Part shown: positions 1-64,000 of the stretch, piece after piece
Layout: each line of letters starts with the position of its first letter
Position numbering within the stretch: position 1 is the first letter of the stretch
NCBI GenBank assembly: GCA_965221775.1
Contig: CBDCSU010000006.1
Span: 672,001 to 736,000 of the forward strand
DNA: 64,000 nucleotides
Reading direction: 5' to 3'
Source: Candidatus Latescibacterota bacterium
GTDB taxonomy: Bacteria > Latescibacterota > UBA2968 > UBA8231
Made by a program: the position numbers and the translations under genes
Notes under the pieces: generated by a model
Told to the model about the DNA's origin: nothing
Seen by the model: the letters and a program-made list of their open reading frames with translations, nothing else
Databases searched by the model: none

Positions 1-52
1 GACCTCGTGGCGTTATTCGGAGCGGATCCTCCTCAACCCCGGAGGCTGCACC

Positions 53-223
53 ATGAAGAATGAGTTCACGGCGATCATCGAAGAGGACGGGGACTGGTTC
101 ATCGCCTGGTGCCCCGAGATCCCCGGGGCCAACGGTCAAGGCCGAACCAGGGACGAAGTGCGCGCGAACCTGGCCGAGGCCATTTCGCTCATCCTCGAAG
201 ACCGTCGGTCCGCGCCCCACTGA
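53..223 (+). CDS. HicB-family (UPF0150) antitoxin-like protein, 56 aa, possibly C-terminally shortened
   Basis: Manual translation MKNEFTAIIEEDGDWFIAWCPEIPGANGQGRTRDEVRANLAEAISLILEDRRSAPH; GGAGG RBS upstream; CPEIPG..GQGRT..E...NL.EAI pattern of HicB. Below the ORF-track length cutoff. Confidence 0.8.
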   Translation: MKNEFTAIIEEDGDWFIAWCPEIPGANGQGRTRDEVRANLAEAISLILEDRRSAPH

Positions 224-283
224 AGTCTGCCGCGGCCTGTCGGTGCCCGAGGTCGGGGTCCGATAGTCGCGGCCGCCAGGCGC

Positions 284-1222
284 TCACAACTCCACCCTCT
301 CGATCGGTCCGAAGACCTCCGCCAGGACCCGCCCCACCGCCTCCCGCTCCTCGGGGGTGGCCTCTGCCCAGGTGCCGCCGAGGCGGTCCGAGGGCTGCAG
401 GCCGTGCAGGAACAGGGCGGTCTTGATCGCCCGCAGCCAGCCGATCTCCACGGCCGCCGCCAGCCAGCGGTCCTCCCAGCGGGCCACCGCCCGCCAGGCG
501 CCGTCGTAGTCGCCTCTCGTGAGGGTGTCGTGGAAGGCCAGGGCCACGTCCGGGCGGAAGGGGGCGGCGGTGCACAGGTACCCGGCGGAGCCCAGTTGGT
601 GGCCGAGGACGAAGTTGCGCATCTGGCCGCCGCTGAGGACGGCGAACTCCTCGTCCTTCGTGGCCCGGCACAGGTCGTAGTAGTCGTAGAAGGGGTGGTC
701 GTCGTTCTTCAGGCCCACGACGCGCTCCCGCCCGGCCATCTCCGCCACCAGCTCCACGGGCAGCGACGGCCCGCCGCCGCTGTTCAGCCACAGGAGCAAG
801 GGGATCGTCGAGCCCGCACCGGCCTCGTCGAAGTAGGCGCGCAGCAGCTCCGCCTTGCGGTCCCCGGCGCCGGAGAGGCCCCACGGGTTGATCTGCACCT
901 TCACGGCGTCGGCGCCGACCTCCTGGGCGTGGCGCAGGAAGGGGGCGCAGACCTTGGCCGGCCAGAAGGCGGAGGAGGTGACGAAGCAGGCGCGCCCGGC
1001 GACGCTCTCGGCGATCACTGCCGTGAGCCGGTAGACGTCGTCGTCGGAGAGCCAGGCGTACTCGCTGCTGCCGTAGGTGAGCAGCAGCACCGGCACCCCC
1101 CGGGCGCACAGCCAGTCGGCGTAGCGGCCCATGGCCGGCAGGTCGACCTCGCCGGCGGCGGTGAAGCAGACGTTCAGCGGGACGACGGGTCCGCGCAGGC
1201 GTTCGGCGACGCTGGGTGCCAT
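284..1222 (-). CDS. Dihydrodipicolinate synthase/N-acetylneuraminate lyase family protein
   Basis: GPVVPLNVCF..GEVD N-terminus, YGSSE, GADAV, Schiff-base Lys in VVGLKND. Confidence 0.85.
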   Translation of the reverse strand: MAPSVAERLRGPVVPLNVCFTAAGEVDLPAMGRYADWLCARGVPVLLLTYGSSEYAWLSDDDVYRLTAVIAESVAGRACFVTSSAFWPAKVCAPFLRHAQEVGADAVKVQINPWGLSGAGDRKAELLRAYFDEAGAGSTIPLLLWLNSGGGPSLPVELVAEMAGRERVVGLKNDDHPFYDYYDLCRATKDEEFAVLSGGQMRNFVLGHQLGSAGYLCTAAPFRPDVALAFHDTLTRGDYDGAWRAVARWEDRWLAAAVEIGWLRAIKTALFLHGLQPSDRLGGTWAEATPEEREAVGRVLAEVFGPIERVEL

Positions 1223-1250
1223 GATCTCGCTCCTGGGTTGGTGTTGGTTC

Positions 1251-1448
1251 GGCCGGGTCCGCGCCGGCTGGCGCGAGTTGGGAATTGCGCGACTCAGCGG
1301 CGTGCGTGTGATCCGGAGTCCCGGCGGGCGCTCAGGGCCTCTCGCCGAGCGATTCGGTAGATGCGTGACTCGGCGGCGCGCTTCCGGGAGCCGGGATCCG
1401 GCTGGCGCTCAGGGTCCCCGCGCCGGCTGGCGAGCCGGAGGAAGTTGC
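1251..1448. repeat. Degenerate ~75-85 bp direct repeat in intergenic region
   Basis: GCGCCGGCTGGCG at ~1261 and ~1418; G(C/T)GACTC(A/G)GCGGCG at ~1289 and ~1365; GGCGCTCAGGG at ~1327 and ~1403. Confidence 0.35.
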
Positions 1449-1521
1449 CAGCGGCGCCCGTGCGATCGGGGACCCCCCGGCGCACCGATGGCGTCCGGCT
1501 CGGCCCAACGCGGAGCCGGCC

Positions 1522-2925
1522 TCAGCCGGCCCACTCCATCTGTTGCCAGAACTCGGCGCCCTGCCCCTCCTGGTCGTCGCCGAGGTCGCGCCGCCACGCG
1601 GTCAACTCCCGCCGGAGACCGGCCACCACCTCCGCCCGGGCCGGATCGCCGCACAGGTCCCGGGTCTCGAAGGGATCGTCCGCCACGTCGAAGAGCTGCG
1701 TATGCCGCTGCCCCGCGGCGGCGGTCTCGATGAGCTTGTTCCCCGCCGCGTCGCGGACTCCCCGCATGAAGTGGCGGTAGGCGAAGAGGGCGTGATCGCG
1801 CACGGCGGCGCTGCCGTCGGCCAGACAGGGCGCCAGGCTGGGGGCCTCCACCGAGCCGGGCCTGTCGACGCCGGTCAGGTCGCACAGGGTCGGGAAGATG
1901 TCGGTGAGGCAGGCCAGGGCCGACCGCCGCTCCCCCGCGGGAACGCCGGGGCCGGCGAAGATCAGGGGCACCCGCACCGAGTGCTCGTAGAGGCTCTGCT
2001 TGCCCATGAGCCCGTGCTGGCCCACGGCGAGGCCGTTGTCGCCGGCGAAGACGACCACCGTGTCCTCGGCCAGGCCGGCGCGCTCGAGCTGATGGAGGAC
2101 GCGGCCCACGTGCGCGTCGATGTGGCTGATCATGGCGTAGTAGGCGGCCAGGTGCCCGCGGACCTCGTCCTCGCCGCGCGGGAAACCCGCCAGCAGCTCG
2201 TCGCGGACGAGCAGCTCGCCGTTGTCGAAGGGGTGCTCCGGCCGGAAGCTGGGCGGCAGCTCGACCTCGCCGGGCGGGTACATCTCGAGGAACTCCGGCG
2301 GCATGGTGCGCGGGTCGTGGGGCGCCAGGAAGGAGAGGTAGGCGAAGAACGGGGCGTCCCCGGGGCGCCGGCTGCGCAGGAAGTGGATGACGGCGTCGGA
2401 GAACAGCTCGGTGGAGTGGACGCCGGGGCGCATGTGGTCCCCCCGGCGCCGCGAGACGGACTGGGCCCGGAAGTCCGTGGTCTGGGGCATGTGCCCCTCG
2501 TAGCGGCCGGAGGGATCGAACTGGAAGACCGGCACGTTCCAGTGGTCGCCCATGCCGCCGAAGTAGATCTCGGCCCCGTGGGAGAAGGAGCGGACGAAGG
2601 GCTCCGTCGAGTTGTGCCACTTCCCGGTCCCGAAGGTGTCGTACCCGGCCCGACGCAGGCTCTCGCCGAGCATGGCGTGATCGGAGGGGATCGTCTGGCC
2701 CTCGCCCTGGATGCGGTAGAGGGACCGACCCGTGTGCAGCATGGCGCGGCTGGGCATGCACACGGCCTGGCGGGAGCCGCCCATGATGTAGGCGTCGGTG
2801 AAGGCGGTCCCCGAGGCGCAGAGACGGTCGAGATGGGGGGTGATGACGGGACCGCCCAGGGCGCCGATCGTGTCGAAGCGCTGGTCGTCGGTGAAGAACA
2901 GGAGGATGTTGGGGCGGTCGGTCAT
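1522..2925 (-). CDS. Sulfatase (formylglycine-dependent, choline-sulfatase-like)
   Basis: RPNILLFFTDDQ, CMPSR (CxPxR), GKWH, APHDP, GDNG..GQHGLMGKQ motifs. Confidence 0.93.
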   Translation of the reverse strand: MTDRPNILLFFTDDQRFDTIGALGGPVITPHLDRLCASGTAFTDAYIMGGSRQAVCMPSRAMLHTGRSLYRIQGEGQTIPSDHAMLGESLRRAGYDTFGTGKWHNSTEPFVRSFSHGAEIYFGGMGDHWNVPVFQFDPSGRYEGHMPQTTDFRAQSVSRRRGDHMRPGVHSTELFSDAVIHFLRSRRPGDAPFFAYLSFLAPHDPRTMPPEFLEMYPPGEVELPPSFRPEHPFDNGELLVRDELLAGFPRGEDEVRGHLAAYYAMISHIDAHVGRVLHQLERAGLAEDTVVVFAGDNGLAVGQHGLMGKQSLYEHSVRVPLIFAGPGVPAGERRSALACLTDIFPTLCDLTGVDRPGSVEAPSLAPCLADGSAAVRDHALFAYRHFMRGVRDAAGNKLIETAAAGQRHTQLFDVADDPFETRDLCGDPARAEVVAGLRRELTAWRRDLGDDQEGQGAEFWQQMEWAG

Positions 2926-2963
2926 GGCGAGTATGTTTCCGGCTGGCGAAAGGTAGAGAGAGG

Positions 2964-3833
2964 ATGGAGCGCAGGCGATTCGGAAGCACCGACCTGGAGC
3001 TGAGCGTCATGGGCCTCGGCGGGCTGCTGGCCCGCTTCGAGGGCGCCGAGGGCCACCCGCCCCCGGAGGAGAAGCGCGCCATCTACCTGAGGGCCGCCGA
3101 GCTCGGCGTCAACCTCTTCGACATGGGCTACGGCGACGAGGTGCACATCCCCGACGAGCTGAAAGGCCCCGGCGGCGACCACCACTTCTCGCTCAAGGTG
3201 GGCGACCCCGACCCGGCGACCCTGGCCCGGGTTGTGGAGGGCCACCTGGGCAACGTGCGCCGCGAGGCGATCGACATCCTGCGCGTCCATTGCCGCTCCT
3301 GGGTGACGAACCCCGCCGTGCGCGAGGCCACCGACGCCCTGAGACAGGCCGGCAAGGTGCGGGCCCTCTGCCTGATCCGCCACCACGAGGTCGACCAGGA
3401 GGCCTATGCGGAGCGCGGGCCCGAGCCGGAGGCCGAGGGCGACCTGGTGATCTACAACTACGTCCGCCGCACCCAGGAGCCCGGCCTGGCGCTCTCCCGG
3501 GCGGCGGGCAAGGGCGTGCTGATCATGAAGGCCCTGGGCGGCCAGTGGCTGCCCTGGGAGGCCCAGACGCGCACCGACTGGTCCACCGCCGACCGCGAGG
3601 AGGTGATCCGCCTGGCGCCGCGGGGCGAGCCGACGCGGGCCGACCTCGACCTGATCTACCCCATCGTCAACGGGCCCTGGCACGAGTTGTGCGAGCCGGG
3701 CGAGGTGGCGCCGCCCACGAACCGCGCCATCGGCTGGGTCCAGCAGCACCCCGCCGTGACCTGCGTGCTCGTCGCCTTCGCCAGTGTCGCCGAGCTCGAG
3801 GAGGGCGTCGGCGTGGGCGTGGAGGTCGTCTGA
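2964..3833 (+). CDS. Aldo/keto reductase family protein (divergent)
   Basis: MERRRFGSTDLELSVMGLGG start, GVNLFDMGY, IDILRVH, GKVRA, HPAVTCVLV. Confidence 0.8.
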   Translation: MERRRFGSTDLELSVMGLGGLLARFEGAEGHPPPEEKRAIYLRAAELGVNLFDMGYGDEVHIPDELKGPGGDHHFSLKVGDPDPATLARVVEGHLGNVRREAIDILRVHCRSWVTNPAVREATDALRQAGKVRALCLIRHHEVDQEAYAERGPEPEAEGDLVIYNYVRRTQEPGLALSRAAGKGVLIMKALGGQWLPWEAQTRTDWSTADREEVIRLAPRGEPTRADLDLIYPIVNGPWHELCEPGEVAPPTNRAIGWVQQHPAVTCVLVAFASVAELEEGVGVGVEVV

Positions 3834-4744
3834 TGGCGCGCTTCGAGGGGCTGTGGCCGGTGATGCTCACCGCCTTCCGCGACGACGGCTCCGTCGACGA
3901 CGACGGGGTCGACGCCCTCGTCGACTTCTACATCGACGGTGGCTCGAAGGGCCTCTTCGCGGTCTGCCAGTCGAGCGAGATGTACCGCCTCTCCGACGAC
4001 GAGCGGCTGGCCCTGGCGGCGCGGGTGGTGGCGCGCGCCGGCGGCCGGGTGCCGGTGGTGGCCACCGGCACTTTCGGCGGCCCCGTGGCTGCCCAGGCCG
4101 AATTCGTGCGCCGCATGGCGGGGACCGGCGTCGACGCGGTGGTGGTGCTGACGAACCAGCTGTGCCCGCAAGAGGCCGGCGAGCCGGTGCTGCTGGCCGC
4201 GCTGGAGCAGCTCGTCGAGGCCACAGATCCGCTCCCCCTCGGCCTCTACGAGTGCCCGGAGCCCTGCCACCGCGTGACCTCGCCGGGCTTGGTGGCCCGG
4301 GCGGCGGCCAGCGGCCGCTTCCGCTACATGAAGGACACCTCGCGCGACCCCGCCCTCTTCGGTCCCAAGGCCGAGGCCGCCGCCGCCGACCCGGGGTTCG
4401 CCATGTTCAACGCCGCCGCCGCCTCGGCCCTGGCGTCGCTGCGGCTCGGCGCCGCCGGCCTGTCGCCGGTGGCCGCCAACGTCTACCCGGATCTGTTCGC
4501 GTGGCTGTGCGACAACCCCGGCCACGAGAAAGCGGCCTGGGTGCAGCGGCGGCTGACGCTGTTGGATTCGGTGGTGAAACTGAAATACCCGCAGTCGGCC
4601 AAGCACTACCTGGCCCGCGAGGGTCTGCCCATCGGCCCGCGGACGCGGGTCGGCGAGCACTCCCGCGACGGGTACGACGAGTTGATCCACGACGCCCTGC
4701 GCCAGACCGTCTCCGAAGTGCGGGCCGAGCTCGGCCTGGCCTGA
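3833..4744 (+). CDS. Dihydrodipicolinate synthase family protein
   Basis: ATG overlaps upstream TGA; GLWPVMLTAF, AVCQSSEM, GLYECP, YMKDTS. Confidence 0.88.
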   Translation: MARFEGLWPVMLTAFRDDGSVDDDGVDALVDFYIDGGSKGLFAVCQSSEMYRLSDDERLALAARVVARAGGRVPVVATGTFGGPVAAQAEFVRRMAGTGVDAVVVLTNQLCPQEAGEPVLLAALEQLVEATDPLPLGLYECPEPCHRVTSPGLVARAAASGRFRYMKDTSRDPALFGPKAEAAAADPGFAMFNAAAASALASLRLGAAGLSPVAANVYPDLFAWLCDNPGHEKAAWVQRRLTLLDSVVKLKYPQSAKHYLAREGLPIGPRTRVGEHSRDGYDELIHDALRQTVSEVRAELGLA

Positions 4745-4750
4745 GCCCCC

Positions 4751-5710
4751 TCAGCGCGCCTCACCCCCCGGCTCCGGGGGCGGCTGCAACTCCGCGAGGA
4801 ACTCTTCCAGCTCCTCCCAGATCCCCCCGGGCAGCTCCGCGGTGGCGTGGCCCAGGCAGGACTCCACCTCCGCCGCCGTCCGCGGTCCCACCAGGGTGGC
4901 GTCGATGCGGGGTTCCCGCAGGCTGAACTGCACGGCCGCGGCGCCCACGTCGAGATCTCTCTCCGCGCACCAGGCGGCGATCTGCCGGGCCCGTGCCACG
5001 TCCGCGTGCTCCGGCCTCCACCGGCGCGCCTCCCGGACCAGGTCGACGCCGGCGAGCAGGCCCGACTGGTAGGGGGAGCCGTTGATCACGCCCACGCCGG
5101 CCTCGGCGGCCTCGGCCAGCAGCGGCGCCGCCGACCTCCGGATGAGGTGGTAGTCGTACGAGGGCAGGATCACGTCGGCGCGGCCCGACTCCATGGCGCG
5201 GCGCAGGAAGCGGTGCGGGCGGACGCCGAGGCCGATGGCGCGGATCTCGCCGGCCGCCTTCAGTTCCTCCAGGGCGTCGAAGGCGCCCCCGGGGCCGAGG
5301 ATGGTGTCGATGTGCTCGTCGCTGGCGGGGTCGTGGACCAGGACCACGTCGACGGCGCCGAGCAGCTCGCGGCTGCCCTCGAAGCACCAGCGCACGTCGT
5401 CGGCCCCGTAGGCGTAGCGGCGCTCGGGATGGGTGCCCACCTTGGTCGACACGGTGAGGCCGGCGCGCACCCCCGGGTCGAGGGCCGCCAGCCCGGCGGC
5501 GAGATGGCGCTCGGAGAAGCCGTCGCCGTAGGCCGGCGAGGTGTCGAAGTAGCGCACCCCCAACTCGACGGCGCGCCTCACCGCCTCGACGCCGACCTCC
5601 TCGCACTGCGCCGGTGTCGCCTCCGGGTCCAGGAGCAGGCCGAGGAAGCCGCCCACGCCGAGGTTGGTGACCTCGATGCCGGTGCGGCCCAGAGTCTTCC
5701 TGGGCAGCAC
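4751..5710 (-). CDS. Aldo/keto reductase (D-threo-aldose 1-dehydrogenase-like)
   Basis: LGRTGIEV, YFDTSPAYG, STKVG, VLVHDP catalytic tetrad. Confidence 0.9.
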   Translation of the reverse strand: MLPRKTLGRTGIEVTNLGVGGFLGLLLDPEATPAQCEEVGVEAVRRAVELGVRYFDTSPAYGDGFSERHLAAGLAALDPGVRAGLTVSTKVGTHPERRYAYGADDVRWCFEGSRELLGAVDVVLVHDPASDEHIDTILGPGGAFDALEELKAAGEIRAIGLGVRPHRFLRRAMESGRADVILPSYDYHLIRRSAAPLLAEAAEAGVGVINGSPYQSGLLAGVDLVREARRWRPEHADVARARQIAAWCAERDLDVGAAAVQFSLREPRIDATLVGPRTAAEVESCLGHATAELPGGIWEELEEFLAELQPPPEPGGEAR

Positions 5711-5714
5711 GGGA

Positions 5715-6800
5715 TCAGTCCTGCTCGACGGAGGCGGCGACGATGTTGGAGACCCGGCGCAGCAGGGCGCCGCCGTCGACCATCTGGTTGGTCAGACAGA
5801 CGCAGATCAGCCCCGAGTCGGGGTCGGCCCAGGCGACGGTGCCGGTGGCGCCCACGTGGCCGAAGGTGCGCGCCGAGACCTGCTCGCCGAAGTAGGCCCA
5901 CGACTTCGAGTCGCGCAGGGCCCAGCCCAGGCCCCAGGGGGACTCGAGATGGGGCGGGTTCTGGTCGCGGACCATGGCCGCGGCGGCGGCGCGGCTGAAG
6001 ACGCGGGCGCCCCCGTATTCCCCGCCGTCGAGCATGCACTGCAGCAGCGCCGCGAGATCGGGCCCGGTGGAGTGCATGCCGCCCCAGGGACAGCCGAAGT
6101 CGCGCCAGTACGGGGAGTTCGGCCCGAAGCGGCGGCCGTCGGCGTCGAGCTCCATGGAGGTGCCGCACCAGACCGTATCCTCGATGGCGTAGTCCCCCAG
6201 GCCGAGGCAGCTGCGCCCCATGCCCAGGGGCTCGAAGATCTCCCGGCGCTCGAAGTCGCGCAGGCCTTCGCCGGTGACGCGCTCGACGATCTCGGCGGCC
6301 AGCAGGATGCCCTTGCTCTGGTAGCGGAAGGCGGTGCGCGGCCGGAAGAGCAGCCTGGCGTGGACGGCGCCGTCCACGAACTCGGCCATGGTCGCGTGGC
6401 GGCGGCGCAGCAGCGTGTTCTGCGGCAGCATGTCGGGCAGGCCGGAGACGTGGGAGAGGACGTCGCGCACGCGGATGCGGGCCTTGTCCCAGCCGCGGAA
6501 CTCGGGGACGTGGAGCTGCACGGGGTCGTCGAGGGAGAGCCGCCCGCGGTCGACGAGAAGCATGACGGCGCAGGCGGTGACCGGCTTGGTGATGGAAGCC
6601 AGGAGGAAGGTGGAGTCCGCCTCCACGGCAGGGGCGCCCGGCTCCGGACGCAGGGTGCCGAAGCCGCGGGAGAGCACGAGGCGTCCGTGGCGGGCGACGG
6701 TGAGGCTGGCGGCGGTGACGCGGCCGGCGGCGACGCTGTCGGAGAGCAGGCCGGCGGCCCGGCCGAGGACGTCGGCGGAGAGGGTGGTCATCGGCATCAT
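5715..6800 (-). CDS. Serine hydrolase, beta-lactamase (class C/esterase) family
   Basis: ASITK (SxxK), LSHVSGL, FRYQS, FGHVGATG. Confidence 0.9.
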   Translation of the reverse strand: MMPMTTLSADVLGRAAGLLSDSVAAGRVTAASLTVARHGRLVLSRGFGTLRPEPGAPAVEADSTFLLASITKPVTACAVMLLVDRGRLSLDDPVQLHVPEFRGWDKARIRVRDVLSHVSGLPDMLPQNTLLRRRHATMAEFVDGAVHARLLFRPRTAFRYQSKGILLAAEIVERVTGEGLRDFERREIFEPLGMGRSCLGLGDYAIEDTVWCGTSMELDADGRRFGPNSPYWRDFGCPWGGMHSTGPDLAALLQCMLDGGEYGGARVFSRAAAAAMVRDQNPPHLESPWGLGWALRDSKSWAYFGEQVSARTFGHVGATGTVAWADPDSGLICVCLTNQMVDGGALLRRVSNIVAASVEQD

Positions 6801-6871
6801 CCCTTCGGGTTTCCCGAAGAGATAGGTGCGCCGGCCCGCGGGAACAACCCGGCAGCCGACGGTGCGATGCC

Positions 6872-7918
6872 TCAGGGCGGTGGCTTGTGGACGCTCCCCC
6901 CGCAGGATTCGCGCACGATCAGGCGGGACTTGAGGACGGTCTCACGGCGCGTCTCCTCTCCCCGGAGCTTGGCCAGCATCAGTTCCATCGCCGCCTCGGC
7001 CAGTTCCTCATGGGGGATCTCGATCGTCGTCAGCGCCGGTTTGAGATACGCCGCCGCCCCGATATCCCCGCTCCCGATGACGGCTACATCCTCGGGAATG
7101 CCGAACCCCGCTTCCCGGAGCGCTCGACAGGCGCAGAGGGCCGTGTAGTCGTTGCGGCACACGAGGGCGGTGAACCGGTCGCCGAGAGACCTCCCCAGAC
7201 GGGAGGTAGGCATGGCGGGAAAGGTCTGTCCGGGTATGCGGTGGGGAGTGAGGCGATGCTTGCGCATCGCCTGCCAGTACCCCTTGGCCTTGGCGGAGCC
7301 CGTATTGTCCCGGTCCCACCTCGCTCCGATGAACCCGACCTGCTGGTGGCCCAGACGGATCAAGTGCTCCGTGGCCTCGTAGAATCCCGCCCTCTCGTCC
7401 AGCACGACACCACTCAGGTCCGGCATCGGGTGATGGAACGTCACCACCGGAACCCGTCCCCCCACGGCGCTCAGAATGCGCGCCCCCTCTCCTTCTTCTC
7501 CCCTGGTATGGATGAACAGACCGTCCACCCGCCGGGAGAGGAGCTGCTTGATCTGCCGAACGTCGGCGTTGCCGTGCTTCCCGGGAACACACATGGCGAT
7601 CAGCACCTGGTACCGCTGTCTTTCGGCCGCTCTCAGAATGTGATCGGCCTGGGGGCCGAAGGGCTCCCGCGAGATCTCGTAGGTGAGCAGGCCCATGGTG
7701 CTCGTCCGGCCCTTGACGATCCCCTGGGCGATCAGATTGGGATTGTAGTCCATGTCGGCAGCTACCCTCTTCACCAGTTTTCTGGTCTTGGCCGCCACCA
7801 GTGCCGACACCTTCGGATCCTGGGAGAGAGCCCGCGAGACGGTGGAGTACGAGATCCCGGACTCCCGCGCGATATCCTTGATGGTGACTTGCTTCTTTCC
7901 CGTCTGCTTCGATTCCAT
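6872..7918 (-). CDS. LacI-family transcriptional regulator
   Basis: VTIKDIARESGISYSTVSRAL HTH, YNPNLIAQG hinge, IPEDVAVIG, PALTTI, LIVRESC; start taken at MESKQ. Confidence 0.93.
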   Translation of the reverse strand: MESKQTGKKQVTIKDIARESGISYSTVSRALSQDPKVSALVAAKTRKLVKRVAADMDYNPNLIAQGIVKGRTSTMGLLTYEISREPFGPQADHILRAAERQRYQVLIAMCVPGKHGNADVRQIKQLLSRRVDGLFIHTRGEEGEGARILSAVGGRVPVVTFHHPMPDLSGVVLDERAGFYEATEHLIRLGHQQVGFIGARWDRDNTGSAKAKGYWQAMRKHRLTPHRIPGQTFPAMPTSRLGRSLGDRFTALVCRNDYTALCACRALREAGFGIPEDVAVIGSGDIGAAAYLKPALTTIEIPHEELAEAAMELMLAKLRGEETRRETVLKSRLIVRESCGGSVHKPPP

Positions 7919-8107
7919 TGGTCTCTGCCCGGAAGCCGGAACCTGCGCACCCGCCCTTGTCCCCAAGGGCTCAACTCGGGTTCCAAGGAACTAGGGGCCC
8001 GCCTATGGATGTCAAGGAACCGCCGCCCCACCCTCGGCAGAGGCGGCCGTCGATGTCCGTGGATCGCCGCGGCACCTGCCCCCCCGTCCCTTTCGCGGAT
8101 GGATGGG

Positions 8108-8523
8108 TGCCATCGTTTGCAGAGGGAAGCTGTTTCCGGAGGACCGTCTGGCCTCTCTTCCCGTCTGTCATCCGCCCTGTGAACGGAGGGCATACGATCG
8201 TTTGCACTCCCGTGCCGGCGCCGGGGCTCTCGCATACTCCTCACTCCCCTCGGGTCCCGTCGGTGCTATCGTTTGCACCTTTTTCCTTCCTCGCCGCCCT
8301 TTGCGTTGCGTGACCATTGCTCTCGGTACTGGAGACCTTGGGAGGAAACGATCCATGAACCAGCCCATGGGCTCCGCCCACGCGGACAGGCTCTGACTCA
8401 TCTCCCAGTTGTTCAACGGCGTCCTTCAGTCGATCCTGCCGCGGTCCCTGCTGTGCTGATCTGCTGTCGCCTGAGCGGTGTCCGTGCTCCAGCGGTCTCT
8501 ACCATGGCCTTGACGCGTTTGCA
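8108..8523. promoter_or_regulatory. Cluster of four LacI-type operator-like sites
   Basis: TGCCATCGTTTGCA (8108-8121), TACGATCGTTTGCA (8193-8206), GGTGCTATCGTTTGCACC (8262-8279), TTGACGCGTTTGCA (8510-8523); central-CG palindromes upstream of the lacI gene. Confidence 0.65.
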
Positions 8524-9029
8524 GGACATCAGAGCCTGCATCTTTTTGCGCTCCCTATCCAGAGGTGCCCACGGAGCCGAACTCTCCTTGGCCGTCTCAC
8601 CGGCCCCATTGAGGTCGTTGCTGTTGCTCCAATGACTGCGGGACCTCCTCGACAAGCTGGCCGCATGCTTCCTTCCGGCTCTTTGCCCTGGATGAGACTG
8701 CTCCTGGTCTGGACAGGCCTTCCGTTGCTTCGGTCACGTCCGAAACCCCTTCCCCTTGGCAACCCCTAGCCCAAGATACCCGGCTCCCCTAACCCCCGCA
8801 ATGAGCAGGGCCATCCGGTCATTTCGATGGACACCAGGAATTGGAACTGCACGATCCGGCCGACCGCGGAACACCGGGACGCACCATCTGCCTGGTGATG
8901 GAATCCCAAGGGAGTGCAACCGCCTGTCGGCACCCATCGGTCCTGCCGGCGGGCTCCTGACGAAGGATCCTCCCCGCGGCTATATTCAGTCGGCAGGGAC
9001 AGTACCGACCCACCGACGGGAGTCGAGCC

Positions 9030-9755
9030 TTGGAAGGGCTGGATCAGCGGCTGGACCAGCTGGAGCGCGACGGATTCCTCCTCCTGGAGGGCGTCCTCAC
9101 GCCGCAGGAGACGGACCACGTGCGGCGGCGCATCGACCACGCCCGCGAGCAGGGCTGGGAGGAGGGCCTGAACGAGGTCGGCAACATGTGGTTCGACACC
9201 CTCCTCGACCGCGAGCCGGAGAGCTTCGCCCCCCTGGTGGCGCATCCCGGCCTGCGCCCCGTGCTCGAAGGCATGATGGGGCCCCAGTGCCAGTTGCGCA
9301 GCTTCCGGGCCCACATCAATCCCGGGGCCTACGTGCAGGAATGGCACATGGACTTCTACGGCTACTGGCGGGAGCGGCGGCGGCTGGGGGCGCGGCTGGC
9401 GGTTCCGCCGGCGGGCCTGAACACCACCTTCTACCTGCAGGACAACGACCCGGGCGAGGGGCACCTCAAGTTCATCCGGAACGGCCACCTCGCGGAGCCG
9501 CCCCACCTGGAGCCGATGGACCGGCCTAAGTTCGAGGCCTGGTGCGAGGCGCAGGAGCACGTGGTCCTCTATCCGAAGGCCGGCGACTGCGTCGTCTTTC
9601 TGAGCCACATCCCCCACCAGGGAGCCAAGGAGCGCGACGACATGGAGCGCTCCAACGTGGTCTGCCACTACCAGGTGACGCCGATGCACGAGAGCGTCTG
9701 GTTCGTGTCGCGGCCCCGGGGCTACCTGGGCACCTTCCCCCTGGCCCACAGTTGA
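9030..9755 (+). CDS. Phytanoyl-CoA dioxygenase (PhyH) family Fe(II)/2OG oxygenase
   Basis: LERDGFLLLEGVL, WHMD (HxD), KAGDCVVF..IPH. Confidence 0.85.
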   Translation: MEGLDQRLDQLERDGFLLLEGVLTPQETDHVRRRIDHAREQGWEEGLNEVGNMWFDTLLDREPESFAPLVAHPGLRPVLEGMMGPQCQLRSFRAHINPGAYVQEWHMDFYGYWRERRRLGARLAVPPAGLNTTFYLQDNDPGEGHLKFIRNGHLAEPPHLEPMDRPKFEAWCEAQEHVVLYPKAGDCVVFLSHIPHQGAKERDDMERSNVVCHYQVTPMHESVWFVSRPRGYLGTFPLAHS

Positions 9756-9765
9756 GGAGCGAACC

Positions 9766-10290
9766 ATGCGTTGCACACGATCGAACCCTCTGACCGCCTT
9801 CGCCGCCATCGCCGCGGTTTCCCTTCTTGCCGGCTGCGCTTCCGAGCCGGTGGAGGAGCCGCCCGCCGCCGAGACCCCCGCCGCCGCGCCGGCCGAGGCC
9901 GCGTACGACCCGCAGCGCTTCGACGACCGCCCCGCCGGCGTGGTCCGCGCCTACCTGCAGGCCCAGGACGCCCTCGCCCACGACCGCTTCGACGAGGCCG
10001 CCGCGGCCCTGACAGCCCTCGCCGGGCACGCCCCCGACGACCTGCGCCCCCTGGCCGAGTCGGCGGCGCAGACCGCGGACCTGGCCGGCGCGCGTCTCGC
10101 CTTCCGGGACCTGTCGGCGAAGCTGATCGAGTCGCCCCTGCCCGAGGGGCTGGGCGTGGCCTTCTGCCCCATGGCCTTCGACAACGAGGGCGGCCGCTGG
10201 ATCCAGTCGGAGGGTGAGATCATGAACCCCTACTACGGGGCCGCCATGCTGCGCTGCGGCGTCTTCGAGGGCGCCGACGAAAGCGGCTGA
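9766..10290 (+). CDS. DUF3347-like lipoprotein
   Basis: Lipobox LAGC; YL..QDALA, FCPMAFDNEGGRW, IMNPYYGAAMLRCG. Confidence 0.75.
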   Translation: MRCTRSNPLTAFAAIAAVSLLAGCASEPVEEPPAAETPAAAPAEAAYDPQRFDDRPAGVVRAYLQAQDALAHDRFDEAAAALTALAGHAPDDLRPLAESAAQTADLAGARLAFRDLSAKLIESPLPEGLGVAFCPMAFDNEGGRWIQSEGEIMNPYYGAAMLRCGVFEGADESG

Positions 10291-10295
10291 GCCGC

Positions 10296-11138
10296 GTGCG
10301 CATCGCCTACGGCACCTACGCCATGCCGGACATGCCCCTCGAGGAGGCGGCGCCGCTGCTGGCGGAGATCGGCTACGACGGGGTCGAGGTCTGCGCCGGC
10401 CCGCGCCACGCCGCCTCCATGCCCGAGGAGATGGACGCCGGCCGGCGGCGGAGACTGCGCGAGCTGCTCCGGCGGCTGGGCCTCGGCATCCCGGCGGTGT
10501 TCACCCTCGGCCACGTGCTCGCCGAGGACGAGGACGGCCACCGGCGCACGCGGGAGCACGTGCGGCGCTGCGCCGGGCTCGCCCGCGACCTGGGCGCCGC
10601 GGCGCCCGTGGTGGCCCTCGGCATCGGCGGCCGCAGCGACCAGTGGGAGGACGTGAAGGGCCGGATCGTCGATCAACTCGGCGACTACGGGCGGCTGGCG
10701 CGGGAAGAGGGCTTTCTCTTCGCCGGGGAGGCCCACTGCGGCGCCGCCGTCGACCGCTCGGAGCGCGCCCTGTGGGCGATCGAGAGCGTCGGCAGCCCGG
10801 CGGTGCGCCTGCACTTCGACATCGTCCACTTCTACCTGGCGGGCGAGGACGAGACCGGGGCCGTGGAGCGGCTGCTGCCGATCACCGGCCACACCCACGT
10901 CACGGACGCCCGCAGGCACGGCGACGGCCGCTTCGACCTGCTGCTCCTCGGAGAGGGGGACCTCGACGCGGCGGCCTACGTGAAGGCCATGGCCGCGGGC
11001 GGCTGGGAAAGCTACCTCACCCTGGAGGTGAGCGGCCGCATCTGGGGGCGGGACGACTACGACGCGGCAGCCGCCGCCCGAACCAGCTACGCCTCGATGA
11101 CCCGGGCCTTCGACGAGGCGGGCGTCGAGCGGGGATGA
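10296..11138 (+). CDS. Sugar phosphate isomerase/epimerase (xylose isomerase-like TIM barrel)
   Basis: GYDGVE, GEAH, LHFDIVH, HTHVTD, LTLE metal ligands. Confidence 0.85.
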   Translation: MRIAYGTYAMPDMPLEEAAPLLAEIGYDGVEVCAGPRHAASMPEEMDAGRRRRLRELLRRLGLGIPAVFTLGHVLAEDEDGHRRTREHVRRCAGLARDLGAAAPVVALGIGGRSDQWEDVKGRIVDQLGDYGRLAREEGFLFAGEAHCGAAVDRSERALWAIESVGSPAVRLHFDIVHFYLAGEDETGAVERLLPITGHTHVTDARRHGDGRFDLLLLGEGDLDAAAYVKAMAAGGWESYLTLEVSGRIWGRDDYDAAAAARTSYASMTRAFDEAGVERG

Positions 11139-12064
11139 GATTGTTCTCGGTCGGCGAGGAGGCGGTGGCCCTGCCCGCCGGGGCCTCCGCCCACAGCCGC
11201 CGCACCGACGTCCGCTGCCGGGGCCGCCACCTCTTCTCCCTTAGCCAGGGCCCCTTCCGCGCCTACCTCTATCCGGTGTACACCCCCTCCGGCGTGCCCG
11301 TCACCTCCGAGAGTCCCGTCGACCACCCCCACCACAACTCGGTGTGGATCGCCGCCGACCGCGTCGTGGCGGAGCTGCCCTTCGCCGGCGGCGACCACGA
11401 GCCGGGGACCTACAACTTCTACGTGAACGACACCTTCCAGGGGCGGGCCCCCGGTCGCATCGAGGCCGTCGGCCTGGAGCACGAAGAGCGCGCCGAGGGA
11501 TACCTGCGGCTGACCCGGCGGCTGCAGTGGCGCGGGCCCCGGGAGTGGGGCGCCCCCGAGGGGCGGACCGTGGCCACCGAGGAGCGCCTCATCGACGTGC
11601 GCCCCCTGGATGGGGCCAACGTCATCGACGTGCGCTCGCGCCTGTCGCCCACGGAGTGGGATCTGCGGATCGGCCCCACGCGCCACGCCTGGTTCGGCGT
11701 GCGCTTGGCCGAGGGCCTGCGGCCGAGCCACGGAGGGCAGGTGACGGACTCGGCGGGGCGGCGCGGACCCGCGGCCGTGAGCGGGAGCGTGTCCGACTGG
11801 GTGGATTGCTCCGGTCCCGCCGGCGGGGGACGAACCGCGGGCGTGGCTCTCATGCCCCACGGCGACACCGCCGGCCACCCCTGGTACGTCACCGAATGGG
11901 GCACCCTGACGGTGAATCCCTGCGCCGCCGCGGCCGTGACCGTGGAGCGCGGCTCCGAATTCGCATCCGGCCTGCGCCTGGTCGTCCACGATGGCGGGGC
12001 GGAGGCCGCCGACCTGCCGGGACACCACCGGCGCATCGAGGAGGAGGTGGAAGCAGATGGCTGA
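11135..12064 (+). CDS. PmoA-like/DUF6807 family protein
   Basis: YLYPVYTPSG..VT...P.DHPHHNSVW, FGVR, DWVDCSG; ATG overlaps upstream TGA. Confidence 0.7.
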   Translation: MRLFSVGEEAVALPAGASAHSRRTDVRCRGRHLFSLSQGPFRAYLYPVYTPSGVPVTSESPVDHPHHNSVWIAADRVVAELPFAGGDHEPGTYNFYVNDTFQGRAPGRIEAVGLEHEERAEGYLRLTRRLQWRGPREWGAPEGRTVATEERLIDVRPLDGANVIDVRSRLSPTEWDLRIGPTRHAWFGVRLAEGLRPSHGGQVTDSAGRRGPAAVSGSVSDWVDCSGPAGGGRTAGVALMPHGDTAGHPWYVTEWGTLTVNPCAAAAVTVERGSEFASGLRLVVHDGGAEAADLPGHHRRIEEEVEADG

Positions 12065-12839
12065 GCGGATCGCCCGCTTCGAGCACGACGGCCGCGAGGG
12101 CTACGGGGTCCTCGCCGGCGACGACACGCTGGACCTGCTCGAGGGTCCCGGCTACGACGGACTGCACCGCACCGGAGAGCAGGTCTCTCTCGCCGGCGTG
12201 CGCCTGCTGGCGCCGGTGGCGAACCCGCGCCTCATCGGGGTGGGCCTCAACTACGCCGAGCACGCCGCCGAGAGCGGTCTCCCCGAGCCGGAGCAGCCGA
12301 TGCTCTTCCACCTGCCGACGACGGCGGTCTGCAACCCCGGCGACGACATCGTCTACCCGAGGCAGGGCCGCGTCGTCCACTACGAGGGCGAGTTGGCCGT
12401 CGTCATCGGCGCCGCCGCCCGGCGCGTCTCCGCCGACCGGGCCCTCGACCACGTCTTCGGGTACACCATCGGCAATGACGTGAGCGAGCGCGTCATCCAG
12501 AAGGCGGAGATGGCCAACGGCTGCCTGCTCATCGGCAAGGGCTTCGACACCTTCAAGCCGCTGGGCCCCTGGATCGCCACCGGCCTCGACCCCTCGGACC
12601 TGCAGCTGACGACCCGCCTCAACGGGCAGGTGGTGCAGTCCACGTCGACGGCGGACCTCATCTTCACGGTGGCCGAGCTGATCGAGTATCTCAGCGCCGC
12701 CGTCACCCTGCTCCCCGGCGACGTGATCATGACCGGCACTCCCTCCGGCGTCGGCGAGGTGCAGCCGGGCGACGTGGTGGAGATCGAGATCGAAGGGATC
12801 GGCATGCTGCGGAACCCGGTGGCGGCGGAGCCGGGCTGA
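12057..12839 (+). CDS. Fumarylacetoacetate hydrolase family protein
   Basis: GVGLNYAEH, HYEGELAVVIG, GNDVSER, KGFDTF.PLGP, PGDVIMTGTPSGVG. Confidence 0.93.
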   Translation: MAERIARFEHDGREGYGVLAGDDTLDLLEGPGYDGLHRTGEQVSLAGVRLLAPVANPRLIGVGLNYAEHAAESGLPEPEQPMLFHLPTTAVCNPGDDIVYPRQGRVVHYEGELAVVIGAAARRVSADRALDHVFGYTIGNDVSERVIQKAEMANGCLLIGKGFDTFKPLGPWIATGLDPSDLQLTTRLNGQVVQSTSTADLIFTVAELIEYLSAAVTLLPGDVIMTGTPSGVGEVQPGDVVEIEIEGIGMLRNPVAAEPG

Positions 12840-12969
12840 TCCACCGGCATCACGGGAAAAACCAACACCGCAGATCGCAGAACGTTCTTACACTTGTCGT
12901 GTACGGTCACGACAGGTGGAAGCACTCAGGACGCGCCGGCAGCACCCGGCGTGGACAGGAGGACAGGTG

Positions 12970-15900
12970 ATGGACCCCACGAATCCGGCCGACACTCGTC
13001 GCACGCGTATCACGGGCACACTGTTCCTGGCGGCCTGGGTGGCCGCCGGTCCGGCGGCCGCCGGACCCCAACTCGAGGGCCGGGTGCGGCTGCCCTCCGG
13101 CGAACCCGCCGCCGGGGCGCAGGTGCGGCTCTTCGATCTCACCGATCTGCGAGCGGCTCCCCTGACGGCGGCCACGGATGCGTCCGGCCGTTTCCAGCTG
13201 TCTCTGCGGGCCTCGCCCACGAGACTGGCCGTGCCGGATCACTACGGCCTGGGGGCGAACTATCCCAATCCCTTCAACCCTTCCACGGTGATCCCGTACC
13301 AACTGCCGGCCGCGACCGAGGTGAGGCTGGAAGTCTTCAACATCCTGGGACAACAGGTGACGACGCTGGTCGACGGCGTGCGGCCCCCCGGCTATCACAC
13401 GGTCCGCTGGGACGCCACCGATGCCGCCGGGCGCGCGGTGGCCGCCGGGGTCTATCTCTACCGGCTGCAAGGCGGCGGTGTCAGCCTGACGGAACGCATG
13501 GTGCTGATCGACGGACAGGCGGGCCTTGCCGCCGCCTCGACAGAGCGGAGCGGCCTCGCGGGAGTGGACGGGTCTCCGGTGTACGGCCTCACCGTCTCGG
13601 GCCGCGGCCTGGTCCCCCATGTCGACCCCGCCTTCCCGGTGTCGCACGCCGCGGCTCCGGTCGAGCTGGTGGTGCAAGCCTCGAACCAGGCCCCGCGGGC
13701 CAGGGCCGCCACCACGGAGACCGGGAGACTGCTGGGCGACGTGGACAACAACCGCCGCGTCGATCTCGCCGACGCCCTGCTGGTGCTTGTGTACAGCAGC
13801 GACCCGTCGACGGTGATGCCCAACGACGGCGACGTCTCCCTGGGCGACGTCAACGCCGACGGCAGGGTCGACCTCGCCGACGCCTGGCTGATCGCCACGT
13901 ACAGCATCGACCCGACCGATCCGCGGCTGCCGGCCGGGATCGGCGCGCTGGTGGGCTCGGCGACGGCGAGCGGACTGTTGAAGATCTACTGGACGGATCG
14001 GGGCACCGACAAGATCCAGCGTTCCAACCTCGACGGGTCCGAGGTCGAGGACGTGGTCACCGGACTGACCGATCCCGCCGGACTGGTGGTCGACGAGGCC
14101 GCGGGCAAGATCTACTGGACCGACTGGGGCACCGACAAGATCCAGCGCGCCAACCTCGACGGCTCACGGGTCGAAGACGTGCTCACCGAGTTGGGCGATC
14201 CCTATGCGCTGGCCCTGGATGCGGCCGGGGGCAGGATCTACTGGACCGAGTGGGACCCGGACAAGATCCGGCGCGCCAACCTCGACGGGTCCGAGGTCGA
14301 GGATCTGGTCACCGGGCTGACCGATCCCGCCGGACTCGCACTCGACCTGGCCGGGGAGAGGATGTACTGGACGGACTGGGGCTCCGACAAGATCCAGCGT
14401 GCCAAGCTGAACGGCTCACAGGTCGAGGATCTGGTCACCGAACTGACCGATCCCGCCGGACTGGCCCTGGACGTGGCCGAGGGCAAGATCTACTGGACGG
14501 ACTGGGGCTCCGACAAGATCCAGCGCTCCAACCTGGACGGGTCACAGGTCGAAGACCTCGTCACCGAGGTGGCCTCTCCCTGGAGCCTGGCCCTGGACGT
14601 GGCCGGGAGGAAGGTGTACTGGTCCGATGACGGGACCGACAAGATCCAACGGGCCAACCTCGACGGATCGCAGGTCGAGGACCTTGTCGACCAGGGCCTC
14701 GACACTCCACGCGGAATCGCCCTGGGTGGAATCCGGGCCCGGATGTACTGGGCGGACTGGACCACCGACAAGATTCAACGCGGCCATCTCGACGGCTCCG
14801 GTGTGGAAGACCTGGTCGACACCGCCCTGGTCAGCCCCTACGGCATGGCGGTGGACAAGGCCGGCGGCAAGGTGTACTGGACCGACTTCGGCACCGACCG
14901 GATCCAGCGTTCCAACCTCGACGGCTCCGAGGTCGAAGCCCTGGTCACCGAGGGACTGACCACCCCCGCAGGCATCGCCCTGGATGTCGCCCGCAGCCAG
15001 ATGTACTGGACCGACCGGGGGAGCGACAAGATCCAACGGTCCCAGTTCGACGGCTCCGAGGTGGAAGACCTGATCACCTCCGGCTTGCGCTCCCCCGACG
15101 GGCTGGCCCTGGACGTGGCCGGCGGCAAGATGTACTGGACCGACTTCGGAACCGACAGGATCCGGCGCGCCAACCTCGACGGCTCCCAGGTCGAAGACCT
15201 CGTCACCACGGGACTGACCAGCCCCGCGGGGCTGGCCCTGGACGTGGGCGACGGCAAGATGTACTGGTCCGACTTCGGAACCGACAAGATCCAGCGCGCC
15301 AACCTCGACGGATCGCAGGTCGAAGACCTCGTCACCACGGGACTGCGCATGCCCCGGGGGCTGGCGGTGGACGCCGCGGAGAGCAAGGTCTACTGGGCGG
15401 ACCCGGTCGCCGACAAGATCCAACGCGCCAACCTCGACGGCTCCCAGGTCGAAGACCTCGTCACCGACCTGGAGGGACCCGTATGGGTTGCCCTCGACAG
15501 GCCCGCGGAACTGGCGGATCACGGCGACACCCGCTCGGTGGCGACCCTGGTGGCTCCGGGCAGTTCCATACAAGGCGAGTTGGTACCCGATGACGTCGAC
15601 TACTTCCGCGTCCAGGTCCGCCGGGTGGGGATCCTGGCCGCCTGGGCCACGGGCGATCAGGACACCCACGGCTCCATCGAGGACAGCACGGGCACCGTCG
15701 TCGCCAGCAACGACGACTCGGGAGCAGGGCCAAACTTCCATGTGGTGGCTGTCGTGGATCCCGGCACGTACTACATCCGGGTCCGGGGCTTCGCCAATGC
15801 CGAGACCGGCCCCTATACCCTGCATGTGGCAACGGACCCGCACGGCGACAGCCGGGAAGAGGCGACTCTCGTCTCCGTGGGAAGCTCGACCCTGGGCGCC

Positions 15901-16155
15901 TTGGAACCTGGTGACATCGACTTCTTCCAGATCGACCTCGACGCGGCCTACACCGTGGTCGCCTATTCGTCCGGCGACCTCGACACCTTCGGCTACATCG
16001 TGGACGGTGCGGGGACGATTCTCGCCAGGGACGACGATGCCGGAGAAGGGTCGAACTTCCGGGTAAGGGCCTCCCTTCAGGCCGGCACCTACTACATCCA
16101 GGTCGAAGGCCTGAACCAGGATGAAACCGGCCCCTACACACTGGAGGTGAGGTAG
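12970..16155 (+). CDS. Secreted multidomain protein: carboxypeptidase-regulatory-like + FlgD-Ig + dockerin-like + 12 LDL-receptor YWTD repeats + 2 PPC domains
   Basis: Signal peptide; NYPNPFNPST; GDVDNN..D / GDVNADG..D; 12 x YWTD..DKIQRANLDGS..EDLV; two D.D[YF]F..DT.G..DD.G.G.NF units. Confidence 0.85.
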   Translation: MDPTNPADTRRTRITGTLFLAAWVAAGPAAAGPQLEGRVRLPSGEPAAGAQVRLFDLTDLRAAPLTAATDASGRFQLSLRASPTRLAVPDHYGLGANYPNPFNPSTVIPYQLPAATEVRLEVFNILGQQVTTLVDGVRPPGYHTVRWDATDAAGRAVAAGVYLYRLQGGGVSLTERMVLIDGQAGLAAASTERSGLAGVDGSPVYGLTVSGRGLVPHVDPAFPVSHAAAPVELVVQASNQAPRARAATTETGRLLGDVDNNRRVDLADALLVLVYSSDPSTVMPNDGDVSLGDVNADGRVDLADAWLIATYSIDPTDPRLPAGIGALVGSATASGLLKIYWTDRGTDKIQRSNLDGSEVEDVVTGLTDPAGLVVDEAAGKIYWTDWGTDKIQRANLDGSRVEDVLTELGDPYALALDAAGGRIYWTEWDPDKIRRANLDGSEVEDLVTGLTDPAGLALDLAGERMYWTDWGSDKIQRAKLNGSQVEDLVTELTDPAGLALDVAEGKIYWTDWGSDKIQRSNLDGSQVEDLVTEVASPWSLALDVAGRKVYWSDDGTDKIQRANLDGSQVEDLVDQGLDTPRGIALGGIRARMYWADWTTDKIQRGHLDGSGVEDLVDTALVSPYGMAVDKAGGKVYWTDFGTDRIQRSNLDGSEVEALVTEGLTTPAGIALDVARSQMYWTDRGSDKIQRSQFDGSEVEDLITSGLRSPDGLALDVAGGKMYWTDFGTDRIRRANLDGSQVEDLVTTGLTSPAGLALDVGDGKMYWSDFGTDKIQRANLDGSQVEDLVTTGLRMPRGLAVDAAESKVYWADPVADKIQRANLDGSQVEDLVTDLEGPVWVALDRPAELADHGDTRSVATLVAPGSSIQGELVPDDVDYFRVQVRRVGILAAWATGDQDTHGSIEDSTGTVVASNDDSGAGPNFHVVAVVDPGTYYIRVRGFANAETGPYTLHVATDPHGDSREEATLVSVGSSTLGALEPGDIDFFQIDLDAAYTVVAYSSGDLDTFGYIVDGAGTILARDDDAGEGSNFRVRASLQAGTYYIQVEGLNQDETGPYTLEVR
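13981..15500 (+). repeat. 12 coding tandem repeats (~126-129 bp) of LDL-receptor class B (YWTD) type
   Basis: Recurrent TACTGGACCGAC / AAGATCCAGCGCGCCAACCTCGACGG units; 12 counted in translation. Confidence 0.9.
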
Positions 16156-16169
16156 GGGCGGCCTTCACT

Positions 16170-16943
16170 TCAGGAGCCGGCCGCCACCTCCGCCACCACC
16201 GGGGCGTGGTCGGAGGGCTTGGTCCACCTCCGGGGCTCGCGGTCGATGCGGCAGGAGGTGCACCGGCCGCGCAGGGCCTCCGAGAGCAGGATGTGGTCGA
16301 TGCGCAACCCGCGGTTGCGGCGGAAGGCGCCCATGCGGTAGTCCCACCAGGAGAAGGTCTCCTCTTCCTGGGGGAAGAGCCGGAAGGCGTCGGTCAGGCC
16401 GGCGGACAGCAGCCGCGTGAAGGCCTCGCGCTCGGCGTCGGAGAACAGCACCGAGTCGGCCCACAGGGCGGGATCGTGCACGTCCCGGTCCTCGGGGGCC
16501 ACGTTGAAGTCGCCCACCACCACCAGGCGCTCGTGCCGGGTCAGCTGGTCCTCCACATAATCCCGGCAGCGGCCCAGCCACTCCAGCTTGTAGGCGTACT
16601 TGTCGGAGCCCACGCTCTGGCCGTTGGGCACGTACAGGTTCAGGAGGCGAAGCCCCCCCACCGTGGCGCCGAGCACCCGCCGCTGCGGGTCCTCCATGCC
16701 CGGCAGGTCGGTGACCACGTCGGCCGCCGGCTCGCGGCTCAGAAGCGCGACGCCGTTGTAGGCCTTCTGGCCGCTGAAGGCGGCGCGGTACCCGGCCTCC
16801 TCCAACTCCGCCGCGGGAAAGACCTCGTCCACGACCTTGGTCTCCTGCAGCCCCATCAGGTCCGGCGCCTCGGCCTCCAGCCACTGCAGCAGCTGCGGCA
16901 GCCGCACCTTGATGGAGTTCACGTTCCAGGTGGCGATCTTCAT
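16170..16943 (-). CDS. xth: Exodeoxyribonuclease III
   Basis: [50 protein letters not shown]. Confidence 0.95.
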
Positions 16944-17890
16944 ACGGCCCCTTGGTGCGCCCGGGTGAGCAGCTCCTCCACCTCCGGGCGCCGCGGCATC
17001 GAGTCCTGCACGCCGGGGCGGGTCACGGCCAGGGCGCCGGCGGCGGCGGCAAAGGTCATGGCCTCGCGCAGGCTCCCGCCCTCGGCCAGGGCCACGGCGA
17101 GAGCGCCGTGGAAGGCGTCTCCCGCGGAGGTGGTGTCCACGGCTTCGACGGCAAAGGGCGGGACCCATCCCTCCTCATCCGCGGTCCGGTAGTACGCACC
17201 CAGCTCCGCCATCTTGATCACCGCCGCCGGCGCCCCCCGCTCCATCAGCAGGCCCGCGGCCCGGGAGGCGGACTCCGCGTCGTCGACGGCAACCCCCACC
17301 AAGTGCTCCGCCTCCGTCTGGTTCGGCGCGATGATGTCGAAGGCCGCGAAGGCCTCGGCGGGGATGTCGGCCGCCGGCGCCGGGTCGAGGATGACGCGGA
17401 CCCCCCGGTCCCTGGCGGCTCTCGCCGCCCTCACGGATACATCGAAGGGGATCTCCATCTGCAGCAGCAGCACGTCGGTCTCCGGGAGGGCGGCCTCCAC
17501 CGCCCGCAGCTGCTCGCCGCCGCAGCGCAGGTTGGCGCCGTACGTCGCCAGGACCCGGTTCTGGCCGCGGCCGTCGACGAGGATGACACCCACCCCGGAG
17601 GCCGCTTCCCCGTCGACGGCGACGTCCGCGGTGTCGACCCCGTGGGAGCGCAGGGACTCCAGGAGGGCCGGACCGAAGAGGTCGCCGCCGACGCGTCCCA
17701 CCATGCGGACACGCGCACCCAGGAGGGAGGCAGCCACCGCCTGGGTCGCCCCCTTGCCGCCGGGGGAGCTGTAGAAGCGCTCGCCGCGCAGGGTCTGCCC
17801 CGGGGCCGGCAGGGCTTCGGCGCGGGTGATCAGGCCCATGTTGATGCCGCCGAGGACCAGGACACGGGGAGAGGAAGGCGAGGCGGTCAC
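16940..17890 (-). CDS. rbsK: Ribokinase / PfkB family kinase
   Basis: [33 protein letters not shown]; start codon uncertain. Confidence 0.8.
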
Positions 17891-17924
17891 GAGGAGGGCC
17901 CGGCAAGGGAGTGGCGGCGCGGGT

Positions 17925-19154
17925 TCACCGCTGCAGGGTGGGCTCCGGCGCCGTCGCGAGCAGGCCCCGGTCCCGGATGACGGTGAGGGCTTCCTCCACG
18001 ACGCCCAGGGCCTCGTCCACGTCGGCGGGGGCGTGGGAGTAGCTGACGTAGAACAGGCTGTAGGGGATGACGCCGCGGCGCAGACACTCCCCCTCGAAGG
18101 CGAGCCGGGCCTCCGGTGACGGCAGGTCGAGGTGCCCCGCCGGCGGCAGGCCGCGGAAGCAGACATCCACTCCCAGGCGGCCGGCGATCTTCTCCAGGCC
18201 CGAGTGCAGTTGCCGGCCCCGCTCCCAGAGGACGCCGATCACGTCCTGCTTGTGGTATACGTCGAGGACGGCGCGCGCCGCCGCCAGGCCGAGGGTGTCG
18301 CCGCCGAAGGTGGAGGAGACGACCACGTCGGCGACGCTCTCCATCAGATCCCGCCGGCCGAGGTAGCAGGAGAGGGGCACGCCGTTGGAGAGGCCCTTGG
18401 CGAAGACCGCCAGGTCGGGGGTGACGCCGAAGTGCTCCTGGGCGCCGGCGCGGCACAGGCGGAAGCCGGTGACGATCTCGTCGAAGATGAGCAGGGCGCC
18501 GTGGCGCTCGGTGAGGGTTCTCAGGGCCGGCAGGAACTCGTGGCCGGCCTCGATGTCGGCGTAGCCGCAGGCGACGCTGACGGCGGCGACGCGGTCCCCG
18601 CCGAGCTCGTCGAAGGCGGCCTCGAAGGCGGCGGCCCGCCCCCAGGGCAGGTCGCGGTAGAGGCCGGTCATGGCCTCCGGCACTCCCGCCCGGCGCATCG
18701 AGTTGATCCAGCCGTGGTAGCCGCAGGCGAGGATGAGGTCGCGGCCGGTGCAGGCCCGCGCCAGGCGGTGGGCGGCGGCCATCGCCTCGCCCCCCGTCTT
18801 GAGGAAGCGGACGCTCTCGGCGCAGGGGATCACCTCCACCAGGCGCTCGGCGACCTCGACCTCCAGGGGGTGGGCGTAGCTGAAGACGCTGCCGTCGCCG
18901 ATCTGGCGGCGCACGGCCTCGACCACCGCCGGGTGGGCGTACCCGAGGCTGATGGGACCGAGGCCGCAGCGGAAGTCGATGTACTCGTTGCCGTCCACGT
19001 CCCACAGGCGGCAGCCGGCGCCGCGGGCGATGAAGCAGGGCTCGACCCCGCGCAGCGCCTCCCGCGGCGCCTTGCTGTGGGTCTGCGTCCCCAGGGGGAT
19101 GACCTTGGCGGCCTGGTCGTAAAGATCCCAGGAGGCGTCGACGGAGCGGCTCAT
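17925..19154 (-). CDS. Class III PLP aminotransferase (glutamate-1-semialdehyde aminomutase-like)
   Basis: WDVDGNEYID, FLKTGGEA, LIFDEIVTGFR, PDLAVFAKGLSNG, SSTFGG. Confidence 0.88.
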   Translation of the reverse strand: MSRSVDASWDLYDQAAKVIPLGTQTHSKAPREALRGVEPCFIARGAGCRLWDVDGNEYIDFRCGLGPISLGYAHPAVVEAVRRQIGDGSVFSYAHPLEVEVAERLVEVIPCAESVRFLKTGGEAMAAAHRLARACTGRDLILACGYHGWINSMRRAGVPEAMTGLYRDLPWGRAAAFEAAFDELGGDRVAAVSVACGYADIEAGHEFLPALRTLTERHGALLIFDEIVTGFRLCRAGAQEHFGVTPDLAVFAKGLSNGVPLSCYLGRRDLMESVADVVVSSTFGGDTLGLAAARAVLDVYHKQDVIGVLWERGRQLHSGLEKIAGRLGVDVCFRGLPPAGHLDLPSPEARLAFEGECLRRGVIPYSLFYVSYSHAPADVDEALGVVEEALTVIRDRGLLATAPEPTLQR

Positions 19155-19250
19155 GGTCCGATAGAGTCGCCCACGGGCCGGCGCCGATCAAGCCGGGCCC
19201 GCTCTTCATCCTTGCTTTTTGAAAGCGTCGATTTAGATTTGCAAGGATAA

Positions 19251-20429
19251 ATGATCCCTCGCCGTGCAAATCGATCAACCAGGACCGCCCTGAATCGCCA
19301 GGCCGCGGTTGCCCTGATCGGGCCGCGGCAAGTCGGCAAGACCACCCTCGCCCATGCGGTGGCAGAGCAGACGGAGGCCCTCTACCTCGATCTGGAAGCC
19401 CGCGCCGACCAGGCCCGGCTCGCCGACCCGGCCCTGTTCCTCGCCGAGTACGAGGATCGCCTCGTCGTCCTCGACGAGATCCACCGTGTCCCCGAGCTGT
19501 TTCAGGAGTTGCGCGGCCTGATCGACCGGGGCCGGCGGCAGGGGAAGGGCACGGGCCGCTTCCTGATCCTCGGATCGGCCTCCGTGGACCTGCTCAGGCA
19601 GTCGGGGGAGAGCCTGGCCGGACGCATCGAGTACGTGCCGCTCAACCCGCTCGACGTGCTCGAGGTCACCGCGGCGACGGCGCCGATGGCGGCGCTCTGG
19701 GTGCGCGGCGGGTTTCCCGGCAGCCTGCTCGCGGCCAGCGATACCGACAGCCTCGCTTTCCGCCGCGATTTCATTCGCACCTACCTGCAGCGGGACGTCT
19801 CCGAGCTCACCCTGCGGCGGATACCGGCCGAGACGCTGGAGCGGCTGTGGACGATGCTGGCCCACGGACAGGGCGGACTCCTGAACGCGTCCAGGCTGGC
19901 GGCCAGCCTGGGGGTGAGCGGTCCGACGGTGACCGGGTACATCGATCTGCTGGTCGACCTGCTGCTGGTGCGCCGCCTGCGGCCCTTCCACGCCAACGTC
20001 CGCAAGCGGCTGGTCAAGTCTCCGAAGGTCTACGTCCGCGACAGCGGACTGGTCCACGCCCTGCTCGGCATCGAGGACCACAACGCCCTCGCCGGCCATC
20101 CCGTGGCCGGCGCCAGCTGGGAAGGGTTCGTCATCGAGAACCTGCTGGCCGCGGTACCGCCCGGAACGGCGGCGAGCTTCTATCGCACCCAGGCCGGAGC
20201 CGAGGTCGACCTGGTGCTCGAGCTGCCGGGCCGGGGCCGGCCCTGGGCCATCGAGATCAAGCTCGGCCTGACCCCCCGTCCGGGCCGCGGCTTCCACAAT
20301 GCCCGCGCCGATATCGAGCCGGAGCGGTCCTTCATCGTCTACTCGGGGGACGAGCGCTACCCGCTGTCAGCGGAGGTGGAGGCGATCGGCCTGCGGGAGA
20401 TGGCCGCGGTTCTCCAGGAGTCCGGCTAG
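19251..20429 (+). CDS. AAA_14 ATPase with C-terminal DUF4143 (PD-(D/E)xK-like) domain
   Basis: GPRQVGKT Walker A, VVLDEIH Walker B, ESLAGR, RGGFP, KRLVKSPKVYVRDSG, EVDLV..AIEIK. Confidence 0.92.
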   Translation: MIPRRANRSTRTALNRQAAVALIGPRQVGKTTLAHAVAEQTEALYLDLEARADQARLADPALFLAEYEDRLVVLDEIHRVPELFQELRGLIDRGRRQGKGTGRFLILGSASVDLLRQSGESLAGRIEYVPLNPLDVLEVTAATAPMAALWVRGGFPGSLLAASDTDSLAFRRDFIRTYLQRDVSELTLRRIPAETLERLWTMLAHGQGGLLNASRLAASLGVSGPTVTGYIDLLVDLLLVRRLRPFHANVRKRLVKSPKVYVRDSGLVHALLGIEDHNALAGHPVAGASWEGFVIENLLAAVPPGTAASFYRTQAGAEVDLVLELPGRGRPWAIEIKLGLTPRPGRGFHNARADIEPERSFIVYSGDERYPLSAEVEAIGLREMAAVLQESG

Positions 20430-20440
20430 CGCCGCCGGCC

Positions 20441-22024
20441 ATGGCGGACACCACCTGCGACGGCATCATCCTCGGGGCCGGCCACAACGGCCTGATCCTG
20501 CAGGCGTACCTCTGCCGCGCCGGCCTGCACGTGATCTGCCTGGAGCGCAACGATGTCGCCGGCGGCGGGCTGCGCACCGAGGAGTGGCCGGCGGGCTCCG
20601 GGTTCCTGCACAACACCCACTCCTTCTACCACCGGGGCGTGACCCGCATGCCGTGGTACGCGGATCTCGAGCTGGAGCGCCGCGGCGCCCGCTACCTGGA
20701 GCCCGCCCTCAACGTGGCCCTGCTGCTGGCCGACGGGCGCTCCCTGGCCTGGTGGACCGACTTCGAGCGCACCGCCGAGTCCTTCGAGCGCTTCAGCCGC
20801 CGCGACGCCGAGGCCCTGCGCCGCTGGCGCGACGCCTTCCGGCCGGTGGTGACGCGGGTCCTGGAGCCCGAGGCGCAGTCACCCCCCCTGCCGCCCCGGG
20901 AGCGCCGGCGCCGCCTGGAGGCGACCGCCGAGGGCCGCCTGCTGCTGGAGACGAGCGCCCTCTCGCCGCGGGAGTTCGTGCTGCGCGAGTTCGAGAGCCC
21001 CGCGGTGCAGGCCGGCCTCCTGTTCTTCAACGGCCTGCGCGAGGTCGACCCCGGCGCCCGGGGCTTCGGCCACCACATCCCGGCGCTGCTGGCCGCCCGC
21101 GGCAAGGCGCAGATGTGCGCCGGCGGCTCGGCGCGGCTGGCGCAGGCCCTGGTGCGGGCGGTCACCGAGGCCGGCGGCGAGGTCCGCACCGGCGTCGAGC
21201 CGGCCCGCATCCTGGTGGAGCCGGCCGCCGGCGGCGGACCGGGACGTGCCGCCGGGGTCGTCACCGCCGCCGGAGAGCGGATCGCCGCCCGGCACTTCGT
21301 CGCCTCCAGCCTCAACCCGCAGCAGACCTTCCTCGACCTCATCGATCCCGCCCATCTGCCCGCCGCCTGGCGCGACCGGGCCGCCGCCTACCGCTACAAC
21401 CTGCTGGCCCCCCTCTTCGGCCTCTACCTCAACCTCGACGAGCCCCCGGCGTACTCGGCGGCCCTGACCGACCCAGAGCTGGCCGACGCCTTCATGGTCA
21501 TCCTCGGCCTGCGGTCGGTGGCCGACTTCGACGACATGGTCGCCGCCCACGAGCGGGGCCGGCTGCCGCCGATGGTGACCTGGGGGTCCTGCCCCACCCG
21601 GTTCGATCCCGCCCAGGCCCCGGACGGCGCCCACACCGCCTTCATGTGGCAGAAGACGCCCTTCCGGCTGCGCGGCCGTTCCGCCAACTGGGAGGTCGAG
21701 GCCGAGGCCCACGGCCGCCGGGTGCTCGAGGCCTGGTCCCGCTTCGCGCCGAACCTGCCCGACGCGGTGCGCGGGTCGATGGTCCGCCCCGTCCACGAGA
21801 TCCCCCGGCGGCTGCCGAACATGCGCGGCGGCGACCTGCTGGTGGGCTCCCTCGGCCACGGCCAGAGCGGCTACGACCGGCCCTTCCCCGGCGCCGGCCA
21901 CTACCGCGGGTACCTGGAGCACCTCTACCTGTGCGGCTCCTGCTGCCATCCTTCGGGCAACATCACCGGGCTGCCGGGGTACAACGCCTGGCAGGTGATC
22001 GCCGCCGACCTGGGCCTCGATTGA
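20441..22024 (+). CDS. FAD-dependent oxidoreductase, phytoene dehydrogenase-like family
   Basis: GAGHNGL..LER..AGGG dinucleotide motif; LYLCGSCCHPSG.ITG.PGYNA C-terminus. Confidence 0.88.
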   Translation: MADTTCDGIILGAGHNGLILQAYLCRAGLHVICLERNDVAGGGLRTEEWPAGSGFLHNTHSFYHRGVTRMPWYADLELERRGARYLEPALNVALLLADGRSLAWWTDFERTAESFERFSRRDAEALRRWRDAFRPVVTRVLEPEAQSPPLPPRERRRRLEATAEGRLLLETSALSPREFVLREFESPAVQAGLLFFNGLREVDPGARGFGHHIPALLAARGKAQMCAGGSARLAQALVRAVTEAGGEVRTGVEPARILVEPAAGGGPGRAAGVVTAAGERIAARHFVASSLNPQQTFLDLIDPAHLPAAWRDRAAAYRYNLLAPLFGLYLNLDEPPAYSAALTDPELADAFMVILGLRSVADFDDMVAAHERGRLPPMVTWGSCPTRFDPAQAPDGAHTAFMWQKTPFRLRGRSANWEVEAEAHGRRVLEAWSRFAPNLPDAVRGSMVRPVHEIPRRLPNMRGGDLLVGSLGHGQSGYDRPFPGAGHYRGYLEHLYLCGSCCHPSGNITGLPGYNAWQVIAADLGLD

Positions 22025-22056
22025 CGGCCCCGCCGCCATCCGCCTAGGGTAGCGGC

Positions 22057-23049
22057 ATGGCCGCCCTGACCTGCGAGTCCCTCTCCAAGACCTACCGCGT
22101 CCCCGAGCGCGACCCCGGCCTGTGGAACGCGGCGCGCAGCCTGGTGCGGCGGCGCCACCGCGAGGTCGAGGCGGTGCGCGAGGTCTCCTTCTCCGTCGAG
22201 CCGGGGGAGATCGTCGGCTTCCTGGGGCCCAACGGCGCCGGCAAGACGACGGCCCTGAAGATGCTCTCCGGCCTGCTGAACCCGACCTCGGGGCGGGCCC
22301 GCGTCCTCGGCTTCGAGCCGTTCCGCCGGCAGCGCGAGTTCCTGCGCCAGATCACCCTGGTCATGGGCAACCGCAACCAGCTCGTGTGGGACCTGCCGGT
22401 GGCCGACTCCTTCGAGCGCAACCGCGCCATCTACCGGCTGGAGGCGGGCGACTTCCGCCGCACGGTGGACGAGCTGACGGAGCTGCTGGAGCTGGGCGAG
22501 CTGTTGCGCAAGCCGGTGCGCAACCTGTCCCTCGGCGAGCGCATGAAGTGCGAGATCGCCGTGGCCCTGCTGCACCGGCCGCGGGTCCTCTTCCTCGACG
22601 AGCCCACCCTCGGCCTCGACGTGACCATGCAGCGCCGCATCCGCGCCTTCGTGGCCGAGCACAACCGCGCCTCGGGGGCGACGGTGCTGCTCACCAGCCA
22701 CTACATGGCCGACGTGGAGGCCCTGTGCGAGCGGGTCGTCGTCATCCACCACGGGCAGCTGCTCTTCGACGGCGCCCTGTCGGAGCTGGTGCGGCGGTTC
22801 TCTCCCCACAAGACGATCGTCGTCGACCTGGAGCGCGAGGACCCCGGGCTGGCGGCCTTCGGCGACGACGTGCGCGTCGACGGCAGCCGGGCGACCCTGT
22901 CGGTGCCCAAGGCGGAGGCGGCCCAGGTGACGGCGCGGCTGCTGGCGGAGCTGCCCGTGGCCGACCTGACAGTGGCCGAGCCGCCCATCGAGGAGGTCAT
23001 CGAGCAGGTCTTCCGCCAACAGGCGGCAGCCCCGGGACCCGGCCCTTGA
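22057..23049 (+). CDS. ABC transporter ATP-binding protein
   Basis: GPNGAGKT, LSLGERMK, FLDEPT, TSH. Confidence 0.93.
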   Translation: MAALTCESLSKTYRVPERDPGLWNAARSLVRRRHREVEAVREVSFSVEPGEIVGFLGPNGAGKTTALKMLSGLLNPTSGRARVLGFEPFRRQREFLRQITLVMGNRNQLVWDLPVADSFERNRAIYRLEAGDFRRTVDELTELLELGELLRKPVRNLSLGERMKCEIAVALLHRPRVLFLDEPTLGLDVTMQRRIRAFVAEHNRASGATVLLTSHYMADVEALCERVVVIHHGQLLFDGALSELVRRFSPHKTIVVDLEREDPGLAAFGDDVRVDGSRATLSVPKAEAAQVTARLLAELPVADLTVAEPPIEEVIEQVFRQQAAAPGPGP

Positions 23050-23852
23050 TCGCCGCCTTCGCCAACGTCTACCGGACCCTCTTCGGCCTCGAGCTGGCGG
23101 CGCTGTTCCAGTACCGCGGCGCCATGGTCATCTGGCTCCTGGGCCTGATGCTGCAGCCCCTGATCCATCTGGTGGTCTGGCTCACCGTGGCCGCCTCGAA
23201 GGGAGGCCGGGTGGGCGACTTCGACTCGGGCGCCCTGGCCGGCTACTTCCTCGCCGTGATGTTCGTCAACCACGTCACCTTCACCTGGCACATGTTCGAG
23301 ATGGGCTGGCGGGTGCGCTCCGGGTTCTACAACTCGATCCTCGTGCAGCCCCTGCACCCGTGGCACCGGGACGTGCTGCAGAACGCGGCCTACAAGTTCC
23401 TCACCCTCGCCGTGGTGGGGCCGGCGCTGACGCTGCTGGCCTGGTACTTCGAGCCCCGCCTCGACCCGCCCCTGTGGGCGGCGCTGGCTTTCGCGCCGGT
23501 CCTGGCCCTGGCCTTCCTGCTGCGCTTCCTCTTCGAGTGGGCCGTGGGGCTGCTCGCCTTCTGGATCACCGACACCTCGGGCCTGAACGCCCTCTACCTG
23601 GGACTCGGCATGGTCCTCATGGGCGGCCTGGCCCCCCTGTCCCTGCTGCCCGACTGGCTGGAGGCGGCGGCCTCGTACTCGCCCTTCCGCTGGATGCTCG
23701 CCTTCCCCGTGGAGCTGATCCTCGGCCGGCTGACCCCGGACCAGGCGCTGGACGGGGTCCTGGCCCAGGGCCTGTGGCTGGCCGCCGGCGCCGCCGTCAT
23801 CCACTTCGGCTGGAGCCGCGCCTCGGCCCGCTACGGCGCCGTGGGGAACTGA
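23046..23852 (+). CDS. ABC-2 family permease (DUF990-like)
   Basis: TTG start overlapping upstream stop; ~6 TM segments; QYR, APLSLLPDW, PF...FPVE. Confidence 0.82.
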   Translation: MIAAFANVYRTLFGLELAALFQYRGAMVIWLLGLMLQPLIHLVVWLTVAASKGGRVGDFDSGALAGYFLAVMFVNHVTFTWHMFEMGWRVRSGFYNSILVQPLHPWHRDVLQNAAYKFLTLAVVGPALTLLAWYFEPRLDPPLWAALAFAPVLALAFLLRFLFEWAVGLLAFWITDTSGLNALYLGLGMVLMGGLAPLSLLPDWLEAAASYSPFRWMLAFPVELILGRLTPDQALDGVLAQGLWLAAGAAVIHFGWSRASARYGAVGN

Positions 23853-23854
23853 GG

Positions 23855-24643
23855 GTGCGGACCCCCCTGCGCCTGCTGGCCACGTTCTTCCGCCTCGGGG
23901 CGATGAACGAGCTGCAGTACCGCACCCACTTCTGGCTGCAGCTCGGGGGCACCGGGATCGACCTGGGCGCCGGCCTGTTCGCGGTCTACGTCGTCTACAG
24001 CCATACGGACCAGCTGAACGGCTGGCTGGCGGCCGAGCTGATCGCGCTGCTGGGGGTGTGGACCCTCATGGCGGGCCTGGTGGGCCTGGTGGTGCAGCCG
24101 AGCATGGAGCACCTCGTGGAGGACGTGCGCGAGGGCACCCTGGACTTCACCCTCACCAAGCCGGAGGAGGCCCAGGTGCTGGTCAGCATCGGCCAGGTGC
24201 GCGTCTGGCGGCTGGTGGATGTGGCCGTCGGCGCCGCCGTGATCGCCGGGGCCCTGGTCTACCTGGGGCGGCGGACGGGCCTCGAGGAGGCGGCGGCCTT
24301 CGCCCTGACCCTGTGCTCGGGGGGAGCGATCATCTACAGCTTCTGGCTCATGCTGTCGACGGTCTCCTTCTGGTTCGTCCGCGTCGGCAACATCCTCATG
24401 ATCTTCCGCAGCCTCTACCGGGCGGCCCGGTGGCCGGTGACCATCTACCCGGGGTGGATGCGGATGGTGCTCACCTTCGTCGTCCCCGTGGCCTTCGCCG
24501 TCACCGTGCCCGCCGGCGCCCTGGTGGGCCGCCTGCCGGGGGAGTGGCTCGCGGGCACCGTGGCCCTGGCCGCGGCGATGCTGGTCCTGTCGCGCCTGTT
24601 CTGGCGCGCCGGGCTGCGGCGCTACTCGGGGGCCTCTGCCTGA
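23855..24643 (+). CDS. ABC-2 family permease (DUF990-like)
   Basis: QYR..F, G.LDF.L.KP, WP..IYP, VPA, RRYSGAS motifs. Confidence 0.85.
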   Translation: MRTPLRLLATFFRLGAMNELQYRTHFWLQLGGTGIDLGAGLFAVYVVYSHTDQLNGWLAAELIALLGVWTLMAGLVGLVVQPSMEHLVEDVREGTLDFTLTKPEEAQVLVSIGQVRVWRLVDVAVGAAVIAGALVYLGRRTGLEEAAAFALTLCSGGAIIYSFWLMLSTVSFWFVRVGNILMIFRSLYRAARWPVTIYPGWMRMVLTFVVPVAFAVTVPAGALVGRLPGEWLAGTVALAAAMLVLSRLFWRAGLRRYSGASA

Positions 24644-24672
24644 GGCGCCAGCGATAGAAGCGTTGTAAACTA

Positions 24673-24709
24673 CCCCCTGTTTTGTACATTATACGTACGA
24701 AACAGGGGG
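24673..24709. promoter_or_regulatory. 15-bp-arm inverted repeat upstream of the AAA/DUF4143 gene
   Basis: CCCCCTGTTTTGTAC-N7-GTACGAAACAGGGGG (one mismatch); could be an operator or a terminator. Confidence 0.55.
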
Positions 24710-24722
24710 CATTTGTATCGTC

Positions 24723-25783
24723 ATGCATAGATCGGCTGAGCGCGCTCTGACCTGCCGGTCGTCGCCGCGGGTTCCCTGCTCGAGTTCGTCCTCTCGCAAC
24801 ACGCCTTTCCCATGCCGGTGGGACGCATTCAGTACTTCCACCTGGGCCCCATGAGCTTCGAGGAGTTTCTCGCCGAACTCGACCCTGCCCTCCTGGCCAA
24901 TCTGCAGGACTCCACGCCCGAGAATCCCCTGCCCCATACCGCCCACACCCGCCTGTCGGCCTGTCAGCGGGAATACCTGCTGGTGGGAGGGATGCCCGAA
25001 GCCGTAGCCGCGTATGCCTCCACCCGCAGCTTCGCCGACGTGACGCCCGTGCATCAGTCCATCGTCGACACATACCAGGACGACTTTTCCAGGTACGCCT
25101 CGTCCCGGGTACTGCTGCGCCTGCAGCGAGTCTTCAACCATGTCCCCAGGTCCGTGGGCCGCAAAGTGAAGTACACGCAGATCAGCCGCGAGGAGACCGC
25201 CCGCGAACTACGGGCCTCCATCGACCTGCTGGCCAAGGCCCGGGTCATCGCGCCCGTCTTCCACAGCGCCTGTTCCGGGGACGCCGAGGTCGACTGGAAG
25301 ACCTACAAACTCCTCTTCCTGGACATCGGCCTGATGAACCGCATGTGCGGCCTGGACTGGCTGGCCCTGAAGGACCTCGACGACCGCCGGCTGGTCAATG
25401 AAGGATCCCTGGCCGAACAGTTCGTCGGGCAACACTTGCTCTACCTGGATGAGGGTTGGGAGACGCCCCGGCTGCACTACTGGCTGCGGGAAGGGAGGAG
25501 CGCCAACGCCGAAGTCGATTACGCGGTGGCCCGGGGGGCGCGGATCGTGCCGGTCGAAGTCAAGGCCGGCACCAGCGGCACCTTGCGATCCCTGCACCAG
25601 TTCGCCCTGGCCAAGGGGACGCGCCTCGCGGTGCGCTTCGACCTCAATCCGCCCACCCTTCAGTCCGTCCGGCACCAAGTGGGCGGAACCCGGCAGAGCG
25701 TGGAAATGACCCTGCTCTCGCTACCGCTCTACATGGTTGGACAACTGGGCCGCCTGCTGGACCGGCTCAGGCAGGAGTCATAG
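24723..25783 (+). pseudogene. AAA_14/DUF4143 ATPase with internal deletion of the Walker A/B region
   Basis: ATG 24723 (MHRSAERAL) joins out of frame to DLPVVAAGSLLEF..MPVGR; no GxxxxGKT or DE motif; remainder (GGMP, FLDIGL, AEVDY, PVEVKAG) intact. Confidence 0.75.
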
Positions 25784-25790
25784 TCCGGAC

Positions 25791-26822
25791 ATGTCCCTGC
25801 ATGAGAGCGACCTCTGGGTCCACCGCCGCGGCGGCTACTTCGCCTACCGCATCCCGGCGCTGGTCACGACCACGGCGGCCACGGTCCTGGCCTTCTGCGA
25901 GGGCCGCCGCCACACCGGCCGCGACCACGACGAGATCGACATCCTCCTGCGCCGCAGCCGCGACGGCGGTCTCACCTGGGACCCGCCGCGCGTCGCCGTC
26001 AGCGACGGCAGCCACACCTGCGGCAACCCGTGCCCCATCGTCGACGGGACGACCGGCGTCGTGTGGCTCCTGTTCTGCAGGAACAACCAGGAAGTGTTTC
26101 TCACTCACAGCGGCGACGATGGCGAGAGCTGGGAGGAGCCGCAGGAGATCACGGCGACGACCAAGGATCCCTCCTGGGCCTTCGTCGGCACCGGCCCCTG
26201 CCACGGCATCCAGTTGGCGGGCGGCCGGCTGCTGGCGCCATGCTGGTGCGACGAGTCCCCCGGGCCGGTGCGCTGGCGGCCCCGGCCTTCGTGGGGGCAG
26301 ATCCAGTCTTCGTACGCCATCTACAGCGACGACCACGGCCGGAGCTGGACCCGCGGCGAGATGCTGACCCGCGACGCCTCGGACGAGTGCGCCGTGGTGG
26401 AGACGGCGGACGGCTCGGTCTACATGAACGCCCGCAGCCGCGGCGGGCGCTGCCAGCGTGCTGTGGCGTGGAGCGGGGACGGCGGACATTCCTGGAGCGA
26501 CGTTGGATACGACCCCGGACAGCCGGAGCCGTCCTGTCAGGGAAGCCTGGTGCGGCTGTCGAGGGCGGACGGGGCCGGCGGCGTGGGCCGGGTGCTGCTG
26601 GCCCATCCTTCGGACCCGCGGGAACGGCGGTGCCTCACCCTGCGGATGAGCCTGGACGAGTGCCGCAGCTGGCCGGTGTCACGGGTGATCACCGAGGGAC
26701 GGGCCGCTTACTCAGACCTGGCGGTGACACCCGACGGCGGGATACTCTGCCTCTACGAGGGAGAGCGGGGGCTGGTGCTGGCGCGGCTGGGGTGGAGTGG
26801 GGCGCCGGCGGAATGGAGTTAG
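25791..26822 (+). CDS. Exo-alpha-sialidase (GH33-like, Asp-box propeller)
   Basis: YRIP, Asp boxes SRDGGLTW, SGDDGESW, SDDHGRSW, SGDGGHSW; AYSDL, LYE. Confidence 0.9.
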   Translation: MSLHESDLWVHRRGGYFAYRIPALVTTTAATVLAFCEGRRHTGRDHDEIDILLRRSRDGGLTWDPPRVAVSDGSHTCGNPCPIVDGTTGVVWLLFCRNNQEVFLTHSGDDGESWEEPQEITATTKDPSWAFVGTGPCHGIQLAGGRLLAPCWCDESPGPVRWRPRPSWGQIQSSYAIYSDDHGRSWTRGEMLTRDASDECAVVETADGSVYMNARSRGGRCQRAVAWSGDGGHSWSDVGYDPGQPEPSCQGSLVRLSRADGAGGVGRVLLAHPSDPRERRCLTLRMSLDECRSWPVSRVITEGRAAYSDLAVTPDGGILCLYEGERGLVLARLGWSGAPAEWS

Positions 26823-26858
26823 ATTGACCTCCTGAACACACTCGAAAGAGTTCGAATC

Positions 26859-27332
26859 ATGGAGTTGGATCTTTGGAAAGCGATGAAGGAAGAGCTGAAG
26901 AAAACAACAGGTCTTGATTTTCAGGATGACGGATCCCGTTCGAAAACGTTAGACAACGCCGTGTCCAATCGCCACTCTCCCAACGCCAAGAACAAGTACC
27001 ACTATGGTATCATCTACCCGCTCTGTGGATATAGGACTCTGGAGTTGAGAGTACTCACGGGGCCTGAGCGCCTCTCCTATGGTGTCTCTGGCAGGGATCA
27101 TTCGAGAAAGTCGATGAGGGGTGAAAGGGAATACGAGTCAGTAAGGACGCTGCTCGAAAACCACCCAGACCTAGACGGTGATCCGCATCCCGCATGGCCG
27201 TACTTGAAACGTGCCAGCACGTTCCATGATGCCGCGATAGCTTCTCGGGAAGATGCGGACAGACTGGTAGAGGAAATCGCCAAGGGGATGAAGGCAATCT
27301 ACGGAGCTATTGCTTCCTCGCCCGGCGAGTGA
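26859..27332 (+). CDS. Hypothetical protein in a lower-GC patch, possibly a 3' gene fragment
   Basis: 157-aa non-shadow-like ORF; A/T content clearly above flanks; no clear RBS. Confidence 0.5.
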   Translation: MELDLWKAMKEELKKTTGLDFQDDGSRSKTLDNAVSNRHSPNAKNKYHYGIIYPLCGYRTLELRVLTGPERLSYGVSGRDHSRKSMRGEREYESVRTLLENHPDLDGDPHPAWPYLKRASTFHDAAIASREDADRLVEEIAKGMKAIYGAIASSPGE

Positions 27333-27403
27333 GCTTCCCTTGGGACCTTTGCCCGACCCACCGAACAGAAGGTGCAAACCCCCGTCCCGCAGAACCGAGG
27401 CAC

Positions 27404-27433
27404 TTGACAATCCTCCCCCGCCCTCCATACACT
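27404..27433 (+). promoter_or_regulatory. Sigma70-type promoter of the B12 operon
   Basis: TTGACA (27404-27409), 18 nt spacer, TACACT (27428-27433) just before the riboswitch. Confidence 0.6.
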
Positions 27434-27444
27434 CGCCCCCCGAC

Positions 27445-27645
27445 ATAACGGCGCAGGTGTCCGCCGTCCTCCCCGGGCGGCGGAAGAATAGGGAAGGCAG
27501 TGAGAATCTGCCGCGGTCCCGCCACTGTGACCGGTAGACGGCGCAACCGCCGTCGCGTCCCCGGCATCAGCCACTGATCCCCACGCGGATCGGGAAGGAG
27601 CCGGGCGGCGCACACCGGAAAGCCAGGAGACCTGCCTGCGACCGA
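27445..27645 (+). ncRNA. Cobalamin riboswitch
   Basis: AGGT..AATAGGGAA.GCAGTGAGAATCTGC, CCCGCCACTGT, GCCACTG..GGGAAG, B12 box AGCCAGGAGACCTGCC; upstream of TonB receptor. Confidence 0.93.
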
Positions 27646-27680
27646 GGTGAACGACTCCTTCGGTAGAAAGGTGGTCACCG

Positions 27681-29948
27681 GTGCCCGGACACGGCGCCCC
27701 GACCCGCTCTCGAACGAGGGCGGGTTTTTCCATACCCCTCTGGACCCTGCTGCTGGCCCTGCAGCCCCCGCCTCTGCTGGCCGGGGTCCTCGAGGGCCGG
27801 CTCCTCGACGGCGACGCGGGCGAGCCCGTGGCCGGCGCCCTCCTGACCCTGCGCTCCCCCTCGGGCGCGGTCCGTTCCACCCGCAGCGACTCGGCCGGCG
27901 CCTTCCGCCTCGAGGACCTGCCCTCCGGCGCCTGGGACCTGGCCGCGCGGCGGCTGGGCTACCGGCCGCTGCAGGCGCGCCTGCGCACCGGCGACGGCCT
28001 CACCGCCTTCGAGTGGCGCCTGGAGCCCCTGCCCCTGCTCATGGACGAGATGGTGGTCCGCGCCCGGCGCCACCCCGGCGGCGAGCCGGTGGCCGCCTTC
28101 GTCGAGACGATCTCCCTCGACGGCCGGCGCCCCGCGGGGGCGGACCTGGCCCAGACCCTGGACCGCGCCACCGGCGTCGACGTGCGCCGCTACGGGGGGC
28201 TCGGCAGCTTCAGCACCCTCTCGATCCGCGGCTCCACCTCGGAGCAGGTGCAGGTCTTCCTCGACGGGGTGCCCCTCAACCGGGCCGCCGGCGGCGGCGT
28301 CGACCTGGGGGGGCTGCCCATCGGCGGCCTGTCCAGCGTCGAGATCTACCGCGGGGCAGTGCCGGCGCGCTTCGGCGGCAACAGCCTCGGCGGCGTCGTC
28401 CACATGCGCACCCGGCCCCTCGGCAACGAGGTCCGCACGCGGCTGCGCACCGCCAGCGGCTCCTTCGGCACGCGCCAGCTCGGGGCGTCCATCGGCGGCC
28501 CCTGGAAGGAGTGGGAGTACCTCGGGTTGGTCGACTACAGCGCCAGCCGCAACGACTTCCGCTTCCTCGACGACAACGGCACCGAGTACAACGCCGGCGA
28601 CGACGACTGGGCGCGGCGGCTCAACAGCGACTTCCGCGGTCTGCGCGGCCTGGCCAAGGTCGGGCGCAATCTGGGCGCCGGCCGCCTGCAGATCCACAAC
28701 ACCTTCGACCTGGACAGCAAGGGCATCCCCGGCCTCGGCAACAACCAGTCCCTCCACACCCGCTACGGCACCCGGCGCCATATCGCCGAGGCCACCCTCT
28801 TCGGCCCGCTCCGCCACCGCGCCGGGTACCGGCTCCAGGCCCACCACTCCCTCTCCGAGGAGGAGTACCGGGACCTGCGGGGCGAGGTGGGCGTGGGCCG
28901 CCAGCACGACCGCAACCTCACCCGGAGCCTGGGCCTGCGGGGCGAGGTGAACGCCCTCCTCGGGGGCCGGTCCCTGGTCACCGCCTTCGGCGCCGCCCGG
29001 CGCGAGAGCTTCGCCCCCGGCGACCTGCTGCGGCCCGAGAGCCGGCTCCTGCGCAGCCGCCGCCGGGCCCTGGCCGCCGGCACCGAGGTGGAGCTCCCCC
29101 TGGGGCCGCGGCTGACCGTCAACGCCGGCACCCAGGCCGAAGCCCTGGACGACCGCTTCTTCGACCGCAAGGAGTTCGCCCCCAGCGACGTCCTGCCGAG
29201 CCGGGACAACGTCGAGGTGCTGTGGGGCTGGCGCATGGGGGGGAAGCTGGACCTCGGCGGAGGACTCGCCCTCAAGGCCCACCTCGGACGCTACCGGCGG
29301 GCCCCCAACTTCTTCGAGCTCTTCGGCGACCGCGGCGCCGTGATCGGCAACACCGGCCTCGTCAGCGAGCGGGGGCGCAACCGGGACCTGGGGCTGGTCT
29401 ACCGGCGCCGGGTGGATGGGCCGGGACTGGAACTGGCCGAGGCCGTGTACTACCGCAACCGGGTCGACGACCTCATCCGCTTCGTGCAGAACTCGCAGCG
29501 CGTCTCGAGGCCCCACAACATGGGCGGGGCCCTGCTGCGCGGGCTGGAGACACGGGTGCAGGCGAAGCTGCGGCCGTGGCTGTCGGTCCGCGGCCACTAC
29601 GCGTACCAGCGCGCCGAGAACCGCACTCCCCTCTCCTTCGAGCGCGGCAACGACCTGCCCAACGCGCCGCGCCACCGGCTCCACGGGCGCGCCGACCTCG
29701 ACCTGGGACGCGCCGGGCTCCACGGCGAGATCAGCCGCGAGAGCCGCCACTTCCTCGACCGCGCCAACCTGCGGACCGTGCCCGTGCGCGCCCTCTACAA
29801 CCTGGGCGGCAGCCTGCCCCTGGCGCAGGGCCTCTCCCTCTCCCTGGAGCTGCGCAACCTGACCGACGACCAGATAGCCGACCTGTGGGGCTACCCGCTC
29901 CCGGGCCGCTTCTACGGACTCTCCATGCACTATGCCACGAACCCCTAG
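27681..29948 (+). CDS. btuB: TonB-dependent receptor, BtuB-like (N-terminal carboxypeptidase-regulatory-like domain)
   Basis: Plug SIRGSTSEQVQVFLDGVPLN, VEIYRG, GGVV; NLTD..YPLPGR C-terminus; riboswitch context. Confidence 0.85.
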   Translation: MPGHGAPTRSRTRAGFSIPLWTLLLALQPPPLLAGVLEGRLLDGDAGEPVAGALLTLRSPSGAVRSTRSDSAGAFRLEDLPSGAWDLAARRLGYRPLQARLRTGDGLTAFEWRLEPLPLLMDEMVVRARRHPGGEPVAAFVETISLDGRRPAGADLAQTLDRATGVDVRRYGGLGSFSTLSIRGSTSEQVQVFLDGVPLNRAAGGGVDLGGLPIGGLSSVEIYRGAVPARFGGNSLGGVVHMRTRPLGNEVRTRLRTASGSFGTRQLGASIGGPWKEWEYLGLVDYSASRNDFRFLDDNGTEYNAGDDDWARRLNSDFRGLRGLAKVGRNLGAGRLQIHNTFDLDSKGIPGLGNNQSLHTRYGTRRHIAEATLFGPLRHRAGYRLQAHHSLSEEEYRDLRGEVGVGRQHDRNLTRSLGLRGEVNALLGGRSLVTAFGAARRESFAPGDLLRPESRLLRSRRRALAAGTEVELPLGPRLTVNAGTQAEALDDRFFDRKEFAPSDVLPSRDNVEVLWGWRMGGKLDLGGGLALKAHLGRYRRAPNFFELFGDRGAVIGNTGLVSERGRNRDLGLVYRRRVDGPGLELAEAVYYRNRVDDLIRFVQNSQRVSRPHNMGGALLRGLETRVQAKLRPWLSVRGHYAYQRAENRTPLSFERGNDLPNAPRHRLHGRADLDLGRAGLHGEISRESRHFLDRANLRTVPVRALYNLGGSLPLAQGLSLSLELRNLTDDQIADLWGYPLPGRFYGLSMHYATNP

Positions 29949-29967
29949 ACAGAAAGGCAGAACCCCC

Positions 29968-31371
29968 GTGTACCGGCTCTCTCTCGCCGCCGCTCTCCTG
30001 CTGACGGCGATCCCGTCGTCGGCCCAGAGTGACCTCTTCGTCGTCACCACCGACTTCTCCACCGGCAGCGCCGCCTTCCTGGCCGCCGGCGCCGCCGAGG
30101 CCGAGGTCAACCTGCTCGGCCTTCACTCCGACGCCGTGGCGCACTACCACGATGGCCGCGTCTACGTCGTCAACCGCCTCGGGCAGGACAACATCCTGGT
30201 GCTCGACGAGACCGACCTGCGCACGCCCCTGACCCAGTTCTCGGTGGGCAACGGGACCAACCCGCACGACATCGAGATCGTCGCCCCCGACAGGGCCTAC
30301 GTGACCCGCTACGACGCCGCGTCCCTGCTGATCGTCGATCCCCGGGACGGGACGCAGCTCGGGGAGATCGATCTGGGCGCCTTCGCCGACGGCGACGGCC
30401 TGCCCGAGATCTCGGGGATCGTGCGCGTCGGCGACCGCCTCTACCTGAGCTGCCAGCGCCTCGACCGCGACGGCGGCTGGGGTCCGGTGGACGTGAGCTA
30501 CCTAATCGTCGTCGACCTAGCCACCGACACCGTCGTCGACGTGGACCCCGAGACCGAGGGCGTGCAGGGCATCGCCCTGAGCGCGGCCAATCCCAACAGC
30601 CTGGCCGTCTTCGGCGAGCGCATCGCCGTGGGGGTGGTGGTCAACTTCGGAGACCGAGCTGGAGGGGTTGAGATCGTCGATGCGGCCGCCAACCGCAGCC
30701 TGGGCCTGGCCGTGAGCGAGGAGGACCTGGGCGGCGACATCACCTCCATGGTCCTCGTCGACGGAAGCCGGGGCTACGCCGTGGTGGCCGACGAGAACTT
30801 CGCCAACAGCGTGCGGCCCTTCGATCTGTCCAGCGGCGAGGTGGGCCCGCCCCTGGAGAGCACCAGCGGCGGCTTCATCCCCCACCTCGCCGTGGACGGC
30901 GGCCGCCTCATCGTCGCCGACCGCGGCAGCTGGGACGACCCGGACGCCGCCGGGCTCAAGCTCTACGACGCGGCCTCGGGCGCCTTCCTGGCCGGGCCCG
31001 TCAACACCGGTCTGCCGCCGATGCACGTCGTCGTCCTGAGCGACGCGGCTCCCACGGCCGTGGAGGAGATCGCCGACAGCGGCCGGCCCCGGGCCTTCGC
31101 CCTCGAGGCCGCCTGGCCCAATCCCTTCAACGCCTCCGTGCACATACCCCTTTCCGTGGACAACTCCAACATCCCGGTCGAGTTGACCGTCCACGACCTG
31201 CTGGGCCGCACCGTCCGCACCCTGGCCCTCGGCCCCGCGGCGGCCGGTCGGCACGTCTACCGATGGGACGGCCGCGACGACGCCGGCGAGCCGGTGGGCA
31301 ACGGCGCCTACCTGGTCCACCTGCGCGCCGGCGGGCAGCGGGCGGCGGGCAAGGTGATGCTGATCAAGTAG
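29968..31371 (+). CDS. YncE/BtuG-like beta-propeller with C-terminal FlgD-Ig domain
   Basis: Signal peptide; YVVNR, NPHDI..AYVTRY, IDL..FAD.DG.PE; WPNPFNAS..WDGRD..G.Y C-terminal domain. Confidence 0.75.
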   Translation: MYRLSLAAALLLTAIPSSAQSDLFVVTTDFSTGSAAFLAAGAAEAEVNLLGLHSDAVAHYHDGRVYVVNRLGQDNILVLDETDLRTPLTQFSVGNGTNPHDIEIVAPDRAYVTRYDAASLLIVDPRDGTQLGEIDLGAFADGDGLPEISGIVRVGDRLYLSCQRLDRDGGWGPVDVSYLIVVDLATDTVVDVDPETEGVQGIALSAANPNSLAVFGERIAVGVVVNFGDRAGGVEIVDAAANRSLGLAVSEEDLGGDITSMVLVDGSRGYAVVADENFANSVRPFDLSSGEVGPPLESTSGGFIPHLAVDGGRLIVADRGSWDDPDAAGLKLYDAASGAFLAGPVNTGLPPMHVVVLSDAAPTAVEEIADSGRPRAFALEAAWPNPFNASVHIPLSVDNSNIPVELTVHDLLGRTVRTLALGPAAAGRHVYRWDGRDDAGEPVGNGAYLVHLRAGGQRAAGKVMLIK

Positions 31372-31392
31372 AAGGAGGAGACAACAACCGCC

Positions 31393-31974
31393 ATGGTCAC
31401 TCTGTCGAAGCTCTACACGAAGACGGGCGACGGCGGCATGACGCGTCTCGGCGACATGTCGCAGGTGCCCAAGACGAGCCCCCGCATCGCCGCCTACGGG
31501 TGCGTGGACGAGCTGAACTCGGTCATCGGCCTGGCCCGGTGCAGCAGCGCCGGGCCCGACGAGGTCCTCGCCCGGGTGCAGAACGACCTCTTCGACCTGG
31601 GAGCCGACTTGTGCGTGCCGCAGGCCGAGGGCGAGGAGGAGCGCCTGCGGGTGCAGCCGGGGCAGGTCCTCTACCTGGAGGAGCGGATCGACGAGATCAC
31701 CCGCGACCTGGCTCCCCTGCGCAGCTTCGTCCTGCCCGGGGGGCGGGTCCCGGCGGCCTGGCTGCACCTGGCGCGGACCGTGTGCCGGCGGGCCGAGCGC
31801 GCCGCCTGGCAGCTGGCGGAGCAGGAGCCGGTGGGCGAGCCGGTCCTGCTGTATCTCAACCGGCTCTCGGACCTGCTCTTCGCCATGGCCCGCGCCGCCA
31901 ACGACGGCGGCGAGGCGGACGTGCTGTGGGAGCCGGGGGCGGGCGCCGGCGGAGAGCCGGCGGAGGAGGGGTAG
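31393..31974 (+). CDS. pduO: PduO-type cob(I)alamin adenosyltransferase
   Basis: KLYTKTGDGG.T, AYG.VDELNS, QNDLFDLGADL, FVLPGG, RTVCRRAER, YLNRLSDLLF. Confidence 0.92.
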   Translation: MVTLSKLYTKTGDGGMTRLGDMSQVPKTSPRIAAYGCVDELNSVIGLARCSSAGPDEVLARVQNDLFDLGADLCVPQAEGEEERLRVQPGQVLYLEERIDEITRDLAPLRSFVLPGGRVPAAWLHLARTVCRRAERAAWQLAEQEPVGEPVLLYLNRLSDLLFAMARAANDGGEADVLWEPGAGAGGEPAEEG

Positions 31975-31978
31975 CGGG

Positions 31979-33136
31979 GTGCGAAGGATGTTCCTGCTGG
32001 GCTGGATCCTCATCGGCGCACCGGCGGCGGTCCCCGGCGAATGCGTCGACACCTTCGACCCGGAGGCGGACTACTTCCCGCGCAAGGCGGAGCTGCGCCA
32101 CGCCGAGAGCTTCGCCGTCGAGTACTTCGGCCACTACAAGCGGGTCACCGTGCACACCCCTTGGCCCGGGGCCGAGGAGCCCGTGCACTACCTGCTGGTG
32201 CAGTGCGGCACCCCGGAGCCGGAGGGCCACGAGGGAATCCCCCGGATCACGGTGCCCGTGCGCCGCTTCGCGGCGCTGTCCACGACGCAGCTTCCGCACC
32301 TCGAGCTGCTGGACCTCCTCGAGAGCCTGGTCGCGGTCAGCGACATCGGGATGGTCCACTCCCCCGGGGTGAACCAGCGCTTCGCCGACGGCGCCATCGC
32401 CGAGATCGGCCACGGCGCCGGGGTCAATCTCGAGGTGGTGCTGGAACTGGAGACCGATCTGGTCATGACCGTCGCCTCGGCCCAGAGCCGCTACAACGCC
32501 CACCCGGTCCTGCGGCAGGCGGGCGTGGCCGTGGCCATCAATGCCGAGTACACCGAGCCCACCCTCCTCGGCCGCAGCGAGTGGCTCAAGTTCACCGCCG
32601 CCTTCTTCAACGCCGAGGCCCTGGCGGAGGAGCGCTTCGCCGAGATCGAGGCCCGCTACCGGCGCTACGCGGACCTGGTGCGGGACGTGCCCGCCGACGA
32701 GCGCCCCTCCGTCTTCGGCGGCTCCCTGTGGCGCGACACCTGGCACGTGGCCGGCGGCCGCAGCTACCCGGCGCAGCTCATCGCCGACGCCGGCGGCCGC
32801 TACCTGTGGGCCGGCGACGACTCCCGCGAGAGCCTGCCCCTCGACTTCGAGGCCGTGTACGAGAAGGCCCACGCCGCCGACTTCTGGCTGACCATGCGCA
32901 ACGAGTGGCTGTCGCTGGCCGACGTGCGCGCCTCCGACGAGCGCTACGCGGCCTTCGCGGCCTTCGACGAGGGCCGGGTCTACAACGCCAACGCCCGGCT
33001 CAACGAGCACGGCGGCAACGACTACTGGGAGCGGGGCATCTCCGAGCCCGACCTGGTGCTGGCCGACTTCATCCGCATCCTTCATCCCGACCGCCTGCCC
33101 GACCACACCCTGCACTTCTACCGGAGGCTGGAGTGA
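31979..33136 (+). CDS. ABC transporter substrate-binding protein (Fe/B12 family, BtuF-like)
   Basis: EYTEPTLLGRSEWLKF, LIADAGG, YWE.G..PDLVLAD..ILHPD. Confidence 0.88.
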   Translation: MRRMFLLGWILIGAPAAVPGECVDTFDPEADYFPRKAELRHAESFAVEYFGHYKRVTVHTPWPGAEEPVHYLLVQCGTPEPEGHEGIPRITVPVRRFAALSTTQLPHLELLDLLESLVAVSDIGMVHSPGVNQRFADGAIAEIGHGAGVNLEVVLELETDLVMTVASAQSRYNAHPVLRQAGVAVAINAEYTEPTLLGRSEWLKFTAAFFNAEALAEERFAEIEARYRRYADLVRDVPADERPSVFGGSLWRDTWHVAGGRSYPAQLIADAGGRYLWAGDDSRESLPLDFEAVYEKAHAADFWLTMRNEWLSLADVRASDERYAAFAAFDEGRVYNANARLNEHGGNDYWERGISEPDLVLADFIRILHPDRLPDHTLHFYRRLE

Positions 33137-33213
33137 GCCCCGTGCCGGCCTCCTCCGCCGCGGCCGACGCTGGCCATGGCCCCGACCGGTTCCGCGCCGG
33201 CGCCTCCGCCCCC

Positions 33214-34728
33214 TCAGCCTCGGGTCCCGTCTTCCGCCGCATCCCGGACCGCCGCTTCCATGGCGGCGATTTCCGCGTCGTCCAGCTCGGGGAACCGCTG
33301 CCGTTTCGCCGCCGAAAGCCGGCCTTCATTCTGCATGCAGAGGCGCACGAACAGGGAGGCCCGGCGGTCCGGCATGTCGACGATCCCGCGCACTGCTTCG
33401 AAGGCGCGGTCGAAGACGGCGATGAATGCAAGTTCCTCCTTGAGATCGCGGCGGACCGTGTCGGCCACGCGGTCGTACAGGTACTCCGCGAAGGCGGTGG
33501 CGTCGAAGTAGCGGTAGAGATGGGCCGTTTCGTTGCCGACGGCGATTTCCCGCCCTGCCGTCCAGTGCCACTGGATGAACTCGAGAATCGGCCGCGAGAA
33601 GGTCTCGAGCACCTCTTCGTAGCTGCGCTGATCGCGGAGAATGGCCGCGGAGACGGGAAAGACGACCCCGGGCGGACTGTACCCCCGCCTGGCGAGAACG
33701 TGATGTACCAGGAAGCGGTGGATGCGGCCGTTCCCGTCCTCGAAGGGATGGATGAAGACGAAGGCGAAGGCGCAGACCGCGGCCGCCACCACGGGATCGA
33801 CCCCCCCCTCGACAACGCGCCGGGTCAATCTCGTCCAGGCCTGCATGAGGTCGACCACGTCCTCGGGGCGCGGGCAGATGAAGTGCACCTCCTCGCGGTA
33901 CTCCCCCACGGTCGAGCCGACGAAGTTCTGCAAATCGCGCCAGCCGCTGGCCGCGTACCGGGGGTCGACGATCTCCCCCTGCAGGCGAACCAGGGCGGCC
34001 GCGTCGGCCGGGTCGAAGTCCGGCGCCTCCTTGAGGGCGGCGACGAAGCGCTCGCTGCGCCGGGCGCCCGGGGTCTCTCCTTCGATGGCGAAGGAGGAGC
34101 GCGTCTCCTTGGTGTAGAGGTAGTTGACGGCCCGGCCGAGGATGACCGGGTCGCAGCTCTCGATGAGCGCGCGCCCCTCCCGACCCACCTGCATGCCGAT
34201 CTGCTCCGTCAGCCTCGGCGTGCGGCGGACCGTGGGGCAGAGACCGGGACCGCCGAGAAGGTTGTCGGCCACGCGGTGGCGCGGGGAATTGCGGCGTACG
34301 GCGACGATGTGCCTGCCGGGATCGAGGGCCATGACGTAGTTGCCGGCGCGGACGTCCTCCAGGTCCAGAGTCCGCCCGGTGAAGGTCTCGTAGAAGAACC
34401 AGGCGCGCCGGCTGAAGGCGCCCGTGGGTTCCCTCCTTGCCCAGGCCTCCAGCTCGGCCGGCTCGACGGCCTGGAGGGCGGCGACCAGGACCCCGAGATC
34501 GACCGGCTCATGGCGCAGGGCGAAACGGAGATGGGCCGCGATGGAACCGTCCGCGGCGTACTGGCGCGGATACCGCTCCACGATTCGCGAGCCGTGCACC
34601 TCGGTTTGCCGCGCGCCGGCTCCGACGTAGCTCTCTACCGCCGGCGCGGGGACGGCCAGGTTCAGCTCGCTCCTCAGCCAGGCCTGGCCGATGGGGTTCC
34701 ATTTTTCCTTACCCACGGGAATCTCCAT
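33214..34728 (-). CDS. Fic family protein (504 aa)
   Basis: Canonical HPFEDGNGRIHR Fic motif; YLYTKETRSSFAIE. Confidence 0.92.
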   Translation of the reverse strand: MEIPVGKEKWNPIGQAWLRSELNLAVPAPAVESYVGAGARQTEVHGSRIVERYPRQYAADGSIAAHLRFALRHEPVDLGVLVAALQAVEPAELEAWARREPTGAFSRRAWFFYETFTGRTLDLEDVRAGNYVMALDPGRHIVAVRRNSPRHRVADNLLGGPGLCPTVRRTPRLTEQIGMQVGREGRALIESCDPVILGRAVNYLYTKETRSSFAIEGETPGARRSERFVAALKEAPDFDPADAAALVRLQGEIVDPRYAASGWRDLQNFVGSTVGEYREEVHFICPRPEDVVDLMQAWTRLTRRVVEGGVDPVVAAAVCAFAFVFIHPFEDGNGRIHRFLVHHVLARRGYSPPGVVFPVSAAILRDQRSYEEVLETFSRPILEFIQWHWTAGREIAVGNETAHLYRYFDATAFAEYLYDRVADTVRRDLKEELAFIAVFDRAFEAVRGIVDMPDRRASLFVRLCMQNEGRLSAAKRQRFPELDDAEIAAMEAAVRDAAEDGTRG

Positions 34729-34859
34729 CCGAGAACGCTTATGGTCGTGGAAATAGGATTAGAATAGGCCGTTGGTGTTCAATTATCAATTATTCCGCTA
34801 GTCACGGGGATTCGCCACCCAAACCGGTTATCGTCGTGCAAAAGGGGTTACAAGAGGAC

Positions 34860-35969
34860 GTGGACGTTCAATTGCCACTAGAGATCCGGCCATCGGAACG
34901 GCCGGCCGACAGCCCCCCCTGGCCCCGCCTCGGCGCCCGCCGGGGGCTCTTCCCGGCCCTGGCGGCGGCCCTGCTCGGCCTGTTGGCCCTCAGCCTCGGC
35001 TTCGGGTCGGTCTCCATCCCCCTCGACGCGGTGGTCGCCATCCTCTGGGACGGGACCGGCCAGAAGGAGAGCTGGACCCACATCGTCCACGACATCCGCC
35101 TGCCCCGGGCCCTCACGGCGGTCCTGGCCGGCGCCGCCCTGAGCGCCGGCGGCCTGCAGATGCAGACCCTGTTCCGCAACCCCCTGGCCGACCCCTTCAT
35201 CCTCGGCATCAGCGCCGGCGCCAGCCTCGGGGTGGCCCTGGTCGTCCTGGGCACCGGCGTCACCGGGGGCGGACTCCTCGCCGGGCTCGGGTTCCTCGGC
35301 CAGGCCGGAGTGGTGGCCGCCGCCGTGGCCGGAGCGGGGCTGGTCCTCGGCCTCGTGCTGCTCGTGGGCCGGCGCCTGGAGCACGCCATGACCCTGCTCA
35401 TCCTCGGCCTCATGTTCGGCTACCTGACCGCCGCCCTGGTGAGCGTCCTCCTCTACTTCAGCATCCCCGAGCAGGTGCAGACCTACGTCTTGTGGACCTT
35501 CGGCAGCTTCGGCGCCGTCACCTGGGGCCAGCTCGCCGTGCTGGCGCCGGTGGTGCTCGCCGGCCTGGCCATCGCCGGCCTGCTGGTGAAGCCCCTCAAC
35601 GCCCTCCTCCTCGGCGAGACGTATGCGCGCAGCATGGGCCTGGAGGCGCGGCGGGCGCGGCTGTGGATCATCGCCAGCGCCGCCCTGCTGGCCGGGGCGG
35701 TGACCGCCTATTGCGGCCCCATCGGCTTCGTGGGGGTGGCGGTGCCGCACCTGTGCCGCGCCCTCTTCAACACCTCCGACCACCGGGTGCTGCTGCCGGC
35801 CACCCTGATCCTGGGCGCCATGCTGGCCCTGGGCGCCGACCTGGCGGCGCGCCTTCCCGGCAGCCAGGCCACCCTGCCCCTCAACGCCGTGACCGCCCTC
35901 ATCGGCGCCCCCGTGGTCACCTGGATCATCCTGCGCCGCCGCACCCTGCGGCAGGCCTTCGCCGCCTGA
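34860..35969 (+). CDS. btuC: FecCD/BtuC family ABC permease
   Basis: IRLPR, QTLFRNPLADP.ILG.S.GA, LLGE.YARSMG, GPIGFVG..VPH; start uncertain. Confidence 0.88.
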   Translation: MDVQLPLEIRPSERPADSPPWPRLGARRGLFPALAAALLGLLALSLGFGSVSIPLDAVVAILWDGTGQKESWTHIVHDIRLPRALTAVLAGAALSAGGLQMQTLFRNPLADPFILGISAGASLGVALVVLGTGVTGGGLLAGLGFLGQAGVVAAAVAGAGLVLGLVLLVGRRLEHAMTLLILGLMFGYLTAALVSVLLYFSIPEQVQTYVLWTFGSFGAVTWGQLAVLAPVVLAGLAIAGLLVKPLNALLLGETYARSMGLEARRARLWIIASAALLAGAVTAYCGPIGFVGVAVPHLCRALFNTSDHRVLLPATLILGAMLALGADLAARLPGSQATLPLNAVTALIGAPVVTWIILRRRTLRQAFAA

Positions 35970-35974
35970 ACGCC

Positions 35975-37030
35975 GTGGGCGCGGCCATCCTGCAGACCCG
36001 GGCCCTGGGCATCGGCTACGCGCCCCGGCGGCGGCCCCGGGTGGAGGTGGCCGCCGACCTCGGCGTGGAGCTGCACGCGGGGGAGCTGGTCTGCCTGCTG
36101 GGCCCCAACGGCGCCGGCAAGTCCACCCTCCTGCGCACCCTGGCCGGCCTGCAGAAGCCGCTCTCGGGCGAGGTCCTCCTCCACGGCCGCGACCTCCACG
36201 CCCTGGGCGAGGCGGAGCGGGCCCGCCATCTCGGGCTGGTCCTGACCGAGCGGGTGGACACGGGCAACCTGTCGGCCTATGCCCTGGCGGCGCTGGGGCG
36301 CTACCCCTACACCGGCTGGGACGGCCGCCTGTCGCCTGAGGACGAGGAGGTGGTGCGCTGGGCCATGGAAGCGGTGGGGGCTCGGGAGCTGGCGGCGCGT
36401 GGCGTCGGCGAGCTGAGCGACGGCGAGCGCCAGAAGGTGACCATCGCCCGGGCCCTGGCCCAGGAGCCGGCGGTCCTCCTCCTCGACGAGCCCACGGCCT
36501 ACCTCGACCTGCCGAGGCGGGTGGAGATCGTGCAGCTCCTGCGGCGCCTGGCCGGCGGGGGAGACCGTGCCGTGCTGCTCTCCACCCACGACCTCGACCT
36601 GGCCCTGCGCAGCGCCGACCGCCTGTGGCTGCTGCCGCCGGGGGGGCCGCTGCAGACCGGGGCTCCGGAGGACCTGGTGCTGAGTGGGGCCTTCCAACAG
36701 ACCTTCGGCGACTTCGACCCGGCCACCGGGTCCTTCCGCCTGGACCCGGAGCCGGAGGGCGAGGTCGGCCTGGAGGGCGAGGGGCTCCCGGCCCGGTGGA
36801 CGGCCCGCGCCCTGGAGCGGGCCGGCTTCCGCGTCGACCCCGGGCGCGAGAGACCGCCCCGCGTCGAGATCCTCGGCAACGGCGACGGGACCTCCTGGCG
36901 GTTGCACACGGCCGCGGGCCCGCGCCTCTGCGCCAGCCTCCACGAGGTGGTCGGCCACTTGCGGGGTCACCAGGCCGAAGCCGAAACCACCCTCGAGGAT
37001 GCCCGGGCCCCTAGTGAGTTCAAAATTTGA
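35975..37030 (+). CDS. btuD: ABC transporter ATP-binding protein (BtuD/FepC-like)
   Basis: GPNGAGKST, LSDGERQK, LLDEPT, STHD. Confidence 0.88.
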   Translation: MGAAILQTRALGIGYAPRRRPRVEVAADLGVELHAGELVCLLGPNGAGKSTLLRTLAGLQKPLSGEVLLHGRDLHALGEAERARHLGLVLTERVDTGNLSAYALAALGRYPYTGWDGRLSPEDEEVVRWAMEAVGARELAARGVGELSDGERQKVTIARALAQEPAVLLLDEPTAYLDLPRRVEIVQLLRRLAGGGDRAVLLSTHDLDLALRSADRLWLLPPGGPLQTGAPEDLVLSGAFQQTFGDFDPATGSFRLDPEPEGEVGLEGEGLPARWTARALERAGFRVDPGRERPPRVEILGNGDGTSWRLHTAAGPRLCASLHEVVGHLRGHQAEAETTLEDARAPSEFKI

Positions 37031-37037
37031 ACCCACT
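37013..37037. promoter_or_regulatory. AT-rich 25-bp palindrome
   Basis: AGTGAGTTCAAA-A-TTTGAACCCACT (one mismatch) overlapping the btuD stop. Confidence 0.5.
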
Positions 37038-37199
37038 TTGCGCATCTCTTGGACGTGGGGCCGCGTCCTTCGGACGTGCGCGGCCATCCTCGCCTGGATG
37101 ACGTCGATCCTCGCCTAAGGTGCAGGTCATCGCAGAGCAGGTGGCAAGCCTTGTGGCTGAGGGGCGGAAGTGAACGACTACCCGATGACGGAGTCCGCC

Positions 37200-38123
37200 A
37201 TGCGCGTCGTCTCCCTCCTGCCCAGCAGCACCGAGATCGTCTGCGCCCTCGGCTGCCGCGACCTCCTGGTGGGCCGCTCCCACGAGTGCGACCATCCCCC
37301 CGGGGTCGAGGAACTGCCGGCCTGCACGGCCCCCAAGTTCGACCCGGACGGCACCTCGTACCAGGTCGACCAGCGGGTCAAGGCGATCCTGCAGGAGGCC
37401 GCCTCGGTCTACCGCGTCGACGCCGGACTCCTCGACGAGCTGGCCCCCGACTGGCTGGTGACCCAGTCCCAGTGCGAGGTCTGCGCCGTCAGCCTGAAGG
37501 ACGTGGAGGAGGCCGCCTGTCAGCTGGTGCGCTCGCGGCCGGGCATTCTGTCGCTGGAGCCCAACCGGCTGGAGGATCTCTGGAGCGACATCGAGCGTGT
37601 CGCCCAGGCCCTGGAAGTGGAGGAGCGGGGCCGCGCCCTGGCGGCCCGGCTGCGGGAGCGGCTCCACCAGCTCGCGGCGCTGACCAAGGCTCTCGACGAG
37701 CGCCCCACCGTCGCCTGCATCGAGTGGTTCGAGCCGCTCATGGCCGCCGGCAACTGGATCCCCGAGCTGGTGGAGACCGCCGGCGGCCGCAACCTCCTGT
37801 CCGCCGCCGGGGCCCACTCCCCCTGGCTCTCCTGGGAGGCCCTGGAGGAGGCGCAGCCGGAGTTCATCCTCCTCATGCCCTGCGGCTTCGATGTCCCCCG
37901 GTCGCGGAAGGAGCTGCCGGCGCTGACCGGGCAGCCGGCGTGGGCGCGGCTGCGGGCCGTGCGCGAGGGGCGGGTCTTCCTCACCGACGGCAACCAGTTC
38001 TTCAACCGGCCGGGGCCGCGCCTGGTGGAGTCGGCGGAGATCGTCGCCGAGATCCTCCACCCCCGGCGGTTCGGCGGGGCCCACGAGGACCGGGGATGGG
38101 AGCGCCTGGAAGCCGGACCATGA
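37200..38123 (+). CDS. Cobalamin-binding periplasmic-type protein
   Basis: RVVSLLPSSTEIV, GRSHECD, QC.VCAV, EW..P.M.AGNW.PE, MPCGF, FNRPGPRL. Confidence 0.88.
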   Translation: MRVVSLLPSSTEIVCALGCRDLLVGRSHECDHPPGVEELPACTAPKFDPDGTSYQVDQRVKAILQEAASVYRVDAGLLDELAPDWLVTQSQCEVCAVSLKDVEEAACQLVRSRPGILSLEPNRLEDLWSDIERVAQALEVEERGRALAARLRERLHQLAALTKALDERPTVACIEWFEPLMAAGNWIPELVETAGGRNLLSAAGAHSPWLSWEALEEAQPEFILLMPCGFDVPRSRKELPALTGQPAWARLRAVREGRVFLTDGNQFFNRPGPRLVESAEIVAEILHPRRFGGAHEDRGWERLEAGP

Positions 38124-38215
38124 GCCGGGACGAGACCCTGGCCGCGGAGGAGGGATACGAGATCCGCCGCCGCGGGCGGTTCCTGGTCGTCGAGCTGCTC
38201 GAGCCGCACCGGGTC
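38120..38215 (+). pseudogene. cbiZ: 5' fragment of a CbiZ-like adenosylcobinamide amidohydrolase
   Basis: ATGA-coupled start; MSRDETLAAEEGYEIRRRGRFLVVELLEPHRV resembles, from memory, CbiZ N-termini; runs directly into the 3' end of vapC. Confidence 0.55.
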
Positions 38216-38636
38216 ATGCCGCGGCCCATGGGTCGATCACCTCGATCCCCGTCTCCGCGAAATCCCGGACGTTCCGTGTCGCCACCGTCATGCCCCGGGA
38301 GCGGGCGATGGCCGCGATCTGACCCTCGGTCTGGGAGAGCGGACGCCCGCTTGCGCGCCGAGCCGCGGCGATCTCCGCGTAGACGCGGGCTGCCGCACTG
38401 TCAAACGGGAGAACCCGACCCGCAAACAGACCGCCGAAAGCACGCTCGGCCGCCTCGGCAAGACCCCGGCGGCGCCCACCCTCGGGCAGGAACGCGATGC
38501 CCGTGCGGATCTCCGCCTCGGTCACCGCCGTCATGAATAGCTCCCGAGTCGGCCGATCGTCGAGCCAGGCCAGGACCTTCGAGCTCGGTGCGCTCTGCAT
38601 CAACTCGGAGACGACATTGGTATCAAGCACCACCAT
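38214..38636 (-). CDS. vapC: PIN-domain toxin (VapC/FitB-like)
   Basis: MVVLDTNVVSELM, TEAE, VLPFD, QIAAIA, ATRNVRDF, IDPW. Confidence 0.92.
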   Translation of the reverse strand: MVVLDTNVVSELMQSAPSSKVLAWLDDRPTRELFMTAVTEAEIRTGIAFLPEGGRRRGLAEAAERAFGGLFAGRVLPFDSAAARVYAEIAAARRASGRPLSQTEGQIAAIARSRGMTVATRNVRDFAETGIEVIDPWAAA

Positions 38637-38892
38637 CGCCGTCGCTCCGGTCGAAGCGGGGTGGTTCGCCCATCGGTTCGCGCGGCGGCAGTTCCAGATC
38701 CACTCCACCGAAGGGCTTGAAGAGCTCGTGGATCGCCGTTCCCAGCCCCCTCGATGGCGCGGCCTCCCGAGCGACCGCCTCGGCCAGTATCAGTCGCGCT
38801 TCCTCTTCCATCGACCGGCCTCGCTCGGCCGCCCGCCTGCGGAGACGGGTCTTTATGTCGTCCTCGAGATTGCGGATGGTGATGCTCGCCAT
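38623..38892 (-). CDS. Ribbon-helix-helix antitoxin (FitA/StbC-like)
   Basis: MASITIRNL.D..K.RLR.RAA..GRSMEEEAR.IL; overlaps toxin start. Confidence 0.9.
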   Translation of the reverse strand: MASITIRNLEDDIKTRLRRRAAERGRSMEEEARLILAEAVAREAAPSRGLGTAIHELFKPFGGVDLELPPREPMGEPPRFDRSDGDGGA

Positions 38893-38933
38893 GCTCATGC
38901 TCCGTGGGTTCGGCTCGAGCCCAAGTTACACGG

Positions 38934-38950
38934 TGATTGCGATGCAATCA
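38934..38950. promoter_or_regulatory. Palindromic operator of the TA module
   Basis: TGATTGC-GAT-GCAATCA, ~40 bp upstream of the antitoxin start. Confidence 0.65.
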
Positions 38951-38962
38951 ATGTGGCCCAAG

Positions 38963-41900
38963 TCAGCGGATCAGCATGCAGCGCCGGGTCTCGGCGACCT
39001 CACCCGTGGTGAGCCGGTAGAAGTAGAGGCCGCTGGCGACCGGGGCTCCCCGGTCGTCCGTCCCGGTCCAGCGCACCTTGTGCAGGCCCGGGACGCGCGG
39101 CTCGTCGAGGAGCCTGCGGACCCGCTGCCCGAGGAGGTTGTAGATGTCGATGCGCACCCCTCCGGCGGTCCCCAGCCGGAAGGGGATGACCGTGCCGGCG
39201 TTGAAGGGATTGGGGTAGCTCCGCATCAGCTCCGTGGTGCGCGGCACAGCGGAATCCAGGGCCACCGACGTGGGCGGGGATTCCATGGAGAACAGGCCGG
39301 CGCTCGTGGCCACGTAGAGGGTCGACGGATCGAGGGGGTCCACGGCCACGTCGGTGATCCACGGGACCCCGGGATAGCCGGTGTCGAGGGCCCGCCAGGT
39401 GGCGCCTCGGTCGGGGCTGTGGTACAGCTCGCGGTCGGCCGCCAGGTAGAGGGAATTGGGTTCCCGCGGGTGGCCGCGGAGGCGAGCCGTCCTCCACGAT
39501 CCCGACCGGGGCTCCAGGATCCGGCGCCAGGTCCGCCCGGCGTCGGCGGAGACGAAGCACCCCGCGTCGGAGGCCGCGTAGAGGACACCGGGATCTACGG
39601 GATGCCGGGCCAGGTCCAGCCCCGAAGTCCCTGGCTCGAGGCGGCCCACCACCCTCCAGTCGCGGCCGTCCTTGTGGCCGACCCAGAGGGAGTCGCCGTA
39701 GAGGACGGCCAGGCTGTCCCGCGAAGCCAGCAGGGCTCCTCCCGGGCGCAGGTCTCCCATCGACGAATCCTCGCGCTCGGCGTAGGGCCCCACGCTCTCC
39801 CAGGTCCTGCCGTGGTCCGGGCTCATCCACAGGCCCGCGTCGCCGACGTAGATCACGCCCCGTAGAAGACGGTCGGCGAAGATGGAGGGACGTGGCGGAA
39901 AGGGGTTGGCACTGAAGGATGTGCCGAATGCGTTGCTCTCCACGGGCTCCCAGGTGACCCCGCCGGTTGCGCTGCGCATATAGAGCCTGCCGAGAAGGTG
40001 GGCGATCAGCACCTCGCCATCCCATGGGTCCTGGAAGACGACCTCGTAGATGCCCCGGACCCACGGGAAGTACCGCCAACTCTCCAGCCACTGCCAGGCG
40101 CCGCTCCGCTGTCGGTAGAGGCCTATGTAGCGCTCTCCTTCCCTCGACTGGAGGGAGGTCATGTGCAGACGGTCCAGATGGTCGAACCACAAGGTGCCGA
40201 CGGGAGGACCGGTCTCCTCGACCATGGCGGGGGCGGCCGTCTCTCCCCGGTCGGTGGAGACGTACACGCCTCCCGGGGTCTCCACCAGCAGGCCGGAGGG
40301 ACCGAGGGTCCTCACGCCCTCCACATCGTCGTAGGCACCGAACCTGGCGCCGGTCCCCTGCCAGGTCTCGCCGCCGTCGTGGCTGCGGTACAGCCGCCGA
40401 TCGCTGTGGGCGTAGATCAGGCCGGGCTCGTAGTCCGAGACGACCAGACCCTCGATCGCGCTGCCCACGTCCATGTCCAGCATCCGCCAGGTGGCTCCCT
40501 CGTCCGAGGTGTGGCGAAGGCCCCCATAGACAGGCAGGTAGAACCCTCCCGGCGTCCAGGGATCCGGAACGGGAGGGTCCCGGACATACCGAACGGGACT
40601 GGTTCCCACCGGGCTCGCGCCGGACTCGTCGAGCCGCCAGAGCCGGCCTCCCTCCCCTTCCGAGGAGTCGACCCAGGCATAGGTCCGGCCCGGGTCGGCC
40701 GGATGGGATCCGACACCCAGGGCGCGGCCCTCGACGGGGAACTGCCTCCACCTCCGGCCCCCGTCGTCGGAGATGAAGATGGCCCCCTCCGCTGCGGCGT
40801 AGAGTCGGTCCGGGCGATGGTCGTCGACAAAGGCGGCGTCCACGCCCTCGGGCATGGGGACCGCCGACCATGTGGCCCCCCCGTCAAGGGTCGAGTACAC
40901 CCTCTTGAATCCGGAGTGAGGGGGTCCGCCCTCGACGACGTAAGCGGTCAGGGGGTCCTCCGCGTCGCCCCGGACCGTGCTGGTTACATCGAGGTGACTG
41001 AAACGCCAGCCGAAGGTACCGATTTCCGCGAGCATGAAAGGGGCGGGCTGCCAGGTGGCACCTTCGTCGGCAGACCGCCATACGCGCCATCTCGTGCGGC
41101 CGTACCAGGCCCCGCTCGGCGCAGGGTGGATCTGCTGGAGCGGGACTTGCAGGGGGATGCCTGGTCCCTCGGGCCTCCAAGCGCCGGCCAAGGCGGGCAC
41201 GGCGCCGGGGTCCGTCCCCGCGGGCTCCACGACGCGCGGGGGGTCGCCCACGGAGCCGACGCGGACACGCGAAGCCTCGCTCTCGCCTACGTTGCCGTTG
41301 GCGTCCTCCACCACGACGCTGACCGAGTATGCCCCCGCAGGTCCCTCCCACGAGGCCTCGTACACGCCATCCCTTTCGGCCATGGATACCTCCGCCCGCA
41401 GTGTGGAGTCCGGGAGGCCGTGAATCCGGGCGGCCACGCCGCGGATCGGGCTGCCTTCGTGGATGAAGCGGCGGCCCACCCGGACGCTCAGGCCCTCCCG
41501 GGTCGGCGAGAGCCGCACGTACTGCACCCTCGGAGGTGTGATGTCAGGGAGCCGCGTGACCATAAAAGCCGCCGTGTCGGTCCACACCTGGAACCGGGTG
41601 CGCACCTGAAGCACGAAGGTCAGTTCCGTCCCGGCGGCCCCGGCCAGGGCGAGGAACTCCGGCGAGCGCGAGCTGCGGGCGCTCTCCGGTCCCTCGGCGG
41701 CAAAGCGGACGGCCCCGTCGGACACCCGCAGGGCGGCGTTGCCGGGACTGGCCAGATGGAAGCTCAGCGCCGGGAGCAGGTCCGGCGCCGTCGCCGGCAA
41801 TCGGAGATCCAGGTGGAAGAGGTCGCCGGGATCGATGCGGTCCGTCCCCTGCCAGTCCCGCACCTGCCACTGCAGTCCCTCCTGCCGGGCGCTGATCACC

Positions 41901-43666
41901 GGGATCTCCAGATCCCGCCGGCCGATCGTGTCGGCCCCGTCGACGACGGTGAGCCGCAGCCTCGCCACTTGGGAGGAGGAAAAGCCGCCGGACACGCGGG
42001 CCCGGGGCGGGGTCGGCAGGGCGCCTCCCAGGTGGTGGACGTCCGGCCGCAGCTCGGGCAACTCGAAACGAGAAGGGGTGACGGTGAGCAGGTCGTCCAG
42101 CGGCTGCAGTGTCAGGACCGCCCCGCGGGTGGTCCGCCCGCCCCGGTTCACGGGGTCGAATTGCAGCACCCCTTCCTCGCCGGCCACGAGGACGCCGTCG
42201 CCGGTCTGGTCGCGCACCGTCACGACCCCGAACTCGATCCGCGGTCCACCGATCTCGACCCGGGCCTCGAGCCCTCTCTCCGTCACCTCGATGGCGGTGA
42301 CGCTGAACGTGCTCCGGCCCTCCCCGTCGGCGGAACTCGGGTTCGTGTGGGCCGTGAACTGCGTGCGTCCGCCGGGTCCGAAGACGTCGGTGGCGTCGCC
42401 GAGGTTGCCTCCGTGGGCCTCGGCATACGCCTCGTCCCCGGCCCAGAAGTCGAGGTTGTCGCCGCCGTGGAGCGGGTCCGGCGTGCGGCCCATGGGGAAC
42501 CCGCCCTCCTGCCAGCGGCCGTCGGCGCACTCCAGATCGACAACCCAGTGAGACTGGGAGACGTCGCCGGTGCGGTTGCCGGTGACGTGCCAGATGAGCA
42601 GGCCCTCGGCCGGGATCCCCCGGTCGTACCAGGAGGAGCGGGTCCGGTACTCCAGCAGGAAGTACTCCTCCCCGCCGGCGGGGATGCGGACCAGGTCTCC
42701 CGTCCTCGCCACGTCCCGCAGGACGATCCGCTGCGACGGTTGGTCGATCTCGGTGATGGCGGACCATCCGAGGCGGAGACGGCTCCACGCGGAGAAGCTG
42801 ACGGGGCCGTCGCCGCCCCCCCAGCCGAGGGCCCCCCAGCCCATGAGGCCCCAGTTGCCGATGCCCGCCGAATCGTCGGCCGGGTCCCGCGGCTCCTCCC
42901 GGCTGAGATAGGCCACGTTGTAGAGGTCCTTCAGCCCGAAGAGGGTGTGCCCCAGCTCGTGGGCGACGGTGCCCGCCGCCTCCGGGAAGGAGCGGCTCTG
43001 GGCGACCAGGCCGAGGCGATAAGTGATCGGGTTCCCCGCGAGGTCCGGGTCGGCGGTGGCCGCGGGTTCGAGGAGCCCCAGATCGCCGATCCCGGTGGCG
43101 CCCCCGAGGAGGAAGTTGCGCGGCAGGGCGGGTGTGAGAAGGACGAGGAGATCCACCTCTCCATCGTCGTCGCCGGAGTCCGGCCGCCCGTCGGGGCCGT
43201 CGCTGTCGAACCGGGCGAGGTCCAGATCTTCGTCCACCTGGCGCAGGATCTCCCGCACGAAGTCCGCATAGCGGCCGGGTTTCGTGGGACCGGCCGCCAC
43301 GTAGTCGATGGCGTCGCCCGAGGCGAGGTAGCGCCTTGGCGCCACGACGCCGCGGAGGGTCAGGCTGCCGAAGGACATCTCCCGGTAGAAGTGGCTGACG
43401 CTGCCGGGACGATCCGGGTCGAAGAGAGACTCGGCCCAGAAGGGCACGCCGGCCTGCTGGCCGCGGAAGCCGGCGAAGACCACCAGGGCGGTGACCTGCG
43501 AAAGGGGAGTGGAGGCGGCGGCCCCGGCCGGTCTCGAGGCGGCGATCGGGGCCTCGCCCCGGGAGGGCGGGGACGCGGCCCCGGCGGTCTGGGTGGAGAC
43601 CGCCAGAAGACCTGCCAGCAGCCAGGGGGATCCCCGGCGCCCCCTGCAGCCGGGGATGTCGCCCAT
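38963..43666 (-). CDS. Secreted M6 (immune inhibitor A-like) metalloprotease with BNR/Asp-box repeats and C-terminal FlgD-Ig domain
   Basis: HFYREMSFG, AHELGH..GLKDLY, WGLMGWG, EYFLLEYR, GLLIWHV; many S.D.G.TW boxes; SYPNPFN; start taken at MGDIPG (signal peptide). Confidence 0.85.
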   Translation of the reverse strand: MGDIPGCRGRRGSPWLLAGLLAVSTQTAGAASPPSRGEAPIAASRPAGAAASTPLSQVTALVVFAGFRGQQAGVPFWAESLFDPDRPGSVSHFYREMSFGSLTLRGVVAPRRYLASGDAIDYVAAGPTKPGRYADFVREILRQVDEDLDLARFDSDGPDGRPDSGDDDGEVDLLVLLTPALPRNFLLGGATGIGDLGLLEPAATADPDLAGNPITYRLGLVAQSRSFPEAAGTVAHELGHTLFGLKDLYNVAYLSREEPRDPADDSAGIGNWGLMGWGALGWGGGDGPVSFSAWSRLRLGWSAITEIDQPSQRIVLRDVARTGDLVRIPAGGEEYFLLEYRTRSSWYDRGIPAEGLLIWHVTGNRTGDVSQSHWVVDLECADGRWQEGGFPMGRTPDPLHGGDNLDFWAGDEAYAEAHGGNLGDATDVFGPGGRTQFTAHTNPSSADGEGRSTFSVTAIEVTERGLEARVEIGGPRIEFGVVTVRDQTGDGVLVAGEEGVLQFDPVNRGGRTTRGAVLTLQPLDDLLTVTPSRFELPELRPDVHHLGGALPTPPRARVSGGFSSSQVARLRLTVVDGADTIGRRDLEIPVISARQEGLQWQVRDWQGTDRIDPGDLFHLDLRLPATAPDLLPALSFHLASPGNAALRVSDGAVRFAAEGPESARSSRSPEFLALAGAAGTELTFVLQVRTRFQVWTDTAAFMVTRLPDITPPRVQYVRLSPTREGLSVRVGRRFIHEGSPIRGVAARIHGLPDSTLRAEVSMAERDGVYEASWEGPAGAYSVSVVVEDANGNVGESEASRVRVGSVGDPPRVVEPAGTDPGAVPALAGAWRPEGPGIPLQVPLQQIHPAPSGAWYGRTRWRVWRSADEGATWQPAPFMLAEIGTFGWRFSHLDVTSTVRGDAEDPLTAYVVEGGPPHSGFKRVYSTLDGGATWSAVPMPEGVDAAFVDDHRPDRLYAAAEGAIFISDDGGRRWRQFPVEGRALGVGSHPADPGRTYAWVDSSEGEGGRLWRLDESGASPVGTSPVRYVRDPPVPDPWTPGGFYLPVYGGLRHTSDEGATWRMLDMDVGSAIEGLVVSDYEPGLIYAHSDRRLYRSHDGGETWQGTGARFGAYDDVEGVRTLGPSGLLVETPGGVYVSTDRGETAAPAMVEETGPPVGTLWFDHLDRLHMTSLQSREGERYIGLYRQRSGAWQWLESWRYFPWVRGIYEVVFQDPWDGEVLIAHLLGRLYMRSATGGVTWEPVESNAFGTSFSANPFPPRPSIFADRLLRGVIYVGDAGLWMSPDHGRTWESVGPYAEREDSSMGDLRPGGALLASRDSLAVLYGDSLWVGHKDGRDWRVVGRLEPGTSGLDLARHPVDPGVLYAASDAGCFVSADAGRTWRRILEPRSGSWRTARLRGHPREPNSLYLAADRELYHSPDRGATWRALDTGYPGVPWITDVAVDPLDPSTLYVATSAGLFSMESPPTSVALDSAVPRTTELMRSYPNPFNAGTVIPFRLGTAGGVRIDIYNLLGQRVRRLLDEPRVPGLHKVRWTGTDDRGAPVASGLYFYRLTTGEVAETRRCMLIR

Positions 43667-43835
43667 GAGGCTCGCTCGGATCAACAGGGTTGCGGTGGGT
43701 GGACCGCCCCCCGCCCAAGGCACGATGGACGGGGAGCGGCCCCGGCCATGCGAGGCCCGGTCGCATGGCGCAGGTCGAAGATCCACCCCAAGGAACCTGC
43801 AAAGGTGGACCTTGACCAGATCCGGCGACCGGGCC

Positions 43836-43869
43836 GAGAGGCGGCGGTCCGGTCAGCCGCCGCGCTCTC
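43836..43869 (-). terminator. GC hairpin after microprotein 1
   Basis: GAGAG-GCGGCGG..CCGCCGC-GCTCTC stem; no clear U-tract. Confidence 0.4.
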
Positions 43870-43978
43870 AGGCGGCGAGGGAGAGGGTGGCGTAGTGGGC
43901 GAAGGTGGACAGGCCGGCGAAGCACAGACTGATGGCCACGGGAATGGCGATCTCTCCGGTGATGCGAAGGATCCTCAT
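43868..43978 (-). CDS. Hydrophobic microprotein 1 (36 aa) MRILRITGEIAIPVAISLCFAGLSTFAHYATLSLAA
   Basis: GAGGAGG RBS 5 nt before ATG; sigma54 promoter ~50 nt upstream; motif shared with two paralogs. Confidence 0.8.
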   Translation of the reverse strand: MRILRITGEIAIPVAISLCFAGLSTFAHYATLSLAA

Positions 43979-44025
43979 GTCGTCCTCCTCGGGCGAAGGG
44001 TCGTGAAGCTGACGCCCTCCACCTA

Positions 44026-44041
44026 TGCAACCGACGTGCCA
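44026..44041 (-). promoter_or_regulatory. Sigma54 (-24/-12) promoter
   Basis: Minus strand TGGCACG-TCGG-TTGCA, matches the consensus. Confidence 0.88.
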
Positions 44042-44083
44042 GGTCCGTTTCTCGGGGTGGCATGCGCCGAGGCGGACTTCACT

Positions 44084-44124
44084 GGTGACCCGTTTCGCAC
44101 CAGAGGTGTTCACACGTGAACACC
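44084..44124. promoter_or_regulatory. Double-palindrome upstream activator sequence (putative bEBP sites)
   Basis: GGTG-N10-CACC followed by perfect GGTGTTCAC-AC-GTGAACACC (contains TGT-N10-ACA); lies between two divergent sigma54 promoters. Confidence 0.7.
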
Positions 44125-44244
44125 CCTCACGCGCCCGGGCCGGTCGCTGGCCGGCTCCGGCCTGCCCTTTCAGGCCGCCGGCGTCTGAGGTCGCGGGTCA
44201 GGGCCCCTTGTGCGGGCGAGCAGGATCCTGCCAGCCCCGGCGAC

Positions 44245-44259
44245 TGGCACAGGCCTTGC
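44245..44259 (+). promoter_or_regulatory. Sigma54 (-24/-12) promoter
   Basis: TGGCAC-AGGCC-TTGC. Confidence 0.85.
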
Positions 44260-44294
44260 GCACACCTGGACGTCTCGAAGAGAAGGAGGAAGGG

Positions 44295-44414
44295 ATGGTA
44301 CGGACGAAGCTGTTGCAGGACTTGGCGCTGCCAGGTGCCGTGACTCTGAGCTATGCCTACGCCGCCGTCATGGCTTTCACGAGGCTCGGACAGGTGCTCG
44401 AGAACCTGGCCTGA
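44295..44414 (+). CDS. Hydrophobic microprotein 2 (39 aa) MVRTKLLQDLALPGAVTLSYAYAAVMAFTRLGQVLENLA
   Basis: AAGGAGG RBS; sigma54 promoter ~35 nt upstream; DLALPGAVTLSYA aligns with EIAIPVAISLCFA. Confidence 0.75.
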   Translation: MVRTKLLQDLALPGAVTLSYAYAAVMAFTRLGQVLENLA

Positions 44415-44433
44415 ACGCGCGGCCCCGGCGCCG

Positions 44434-45558
44434 CTAGGGCTCTTCCAGGATCGCCAGGGCCGCCTCGATCCGGCCCACGGCGGCCCGGTCCGCCTCCAGG
44501 GCCGCGCCGATCAGCCGGCGGGCCTCGGCCAGCTCTTCGGGGGTGTACTCCCCGCGGCCGTGAGCGGCATCGACGAGGGCGGACAACTCCACCAGGGCCT
44601 GGTGCTCGCGGCCGTAGTCGGCGGCGGCCGCGGCCAGCGGCTCCGCCGCTTCCGGGAGCAGGCCGGTCAGCTCGCGCATGTAGTCAGCCGCAAGCTCCCG
44701 CCGCCAGGTGAGGATCCTGGCGTGATGCCGCGTCGGCTGCTTGACCGCGTCCGCGGACTCGAAGGCGGCGCTCCAGGCCTCGTAGGCGGCGAAGCCCTGG
44801 GGCCGGGTCTGGGGCCGTCCGGCCTGCTCGAAGCGGGTGCCCGCGGCAAAGGCGGCGGCGTTGCGCAGGGCCATGAGGTGGGTCGCCCGCTCGTCCGCCT
44901 CGGTGGGCCCCAAGTGGGCGGTCACGTTGAACCACCCGCCGGGATCACCGGGGCCGAGGGCGTCGTAGCGCACGGCGTAGTCGACCTCGACGAAAGGGTG
45001 GCGGATGGTGCAGGTCTCCGCCTCGGGGTCGTAGCCGACGATGAGCCCCCAGCAGTAGGCGTGGTGCGCGGGGTGATCGCTCTGCTTCTGCTCCAGGCTC
45101 ATGGGCTGCCACACCAGCACCGGGATCCCCCGCTCCAGGCTGGCCACGGCGGCATCCCGGGCCTCGGCCCTCAGCGCCGGCCAGTCGACGCCGACGCTCT
45201 TGTTGTTGGCTTCGTAGACGCGGAACCGGGCCAGCTCGGGCAACAGGTCCACGGCCAGGCTCCAGTCGAGGTTGTCGTGATAGACCATGGCGCCGCCTTC
45301 CTCCATGGCGAACTGGAAGGCGTGTCCCAGGACGCCCTGGAGGCGCGCCATCGACCACTCGGGGCGGCCGGCGGCCGCCATCAGGGGATGGAGGCAGGAG
45401 GCGAGGGTGGTGCCCTTGTGGGGCTGCAGGGGCTTGACGTCGACCGTGACGTTCATGGGCTCGGGCTCCGGGTCCCCCGCACCGTGGCCGTAACCGATGG
45501 AAGCGGCGCCCAGGACGGCGAGGACAACCCCGCCGGCCCGGGCGCAACCCCCATTCAT
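44434..45558 (-). CDS. Exported hypothetical protein, possibly BtrH-N/C39-like fold
   Basis: Signal-like N-terminus; G..G.AF.F, L.RG.PVLVW, WGLIVGYD, G.AAYEAW patterns; host-like codon usage. Confidence 0.55.
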   Translation of the reverse strand: MNGGCARAGGVVLAVLGAASIGYGHGAGDPEPEPMNVTVDVKPLQPHKGTTLASCLHPLMAAAGRPEWSMARLQGVLGHAFQFAMEEGGAMVYHDNLDWSLAVDLLPELARFRVYEANNKSVGVDWPALRAEARDAAVASLERGIPVLVWQPMSLEQKQSDHPAHHAYCWGLIVGYDPEAETCTIRHPFVEVDYAVRYDALGPGDPGGWFNVTAHLGPTEADERATHLMALRNAAAFAAGTRFEQAGRPQTRPQGFAAYEAWSAAFESADAVKQPTRHHARILTWRRELAADYMRELTGLLPEAAEPLAAAAADYGREHQALVELSALVDAAHGRGEYTPEELAEARRLIGAALEADRAAVGRIEAALAILEEP

Positions 45559-45562
45559 GGGT

Positions 45563-48500
45563 TCAGCCGCCGAGTCCCCAGGTGACGGCCAGCTTGATCC
45601 GCCGGCCCTTGGGGTCGTGGGTGAAGCCGTCGTACGCCTGCTCGATGTTGACCAGGGGCGGCCTCTTGTCGAGCAGGTTCATACCCGAGAGCACCATGTT
45701 GGCGCCCATGGGCAGGCTCCACAGAAAGCTCACATCCAAGGTGACAAAGGATTCGATGGTGCCGAACAGGTCGCTGACCGCCTCATTGCCGGAGTCCAGC
45801 GACCCCCGGTCCTCGTAGGACGAGATGTAGTTGAGGTAGCTCACGAGGCCGTAGGCTTTCCAGTGATAACCGGCGGAGGCCCGCCCCTTCAGCTTGGGGA
45901 GGGAAGTGGCGATCGGATTGCCGAAGTTCAGGTAGCCGGCCGCGTCGGCGCCTTCCTGCAGCACCAGGTCGCCCAGCATCAGGGCCTTCGTCTCGTACTC
46001 GAGGATGTAGCTGCCGTCCAGGCTGGCGGAGAGTTGCCCCGGGCCCGCGGGGCTCCGCGTCCCCAGGTGCATGTCGAAGCCCGAGGTCTTCACCCCCGGC
46101 CAGTTGACGATGTCGACCTGCACCCGCTCGAGTGCGGAGGCCGCGCAGGTCCCCGTTCCGACCCCGTCCGGGCAGACGATGAACCCCTTCAGAGCCTCCT
46201 TGTTCGCCTCGTCGGCATAGAGCTCTGTGATTCTCCCGTGCGGCATGGCACCGATGACATCGCTGAAGTCGTAGCTCCAGTAGTCGAAGGTCGCATCGAG
46301 ACCGGCCTCCGTGGCAAAGACGAGGCCCGCGTTGTAGGTGAAGGCCCGCTCGGGCTTGAGGTCCTTGCTGCCGAACCGGTCCACCGTCTGGTAGGCGCCC
46401 GTCTCGTTGATCCACTCGAGCGTCGACAGGGGGTTCTCGTTCACGTCGTCCAGCGACGGCGTGCGGAACGTCGTCTGCACCGAGCCGCGCAGGAACAGGG
46501 ACTGGGTGGAGGACTCGGCCAACTGAAGGCGCCAGCCGAGCTTGGGATCGAAGCTGCTGGCCACGTCGTGGAACTCGTAGTTGGCGGCCAGCTGCGTGTC
46601 GATGCGCGGACCCAGGCTCAGGGGAATCTCCGCGAAGAGGCGGTGCACCGTCTGCGATACGTCATAGGGGTTGTTCACGTTGGTGAAGGCGTAGGGACCG
46701 AACCTGTCCTCCTCTGAACACCCGTCATCGCCCACGACCGGGCAGGGGTTGATGGTCACGTCGCCCGCGTCGTTGGGATCGCCGCTGGCATTCAGCAAGC
46801 GGAACTGGTAGCCCGTGGCGTAGCTGGCCACGTCCTCGATCCAGGTTCCGCTCAGCGTGGCATCGGCAACCAGCATGTCCGCCGTGCTCTGCAGATCGAC
46901 TTCATTGTCTGCCAGCCAGTTCCGCAACTCGGGGGTGTTGGCCAGCTCGGAGCGGTAACCGGGGTTCGCCTGGCTCGCATACCTGGAGCCGTGCTGGTCC
47001 GTGTGCTCGATGGCATTGCCGAAGGGGTTGTAGTACTGGCAGTTGCCCTGACCCGCCGCCTGGCCGTTGAGCGGACCGAGCCGCATCCCCGCCAGAGAGT
47101 TGTTGTCCGCCTCCACGCCGACGCCGCAGTCGGGTCCTCCGAAGCCGCGGAAGCCGAGGAAGAGCCGCTCGATGTACACGCCCGGAAGGTTGTAGTTGCC
47201 CTCGGTGCGGGAGTAGGAGAGGCCCAGGTCGAAGTTGGCCTCGCGGCCTCCCAAGGAGAGGTCGCGATTCGCCGAGGCCGCCAGGCGCATCGTGCTGGAG
47301 TCGCGGCCCAGGATGCGGCCGGGACCCGAGTTGCCGAAGGGGCGGCCGTTGAAATACCAGTTCTCGCCGGCCTGGCACTCGGCGTGGTACAGGTCTCCGT
47401 CCGACGCCCCGTACTCCTCGCAGAAGGCCTGCCGTCCCGGGTGGTCGGGCGCGACCTCCATGATGCTCGTGTCCGTCAGGGGGAAGGGAGGGTACGAAGG
47501 GGTGGTGTACCAGTTGGGGATGTCGGCCCGGGCCAGCAGACCTTCGACGTGATACTCCGTGCCGTCGGCCAGGGAACCGTTGATCTCGGAGAACAGACGG
47601 AGATGACTCATCTCCTCGATCAGGTTCTCGTACTGCTGGTAGCGGAAGCGGCAGGTCCAGGACTCCCGGAAGCCGCCGAAGGACTCGCAGTCGGGGGCGT
47701 GGATGGCAGCGGTCCAGGGGGCCGGGGCGCCGACGGCGAAGGTGCCCGGGTTCCCCAGGCTCGACCATCCGAGGCGCTGGCCGCCGCCGTGCCACGGCTG
47801 CAGCAGGTAGTCCCTTTCCGTAGACGGCAGCTCGCTGCGTCCCCGCCACTCCGCGGCCACGACCGCATGGGCGCCGCCGAGCTGGCCGCCCCATATGGCG
47901 CCCACGTCGGAGTCCCCCGCCCCGGCCAGGTACTCGTGCGCGGCGGAGACCTCGAAGCCCGTGAAGTCGGAGCGGGTCAGGAAGTTGGCGACCCCGGCCA
48001 CCGCGTCCGATCCGTAGATGGCCGCGGCCCCCTCCTTGAGGACCTCGACCCGGTCCAGGGCGATGGAGGGGATGGCGTTCACGTCGACGAAACGGCCGCC
48101 GATGAGGCGCGCCGGGACGTAGGTCTGGCGGCGGCTGTTGATCAGCACCAGCGTCCGCGAGGCCCCCAGGCCGCGCAGGTTGACGTTGGCGATGCTCTCG
48201 GACAGCGTGGCGGCCTGGTTGGCGTTGTACCAGCTGCTGCGCTCGCCGATCACGCCGTGGCTGGCGCTCAGGTTCTTGAAGAAGTCGACCGCCTGCGGCG
48301 AGCCTTGCTCGGCCATCTCGTCGCGGCCGGTCACCGCGACGGCGTAGGTCGAGCTGATGTGGGAATCCTTGATCGCGGTGCCGGTGACTACGACCTCCTC
48401 CAGCTGGACGGCGCTGGCGGCCAGCTCCACCCGGACCGTGGCGGTCTCTCCGGCGGCGACCATGACGGTGGTGGTGGTGCTCTCGTAGCCGATCAGCTCG

Positions 48501-48733
48501 ATGGCGACCACGTGCTTGCCGGCGGGCACCTGTTCGAGGGTCGAACGGCCCTCCTCGTCGGAGAACCCGCCGACATCGATCGCCTCGATGAAGACCAGGG
48601 CCGACGGCAGGGCCTGTCCGCCGGCGTCGACGACGGTGACGGCCACCGCGCCGCTCCCCTGGGCGTGCGCCGGTCCCGCCCACAGCAAGGCCGCGGCGGC
48701 CAGGATGGCAAGAGACTGGTTGAGGATTCTCAT
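45563..48733 (-). CDS. TonB-dependent receptor (1056 aa)
   Basis: Signal peptide, EEVVVTG, NLRGLGASRTLVLIN, RVEVLKEGAAAIYGSDAVAGVANF, FRTPSL, LKPE, N..D..PP. Confidence 0.93.
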   Translation of the reverse strand: MRILNQSLAILAAAALLWAGPAHAQGSGAVAVTVVDAGGQALPSALVFIEAIDVGGFSDEEGRSTLEQVPAGKHVVAIELIGYESTTTTVMVAAGETATVRVELAASAVQLEEVVVTGTAIKDSHISSTYAVAVTGRDEMAEQGSPQAVDFFKNLSASHGVIGERSSWYNANQAATLSESIANVNLRGLGASRTLVLINSRRQTYVPARLIGGRFVDVNAIPSIALDRVEVLKEGAAAIYGSDAVAGVANFLTRSDFTGFEVSAAHEYLAGAGDSDVGAIWGGQLGGAHAVVAAEWRGRSELPSTERDYLLQPWHGGGQRLGWSSLGNPGTFAVGAPAPWTAAIHAPDCESFGGFRESWTCRFRYQQYENLIEEMSHLRLFSEINGSLADGTEYHVEGLLARADIPNWYTTPSYPPFPLTDTSIMEVAPDHPGRQAFCEEYGASDGDLYHAECQAGENWYFNGRPFGNSGPGRILGRDSSTMRLAASANRDLSLGGREANFDLGLSYSRTEGNYNLPGVYIERLFLGFRGFGGPDCGVGVEADNNSLAGMRLGPLNGQAAGQGNCQYYNPFGNAIEHTDQHGSRYASQANPGYRSELANTPELRNWLADNEVDLQSTADMLVADATLSGTWIEDVASYATGYQFRLLNASGDPNDAGDVTINPCPVVGDDGCSEEDRFGPYAFTNVNNPYDVSQTVHRLFAEIPLSLGPRIDTQLAANYEFHDVASSFDPKLGWRLQLAESSTQSLFLRGSVQTTFRTPSLDDVNENPLSTLEWINETGAYQTVDRFGSKDLKPERAFTYNAGLVFATEAGLDATFDYWSYDFSDVIGAMPHGRITELYADEANKEALKGFIVCPDGVGTGTCAASALERVQVDIVNWPGVKTSGFDMHLGTRSPAGPGQLSASLDGSYILEYETKALMLGDLVLQEGADAAGYLNFGNPIATSLPKLKGRASAGYHWKAYGLVSYLNYISSYEDRGSLDSGNEAVSDLFGTIESFVTLDVSFLWSLPMGANMVLSGMNLLDKRPPLVNIEQAYDGFTHDPKGRRIKLAVTWGLGG

Positions 48734-48765
48734 CAGATCACCTCCCTTTTTTTGCGTGGAACAAG

Positions 48766-48872
48766 GAAGGGCAACCCATTCTGCAACATGGGCTGCCCTT
48801 CGGGGTCCGGAAAGGATGCTGCAGTTCGTCCGGTTCGGCCAAGATTGTAGTCCAATGACTTGGGGGACACAA
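48766..48872 (-). promoter_or_regulatory. Sigma70-like promoter and strong 5'-UTR hairpin of the TonB receptor
   Basis: Minus strand TTGTGT-17nt-TACAAT (48872-48844); GAAGGGCAGCCCAT-N8-ATGGGTTGCCCTTC hairpin (48801-48766). Confidence 0.5.
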
Positions 48873-48919
48873 AAAGGGACACGGAGACGATCGGCGAAGG
48901 GCGACCGGCGTCCTGCCGG

Positions 48920-49447
48920 TCAGACCAGCACAATGGCCAGGCCGGCCACCCCGTTCTGGAGAGTGTGGATCGCGGCGGTGACGAAGTAGGCGTGCCCCCA
49001 GGAGCGCGGTCTCCAGGCCAGCCAGGCGGTGGAGAACACCAGGAAGGTCCAGAAGATGCACAGCCCCCAGGCGACGGCGCTGAGGGAGTGCAGGACGGCC
49101 CAGACCGCCGCCGAGGACAGGGCAGCCGGCAGCCGGCGCCCGCCCCACAGGCGCATGAGCAGGGCCAGCAGGGGCGCCATGAGCAGGGTCTCGGCCAAGG
49201 GCGCGAAGAGGACGACCATCAGCAGGAACAGCGCCGGCGACATCCCCCTCAGAGGCGCCATGGGGTCCTCGCCGAGGAAGAGGTCGTGCCCGAGCAACTG
49301 GAACACGATCGACAGGACCAGGGCGATGGCCAGGGTCGGCGCCATGGCCAGCGGCCACGCGCGCAGGACGTAGCGCAAGGGGCCCACGCTGGTGTCGAGC
49401 AAGGGCCAGGCGAGGTTGCGCCAGAGCGGTTCAGCCGGGCGGTCCAT
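48920..49447 (-). CDS. CPBP (CAAX/Abi) family intramembrane glutamic endopeptidase
   Basis: Multi-TM; APLAETLL, WAVLH, IHTLQN motifs. Confidence 0.75.
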   Translation of the reverse strand: MDRPAEPLWRNLAWPLLDTSVGPLRYVLRAWPLAMAPTLAIALVLSIVFQLLGHDLFLGEDPMAPLRGMSPALFLLMVVLFAPLAETLLMAPLLALLMRLWGGRRLPAALSSAAVWAVLHSLSAVAWGLCIFWTFLVFSTAWLAWRPRSWGHAYFVTAAIHTLQNGVAGLAIVLV

Positions 49448-49565
49448 GGCTCGATAGTCGCCGAAGGGAGAGATCCCGGCAAGACGGTTTGCCGCTGCTC
49501 GAGGCGCGCCGGTAGATTGCGGCCCCCCGGAGCGATGCTCCCGGTGTCCCGCAACCGAGTTCCCC

Positions 49566-50597
49566 ATGCCTCCTTCCGAGCCTGCCACTGACTCCCGCCA
49601 GCGGCGCGAGACCGCCGGCCGCCGGCTGCGCGAAGCCGTCTGGCGCGGCGACCGGGCCGCCGTGGCCGCGGCCCTCGACCTGGATGGGTGAGCCGTCGAC
49701 GAGCCCGGGCCCCACCCCCGGTGGGGCGGCCGCCCGGCCCCGCTGCAACTGGCCGCCGAACGAGGACGGCTGGAGATCGCCCGCCTGCTGCTGGAGCGCG
49801 GCGCCGACGTCGAGGGGCCCGTGCAGGGCTACGACTGGAGCCCCCTGCAGCTGGCCGCCCACTGGCGCCGCCGCGAGCTGGCGGAGCTGCTGCTGGCGCA
49901 CGGCGCCCACCTCGACATCGCCGCCGCCGCCCTGCTCGGCGACGCCGCCGCCGTGGCGCGGCTGCTGCATGAGGACCCCGCCCTGGCCACGGCGCCCGCC
50001 CTCGACGGGGCGCCGCCCCTGCATTGCGCGGCCACCCCGCCGGTCGCCAGGCTCCTGCTGGACCGGGGCGCATCCCTGGACAGCGCGTCGATTGCCGCGG
50101 CGGCACGCCGCTGGACGCCGCCCTCGGCCGCGGCCCCCCAGGCCGGTCGGTGGCCGCCCTGCTAGTCGAGCGCGGCGCCCGGCCCGACCCCTGCCACCTG
50201 GCCGCCCTCGGCTGGACCGAGCGGCTGCTGCGCCGCATCGACGCCGATCCCGCGGCCCTCGGCTTCCGCGGCCGCATCGGGGTCAACGAGGTGGTGGGGA
50301 CGCCCCTGCACGCCGCCGTCCACGCGGGGCACGGCGCCCTGGGCGGCGGTCCTCGTCCGGCGCGGCGCCGACGTCGGCGCACGGGCCGACATGGGGCAGA
50401 CGCCCCTGCACCTGTGTGCCACGGCGGGCCTGGCGCGCCTCCTCGTCGAGGCCGGGGCCGACCCGGCGGCGGCGGACGGCGAGCACGGGACCGCGCCCCT
50501 CACGTGGGCCCGCGTCGGCCTGGAGATCCACGGGGACAGCCCGATGCGGCGGCGGCTGGTGGAGTACCTGGAGAGGGTGACGCCGGGGGCCCGCTGA
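49566..50597 (+). pseudogene. Ankyrin-repeat protein, disrupted
   Basis: PLQLAA..G, TPLHAAV, TPLHL, GAD motifs spread over three frames; in-frame TGA 49689-49691; frameshifts near 50081 and 50342. Confidence 0.8.
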
Positions 50598-50610
50598 GGG
50601 GCCCGGGGGA

Positions 50611-51327
50611 CTACAGGCCCGCGGGCAGGAGAACCAGCTCCGGCACCCGCGCCCGTCCCGGCGTGGCGGCCACGTACAGGCAGGCGTCGGCCACGTCCTC
50701 CGGCTGCAGGGCTTTCGCCATGACCTCGGGCGGGGTCGGCGCCGGCCGCTGCAGGACGAGAGGGGTGTCGCACAGGCCGGGGAAGATCACGGTGGTGCGG
50801 ATGCCGTTGTCGCGCTCCTCCTCGAAGGTCCCGTGGGCGAGGCCGGAGAGGCCGCACTTGGTGGCCTGGTAGGCGACCCCCGAGACATCCGGCTTCTGCA
50901 CGCAGCCCGAGGAGAGGTAGATGATCAGCCCCGAGCCCCGGGCGCGCATCGCCGGCAGCACCGCCTGGGTGCAGTGGAAGGCGCCGGTGAGATTGGTGGC
51001 GATCATGTCGTTCCAGGTCTGGCGGGACAGGACCTGCAGGCTGCGCTCCGGGATGTTGGTCCCCGTGGCGTAGAGGAGGATGTCGATGCGGCCGAAGGCG
51101 TCGAGAGCGGTGCGGACGAGGCCGTCCACCTGGGCCGGATCGGTCGCGTCGGCGGGACAGGCCAGGGCGCCGTCGCCGATCTCGGCGGCCAGCGCCTCCA
51201 GCTCGCCGGCGCTGCGCGCGGCCAGCACCACCTTCGCCCCGGCTCCGGCATAGGCCCGCGCCGCCGCCCTCCCCATCCCCGAGCTGCTGCCCACGACCAC
51301 CGCCACCCGGCCGCTCAGTGCCGCCAT
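50611..51327 (-). CDS. Short-chain dehydrogenase/reductase
   Basis: GSSSGMG, NLTG, YQATK, PG..DT. Confidence 0.92.
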   Translation of the reverse strand: MAALSGRVAVVVGSSSGMGRAAARAYAGAGAKVVLAARSAGELEALAAEIGDGALACPADATDPAQVDGLVRTALDAFGRIDILLYATGTNIPERSLQVLSRQTWNDMIATNLTGAFHCTQAVLPAMRARGSGLIIYLSSGCVQKPDVSGVAYQATKCGLSGLAHGTFEEERDNGIRTTVIFPGLCDTPLVLQRPAPTPPEVMAKALQPEDVADACLYVAATPGRARVPELVLLPAGL

Positions 51328-51441
51328 CGTCTCTCCTCCTTGCGGCCGGCGCGCGAACCTGCGGCCCTGGCGTGCCCGCCGCCGGCAACCCACACGTGGC
51401 CCGACATGGTCACCCGCGAGTCGACGGCGGCGTCCGACACG

Positions 51442-52656
51442 TCAGCGGACGTTGTAGTAGGTGGCGTAGAAGTCACGGCTCTCGCAACGCACCCAGTCGC
51501 GGTCGCGGCCCCTCTCGCCGAAGCGCCCGAGACCGAACTCCGCCAGGTCCTCCCCCGGGTCGCCGTCGAGCACCCAGCCCGCGAGCCAGCGGCCCACCGC
51601 GGCGGAGCCGGCAATGCCGAGGGCGGCGCAGGCCGAGGCCACGAAGAGCCCCTCCACCGCCGGCACCGGCCCGAGCAGGTAGCTGCCGTCGGGGGCGAAG
51701 GAGGTGACCCCCTGGCAGTACTCGGCCACCTCCAGCCCGGGCAGGGACGGGAAGAGCGGGGCCAGCCGGTCCGCGGCCTCGGCGATGGTGCCGCGCGGCT
51801 CGGGCAGGTCGGAGGTGCGGAAGCCCTCGTCCAGATCGACGAGATGCGGGTCCGGCTCGAAGAAGCCGTAGAGGTAGCCGCCGCGCTCCGGGCGGACGTA
51901 GCAGCTCGCCTCGGTGACGCGGACCACCGGGTGGTCGGCGGAGATGCCGGCGGCGGCGGTGCGGGCGCGCTGATGGCGGATCGTCTGCAGGGGCAGCTCA
52001 TCGGCGCCGAAGCGGCGCAGGAGCCGGCTGCTCCAGGGGCCGGCGGTGAGGACCACGCGATCGGCGGCGATCGTTCCGGCGGCGGTGCGCACGCCGCGCA
52101 CGGCGCCGCCGTCGACATCGAGACCCGCCACCTCGGCGGAGCACTCGATGCGGACCCCCAGGTCGCGGGCGGCGGCGGCGTAGGCGCGGGCGCACCGGCC
52201 GGGGTCGACGTAGCCGTCGCCGGTGACGTAACAGCCGCCCTCGAGGCGGGATACGTCCATGCCGGGGCACAGCCGCTCCATCTCGCCGCGGGAGACGAAG
52301 GCGGCCTCGACGCCGCTGGCCCGGGCGCGCTCGATCAGGCCTTCGTAGGCGGCCATCCGCTCCGGCGTCAGGGCCGCGAGCAGGCTCCCCGGCCGGCGCA
52401 GGCCCGGGTCGTGGCCGGACCGCTCGCCGAAGCCGGAGAGCAGGTCGAGGGCGTAGCGGATCGCCCGGCACATGGCCGCCGAGCTGCGCACCTGGCCTAC
52501 GAGACCAGCGGCGCGGGGCGTGGTCTCGGCCGCTACTTCGGGATTGCGCTCGAGAACGCGAACGGTTCCCGCGCCGCGCTCGGCCAGGTGCCAAGCCGTG
52601 CTGAGGCCCCAGATGCCGCCGCCGACGATGATGATGGTTTCCGTGTCGCTGCTCAT
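51442..52656 (-). CDS. FAD-dependent oxidoreductase, DAO/sarcosine-dimethylglycine oxidase family
   Basis: IVGGGIWG, TT.RAAG, DGYVDP, TAGPWS, SFAPDG..LG. Confidence 0.88.
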   Translation of the reverse strand: MSSDTETIIIVGGGIWGLSTAWHLAERGAGTVRVLERNPEVAAETTPRAAGLVGQVRSSAAMCRAIRYALDLLSGFGERSGHDPGLRRPGSLLAALTPERMAAYEGLIERARASGVEAAFVSRGEMERLCPGMDVSRLEGGCYVTGDGYVDPGRCARAYAAAARDLGVRIECSAEVAGLDVDGGAVRGVRTAAGTIAADRVVLTAGPWSSRLLRRFGADELPLQTIRHQRARTAAAGISADHPVVRVTEASCYVRPERGGYLYGFFEPDPHLVDLDEGFRTSDLPEPRGTIAEAADRLAPLFPSLPGLEVAEYCQGVTSFAPDGSYLLGPVPAVEGLFVASACAALGIAGSAAVGRWLAGWVLDGDPGEDLAEFGLGRFGERGRDRDWVRCESRDFYATYYNVR

Positions 52657-52743
52657 GGCGGAAGACTACCTTGGCAGGAGCCTGGAGGCAATCGGCCTTG
52701 CCTCTCCAGCGCCGGCTCCCTCTCTCGATGGGAGACACAGACG

Positions 52744-55700
52744 ATGAAAGATCAACTACGACATCGATCACGCTCCCTGGCCCTGGCCGGGCTCATCCTG
52801 GCTGCGATACCGGCCGCGGATGCTTCACCCCCCCAGTCTGCCGGCGGGCATGCCCCTTTCAGCCGGGTCGTCTACGACGGGGAATCCGGCCAGGCCCCCT
52901 CCGCTTCCAAGGCGGCGGCCCTGAAGGACTGGCCGCAGCGCACCGTGAGGATGATCTACTTCCGGCCCGAGGACCGCCCCTTCCGCGCCGAGGTGGTCGA
53001 TTCGATGAAGGCTGCCATCGTGCAGATCCAGGCCTTCTTCGCGCAGCAGATGCGGGAGCACGGGCATGGGGACGTGACATTCCAGTATGAGACCGACGCT
53101 CAGGGGGAGCCGCTCGTCCACCGTGTGGTTGGAGAGCATGCCGACGAGCACTATATCGAGCAAGGGGGAGCCGTGCAGGAGGTTTCACAAGCCGTCCTCA
53201 GGGGAGGACGGGACATCGACCTTGTCGTCATCGACCAGAGCTCGCCTGTACTGCCTTCCCCCAGTGGAGGCGCAGGAGGCCTGGCCTTCATCGGACAGGT
53301 GAATCGTCAACCCTTCGGGACGGCCCTGGTCCCGGCCTCGGCCCACTGGACCACGGCTGCCCACGAGCTCGGCCATGTCTTTGGACTGGACCACGACTTC
53401 AGGGATGGCACGTACATCATGTCCTACGGTTTCCAGTCCCCGCTTCGCCTGTCCGCATGCAGCGCCGGGCTCCTGACCGTGCATCCCTACTTCAACCCCG
53501 ATGTCCCCGGGGCGCCGGGTCCGCCGACGACGACCATCGACTTCACCTCCCCTCCCGGCTATCGGGCCGGTTCGAGCAGCCACCCCGTGCGACTCACCGT
53601 CGGTGGCTCGGCGGGGCTCCACCAGGTGCTTTTCGTCGGAGCCACAAACCCCCCCCACTTCGCTGCCGGATCCCTCGAAGTACTGGGGTGCCGCTCCTAC
53701 TCGGGGGAGAGCGCGGCGGATGTCGAGTTCGACTACGACGGCGCCGTTCCGTCCGAGCCCCTCACGAGTCTCTCGGATCCCGTCGTTCACCCCCTTGGCG
53801 TGCGGGCCGTCGACCAATACGGCAGATGGGTCGTAGAGGGCTTCGTCGTGCATCAGCTCTCCCCCCTGCATATCGGCTCGCTGGAAGAGCCCGGGGCGGT
53901 CTCTGCCCTGGCCTTCGCCCCGGTGGGCACCTCGGTGGCCGCGGCGGGGGACCCCCTCTTCGGGCTCTGGGACGTGCAGACGCGGCAGATGGTGGCCAGC
54001 TTCGGAGAGGCCCCCGCAGCGTCGGTGGCGTTCTCGCCGGACGGCGCCACCCTGGCCACCGCGGCGTACGACGGCAAGGTCAGGCTGTGGGACGTGTCCG
54101 CGCGAACGATCACCAGCACCCTGGAAGGTCGGTCGCGATTCGCCGCCTCCCTGGCCTTCTCCCCCGATGGCGCCACCCTGGCCGCCGTGTCATCGAGGAG
54201 CACGGTCACCCTCTGGGACCTGGAGACGGAGACGGAGACCGCGGTCCTCAGTCATGATGCCCCGGTCTCCTTCGTGGCCTTCTCTCCCGACGGCTCCACC
54301 ATCGCCACCGCCACATGGAGTCCCCGGGTCCACCTCTGGGACGCAGCCGGGACCCACCTGGCCGTCCTCGCCGGACACGGGGAGTGGACCAACGGGCTGA
54401 CCTTCTCCCCCGACGGCGCCACCCTGGCCGCCTCGGGGACGGACGGTCTCGTCAAGCTCTGGGACGTGGCGGCCCGAAGGGATGTCGCCGACCTCGAGCA
54501 CAGGCGGATCGTCAGGTCCATGGCGTTCTCTCCCGACGGCGCCACCCTCGCCTGCGCCTCGGGATACATCGTCAGGCTCTGGGACGCGGGGACGCGGCTT
54601 CGGATCGACGTCCTCCCAGACGGCCAGTTCGCCGAGGCCGTCGACTTCTCCGCCGATGGCCGGACCCTGGTCTCCGGGACCCGGAAGGGGCTCGAGTTGT
54701 GGGATGCCTCGGAGTGGCTGCAGCCTCGGCCCCATGGGCTGGTGATGATCTCGGGAGACGGACAGGAAGGGGCTCCCGGCGCCGTCCTCGAGGATCCCCT
54801 GGTGGTGGAAGTGCAGGATCAGTACGGGGTCGCCATGGCGGGACAACCCGTCGTGTTCACCGTCGCCCAGGGCGATGGAAGGCTGGGCGGCAGGTTCACC
54901 ATGGAGAACACGGAGACCGATGCCAACGGCCGTGCGGAGAGCCGCCTCACCCTCGCCCCCGGCCCGGGAGCGGTCACCGTCGAGGCGAGGCTCTTCGGGT
55001 CAGATCCCGTGGTCTTCGGAGCCGCCGCCATCGGGGAACCTCCCGTCGGGGATGGAGATCCTCTCAAGTGGCACCTGCCCGACCGCGCGACGGCGCGCCT
55101 GGGCAAGGGCGCCACGGGACTGGGATTCGGCTCTCCCGTGGCCTTTACCCCCGATGGCCAACGCTTCGCCGTGGCCACCAGCATCGGCATCTGGGTCTAT
55201 GATTCGACGACCGCCCGTGAGCTCGCCCTGATAGCCGGTGCCTCGGCGACCACCCTGGCCTTCTCCGCCGACGGGACCACCCTCGCCGCCGGAGCGGGTG
55301 GGACGATCAGGCTGTGGGACGTGGCCAGTGGTGAGAGCAGGGCCAGTCTGAGAGGACATGACTCGGTATGGTCGGTGGCCTTCTCTCCCGACGGCAGCAT
55401 GCTCGCCTCCGCCTCCGGGACCATGGTCAAGCTGTGGGACGTGGCGACGCGCCAGAACACGGCCACTCTCGACGGGCTTGGCGGCACGGTGATGTTCCTC
55501 CACGGCGGCGCCACCGTCGGCGTCCTGGGCTGGGATGGCATCCTGAAGCTGTGGGATGCCACCAGCGAACCGATCCGGTCGCTCTTCGAGGTGCAACTCG
55601 GATGGGGTCCGTCCACGTCCTTCCCCATGACCCAGATGGCCTTCTCCCCCGATGGTGTCACCCTCGCCGCCGGTTGGGGAGACACGATCAGGCTGTGGGA

Positions 55701-58020
55701 CGTCGCGGCGGGAACCTCCCTCCCTTCTCTGGACAATGAGACCGGCATAACCTCGGTGGCCTTCTCTCCGCAGGGCACGACCCTGGCCGTCGGCTCACTA
55801 GGTGAGATCAAGCTGTGGGACGTGGCGGCGGGGAGCATCGTCACCACCTTCGAGGTACGGACAGGCTGGATGGGCCACCTGGTCTTTTCCTCTGACGGGT
55901 CCACCCTTGCCTCGGCATCGTCGAACACGATCACCCTGTGGGACCTGGCGTCCGGGACAGAGCTCGCCACCGTCGATCACTCCACCGAGGTCTATCCCGT
56001 GGAGTTCTCTCCGGGCGATGCCTCCCTCGTCGTCAGGTCGTCGGACGGCGTCCTGCTCCTGGAGGTCTCCACCGCGAATCTCGCCCGCCTTCGGGGCCAT
56101 ACGCACGCGACCGGAGTCAATTCCGTGGCCTTTTCCCGGGATGGCGCCACCCTCGCCACCGGTTCGATCTTCGTTGCAAACGTGTGGGACATCGTCACCG
56201 GGAGAAGCGTGGCCACCGCCACTCATCCAGCCGAGGTCAGCGCCGTGGCCTTTTCCCCCGTTGACGACGTTCTCGCCTTTGGCTCCTATGACGACACAAT
56301 CAGGCTGTGGGATGTCGAGAGGCGCGGCGACATCGCCAGCCTCGCAGGAGGGTTCGACGGCGTCATCTCTCTGGCCTTCTCCCCGGACGGAGCTACTCTC
56401 GCCGCGGGATACCAGGAGGGCATCGTCAACCTGTGGGATGTGGCCAGGACCCAGGCCCGGCTTGCCCTCGAGGGACACATGAGCGGGGTGCGGTCCGTGG
56501 CCTTCTCCCCCGATGGCGCCACCCTCGCTACCGGCTCCGTGGACGAAACCCTCCGGCTGTGGGATGTGGAGACGGGGACGGAGACCGCCCTTCTCGAAGG
56601 CCACGACGGTTGGGTCAATTCCGTGGCCTTTTCCCGGGACGGAACCCTCGCCGCCGCATGGGGGCCCACCGTCCGGGTATGGGATGCGGGGACCTGGGAA
56701 GAGGCCGCCGATCCCATGAGGCTTGGGGGTTGGGGCTATGCCGTAGCCTTTTCCCCCGATGGCACCAAACTCGCCGCCGGTTCCGGGAACACCGTTCTGC
56801 TGAGAGAGACCGGGACCTGGAGATCGCTCGCTACCTTCGATGGGCACACGGAGAGGATCAATTCCCTGGCCTTCTCACCCCATGGCGCCACCCTTGCCAG
56901 CGGCTCCCGGGACGGCACCGTTCTGCTGTGGGACATCGCCCCGGAGCCCCAGGCTCTGAGGAGGGTTTCGGGCGACCGCCAGGAGGGGCTCCCGGGGGCG
57001 CTCCTGGCCGACTCCCTCGTCGTCGAGGTGCGCGACCAGTATGGGGACCTGCTGGAAGGGGCCCAGGTGAATTTCGCGGTGACCAGGGGAGATGGAACCT
57101 TGACCGCGGCTACCGTGATCACGGATTCCATGGGGAGGGCCGCCACCTTCCTGACCTTGGGGAGCCGACAAGGCCGCAACACCGTGACGGCAACCGTGGC
57201 GGACGTCTGGCCGGTGACTTTCCGGGCCACCGGGCTGCCCATTCCCGGGGCTCTGATCAGACTCTCCGGAGAGGAGCTGGAAGGGCCGGCCGGCTCCGCC
57301 CTGGCCGAACCGTTCGTCGTCGAGGTCAGAGACCAGGTCGGCTCCCCATTGGCAGGGGCCGTGGTCACCTTTTCCGTCACCGGCGGCGGAGGGACGCTCT
57401 CCGCTGCCACCGACACCACGGATGCCGACGGCCGGGCCGCCACCAACCTGACCCTGGGCGAGGAACTGGGGGCCAACTCCGTCGAGGCAACCGTAGCCGG
57501 ACTCGAGCCGGTGACCTTCACGGCCACGGCCAGGGCTACCCCCGACTTCGACGGCGACGGCGAGGTCGGCTTCGACGACTTCTTCCTCTTCGCCGAGGCC
57601 TGGGGAGACAGCGACCCCCGCTTCGACCTGGACGGCAGCGGCTCGGTGGACTTCGCCGACTTCTTCCTCTTCGCCGAGAGCTTCGCCCAGCCGGCGCGGG
57701 CCAAGCTCATGGCCCTCGCCCGCGAACGGATCGGACTTCCCGATGGCCCCCAGCTGGGTCAGAACTGGCCCAATCCCTTCAACAGCGAGACCGTCCTCTC
57801 CTGGTTCGTGCTGCAGCCGGGGCCGGCGCGCCTGGAGGTGTTCGCCCTCACCGGGCAGCGGGTCGCGGTCCTGGCCTCGGGACACCACGAGGCCGGCCTC
57901 CACCGCCTCCACTGGGACGGGCGCGACCACCAGGGACGGCCCCTGGCCAGCGGCACCTACCTCTACCGGCTGGTCACCGCCCAGGAGGTATGGGCGCGCA
58001 AGCTGGTCCTGATCCGCTGA
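52744..58020 (+). CDS. Secreted metzincin-like protease with WD40 propellers, 3 Ig-like domains, EF-hand/dockerin-like and FlgD-Ig domains (1758 aa)
   Basis: Start MKDQLR with signal peptide; AHELGHVFGLDH..YIMSY; ~20 AFSPDG..LA..LWD repeats; VVEV.DQ.G x3; DFDGDGEVGFDDF; NWPNPFNS. Confidence 0.87.
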   Translation: MKDQLRHRSRSLALAGLILAAIPAADASPPQSAGGHAPFSRVVYDGESGQAPSASKAAALKDWPQRTVRMIYFRPEDRPFRAEVVDSMKAAIVQIQAFFAQQMREHGHGDVTFQYETDAQGEPLVHRVVGEHADEHYIEQGGAVQEVSQAVLRGGRDIDLVVIDQSSPVLPSPSGGAGGLAFIGQVNRQPFGTALVPASAHWTTAAHELGHVFGLDHDFRDGTYIMSYGFQSPLRLSACSAGLLTVHPYFNPDVPGAPGPPTTTIDFTSPPGYRAGSSSHPVRLTVGGSAGLHQVLFVGATNPPHFAAGSLEVLGCRSYSGESAADVEFDYDGAVPSEPLTSLSDPVVHPLGVRAVDQYGRWVVEGFVVHQLSPLHIGSLEEPGAVSALAFAPVGTSVAAAGDPLFGLWDVQTRQMVASFGEAPAASVAFSPDGATLATAAYDGKVRLWDVSARTITSTLEGRSRFAASLAFSPDGATLAAVSSRSTVTLWDLETETETAVLSHDAPVSFVAFSPDGSTIATATWSPRVHLWDAAGTHLAVLAGHGEWTNGLTFSPDGATLAASGTDGLVKLWDVAARRDVADLEHRRIVRSMAFSPDGATLACASGYIVRLWDAGTRLRIDVLPDGQFAEAVDFSADGRTLVSGTRKGLELWDASEWLQPRPHGLVMISGDGQEGAPGAVLEDPLVVEVQDQYGVAMAGQPVVFTVAQGDGRLGGRFTMENTETDANGRAESRLTLAPGPGAVTVEARLFGSDPVVFGAAAIGEPPVGDGDPLKWHLPDRATARLGKGATGLGFGSPVAFTPDGQRFAVATSIGIWVYDSTTARELALIAGASATTLAFSADGTTLAAGAGGTIRLWDVASGESRASLRGHDSVWSVAFSPDGSMLASASGTMVKLWDVATRQNTATLDGLGGTVMFLHGGATVGVLGWDGILKLWDATSEPIRSLFEVQLGWGPSTSFPMTQMAFSPDGVTLAAGWGDTIRLWDVAAGTSLPSLDNETGITSVAFSPQGTTLAVGSLGEIKLWDVAAGSIVTTFEVRTGWMGHLVFSSDGSTLASASSNTITLWDLASGTELATVDHSTEVYPVEFSPGDASLVVRSSDGVLLLEVSTANLARLRGHTHATGVNSVAFSRDGATLATGSIFVANVWDIVTGRSVATATHPAEVSAVAFSPVDDVLAFGSYDDTIRLWDVERRGDIASLAGGFDGVISLAFSPDGATLAAGYQEGIVNLWDVARTQARLALEGHMSGVRSVAFSPDGATLATGSVDETLRLWDVETGTETALLEGHDGWVNSVAFSRDGTLAAAWGPTVRVWDAGTWEEAADPMRLGGWGYAVAFSPDGTKLAAGSGNTVLLRETGTWRSLATFDGHTERINSLAFSPHGATLASGSRDGTVLLWDIAPEPQALRRVSGDRQEGLPGALLADSLVVEVRDQYGDLLEGAQVNFAVTRGDGTLTAATVITDSMGRAATFLTLGSRQGRNTVTATVADVWPVTFRATGLPIPGALIRLSGEELEGPAGSALAEPFVVEVRDQVGSPLAGAVVTFSVTGGGGTLSAATDTTDADGRAATNLTLGEELGANSVEATVAGLEPVTFTATARATPDFDGDGEVGFDDFFLFAEAWGDSDPRFDLDGSGSVDFADFFLFAESFAQPARAKLMALARERIGLPDGPQLGQNWPNPFNSETVLSWFVLQPGPARLEVFALTGQRVAVLASGHHEAGLHRLHWDGRDHQGRPLASGTYLYRLVTAQEVWARKLVLIR
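53860..56940 (+). repeat. WD40 coding repeats in two blocks (~53860-54720 and ~55080-56940)
   Basis: Recurrent GCCTTCTCCCCCGATGGCGCCACCCTCGCC and CTGTGGGAC units. Confidence 0.85.
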
Positions 58021-58030
58021 GGAGCATCCC

Positions 58031-58939
58031 ATGGCAGGGATCGAACCCTTCGCCGTCTCCAACGAACTCCTGGAACACCCGGGCCGCCTTCAGGAGCGGG
58101 CACGCCAGGACGGCTACCTCTTCTTCCGGGGCCTGATCGACGCCGATTCCGTCCTCGGCCTGCGCCGCGACTTCCTGGAGATCTGCCACCGCCACGGATG
58201 GGCCCGGGGCGGCGGGGCGCTGATGGACGGCATCGCCGCCGGCGGCCCCTTCGTGGAGGGCGACGACGGCTACTGGCCGGTGCTGGACGAGTTCCAGCGC
58301 CTGGAATCGTTCCACGCCTTCGCCCACCACCCGGCGATCCTGGAAATGTGCGACACGCTCTTCGGCGAGAGGACGCTCGTCCATCCGCGCAACATCGGGC
58401 GGATCATGTTCCCGGCGAACGCCAGCTACACGACGCCGGCGCACCAGGATTACATCCATATCCGGGGAACGCCGGAAACGTATACCGCGTGGATCCCCCT
58501 CGGCGCCTGTCCACGGGAGCTGGGCGGACTTGCGGTGCTCGCGGGATCGCACAAGGGCGGGCTGTACCCGGTGGAGCCGGCCCTCGGCGCCGGCAAGGTC
58601 GGCATCGACACGGCGCCCCTGGAGGCGCAGGGACTGCGCTGGGCGGCGGCGGACTTCGCCATCGGCGATGCCCTGTTCTTTCACAGCCACGCCGTGCACA
58701 AGGCCCTGCCGAACCGCAGTCCCGACCGGATCCGCCTCTCGGTGGACTACCGCTACCAGGGTTCCTCGCAGCCGGTCACCGAGGGATCGCTGCTGCCGCA
58801 CTTCAACCGCATGGCCTGGGACGAGATCTATGCCGGCTGGCAATCGACGAAGCACCAGTACTACTGGAACGCCTTCGACCTCGACACCGTCCCGCACCCC
58901 GGAACATCCGCCGCGGCGCGGGCGTCGGCGAAGGGATGA
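58031..58939 (+). CDS. Phytanoyl-CoA dioxygenase family protein
   Basis: [38 protein letters not shown]. Confidence 0.88.
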
Positions 58940-58958
58940 CACAACAGGAGGCGATACG

Positions 58959-60017
58959 ATGAGACGGATCTTGATGGTGCTGCTGGCGGCGCTGCCGGCG
59001 GCCGCCGGCGCCGGGGAAACGGCCAGGGCCACCTTTGCCGGCGGCTGCTTCTGGTGCCTGGAGCCGCCCTTCGAGAAGCTGGAGGGGGTGAGTGCCGTCG
59101 TCTCCGGGTACATCGGCGGCCCGGAGTTGAACCCCACGTACCGCGAGGTGGCCGGGGGCAAGACCGGGCACCTCGAGGCGGTGCAGGTCACCTTCGACCC
59201 GGAGACGATCAGCTACGAGCGGCTCCTCGAGGTCTACTGGATGCAGTTCGACCCCACCGACGCCGGCGGCTCCTTCGTCGACCGCGGGCACCAGTACACC
59301 TCGGCGATCTTCGTCCACGACGAGGAGCAGCGGCGGCTGGCCGAAGCCTCGAAGTCGGACCTGGCCGCCTCGGGCCGCTTCGAGGACCCCATCGTCACCC
59401 CGGTGCGCGACGCCGACGTGTTCTACCCGGCCGAGGAGTACCACCAGGACTTCTACCGCAAGGACCCGTCCCACTACAAGCGCTACCGCTCCGGCTCCGG
59501 GCGCGACGAGTTCATCCGCGCCCACTGGGGCGGCGGCGGCGGGACCGGGACGCGCTACCTCAAGCCGCCGGAGAAGAAGCTGCGCCGCCGCCTGACCCGC
59601 CTCCAGTACGAGGTCACCCAGGAGGAGGGCACCGAGCCGCCCTTCCGCAACGAGTTCTGGGACAACAAGAAGGAGGGGATCTACGTCGACATCGTCTCCG
59701 GCGAGCCCCTCTTCCTCTCCGTCGACAAGTACGTCTCGGGCACCGGGTGGCCGAGCTTCACGCGCCCCCTGGTGGCGGAGAACATCGTCGAGAAGAGGGA
59801 CTTCAAGCTGTTCTACCCGCGCACCGAGGTGCGCAGCAAGCACGGCGACTCGCACCTGGGCCACCTCTTCGACGACGGACCCGAGCCCACGGGGCTGCGC
59901 TACTGCATCAACTCGGCGGCCCTGCGCTTCGTCCCGCGGGAGGAGATGGAGGCGGCCGGGTACGGCGAGTACCTCGCCCGCTTCGAGGCGAAGGCGCAGG
60001 CGGGAGAGAGCCCGTGA
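58959..60017 (+). CDS. msrAB: Exported bifunctional methionine sulfoxide reductase MsrA/MsrB
   Basis: Signal peptide; [15 protein letters not shown] (MsrA); [24 protein letters not shown] (MsrB). Confidence 0.95.
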
Positions 60018-60589
60018 CCCGGGACGAAGCCCTCGCCCTGATGCACGAGCACACGGCGTCGGAGCCCCTGCGCCGGCACATGTACGCCGTGGAGACCGCC
60101 ATGCGCGCCTGCGCCCGCCGCCTGGGCGAGGACGAGGAGGCCTGGGCCACCGTGGGCCTGCTCCACGACTTCGACTACGAGGCCCACCCCAACGAGGCGC
60201 GCTCCCCCACCGAGGGGCACCCGGCCTTCGGCGTGGCCCTGCTGCGCGAGCGCGGCTACCCCGAGCCCCTGTGCCGGGCGATCCTCGGACACGCCACCTA
60301 CAGCGGCGTGCCGCGGGACACGCCCGTGGCCCGGGCGCTGTTCGCCGTGGACGAGTTGTGCGGCTTCCTCGTGGCCTGCGCCCTCGTGCGGCCGTCGAAG
60401 AGCCTCGCCGACCTGGGCGTGCGCAGCGTCCGCAAGAAGCTCAAGGACCGCGGCTTCGCCCGCGCCGTCGACCGCGGCGAGATCCGCCAGGGGGCCGAGG
60501 AGTTCGGGGTGGATCTGGACGAGCACATCGACTTCGTCATCCAGGCGCTGCGTCCCGAGGAAGGGCGCCTGGGGCTCGGCCCCGGCTGA
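60014..60589 (+). CDS. HD-domain (HDIG) protein
   Basis: [42 protein letters not shown]. Confidence 0.85.
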
Positions 60590-60605
60590 AGCGGTGCCGA
60601 GCCCC
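60571..60605. terminator. Hairpin at the convergent HD gene / microprotein 3 junction
   Basis: GGGGCTCGGC..GCCGAGCCCC 10-bp stem. Confidence 0.4.
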
Positions 60606-60612
60606 TCGCTGA

Positions 60613-60696
60613 TCAGGCGCCGAAAAAGAACGGGCCGAGGAAGCAGACGACGATGGCGAAGGGAGCGGCGATCTCGGCGGGGCGGAAGGTCTGCAT
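60613..60696 (-). CDS. Hydrophobic microprotein 3 (27 aa) MQTFRPAEIAAPFAIVVCFLGPFFFGA
   Basis: AAGGAGG RBS 5 nt before ATG; sigma54 promoter 45 nt upstream; EIAAPFAIVVCFLG vs EIAIPVAISLCFAG of microprotein 1. Confidence 0.8.
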   Translation of the reverse strand: MQTFRPAEIAAPFAIVVCFLGPFFFGA

Positions 60697-60740
60697 GACA
60701 TCCTCCTTCGGAACGGTGGTGAGTTGTCGCCCTCACCACC

Positions 60741-60755
60741 GCAAGCGCCGTGCCA
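60741..60755 (-). promoter_or_regulatory. Sigma54 (-24/-12) promoter
   Basis: Minus strand TGGCACG-GCGC-TTGC. Confidence 0.88.
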
Positions 60756-60796
60756 GACCCGTTCTCCCGGGGACCGCTCCGGCCACGCGAGTCAGA

Positions 60797-60836
60797 GGTG
60801 GCCGTCTCCGCACACGGGTGTCCGTTGGCGGACGCC
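60797..60836. promoter_or_regulatory. Double-palindrome upstream activator sequence matching 44084-44124
   Basis: GGTG-N10-CAC followed by GGTGTCCG-TTGG-CGGACGCC. Confidence 0.68.
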
Positions 60837-60840
60837 CGCC

Positions 60841-61992
60841 TCAGGGCAGCGCCTCGATAAGCCGGCTCACGTCTTCCTGATTGTTGTAGACCGAGGGCGA
60901 CAGCCTCAGCTTGTCGCCGAAGCGCATGGCCACGTGCACGCCGGCCTCGCGGGTGCGCCGCACGGCCGCCTCCGGGTCGGGGGTGACGAAGGCGAGGATG
61001 GGGCTCTCGTTGCCGCGCGGCGTGATCGGCCGGTAACCCTTGGCGGGCAGCTCCTCCTGCAGGCGGTCGGTGAGGCCGCGCACGTGGCCGCGGATGTTCT
61101 CCACCCCCAGGTCGAGGATGTAGCGCAGGCTCTGCTGGGCGGCGATCACGCCCTCGTAGGAGGGATAGCTCACCTCCCAGGCCGTGGCGTCGTCCCGGGT
61201 CATGACGCTGACCTCGGGGCGCCCGCTCTCCGCGTCCCTCCAGGGCGGGTAGTTGAGGCGGACCGAGCCCGAGGGCTGCGACGCCTTGACCACCGTGTGC
61301 TGCAGGTCCCGCCGCACGTAGAGGAAGCCGAAGCCCTTCACCCCCATGAGCCACTTGAAGGTCGAGCAGGCGGCCATGTCGATGCCCATGGCGCCCACGT
61401 CGATGGGCACGGCGCCGACGGCCTGCATGATGTCGGCGTAGAGGTAGGCGCCGCGGGCGTGGGCCAGCTCGCTCAGGGCGGCCACGTCGGCAAGCAAGCC
61501 GTTGACGTTGGAGACCAGGGCCACCGAAACCAGCCGCGTGTCCTTGTCGATGGCGGCGGCCATGGCATCCATGTCGATGCGCCAGTCGCGGTTGCGCACG
61601 ATCCGCACCTCCAGGCCGGCGGCCTCCCTCACTTTGTAGTTGCAGAGGCATGCCGAGAAAGCCAGGTCGTTGGTAACGATGTTGCCGCCGGCGAGGTGAT
61701 CGGCCATGCCGTTGAGCACGTTGCTCTCGGCCTCCACGGTGCTGCGGGCGAAGGCGATCTCCCCCGGGTCGGCGTGGATCAGCCGCGCGAAGAGGTGGCG
61801 CGCCTCGTCGCGGGGCGGCGCCCAGTCCGGCCACCAGGGATCGCCCACGTTGTGGGTGACCCAGTCGACGTAGCGGTGCAGGGCCGCGGAGGTGTGGACG
61901 CTGACGGGGTGGGAGGAGGCGTTGTCGAAGTAGGCGGCGGTGCGCGCCCGGGGGAAGTCGGCGCGCACGCGATCGAAGTCGGGAGTGGTCAC
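60841..61992 (-). CDS. Class V PLP-dependent aminotransferase-fold enzyme
   Basis: YFDNAS, ADIMQAVGA, CSTFKWLMG (PLP Lys), RLSPSVYN. Confidence 0.85.
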   Translation of the reverse strand: MTTPDFDRVRADFPRARTAAYFDNASSHPVSVHTSAALHRYVDWVTHNVGDPWWPDWAPPRDEARHLFARLIHADPGEIAFARSTVEAESNVLNGMADHLAGGNIVTNDLAFSACLCNYKVREAAGLEVRIVRNRDWRIDMDAMAAAIDKDTRLVSVALVSNVNGLLADVAALSELAHARGAYLYADIMQAVGAVPIDVGAMGIDMAACSTFKWLMGVKGFGFLYVRRDLQHTVVKASQPSGSVRLNYPPWRDAESGRPEVSVMTRDDATAWEVSYPSYEGVIAAQQSLRYILDLGVENIRGHVRGLTDRLQEELPAKGYRPITPRGNESPILAFVTPDPEAAVRRTREAGVHVAMRFGDKLRLSPSVYNNQEDVSRLIEALP

Positions 61993-62048
61993 GGGATGGA
62001 CCTCCGGCGGGCCGGGGTTATCTTCCCCGCCGTCTCGGGGAGAGAGGT

Positions 62049-62810
62049 ATGCTGACAGAGGGACAGACAGAGAGCTTCCGGGAGGACGGGTTCCTCATCG
62101 TCCGCGGTCTGCTCGAGCCGGCGGAGGTGGAGGCGATGAAGGCCCGCGCCGAGCTGATCTCGCGCGGAGAGGCGGGCCACGTCGACCCCGCCTGGCTCCA
62201 GCTCGAGCCCGCGGTGGCCGCCGGCGAGGCCGAGGCCGGCGGCCGGGCCGACTCCCTGAGGAAGATGAGCCACGTCGCCTTCGTGGACGGCGTCTTCCGC
62301 ACCCACGCCCTGAACCCGCGCATCCTCGACTGCGTGGAGTCCCTCCTCGGCCGCGACATCAAGCTCTACCAGGACCAGCTGTTCATGAAGCCGCCCCGCA
62401 TCGGCTCGCGCCAGGCCTACCACCAGGACCAGCCCCTCGGCTTCCACGTCGACCCGCCCGACCGCATGGTCACGTGCTGGGCGGCGCTGGACGAGGCGAC
62501 GATCCCCAACGGCTGCCTGTGGATGCTGCCGGGCACGCACCGCCACGGCTGGATCGAGCAGGAGCGCTGGCGCGAGTTCGAGCGCCGCTCCCTCGCCGGC
62601 GAGCTGCCCGAGGAGCGGCCGGTGGAGCTGGCGCCCGGAGACTGCAGCTTCCACCACGGCCACATCCTCCACGGCAGCCGGCCGAACACCACCGGCCGGC
62701 GCCGCTGGGGCTACGCCACCCACTACGTCAGCGCCCACTGCCGCTTCACCGGCGAAGGCCGCAGCGACGCCATCCTCGCCCGGGGCCGCTCGATCCCCGG
62801 GTGCCTCTGA
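62049..62810 (+). CDS. Phytanoyl-CoA dioxygenase family protein
   Basis: FREDGFL, FMKPP, YHQD, W.ALD..NGCL..PGTH, LHGS.PN. Confidence 0.9.
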   Translation: MLTEGQTESFREDGFLIVRGLLEPAEVEAMKARAELISRGEAGHVDPAWLQLEPAVAAGEAEAGGRADSLRKMSHVAFVDGVFRTHALNPRILDCVESLLGRDIKLYQDQLFMKPPRIGSRQAYHQDQPLGFHVDPPDRMVTCWAALDEATIPNGCLWMLPGTHRHGWIEQERWREFERRSLAGELPEERPVELAPGDCSFHHGHILHGSRPNTTGRRRWGYATHYVSAHCRFTGEGRSDAILARGRSIPGCL

Positions 62811-62827
62811 AGCCCGCGGCAAGGAAC

Positions 62828-63253
62828 TCAAGGGGCGGCCTCCCCCGCCGCGTCCAGCAGCGCCTGCACCTCCGGCGTCAGGCGCGGCCTCCCGTCGATG
62901 ACGCCGGTCCCCTCCATGCGCGCCCGCACCACCGGCTCTTCCCCGGGCAGGCGGAAGATCTCCTGGTCGAAGATCCAGCGGACGCGCCCTCCGCGCCCCA
63001 GGCGCGAGCCCACGACGAAGCGGTCCCCCGACCTGAGCGGGGCCAGGTAGTCGACCTCGGACCGCATGAGCACGAGATCGCAGCCCTGCTCGTGGAGGCG
63101 CGCGAAATCGAGCCCCGTCTCCAGCAGGCAGCGGTGCCGGGCGTGCTCCAGGTAGTTGAGGTAGACCGCGTTGTTGACCACCCCCTGCAGGTCGCACTCG
63201 TAGTCCCGCACCTCGAGCTCGATCTCGAAGGGGTAGTCCCGGCGGCGGCTCAC
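62828..63253 (-). CDS. Acyl-CoA thioesterase (YbgC/4HBT hot-dog fold)
   Basis: VRDYECDLQGVVNNAVYLNYLEHAR, Y.APL.SGD. Confidence 0.9.
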   Translation of the reverse strand: MSRRRDYPFEIELEVRDYECDLQGVVNNAVYLNYLEHARHRCLLETGLDFARLHEQGCDLVLMRSEVDYLAPLRSGDRFVVGSRLGRGGRVRWIFDQEIFRLPGEEPVVRARMEGTGVIDGRPRLTPEVQALLDAAGEAAP

Positions 63254-63321
63254 GCGGGCTGTCTCACGGGGTGTTTTGCCGCCTCCGGCGACGGCCTATA
63301 CTCGACGGGAAAGGAGCGACC

Positions 63322-64000
63322 ATGATACGTATCTCCGTCTGGCACGGCGACCTCTCCGACAGCTACCTGCGGCTGGTGACACAGCTCGGGGCCGACTGCC
63401 TCGACTTCGGGCAGGGGAGCTTCTGGCCGGGGGTGAAGGAGCAGGGCTACCCGGACGCCGGGCAGGTGCGGGCCATCCGCCGCCGGGTCCGCGACTTCGG
63501 CCTCGACATCAACCGCGTCTCCCTGCCCGACATGACCGAGGAGTTCTTCTCCGGGGGCCCCGGCGCCGAGCGCGAGCTGGACAACAGCTGCCGGGCCCTG
63601 GAGGCCTTCGCCGAGGCCGGCGCGCCGATCGCCCGGCAGCGCGTCGCCGGCGACACCTTCCCGTGGATGATGAGCCGCTACCGCGCCGTGCACCGGGGCG
63701 GCTACCGCTCCCGGGGCGAGACCCTGGCGCGGGACCCCGAGCCGGCGCCGGACCGAGAGGCCCTGGACCGCTGGTGGGAGCGGTTCCTAGTCCTCTACGG
63801 GCGCCTCGTGCCGATCGCCGAGGAGCGCGGTATCCGGCTGGCCATGCATCCCTCGGACGTGCCCAACGTGGACACACCCTTCGGCGGACTCGGCTTCCAC
63901 CGCATCATCGACGCCTTCCCGTCGCGCCAGGTGGGCTACCTCTACTGCTGCGGCACCCGCGCCGAGGCCGGCGGCGGCTCCCTGGTCATGGACGAGATCC
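63322..64000 (+). CDS. Mannonate dehydratase (UxuA)-like protein, runs off the window end
   Basis: AAGGAG RBS; manual translation MIRISVW..QLG..HRGG..LVPIAEERGIRLAMHPSD..LYCCGT..E; missing from track because it has no stop in the window. Confidence 0.8.
   Translation, partial: MIRISVWHGDLSDSYLRLVTQLGADCLDFGQGSFWPGVKEQGYPDAGQVRAIRRRVRDFGLDINRVSLPDMTEEFFSGGPGAERELDNSCRALEAFAEAGAPIARQRVAGDTFPWMMSRYRAVHRGGYRSRGETLARDPEPAPDREALDRWWERFLVLYGRLVPIAEERGIRLAMHPSDVPNVDTPFGGLGFHRIIDAFPSRQVGYLYCCGTRAEAGGGSLVMDEI

Follow-up and report, generated by a model that had tools for sequence, protein, structure and literature searches.

In the genome of an uncultured member of the Candidatus Latescibacterota, an apparent intergenic gap holds two small, outward-facing open reading frames (ORFs), and the locus raises the question of whether these are genuine genes, what controls them, and what their hydrophobic products might do. 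Genes of such size are often left unannotated. A sequence-only reading of the window, by which we mean the whole 64,000-nucleotide stretch of DNA analysed, had proposed that the pair encodes related microproteins of 36 and 39 residues, each with its own ribosome-binding site and sigma-54 promoter, and had assigned them to an unannotated family of peptides, each with a single helix and either membrane-bound or exported, under tight inducible control. Our analysis confirms the observation and supports the interpretation. It also adds a concrete predicted regulon for the family, comprising an NtrC-type two-component system, a palindromic enhancer, a MacB-type pump and a stand-alone helix-turn-helix (HTH) protein.

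Micro-ORFs and sigma-54 boxes in the window

Both members of the pair were located, with their strands, and a GGAGG-type ribosome site was found ahead of each (Table 1). The -24/-12 elements claimed 35–50 nt upstream are exact TGGCAC-N5-TTGC boxes, at distances from the ATG that fall within this range. The 'third peptide' to which the earlier reading had alluded is the product of ORF-D, further along the window, and a fourth paralogue (type C) lies outside the window, elsewhere in the same genome. The units formed around these ORFs, which we call cassettes, are built alike: a predicted palindromic enhancer is followed by a sigma-54 promoter, a GGAGG ribosome site and the ORF, and in most cases a GC-rich hairpin closes the unit; the enhancer is often doubled, with the two sites about 20 bp apart.

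Table 1. Positions of cassette features in the window, numbered from its first nucleotide.
Feature	Position	Strand	Remarks
GC-rich hairpin directly 3' of ORF-A stop	43836–43869	-	Possible terminator or stabiliser, without U tract
ORF-A (type A)	43868–43978	-	ATG 43978 to 43871, stop 43870–43868; 36 aa plus stop
ORF-A ribosome-binding site, GAGGAGGA	43983–43990	-	5 nt ahead of ATG; identical in 3/3 type-A loci
ORF-A sigma-54 -24/-12 box	44027–44041	-	Exact TGGCAC-N5-TTGC; 48 nt from box 3' end to ATG
Inverted repeat CTGGTG-N10-CACCAG	44082–44103	none	Adjoins palindrome; block conserved in three type-A loci, partly conserved
Perfect 20-bp palindrome between promoters A and B	44105–44124	none	Putative shared enhancer (UAS), TGTYCG-N4-CGRACA-type
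ORF-B sigma-54 -24/-12 box	44245–44259	+	Exact match; 35 nt before ATG
ORF-B ribosome-binding site, AAGGAGG	44283–44289	+	Upstream of ATG
ORF-B (type B)	44295–44414	+	Coding 44295–44411, stop 44412–44414; 39 aa plus stop
Hairpin 3' of ORF-D	60571–60605	-	Kept in 4/5 type-D loci
ORF-D (type D)	60613–60696	-	Coding 60696–60616; 27 aa plus stop
Type D sigma-54 box	60741–60755	-	Exact match
Type D enhancer palindrome	60819–60834	none	1 mismatch; second site 20 nt nearer promoter

The perfect palindrome between promoters A and B is unique in the genome and lies nearer to box A (65 nt) than to box B (122 nt); it has two mismatches to the motif in its own genome, and none in the related genomes G007 and G002, which carry the two ORF-A orthologues (type A thus comprising three loci). 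The adjoining inverted repeat is possibly a second activator site. The ORF-A box is conserved in the same two relatives and is identical in three further strain assemblies; within ORF-A itself strains differ at three positions, all of them nonsynonymous by our own reading. The ORF-B box is conserved in G007, G006 and G002 despite flanks that cannot be aligned. The hairpin behind ORF-A (-40.2 kcal/mol over an 81-nt stretch, z -2.39) is present in G007 and deleted in G002. The divergent arrangement is present in the window as described, but the pairing is kept in only two of the three genomes that have both types. Scans of the region for sigma-70 promoters and U-tract terminators returned no sites, an Rfam scan gave only one chance-level miRNA match (E 0.39), and Pfam returned nothing for the 374-aa convergent neighbour.

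The window contains three exact boxes; 100 dinucleotide shuffles of it averaged 0.08, and none reached three. Across the genome there are 15, four of which are assigned to the family, and because about seven would be expected by chance (window shuffles scaled to 5.36 Mb), the box alone is not proof of a promoter. What raises these sites above chance is the order of box, 35–48 nt, ribosome site and ATG, together with its conservation at 17 of 17 loci across five genomes.

Conservation, selection and novelty of the family

A profile built from the four peptides of this genome was searched against 41 related genomes, and gave 17 strong matches (E <= 1.9e-7) in five of them; the next best match had an E-value of 0.037. 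The sequence-only reading had proposed to look for a reading frame conserved in relatives and for co-occurrence of the box with the peptides, and both were found: promoter, ribosome site, start and frame are kept at all 17 loci in these closely related, uncultured genomes, with TGGCA[CT]-N5-TTGC upstream and a GGAGG-type site and ATG downstream of the box in every case. All insertions and deletions within the ORFs are in frame. The peptide motif said to be shared by the pair is borne out by the family alignment, in which the N-terminus is variable and the core fixed, P13 being invariant (28/28 sequences) and A11 nearly so (27/28); the paralogues have this protein motif in common while their DNA has diverged. 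Ten loci with weaker matches beyond the five genomes (E 0.037–0.93) were inspected and rejected as noise, since each lacks a start codon or is interrupted by stops; the single one with a sigma-54-like box has a weak example (8/10), about 127 nt upstream, and a stop inside the match. A search for related loci with the alignment of types A and C recovered the same genus only.

Substitution patterns show that types B and D are under purifying selection. Among the four type-B orthologues, dN/dS is 0.15–0.50 in all six pairs, and variable sites fall 11/12/21 across the three codon positions. Three type-D pairs could be compared, the other seven of the ten being dropped for length differences (27-aa and 29-aa forms), and these have no nonsynonymous against 3–5 synonymous changes; type-D variable sites are distributed 0/0/6, and three 28-aa orthologues differ only at third positions. 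For types A and C, dN/dS spans 0.32–1.56 on very few substitutions and is near 1 in several pairs (pS 0.03–0.19), pairs that involve the 32-aa form of type A being compared over their shared length only. Since these changes are too few to tell selection, the argument for types A and C is made from the invariant core and not from rates.

The same data bear on the alternative that the ORFs are untranslated, the conserved units being sigma-54-driven small RNAs or promoter fossils in which the frames are incidental. Low synonymous divergence and dN/dS near 1 in types A and C could indeed reflect constraint at the nucleotide level, and the sole RNA run with any overlap (0.06 share) yielded a single 240-nt contig covering 44435–44600, which represents the neighbouring gene, falls outside the ORFs and is informative in neither direction. 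Small RNAs or fossils would not, however, be expected to keep a properly spaced ribosome site and ATG at 17 of 17 loci, to accept indels only in frame, to show a third-position excess with dN/dS < 0.5 in types B and D, or to share a protein motif among paralogues despite diverged DNA, and no Rfam family matches; we therefore consider this alternative extremely improbable, and the peptides are probably translated.

No described family matches the peptides, in keeping with the claim that the family was unannotated. Pfam, NCBIfam and PDB-sequence searches gave no match, PADLOC gave one chance-level match only (E 0.029, 1 of 15 members), and the Atlas returned nothing at 0.9 or above, its best score of 0.82 lying below lead level. 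Searched against 1.84 billion representative proteins, the profile found 13 matches, all of them metagenomic homologues of the same four types, and no paper describing such a family was found in open-access full text. On the basis of these searches, this is a previously undescribed family of four paralogues, 27–39 residues long, confined to a few close relatives.

A predicted two-component efflux regulon

The control by sigma-54 and an enhancer-binding ATPase that had been proposed for the pair is compatible with the machinery encoded by this genome, which has one Sigma54_DBD match (rpoN) and 15 full Sigma54_activat matches, with two more that are weak. A candidate activator emerged from the DNA upstream of the boxes. 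The palindrome TGT.CG-N4-CG.ACA occurs within 170 nt upstream of 13 of the 17 cassettes with at most one mismatch, and of 16 with at most two, compared with 0.29% and 6.6%, respectively, of random 170-nt segments. Within the genome studied, a site with at most one mismatch lies upstream of 6 of 153 sigma-54-like sites, against 0.14% of random segments; five of the six belong to cassette C, cassette D, a gene for a 64-aa HTH protein, an hlyD-ABC operon and an array of permease genes, and the sixth looks like chance. Exact sites number 1–4 per genome, and zero in a reversed-pattern control. We take this palindrome, TGTYCG-N4-CGRACA, to be a predicted enhancer, to which the activator would bind.

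The motif also stands 14 nt ahead of the start codon of an NtrC-type response regulator (domains Response_reg (REC), Sigma54_activat (AAA+) and HTH_8) that is divergent from hlyD and is our candidate for that activator. The half-sites at this position are kept, with a variable spacer, in G000, G002, G006 and G007, and the motif is also kept beside activator orthologues of 67–74% identity (G019, G011 and G026). The kinase paired with the activator has two transmembrane helices (residues 20–38 and 44–62) joined by a loop of only about five residues. The remaining sites precede the sigma-54 promoters of an operon for an HlyD adaptor and an ABC ATPase, and of about twelve MacB/FtsX-type permease genes arranged in tandem, the first of which, behind the upstream site and a sigma-54-like promoter, encodes FtsX and MacB_PCD domains; such an array of paralogues for a pump is unusual. 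What is new here is that one upstream palindrome is common to the cassettes, the activator locus, the HlyD/ABC-ATPase operon and the permease array. Because the motif is shared in this way, the peptides are most likely members of a two-component efflux regulon, with insertion in the inner membrane suggested by their sequences.

The distribution of the activator follows that of the peptides. The relatives with orthologues of 92–98% identity, namely G002, G004, G006 and G007, are precisely those that bear the peptides, and none was found in G001, G003, G005, G008 or G009, all of which are without peptides. The RpoN DNA-binding domain is likewise 91–97% identical within this subclade, against 80–83% in others; since the genomes form one subclade, the match between peptides and activator amounts to one or two evolutionary events, not five. 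Two other relatives, G019 and G026, have the same activator, enhancer and permease regulon and yet lack the peptides, from which it follows that the pump does not need them. The family would thus record the birth and duplication of a micro-gene, together with its enhancer and promoter, inside a regulatory circuit that preceded it. Its cassettes are scattered through the genome, apart from the pump genes except in G006, where about 5 kb separate a type-D cassette from the activator/hlyD locus.

Haft et al. (2006; PMC1569441) describe PEP-CTERM genes as many dispersed single-gene operons for small envelope-directed proteins, preceded by an activator motif and a sigma-54 motif; their control lies with PrsR-PrsK, a pair of NtrC-like response regulator and membrane kinase. 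Our cassettes are similar, being dispersed single-gene units with an activator motif and a -24/-12 element, and the candidate activator scores best to the PrsR model TIGR02915, although its 402.8 bits fall under the cut-off of 502.6. The peptides differ, having a basic N-terminal stretch and one helix in place of the C-terminal Pro-Glu-Pro, helix and Arg cluster; no exosortase (EpsH/XrtA; PF09721) turned up in the genome, whose completeness is 96.8%; and what is co-regulated is a MacB-type pump in place of exopolysaccharide genes.

A second comparison concerns the kinase and the permeases. In the Bce modules of Firmicutes, an intramembrane-sensing kinase with nearly no outside loop is coupled to, and induces, an ABC transporter of the FtsX/MacB fold. 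The predicted regulon likewise unites an intramembrane-sensing kinase with an FtsX-fold ABC permease, but its regulator is NtrC-type and sigma-54-dependent where that of Bce is OmpR-type; its ATPase is separate and is joined by an HlyD adaptor and about 12 permease paralogues, and the organism is a diderm. To our knowledge, Bce modules contain no small peptides.

Possible roles of the peptides

The peptides had been proposed to be single-helix membrane peptides, and their predicted properties agree. A hydropathy scan gave GRAVY values of 0.72–1.24 for all four, each with a 19-residue hydrophobic window and a basic N-terminus; AlphaFold2 modelled the ORF-A product, hydrophobic and basic at its N-terminus like the others, as one helix spanning residues 2–35 (pLDDT 89.5). 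Conservation along the helix gave no support for a single packing face, since 2891 of 5000 shuffles attained the observed helical moment of column information. Complex prediction with two copies of kinase residues 1–125 and the type-C/A alignment, run without controls, gave no answer (0.00), and speaks neither for nor against binding.

The genes, promoters, motifs, conservation and predicted helix are given by the sequence, and the reading that we prefer builds on them as follows. The kinase would sense a signal arising in the membrane or envelope; once phosphorylated, the activator would bind the enhancers and turn on the pump genes and the peptide cassettes jointly, by opening their sigma-54 promoters; and the peptides, inserted N-in into the inner membrane, would be small subunits with an accessory or modulatory function, belonging either to the induced pump or to the kinase. 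We give this reading as a whole, in which the peptides are co-induced with a MacB-type pump and act upon it or its kinase, a probability of about 0.45, the accessory or modulatory role being its weakest step. There are precedents in AcrZ, which acts on the pump AcrB, and MgrB, which acts on the kinase PhoQ; both are small single-helix proteins produced from the regulon of their partner. The peptides resemble these in having fewer than 50 residues, one predicted membrane helix and, judging from the motif, co-regulation with a pump and a two-component system. They are unrelated in sequence, have four paralogues rather than one, have a candidate partner only, and stand under sigma-54 and enhancer control where AcrZ and MgrB depend on sigma-70 activators.

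A different use of the same regulon is conceivable, in which the peptides are cargo: leaderless hydrophobic products (bacteriocin-like, signalling or host-directed) that would enter the inner membrane or be released at it, and then be extracted and expelled by the co-induced HlyD/ABC/MacB-type pump, whose many permease paralogues would give substrate breadth. MacB-family tripartite exporters are known to handle small peptides, as in DarBCD for darobactin and MacAB for the enterotoxin STII. The adaptor and ATPase of the operon are of the same type and, among named NCBIfam models, score best to the darobactin exporters DarC (152 bits, cut-off 450) and DarD (263 bits, cut-off 375), both below the cut-offs. 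The peptides share a predicted regulon with adaptor, ATPase and about 12 MacB/FtsX permeases, have a variable N-terminus and a fixed core and, as several paralogues with their own regulated promoters, resemble multi-peptide bacteriocin regulons. Unlike leaderless or class II bacteriocins, however, they carry net charges of +1, +1, +4 and 0, so that three of the four lie between 0 and +1; their sequences contain no leader or double-glycine motif, and no precursor, maturation or recognisable immunity gene was noticed nearby. The scattering of the cassettes away from the pump outside G006, and the presence of the pump regulon without peptides in G019 and G026, also count against export, which we regard as possible but doubtful.

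A bolder reading combines sensing and cargo. The family would be young and subclade-confined, and would have spread as whole cassettes, running from enhancer and sigma-54 promoter through ribosome site and micro-ORF to hairpin. The pump would be a modular MacB-type machine in which a single adaptor and a single ATPase serve about a dozen interchangeable permeases; the peptides, embedded in the membrane, would be its ligands or cargo, and the intramembrane-sensing kinase would read them out. We think this unlikely as a whole; were it true, it would represent a sigma-54-gated circuit of peptide secretion and sensing with no described counterpart, in an uncultured and largely sponge-associated bacterium. 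If confirmed as partners of pump or kinase or as exported products, the peptides would make a sigma-54-controlled addition to the few small membrane proteins that are functionally understood.

Two further classes of small membrane peptide remain to be weighed against the role of pump or kinase subunit. Membrane-depolarising toxins, type I toxin-like or YohP-like, with sigma-54 control serving growth arrest or persistence, would be consistent with the size, the single hydrophobic helix and the stand-alone genes with very tight promoters. No sign of an antisense RNA or of an antitoxin came from the Rfam scan, whose one match was at chance level. The family has also retained four paralogues whose core is conserved, and an enhancer in common with the pump points to a cooperative role; together these make a toxin very improbable.

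Finally, the peptides might be envelope-stress effectors, produced when the membrane is under stress and either stabilising the bilayer or recruiting PspA; shared induction would then be their only link to the pump. The Psp/Lia components PspB, PspC, PspG and LiaI are small and membrane-located and come from sigma-54 or stress regulons; our peptides share with them their small size and a predicted membrane location and sigma-54 control. We nevertheless judge this reading decidedly improbable: neither Pfam nor NCBIfam gave a match to PspB, PspC, PspG or LiaI-type families, and the pspA promoters have different upstream repeats in place of the TGTYCG palindrome. Adjacency to pspA is seen in one of five genomes, namely G006, where a type-D cassette immediately precedes a pspA gene with a sigma-54 promoter of its own. 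In the genome studied here, other exact sigma-54 boxes precede two pspA genes, groES, hsp20 and an ECF sigma factor, and sigma-54 therefore serves stress genes in this organism.

Conserved micro-ORFs in a divergent pair

The 5.36 Mb assembly of this Candidatus Latescibacterota bacterium (G000; roughly 70% G+C) contains, in the gap between an M6-type metallopeptidase gene and a convergent 374-aa gene, two small ORFs facing outward (ORF-A and ORF-B). As the sequence-only reading had claimed, both carry a ribosome site of GGAGG type and, 48 nt (A) or 35 nt (B) before the ATG, an exact TGGCAC-N5-TTGC box. A third exact box in the window precedes a 27-aa relative, making three against 0.08 expected from shuffles. 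Genome-wide there are 15 exact boxes, four of which precede family peptides (the fourth at C6:998767), and scaling the window shuffles gives, by our arithmetic, a chance expectation of about 7; the exact box is thus not rare across the genome, and our case is built on context and conservation.

Features of the peptide family and its predicted regulon in G000 (bare coordinates are positions in the window, C6:672001-736000)
Feature	Position	Strand	Remarks
M6-type metallopeptidase, 1567 aa, secreted	38966-43666	-	Peptidase_M6, BNR, Sortilin, FlgD_ig (C-terminal) domains
ORF-A	43978-43871	-	36 aa
A/B palindrome, 20 bp, perfect	44105-44124		between divergent promoters; unique in genome
ORF-B	44295-44411	+	39 aa
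374-aa ORF	44434-45558	-	convergent with ORF-B, 20 nt between stops
Third exact sigma-54 box	60741-60755	-	precedes 27-aa relative
Permease array	C6:2131823-2160118	-	~12 tandem double-FtsX MacB-like genes (~24 FtsX-domain matches)
Stand-alone Fis-type HTH family, ~11 members	C5:978487-978678 and 10 further places	- (C5 copy)	open frames of 60-130 aa
Exact sigma-54 boxes outside the window	C4:263679, C5:50087, C4:914098, C6:602758, C5:586730	+, -, +, +, +	

A four-peptide profile searched against 41 related genomes returned 17 strong matches (E <= 1.9e-7; next best E = 0.037), all confined to five genomes (G000, G002, G004, G006 and G007) and sorting into four orthologous types, A to D. Box, GGAGG-type site and ATG are kept at 17/17 loci and in-ORF indels are in frame; even where the flanks of type B cannot be aligned between genomes, its box, box spacing and reading frame are still kept. 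For type B, dN/dS is 0.15-0.50 in all six pairs, while three 28-aa type D orthologues show 3-5 synonymous and 0 nonsynonymous changes (seven pairs being dropped for length differences) and types A and C, with few changes, range from 0.32 to 1.56. Variable sites by codon position number 11/12/21 in B, 0/0/6 in D and 11/11/14 in A and C together. Three other strain assemblies leave both promoter cores and the palindrome of the A/B pair unchanged, as they do ORF-B; ORF-A has three changes in its N-terminal part, which on our reading appear nonsynonymous. Our comparisons demonstrate the genes, promoters and motifs, and beside these reading frames it is very improbable that the conserved units are untranslated RNA.

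With GRAVY values of 0.72-1.24 the peptides are hydrophobic, their N-terminus is basic, and an AlphaFold2 model of type A is a single helix over residues 2-35 (pLDDT 89.5). We conclude that they are predicted single-helix membrane products of real protein-coding genes. The sequence-only reading had inferred the single helix and made a frame conserved in relatives its test; both are borne out, the frame by the profile scan that it had proposed and, for types B and D, by the dN/dS estimates. A depolarising, toxin-like action of such helices we hold to be decidedly improbable.

Several loci depart in detail. Type A in G002 (L027) has a 12-nt in-frame deletion, giving a 32-aa peptide, and a further deletion that removes the post-stop hairpin present in G000 and G007. 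Type C in G007 and G002 (L021, L028) has an insertion of ~48 nt between box and ribosome site, so that its 5' leader, 45-46 nt in the other three genomes, here measures 93-94 nt. An overlapping 56-aa ORF reported by the ORF filter directly after type B in G002 (L029:951-1118(+)) is probably spurious.

By the database searches made, the family does not appear to be a known one, in keeping with its earlier description as unannotated: Pfam and NCBIfam give no match at E <= 10, one of 15 members matches in PADLOC (E 0.029), and the best values are E 0.18 for PDB sequences and a score of 0.82 for the Atlas. Among 1.84 billion representative proteins the profile found 13 matches, all recognisable as types A to D, and when 185,579 species genomes were scanned with a pattern, matches were limited to the same genus, in records titled uncultured Gemmatimonadaceae or Candidatus Latescibacterota MAGs. 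Of the public runs containing the stretch, most bear the label sponge metagenome (11/20 rows, 8 studies). The peptide cassettes are a real, neatly organised feature confined to one subclade, whose RpoN DNA-binding domain is 91-97% identical to that of G000, against 80-83% in five same-genus genomes without peptides.

A putative enhancer palindrome and its predicted regulon

In the aligned cassettes all four types are preceded by a palindrome, TGTYCG-N4-CGRACA, which often occurs twice at a distance of ~20 bp; this motif and its regulon context are new in this analysis. With mismatches counted over the 10 specified bases, it is found at 13/17 loci at <= 1 mismatch and 16/17 at <= 2, compared with 0.29% and 6.6% of random segments, and exact palindromes number 1-4 per genome (reversed-pattern control, 0). 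The A/B site has two symmetric mismatches to the motif in G000 and none in G007 (L022) and G002 (L027), a CG -> CA difference mirrored in both half-sites, so that the G000 site departs from the motif and is still a perfect palindrome; the three strain assemblies carry the G000 sequence. Type C in G007 has no good enhancer match (best, 4 mismatches).

Six of the 153 sigma-54-like sites in G000 have a palindrome with <= 1 mismatch within 160 nt upstream. Five of these sites stand before the C and D cassettes, the gene of a 64-aa HTH-only protein of Fis type (0 mismatches), a HlyD-adaptor and ABC-ATPase operon, and the permease array; the sixth palindrome is 3 nt from its box, a pairing that looks like chance. 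The gene divergent from hlyD, whose start codon has a palindrome 14 nt upstream, encodes an NtrC-type response regulator with Response_reg, Sigma54_activat and HTH_8 domains, a well-supported candidate for the activator; it is followed by a PAS/HisKA/HATPase kinase with two membrane helices ~5 residues apart. This arrangement and the palindrome half-sites are kept in G002, G006 and G007, and also beside 67-74%-identical activator orthologues in G019, G011 and G026. Close activator orthologues occur in exactly the genomes with peptides, a match that is weak as independent evidence because these form one subclade. A 45%-identical activator paralogue lies ~3 kb downstream of the type-B cassette in G002.

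A single sigma-54-like promoter (TGGCGC-N5-TTGC) with enhancer stands before the first gene of the permease array, which converges on the two-component genes; the ATPase and adaptor on the other side are the only ones adjacent to it. The Fis-type HTH family has a very conserved core. One copy, which aligns weakly with the HTH of the activator itself (E 0.004), carries an exact box and a perfect TGTCCG-N4-CGGACA enhancer, and so may feed back on the activator's regulon; further copies are found immediately before pspA (C5:50379-50501) and close to the kinase (C6:2129449-2129607).

Possible roles of the peptides

We propose that the intramembrane-sensing kinase would phosphorylate the NtrC-type activator, which would bind the palindromes and fire the sigma-54 promoters of the pump genes, the small HTH gene and the four cassettes; the peptides would then enter the inner membrane and act there as small subunits of pump or kinase, in an accessory or feedback role. 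What they do at the molecular level is a guess within the limits set by context, and we favour this role with a probability of about 0.45. In more distant genomes the same double palindrome and sigma-54 box precede MacB-like permeases, and the profile search found no family peptides there. Export of the peptides as cargo by the MacB-type pump we consider rather unlikely. The type-D cassette, pspA, activator and hlyD lie within ~9 kb in G006, and Psp-like stress effectors are a less probable identity again.

AcrZ and MgrB are small membrane regulators, and Bce systems are kinase-transporter modules. These are functionally the nearest kinds, although AcrZ and MgrB have no sequence relation to the family and the regulator here is of a different class from that of Bce-type modules. 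The closest architecture to the cassettes is that of the PEP-CTERM/PrsRK regulon, in which single-gene operons are dispersed and each carries both an activator motif and one for sigma-54 (PMC1569441). Its defining features fail here, however: the peptides have no PEP-CTERM signal, a domain search of G000 found no exosortase, and the activator scores below the PrsR model cut-off.

Flanking and other sigma-54 genes

The M6-peptidase gene follows ORF-A in the same direction after ~200 nt, a synteny kept in G007 and G002, with a hairpin between them and a conserved block of ~45 nt between hairpin and peptidase start; the ORF-A transcript may read through into it. ORF-B has no significant hairpin downstream, so its transcript may extend antisense into the 374-aa gene, which has no Pfam match and whose 3' end is covered by an RNA-library contig (44435-44600).

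Elsewhere in G000, the five tabulated exact boxes precede two pspA genes, groES (Cpn10), hsp20 and an ECF-type sigma factor (Pfam-confirmed), so that sigma-54 seems to drive chaperone and envelope-stress genes in the lineage. Both pspA promoters have another repeat in common upstream, which is GATGGCGG-like.

What the first reader, a model, noticed from the sequence alone, without database searches (positions are those of the whole stretch)
60613..60836. Third, dispersed member of the same microprotein cassette 16 kb away
Seen: between the HD gene and the class V aminotransferase, the minus strand has the same layout of enhancer-like palindromes, TGGCACGGCGCTTGC, AAGGAGG, MQTFRPAEIAAPFAIVVCFLGPFFFGA and a hairpin. 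Its core EIAAPFAIVVCFLG matches microprotein 1 EIAIPVAISLCFAG at 9 of 14 positions while the tails differ completely. Inference: three copies in 64 kb among unrelated neighbours suggest a genome-wide paralogous family with a conserved core (leader/anchor) and variable C-terminus, as in signalling-peptide or RiPP-like precursors. The independent recurrence makes chance unlikely.
Basis: partly seen in the sequence, partly recalled or inferred. Interest (0 to 1): 0.88.

Follow-up and report, generated by a model that had tools for sequence, protein, structure and literature searches.

The report
Sigma-54-driven membrane microprotein gene family
This is a real 27-residue gene, one of four related tiny membrane-protein genes in the genome, each with its own sigma-54 promoter and enhancer, which look co-regulated with a drug- or peptide-efflux system rather than being signalling-peptide precursors.

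Summary
At window 60613-60836 (minus strand) there are two enhancer-like palindromes, a perfect TGGCAC-N5-TTGC sigma-54 promoter, AAGGAGG, a 27-codon ORF and a hairpin. The peptide is a significant paralogue of the two microproteins at 43.9-44.4 kb.

The family has exactly four members in this 5.36 Mb genome (classes A-D). Three are in the window and one lies 266 kb away. I found 17 distinct cassettes in five closely related genomes. All 17 keep the -24/-12 promoter and a GGAGG ribosome-binding site.

Nothing comparable turned up elsewhere: 127 other genomes of the class gave only one weak possible relative, and DNA-pattern scans of about 185,000 species genomes and 241 million metagenome records gave no further member. 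No member carries a name or a Pfam/NCBIfam family.

Phylogenetic footprinting gives a shared enhancer, TGT(C/T)CG-N4-CG(G/A)ACA, usually in tandem at -80 and -60. The same site with a sigma-54 promoter precedes a HlyD-ABC operon, MacB/FtsX permease genes and a 64-aa HTH-like gene. These lie beside an NtrC-type activator and an intramembrane-type histidine kinase.

My best reading is that these are single-pass membrane microproteins of an envelope-stress/efflux regulon, similar in role to VraH, AcrZ or MgrB. The RiPP/signal-peptide reading is not supported. The function is inferred, not shown.

The parts
60613..60696 (-). Class C microprotein gene (27 codons plus TGA): MQTFRPAEIAAPFAIVVCFLGPFFFGA
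   Evidence: ORF. Orthologues of 28-29 aa in G002, G004, G006 and G007. Among the three 28-aa orthologues, 12 synonymous and 0 non-synonymous codon differences. An in-frame CGG insertion behind 60674 in run X12.
60702..60708 (-). Shine-Dalgarno AAGGAGG, 5 nt before the ATG
   Evidence: A GGAGG-type SD is kept in all 17 cassettes.
60715..60740 (-). Conserved box/hairpin GGTGGTGAGGGCGACAACTCACCACC straddling the predicted transcription start (unexplained)
   Evidence: The box AGGGCG-N3-5-ACTCAC is kept in classes A, B and C and in a fifth sigma-54 gene at C5:1130766. Position relative to +1 is inferred from the usual sigma-54 geometry.
60741..60755 (-). Sigma-54 promoter TGGCACGGCGCTTGC (-24 GG / -12 GC)
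   Evidence: Conserved in all class C orthologues. An rpoN gene and 15 full bEBP genes are present.
60799..60814 (.). Enhancer site 2 (TGTGCGGAGACGGCCA on the minus strand; 2 mismatches to TGTCCG-N4-CGGACA), at -59 from TGGCAC
60819..60834 (.). Enhancer site 1 (CGTCCGCCAACGGACA on the minus strand; 1 mismatch), at -79 from TGGCAC
   Evidence: Footprint conserved in 5 of 5 class C orthologues and perfect in G006.
60571..60605 (.). GC-rich hairpin (10-bp stem) shared with the convergent HD-domain gene; probable bidirectional terminator without a T-run
   Evidence: Stem kept in orthologues.
43868..43978 (-). Class A microprotein gene (36 codons plus stop): MRILRITGEIAIPVAISLCFAGLSTFAHYATLSLAA
44027..44041 (-). 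Sigma-54 promoter of class A (TGGCACGTCGGTTGC)
44107..44122 (.). Palindrome TGTTCACACGTGAACA between the divergent class A and class D genes (variant of the enhancer; TGTTCG-N4-CGAACA in G002 and G007)
44245..44259 (+). Sigma-54 promoter of class D (TGGCACAGGCCTTGC)
44295..44414 (+). Class D microprotein gene (39 codons plus stop): MVRTKLLQDLALPGAVTLSYAYAAVMAFTRLGQVLENLA

Best explanation
Window 60613-60696 (minus) is a translated gene for a 27-residue single-pass membrane microprotein. It has a basic N-terminus, presumably cytoplasmic, and an EIAxP-led hydrophobic helix.

It is one of four paralogues (classes A-D). Each is a monocistronic cassette of tandem enhancer sites, a sigma-54 promoter, a strong SD, the microORF and a hairpin. 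Sigma-54 promoters are silent without an ATP-dependent activator, so all four genes should be switched on together by one enhancer-binding protein that recognises TGT(C/T)CG-N4-CG(G/A)ACA.

The most likely activator is the NtrC-type response regulator at C6:2124899-2126281, which is paired with a histidine kinase that has two transmembrane helices joined by a 6-residue outer loop (an intramembrane-sensing type). The same enhancer-plus-sigma-54 arrangement drives its neighbouring HlyD-ABC operon, MacB/FtsX permease genes, a 64-aa Fis-type HTH-like gene and a 150-aa secreted protein.

I therefore read the microproteins as induced membrane components of an envelope-stress / ABC-efflux response. 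They most probably act as small accessory or regulatory subunits that bind the permeases or the kinase, as VraH does with VraDE, AcrZ with AcrB and MgrB with PhoQ.

What is shown: anatomy, paralogy, conservation, coding signature and the shared enhancer motif. What is inferred: sigma-54 dependence in vivo, the identity of the activator, membrane insertion and the binding partners.
For: Coding and paralogy:
- 4 of 4 genome-wide motif hits are small ORFs behind strict sigma-54 promoters.
- Pairwise scores exceed 5000 shuffles for A-B, A-C, B-C and B-D.
- 17 of 17 distinct cassettes in 5 genomes keep TGG[CT]A[CT]-N5-TTGC 50-64 nt (108-109 nt in two) before the ATG, plus a GGAGG SD.
- Class C orthologues differ at 12 synonymous and 0 non-synonymous codons. 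An in-frame 3-nt indel variant exists.

Membrane character: GRAVY 0.72-1.24, with best 15-residue windows of 1.43-2.29. Pro13 is invariant and R/K residues sit in the first 8 positions.

Sigma-54 machinery: rpoN is present and so are 15 full bEBPs.

Shared enhancer:
- Footprints are conserved across orthologues.
- 13 of 17 cassettes have a site with at most 2 mismatches within 250 bp upstream, typically a pair at -80 and -60.
- In the genome there are 22 sites with at most 1 mismatch. Four of them, plus two 2-mismatch sites, lie within 260 bp upstream of a sigma-54-type promoter at 5 promoters: class B, class C, the HTH gene, the 150-aa protein and the HlyD operon. A fifth 1-mismatch site, at the first permease gene, has a TGGCGC-N5-TTGC promoter that the regex missed.

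Link to the two-component system and transporters:
- The palindrome lies at -105 of the HlyD promoter, divergent from the bEBP, in 5 of 5 genomes.
- A perfect palindrome plus a sigma-54 promoter precedes a MacB-like permease in G007.
- In G000 a 1-mismatch palindrome and a TGGCGC-N5-TTGC promoter precede the first gene of an 11-paralogue MacB_PCD/FtsX array 5-34 kb from the two-component system.
- In G006 the class C gene, PspA, the kinase, the bEBP and the HlyD operon lie within 7 kb.

[quoted passage not shown] MgrB, AcrZ and KdpF are covered in PMC12648545. Sigma-54 control of FtsX-like permeases is proposed in PMC12316311.
Against: - No experiment or strand-specific RNA data exist. The only RNA-library support is one 175-nt contig over 60506-60680, which also covers the end of the convergent HD gene and could derive from DNA.
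- The assignment to this particular bEBP rests on one 1-mismatch palindrome beside its gene and on proximity in one genome.
- The 5-of-5 co-occurrence of the bEBP orthologue with the microproteins is uninformative, because two control bEBPs show the same distribution.
- 4 of 17 cassettes lack a site with at most 2 mismatches. Among them, the G000 class A/D pair carries only a 4-mismatch variant (TGTTCA...TGAACA).
- In G002 the class D gene lies 3 kb from a different bEBP.
- The palindrome is GC-rich and about 16 of its 22 near-matches in the genome are not at sigma-54 promoters.
- Membrane insertion and topology are judged from hydrophobicity alone.
- Nothing shows binding to any partner.
- The genes are not next to the transporter genes in G000, G002 or G007.
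Confidence: 0.5

Rival explanations
1. Exported peptides (signal, bacteriocin-like or RiPP precursors). The conserved N-terminal part would be a leader, the part after the ...CF/YAG motif the core, and the co-regulated HlyD-ABC/MacB system the exporter, with the two-component system closing an autoinduction loop.
For: The N-terminal 21-22 residues are conserved and the C-terminal length varies between classes. The inferred regulon contains HlyD, ABC ATPase and MacB/FtsX genes and a two-component system. Peptide plus exporter plus two-component system is the layout of Gram-positive pheromone and bacteriocin loci (recalled, not from a call).
Against: No gene with a RiPP-enzyme or peptidase family match adjoins the cassettes whose neighbours I scanned, though several neighbours had no Pfam match. 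I did not see a C39 peptidase domain on the transporter proteins I scanned. There is no double-glycine or AxA cleavage motif. The 'leader' is itself the most hydrophobic segment. The tails are conserved within classes and shared between A and B. Class C would leave a 6-residue 'core'.
Confidence: 0.12
2. Stress-induced membrane-active toxic peptides, of the type I toxin or TisB/DinQ kind. These would be small hydrophobic peptides kept silent by the activator-dependent sigma-54 promoter, which depolarise the membrane when the stress regulon fires.
For: Size (27-39 aa), hydrophobicity, monocistronic genes with tight promoters and a structured or conserved 5' leader. Small hydrophobic toxins embedded in stress regulons are known (recalled).
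Against: I did not look for an antisense RNA or antitoxin partner and none was found. Rfam finds nothing in 43000-62000. The fold energy of the transcript is no better than shuffles (z = -0.74). Four anciently diverged paralogues are each retained in the near-complete genomes (4 in G000, G002 and G007; 3 in G006), which fits distinct partners better than redundant toxins.
Confidence: 0.12
3. Members of the phage-shock (PspF/PspA) regulon: small effectors co-induced with PspA, like PspG.
For: Both PspA genes of G000 also have strict sigma-54 promoters. In G006 the class C gene lies about 300 bp upstream of the PspA promoter.
Against: The PspA promoters carry a different enhancer, GGCGG-N5-CCGCC repeats, in G000 and G006. 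The microprotein cassettes do not carry it. The adjacency is seen in 1 of 5 genomes only.
Confidence: 0.06
4. Not protein-coding: sigma-54-dependent small RNAs, or chance ORFs in GC-rich intergenic DNA.
For: High-GC genomes carry many spurious ORFs. There are no proteomic data.
Against: SD and ATG are conserved at fixed spacing in 17 of 17 cassettes. The amino-acid motif is kept across paralogues whose DNA has diverged. Class C shows 12 synonymous against 0 non-synonymous differences. Indels are in frame.
Confidence: 0.03

Closest known systems
[quoted passage not shown]
   Same: A small single-pass membrane protein co-regulated with an FtsX/MacB-type ABC transporter. The kinase has two transmembrane helices and almost no outer loop. 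Passages read in PMC5786555; the kinase here is read.
   Different: VraH is encoded inside the transporter operon, whereas these are four dispersed monocistronic genes. The regulator here is a sigma-54 activator, not an OmpR-type regulator. The host here has HlyD-type adaptor genes (Gram-negative-type envelope). There is no sequence similarity and no conserved C-terminal basic motif. Binding is untested.
AcrZ and KdpF (Escherichia coli small membrane subunits of AcrAB-TolC and KdpABC)
   Same: 29-49 aa single-helix proteins that bind a transporter and are expressed with it (review passages, PMC12648545).
   Different: Different promoters, no homology, single genes rather than a four-member paralogous family. 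The partner here is unknown.
MgrB (47 aa inhibitor of the PhoQ kinase, induced by PhoP)
   Same: A monocistronic small membrane protein gene inside the regulon of a two-component system. It gives a possible feedback logic (PMC12648545).
   Different: MgrB acts partly through periplasmic cysteines and the PhoQ periplasmic domain. The kinase here has no such domain. The single Cys here is not invariant (Gly or Ser in some members). There is no homology.
Psp regulon small effectors (PspG and related; recalled, not from a call)
   Same: Sigma-54 and enhancer-dependent expression of small inner-membrane proteins under envelope stress.
   Different: Different enhancer from the PspA genes of the same genome. 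The microproteins are shorter with a single helix and show no homology.
Double-glycine-leader peptides and RiPP precursors
   Same: Short ORFs with a conserved N-terminal part and a more variable C-terminal part, and a possible exporter in the same regulon.
   Different: No cleavage motif, no adjacent gene with a modification-enzyme family match, and the conserved part is the hydrophobic helix.

Membership tests
Sigma-54-dependent gene (enhancer-dependent promoter) | -24 GG / -12 GC elements with TGGCAC-N5-TTGC spacing at the right distance upstream of the gene | tested here: met
   Exact consensus at 60741-60755. Kept in 17 of 17 cassettes.
Sigma-54-dependent gene (enhancer-dependent promoter) | rpoN and bEBP genes present in the genome | tested here: met
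   PF04552 hit at C5:573778-574254. 15 full PF00158 domains.
Sigma-54-dependent gene (enhancer-dependent promoter) | Upstream activator sites, conserved and palindromic, about 80-150 bp from the promoter | tested here: met
   Tandem TGTCCG-N4-CGGACA-like sites at -79 and -59, footprinted in 5 of 5 class C orthologues.
Sigma-54-dependent gene (enhancer-dependent promoter) | Transcription abolished without sigma-54 or the activator | not testable with these tools
   Needs genetics or in vitro transcription.
Small single-pass membrane protein (VraH/AcrZ/MgrB kind) | Under about 50 aa with one hydrophobic span long enough to cross the membrane, and positive charges on one side | tested here: met
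   27-39 aa. 15-residue hydropathy maxima 1.43-2.29. R/K within the first 8 residues. Hydrophobicity only; no topology predictor was available.
Small single-pass membrane protein (VraH/AcrZ/MgrB kind) | Co-regulation with the partner (transporter or kinase) | tested here: inconclusive
   The same enhancer type plus a sigma-54 promoter is found at the HlyD-ABC operon and MacB/FtsX permease genes. This is motif-based inference only.
Small single-pass membrane protein (VraH/AcrZ/MgrB kind) | Physical binding to the partner | not tested
   One complex prediction gave no verdict (see Tried and rejected). There are no experimental data.
RiPP or double-glycine leader peptide precursor | Adjacent modifying enzyme, leader peptidase or C39-peptidase ABC exporter | tested here: not met
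   Neighbours are an aminotransferase V, an HD protein, a PhyH-family protein (58031-58939), an M6/BNR protein, a 374-aa protein with no family match, and (by my reading of the translation, not Pfam-scanned) a TonB-type receptor. The class B neighbours are a metallophosphatase and a 546-aa protein with no family match. The transporter proteins scanned show no peptidase domain.
RiPP or double-glycine leader peptide precursor | Recognisable leader cleavage motif (GG/GA/GS after a conserved leader) | tested here: not met
   The alignment shows ...C[FY]AG in A and B...CFLG in C and no equivalent in D. There is no double-glycine consensus; that consensus is recalled, not from a call.
Type I toxin | Overlapping or adjacent antisense RNA antitoxin | not tested
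   No Rfam family in 43000-62000. No dedicated antisense promoter search was made.
Known protein families (Pfam, NCBIfam) | Profile match | tested here: not met
   0 families at E up to 10 for classes A, C and D. Atlas best score for class B is 0.82, below the lead threshold.

The most novel reading that the evidence does not exclude
A bacterial enhancer-binding protein whose regulon is made up largely of dispersed, monocistronic microprotein genes. Four paralogous one-helix peptides would each plug into a different member of an expanded MacB/FtsX permease array (11 paralogues in this genome), or into the loop-less sensor kinase. They would tune the substrate range or the signalling of an antimicrobial-peptide/xenobiotic efflux response in a sponge-associated bacterium. 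This would be a combinatorial 'microprotein adaptor' layer for ABC transporters that has not been described.
Probability: 0.2. Interest if true: 0.7.

Novelty: new member of a known kind. Interest (0 to 1): 0.45.

Why it matters
Small membrane proteins are routinely missed by annotation. Here 15 of 1.84 billion representative proteins match the family profile, and none of the 12 related clusters for which names are recorded carries a name or a Pfam family.

This case gives an unusually clean, sequence-defined regulon: four microprotein genes, each with a textbook sigma-54 promoter and a footprinted enhancer, tied by motif to an intramembrane-type two-component system and an expanded MacB/FtsX efflux array.

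If the link holds, three things follow:
- the VraH/AcrZ/MgrB principle extends to sigma-54 regulons and to a poorly studied, sponge-associated lineage;
- ready-made reporter targets become available (enhancer, promoter, activator);
- 'sigma-54 promoter plus SD plus microORF' becomes a workable search key for hidden small proteins.

If the link does not hold, it remains an ordinary lineage-specific small-protein family.

Tried and rejected
- Pfam and NCBIfam scans of classes A, C and D found nothing. The ESM Atlas search for class B gave a best score of 0.82 among unnamed clusters, which is not a lead. Rfam on 43000-62000 gave only two sub-threshold chance hits elsewhere.
- RNA fold of the predicted class C transcript: the terminator hairpin is clear, but the overall energy is not better than shuffles (z = -0.74). 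I make no riboswitch or leader-structure claim.
- The conserved box AGGGCG-N3-5-ACTCAC on its own is common in this GC-rich genome (84 hits). It is informative only next to a sigma-54 promoter, and its role is unexplained.
- Complex prediction of the kinase N-terminus (residues 1-120, two copies) with the class A microprotein gave 'no answer', score 0.00 in two runs. This is neither for nor against binding.
- Co-occurrence of the candidate bEBP with the family is rejected as evidence. Two control bEBPs have high-identity orthologues in exactly the same five genomes. The other five 'same genus' genomes are simply distant.
- Weak profile hits outside the clade: G045 and G095 look like chance, lying inside other frames with no SD and no promoter. 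G131 (MSRMIHTVREVAVPAAIF...) may be a distant relative but has no sigma-54 promoter.
- DNA-pattern scans:
  - Genome contigs gave 14 loci. Nine are true members, all in four MAG records titled Gemmatimonadaceae or Candidatus Latescibacterota. Three are chance hits, and two (L057, L069) were not recovered by my re-scan and were not examined.
  - Metagenome contigs gave 20 loci. My re-scan recovered 14, none of them a member; 6 were not recovered and not examined.
  - The pattern is strict at the DNA level, so diverged relatives would be missed.
- Sequencing runs: 17 of 24 listed runs hold at least half of the sampled words, mostly sponge and marine metagenomes. The two RNA runs hold small shares. 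Parts of the window without RNA contigs say nothing.
- Of the 15 representative-library hits I fetched 13. The two long proteins (1270 and 2649 aa, multi-stretch hits) were not examined.
Supplementary files of papers were not consulted. No paper I searched mentions this family. That is four term sets only, so it is not proof of absence.
Full report
**Observation.**
- two palindrome-like sites (60819-60834 and 60799-60814);
- TGGCACGGCGCTTGC (60741-60755);
- AAGGAGG (60702-60708), 5 nt before the ATG;
- a 27-codon ORF (60613-60696) encoding MQTFRPAEIAAPFAIVVCFLGPFFFGA;
- a 10-bp GC-rich hairpin (60571-60605).

The gene sits between a class V aminotransferase on the same strand upstream and a convergent HD-domain gene. 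TGGCAC-N5-TTGC occurs three times in the window against 0.08 expected, and 0 of 100 shuffles reach three. Each occurrence precedes one of the three microORFs.

**Is it a family?**
The genome is 5.36 Mb, about 70% G+C, in six contigs, and the window is C6:672001-736000. It has 15 strict TGGCAC-N5-TTGC sites. By my own arithmetic from base composition, roughly 7-10 would be expected by chance anywhere in the genome, so the bare count means little. What matters is where the sites lie.
- Four of them precede small hydrophobic ORFs. A six-frame search for [ED][IL]AxPxx[IVL]xx[CS][FY]x[GY] finds exactly those four and nothing else.
- The fourth copy (class B, MKRFRFVREIAVPAAIVSCYAGLSAFSHYASVILARSA) is at C6:998593-998706.
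- A relaxed scan gave 253 sigma-54-like sites, of which 9 are followed by an SD and an ORF of 15-70 aa. It adds no further family member.
- Pairwise local alignment scores beat all 5000 composition-preserving shuffles for A-B, A-C, B-C and B-D. For A-D, 9 of 5000 shuffles reach the score. C-D alone is not significant, with 377 of 5000.

So copy 3 is a true paralogue. Class D is joined to the family through B and through its shared cassette layout.

**Conservation.**
Peptide and profile searches of related genomes find the family in G000, G002, G004, G006 and G007. It is not found in five other genomes placed in the same genus. Among the 122 genomes outside the genus there are only three weak hits. 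Two of these weak hits look like chance, and one (G131) may be a distant relative without a sigma-54 promoter.

I recovered 17 distinct cassettes. Every one has TGG[CT]A[CT]-N5-TTGC 50-64 nt before the ATG (108-109 nt in two) and a GGAGG-type SD. The three 28-residue class C orthologues differ at 12 codons, all synonymous. Length variants are in frame. These are the marks of translated genes.

A profile search of 1.84 billion representative proteins returns 15 hits at E up to 0.001. I inspected 13 of them and all fall in the four classes, several with wrongly extended N-termini. A word-indexed search returns 12 proteins with no name and no Pfam domain. Pfam, NCBIfam and the ESM Atlas give nothing.

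A strict DNA pattern for the cassette finds only this clade among about 185,000 species genomes. Nine true hits lie in four MAG records titled Gemmatimonadaceae or Candidatus Latescibacterota. Of the 20 metagenome loci that matched the pattern, my re-scan recovered 14 and none is a member; the other 6 were not examined. Near-identical DNA is held mostly by sponge and marine metagenome runs. A sponge-metagenome contig covers 59226-61200 with 21 differences.

**What the peptides look like.**
All have one or more R/K residues in the first eight positions. Then comes an acidic residue and an invariant proline (E/D-I/L-A-x-P), followed by a hydrophobic stretch that runs to or near the C-terminus. 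GRAVY is 0.72-1.24, and the best 15-residue windows are 1.43-2.29. The cysteine is replaced by Gly or Ser in some members, so a lipobox or a redox role is unlikely. No signal-peptidase or double-glycine motif is evident. I read them as single-pass membrane microproteins with the N-terminus inside. That topology is an inference.

**Regulation.**
rpoN and 15 complete bEBP genes are present. Alignment of orthologous upstream regions shows islands of conservation. They fit the palindrome TGT(C/T)CG-N4-CG(G/A)ACA and typically occur as two sites 20 bp apart, at about -80 and -60 from the TGGCAC. 13 of 17 cassettes have a site with at most 2 mismatches. The G000 class A/D pair shares a more diverged palindrome (TGTTCA-N4-TGAACA, 44107-44122) between the two divergent promoters.

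In the whole genome there are 22 sites with at most 1 mismatch (1 perfect). Four of them, plus two 2-mismatch sites, lie just upstream of sigma-54 promoters, at five promoters:
- class B;
- class C;
- a 64-aa gene whose product aligns with the Fis-type HTH of a bEBP (E = 0.004);
- a 150-aa secreted protein with no family match;
- a HlyD-family adaptor plus ABC ATPase operon.

A fifth 1-mismatch site precedes the first MacB/FtsX permease gene, whose TGGCGC-N5-TTGC promoter the scan's regex missed (described below).

That last operon is divergent from an NtrC-type response regulator (receiver, sigma-54 AAA+, HTH_8). The regulator is followed by a histidine kinase whose two N-terminal hydrophobic helices are joined by only six residues.

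The palindrome at -105 of the HlyD promoter is kept in all five genomes. In G007 a perfect palindrome and a sigma-54 promoter precede a MacB-like permease. In G000 an array of 11 MacB_PCD/FtsX permease paralogues with an ABC ATPase lies 5-34 kb from the two-component system. Its first gene has a 1-mismatch palindrome and a TGGCGC-N5-TTGC promoter.

In G006 the order within 7 kb is as follows:
1. the HTH-like gene;
2. enhancer, sigma-54 promoter and the class C microprotein;
3. a separate enhancer and sigma-54 promoter driving PspA and a TM2-domain protein, followed by two more genes;
4. the kinase and the bEBP on the opposite strand;
5. enhancer, sigma-54 promoter and HlyD.

The PspA promoters use a different enhancer (GGCGG-N5-CCGCC repeats), so the microproteins are not simply Psp regulon members.

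**Limits of the regulator assignment.**
High-identity orthologues of the candidate bEBP occur in exactly the five genomes that have the family. Two control bEBPs behave identically, so this carries no weight. The assignment rests on the shared motif beside the bEBP gene and on the G006 neighbourhood. In G002 the class D gene lies 3 kb from a different bEBP. I put the probability that this bEBP is the activator at about 0.5-0.6.

**Mechanism proposed.**
Envelope or efflux-related stress is sensed within the membrane by the loop-less kinase, possibly through the transporter, as in Bce-type modules (passages in PMC5786555). The phosphorylated NtrC-type activator then assembles on the tandem sites and remodels sigma-54 holoenzyme at all the cassettes. 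The cell thereby makes HlyD, ABC and MacB/FtsX components and four one-helix peptides together.

By analogy with VraH (the third component of VraDE) and with AcrZ, KdpF and MgrB (passages in PMC12648545), the peptides most likely bind the permeases or the kinase and tune their activity. Retention of all four diverged classes in the near-complete genomes fits distinct partners. A recent comparative study also proposes sigma-54 control of FtsX-like permeases (one passage read in PMC12316311). None of the binding steps is shown. One complex prediction returned no verdict (see Tried and rejected).

**Expression.**
One 175-nt contig from a metatranscriptomic library covers 60506-60680 with four differences. 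It spans the hairpin, the end of the convergent HD gene and most of the microORF. Its strand cannot be told and DNA carry-over is possible, so it is only a weak hint.

**Comparison and novelty.**
The kind is known: a small membrane protein inside a two-component stress or efflux regulon. This family is new, in that it is unnamed, matches no profile and is restricted to one clade. The arrangement is also unusual: four dispersed monocistronic sigma-54 cassettes sharing one enhancer type. I file it as a new member of a known kind, with moderate interest.

The RiPP/signal-peptide reading is not supported, but export cannot be excluded because the inferred regulon contains exporters.

Noticed in passing
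G000 C5:978550-978840 (locus L039:4484-4678, minus); orthologues in L094, L095, L102 and L044:5978-6169: A 63-64 aa gene sits behind the only perfect TGTCCG-N4-CGGACA palindrome in the genome and a strict sigma-54 promoter. Its product aligns with the C-terminal Fis-type HTH of the bEBP (E = 0.004). The perfect palindrome and the same promoter recur in G002, G006 and G007; the ORF itself was read in G006 (two copies) and G000 only. It could be a stand-alone DNA-binding domain that feeds back on the same enhancer.
   Followed up: partly
G000 C6:2132846-2160118 (locus L109 covers part): Array of 11 paralogous MacB_PCD+FtsX permease genes (about 780 aa each, domains duplicated) with an ABC ATPase, 5-34 kb from the two-component system. 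The first gene has the palindrome and a TGGCGC-N5-TTGC promoter.
   Followed up: partly
G000 C4:263679(+), C5:50087(-); G006 locus L044:6669-7469: Two PspA/IM30 genes with strict sigma-54 promoters and their own enhancer of GGCGG-N5-CCGCC repeats. In G006, PspA is followed by a TM2-domain protein.
   Followed up: partly
G000 C4:914098(+): A strict TGGCAC-N5-TTGC lies about 55-75 nt upstream of a GroES-like ORF (MAKSKIQPLADRVLVKRL...). This may be a sigma-54-dependent chaperonin operon, or a chance site.
   Followed up: no
window 60715-60740 and equivalents in classes A and B; G000 C5:1130745: Conserved box AGGGCG-N3-5-ACTCAC straddling the predicted transcription start. It forms a hairpin in classes B and C but pairing is not consistently kept. 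Its function is unknown.
   Followed up: partly
G000 C5:1130260-1130767 (locus L040:4259-4711, minus): A 150-aa protein with a signal-peptide-like N-terminus and no Pfam match. It lies behind a strict sigma-54 promoter, the same 5' box and a 2-mismatch palindrome, so it is probably a fifth small member of the regulon.
   Followed up: partly
window 50833-58020 (+) and 38963-43786 (-): A 2395-aa protein packed with WD40/beta-propeller repeats, and a 1607-aa protein with M6-peptidase-like, BNR/sortilin and C-terminal FlgD_ig-like domains.
   Followed up: no
G000 C6:2120878-2122116 (locus L038:1878-3116, minus): A 412-aa secreted protein with a Beta-lactamase2 family match (E = 3e-12) lies downstream of the HlyD-ABC operon on the same strand, after a 480-bp gap. 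Whether it belongs to the operon is unknown.
   Followed up: no
window 60400-61000 (runs X5-X17): Near-identical DNA is held mostly by sponge and marine metagenome runs from several studies, so the lineage appears to be sponge-associated.
   Followed up: partly
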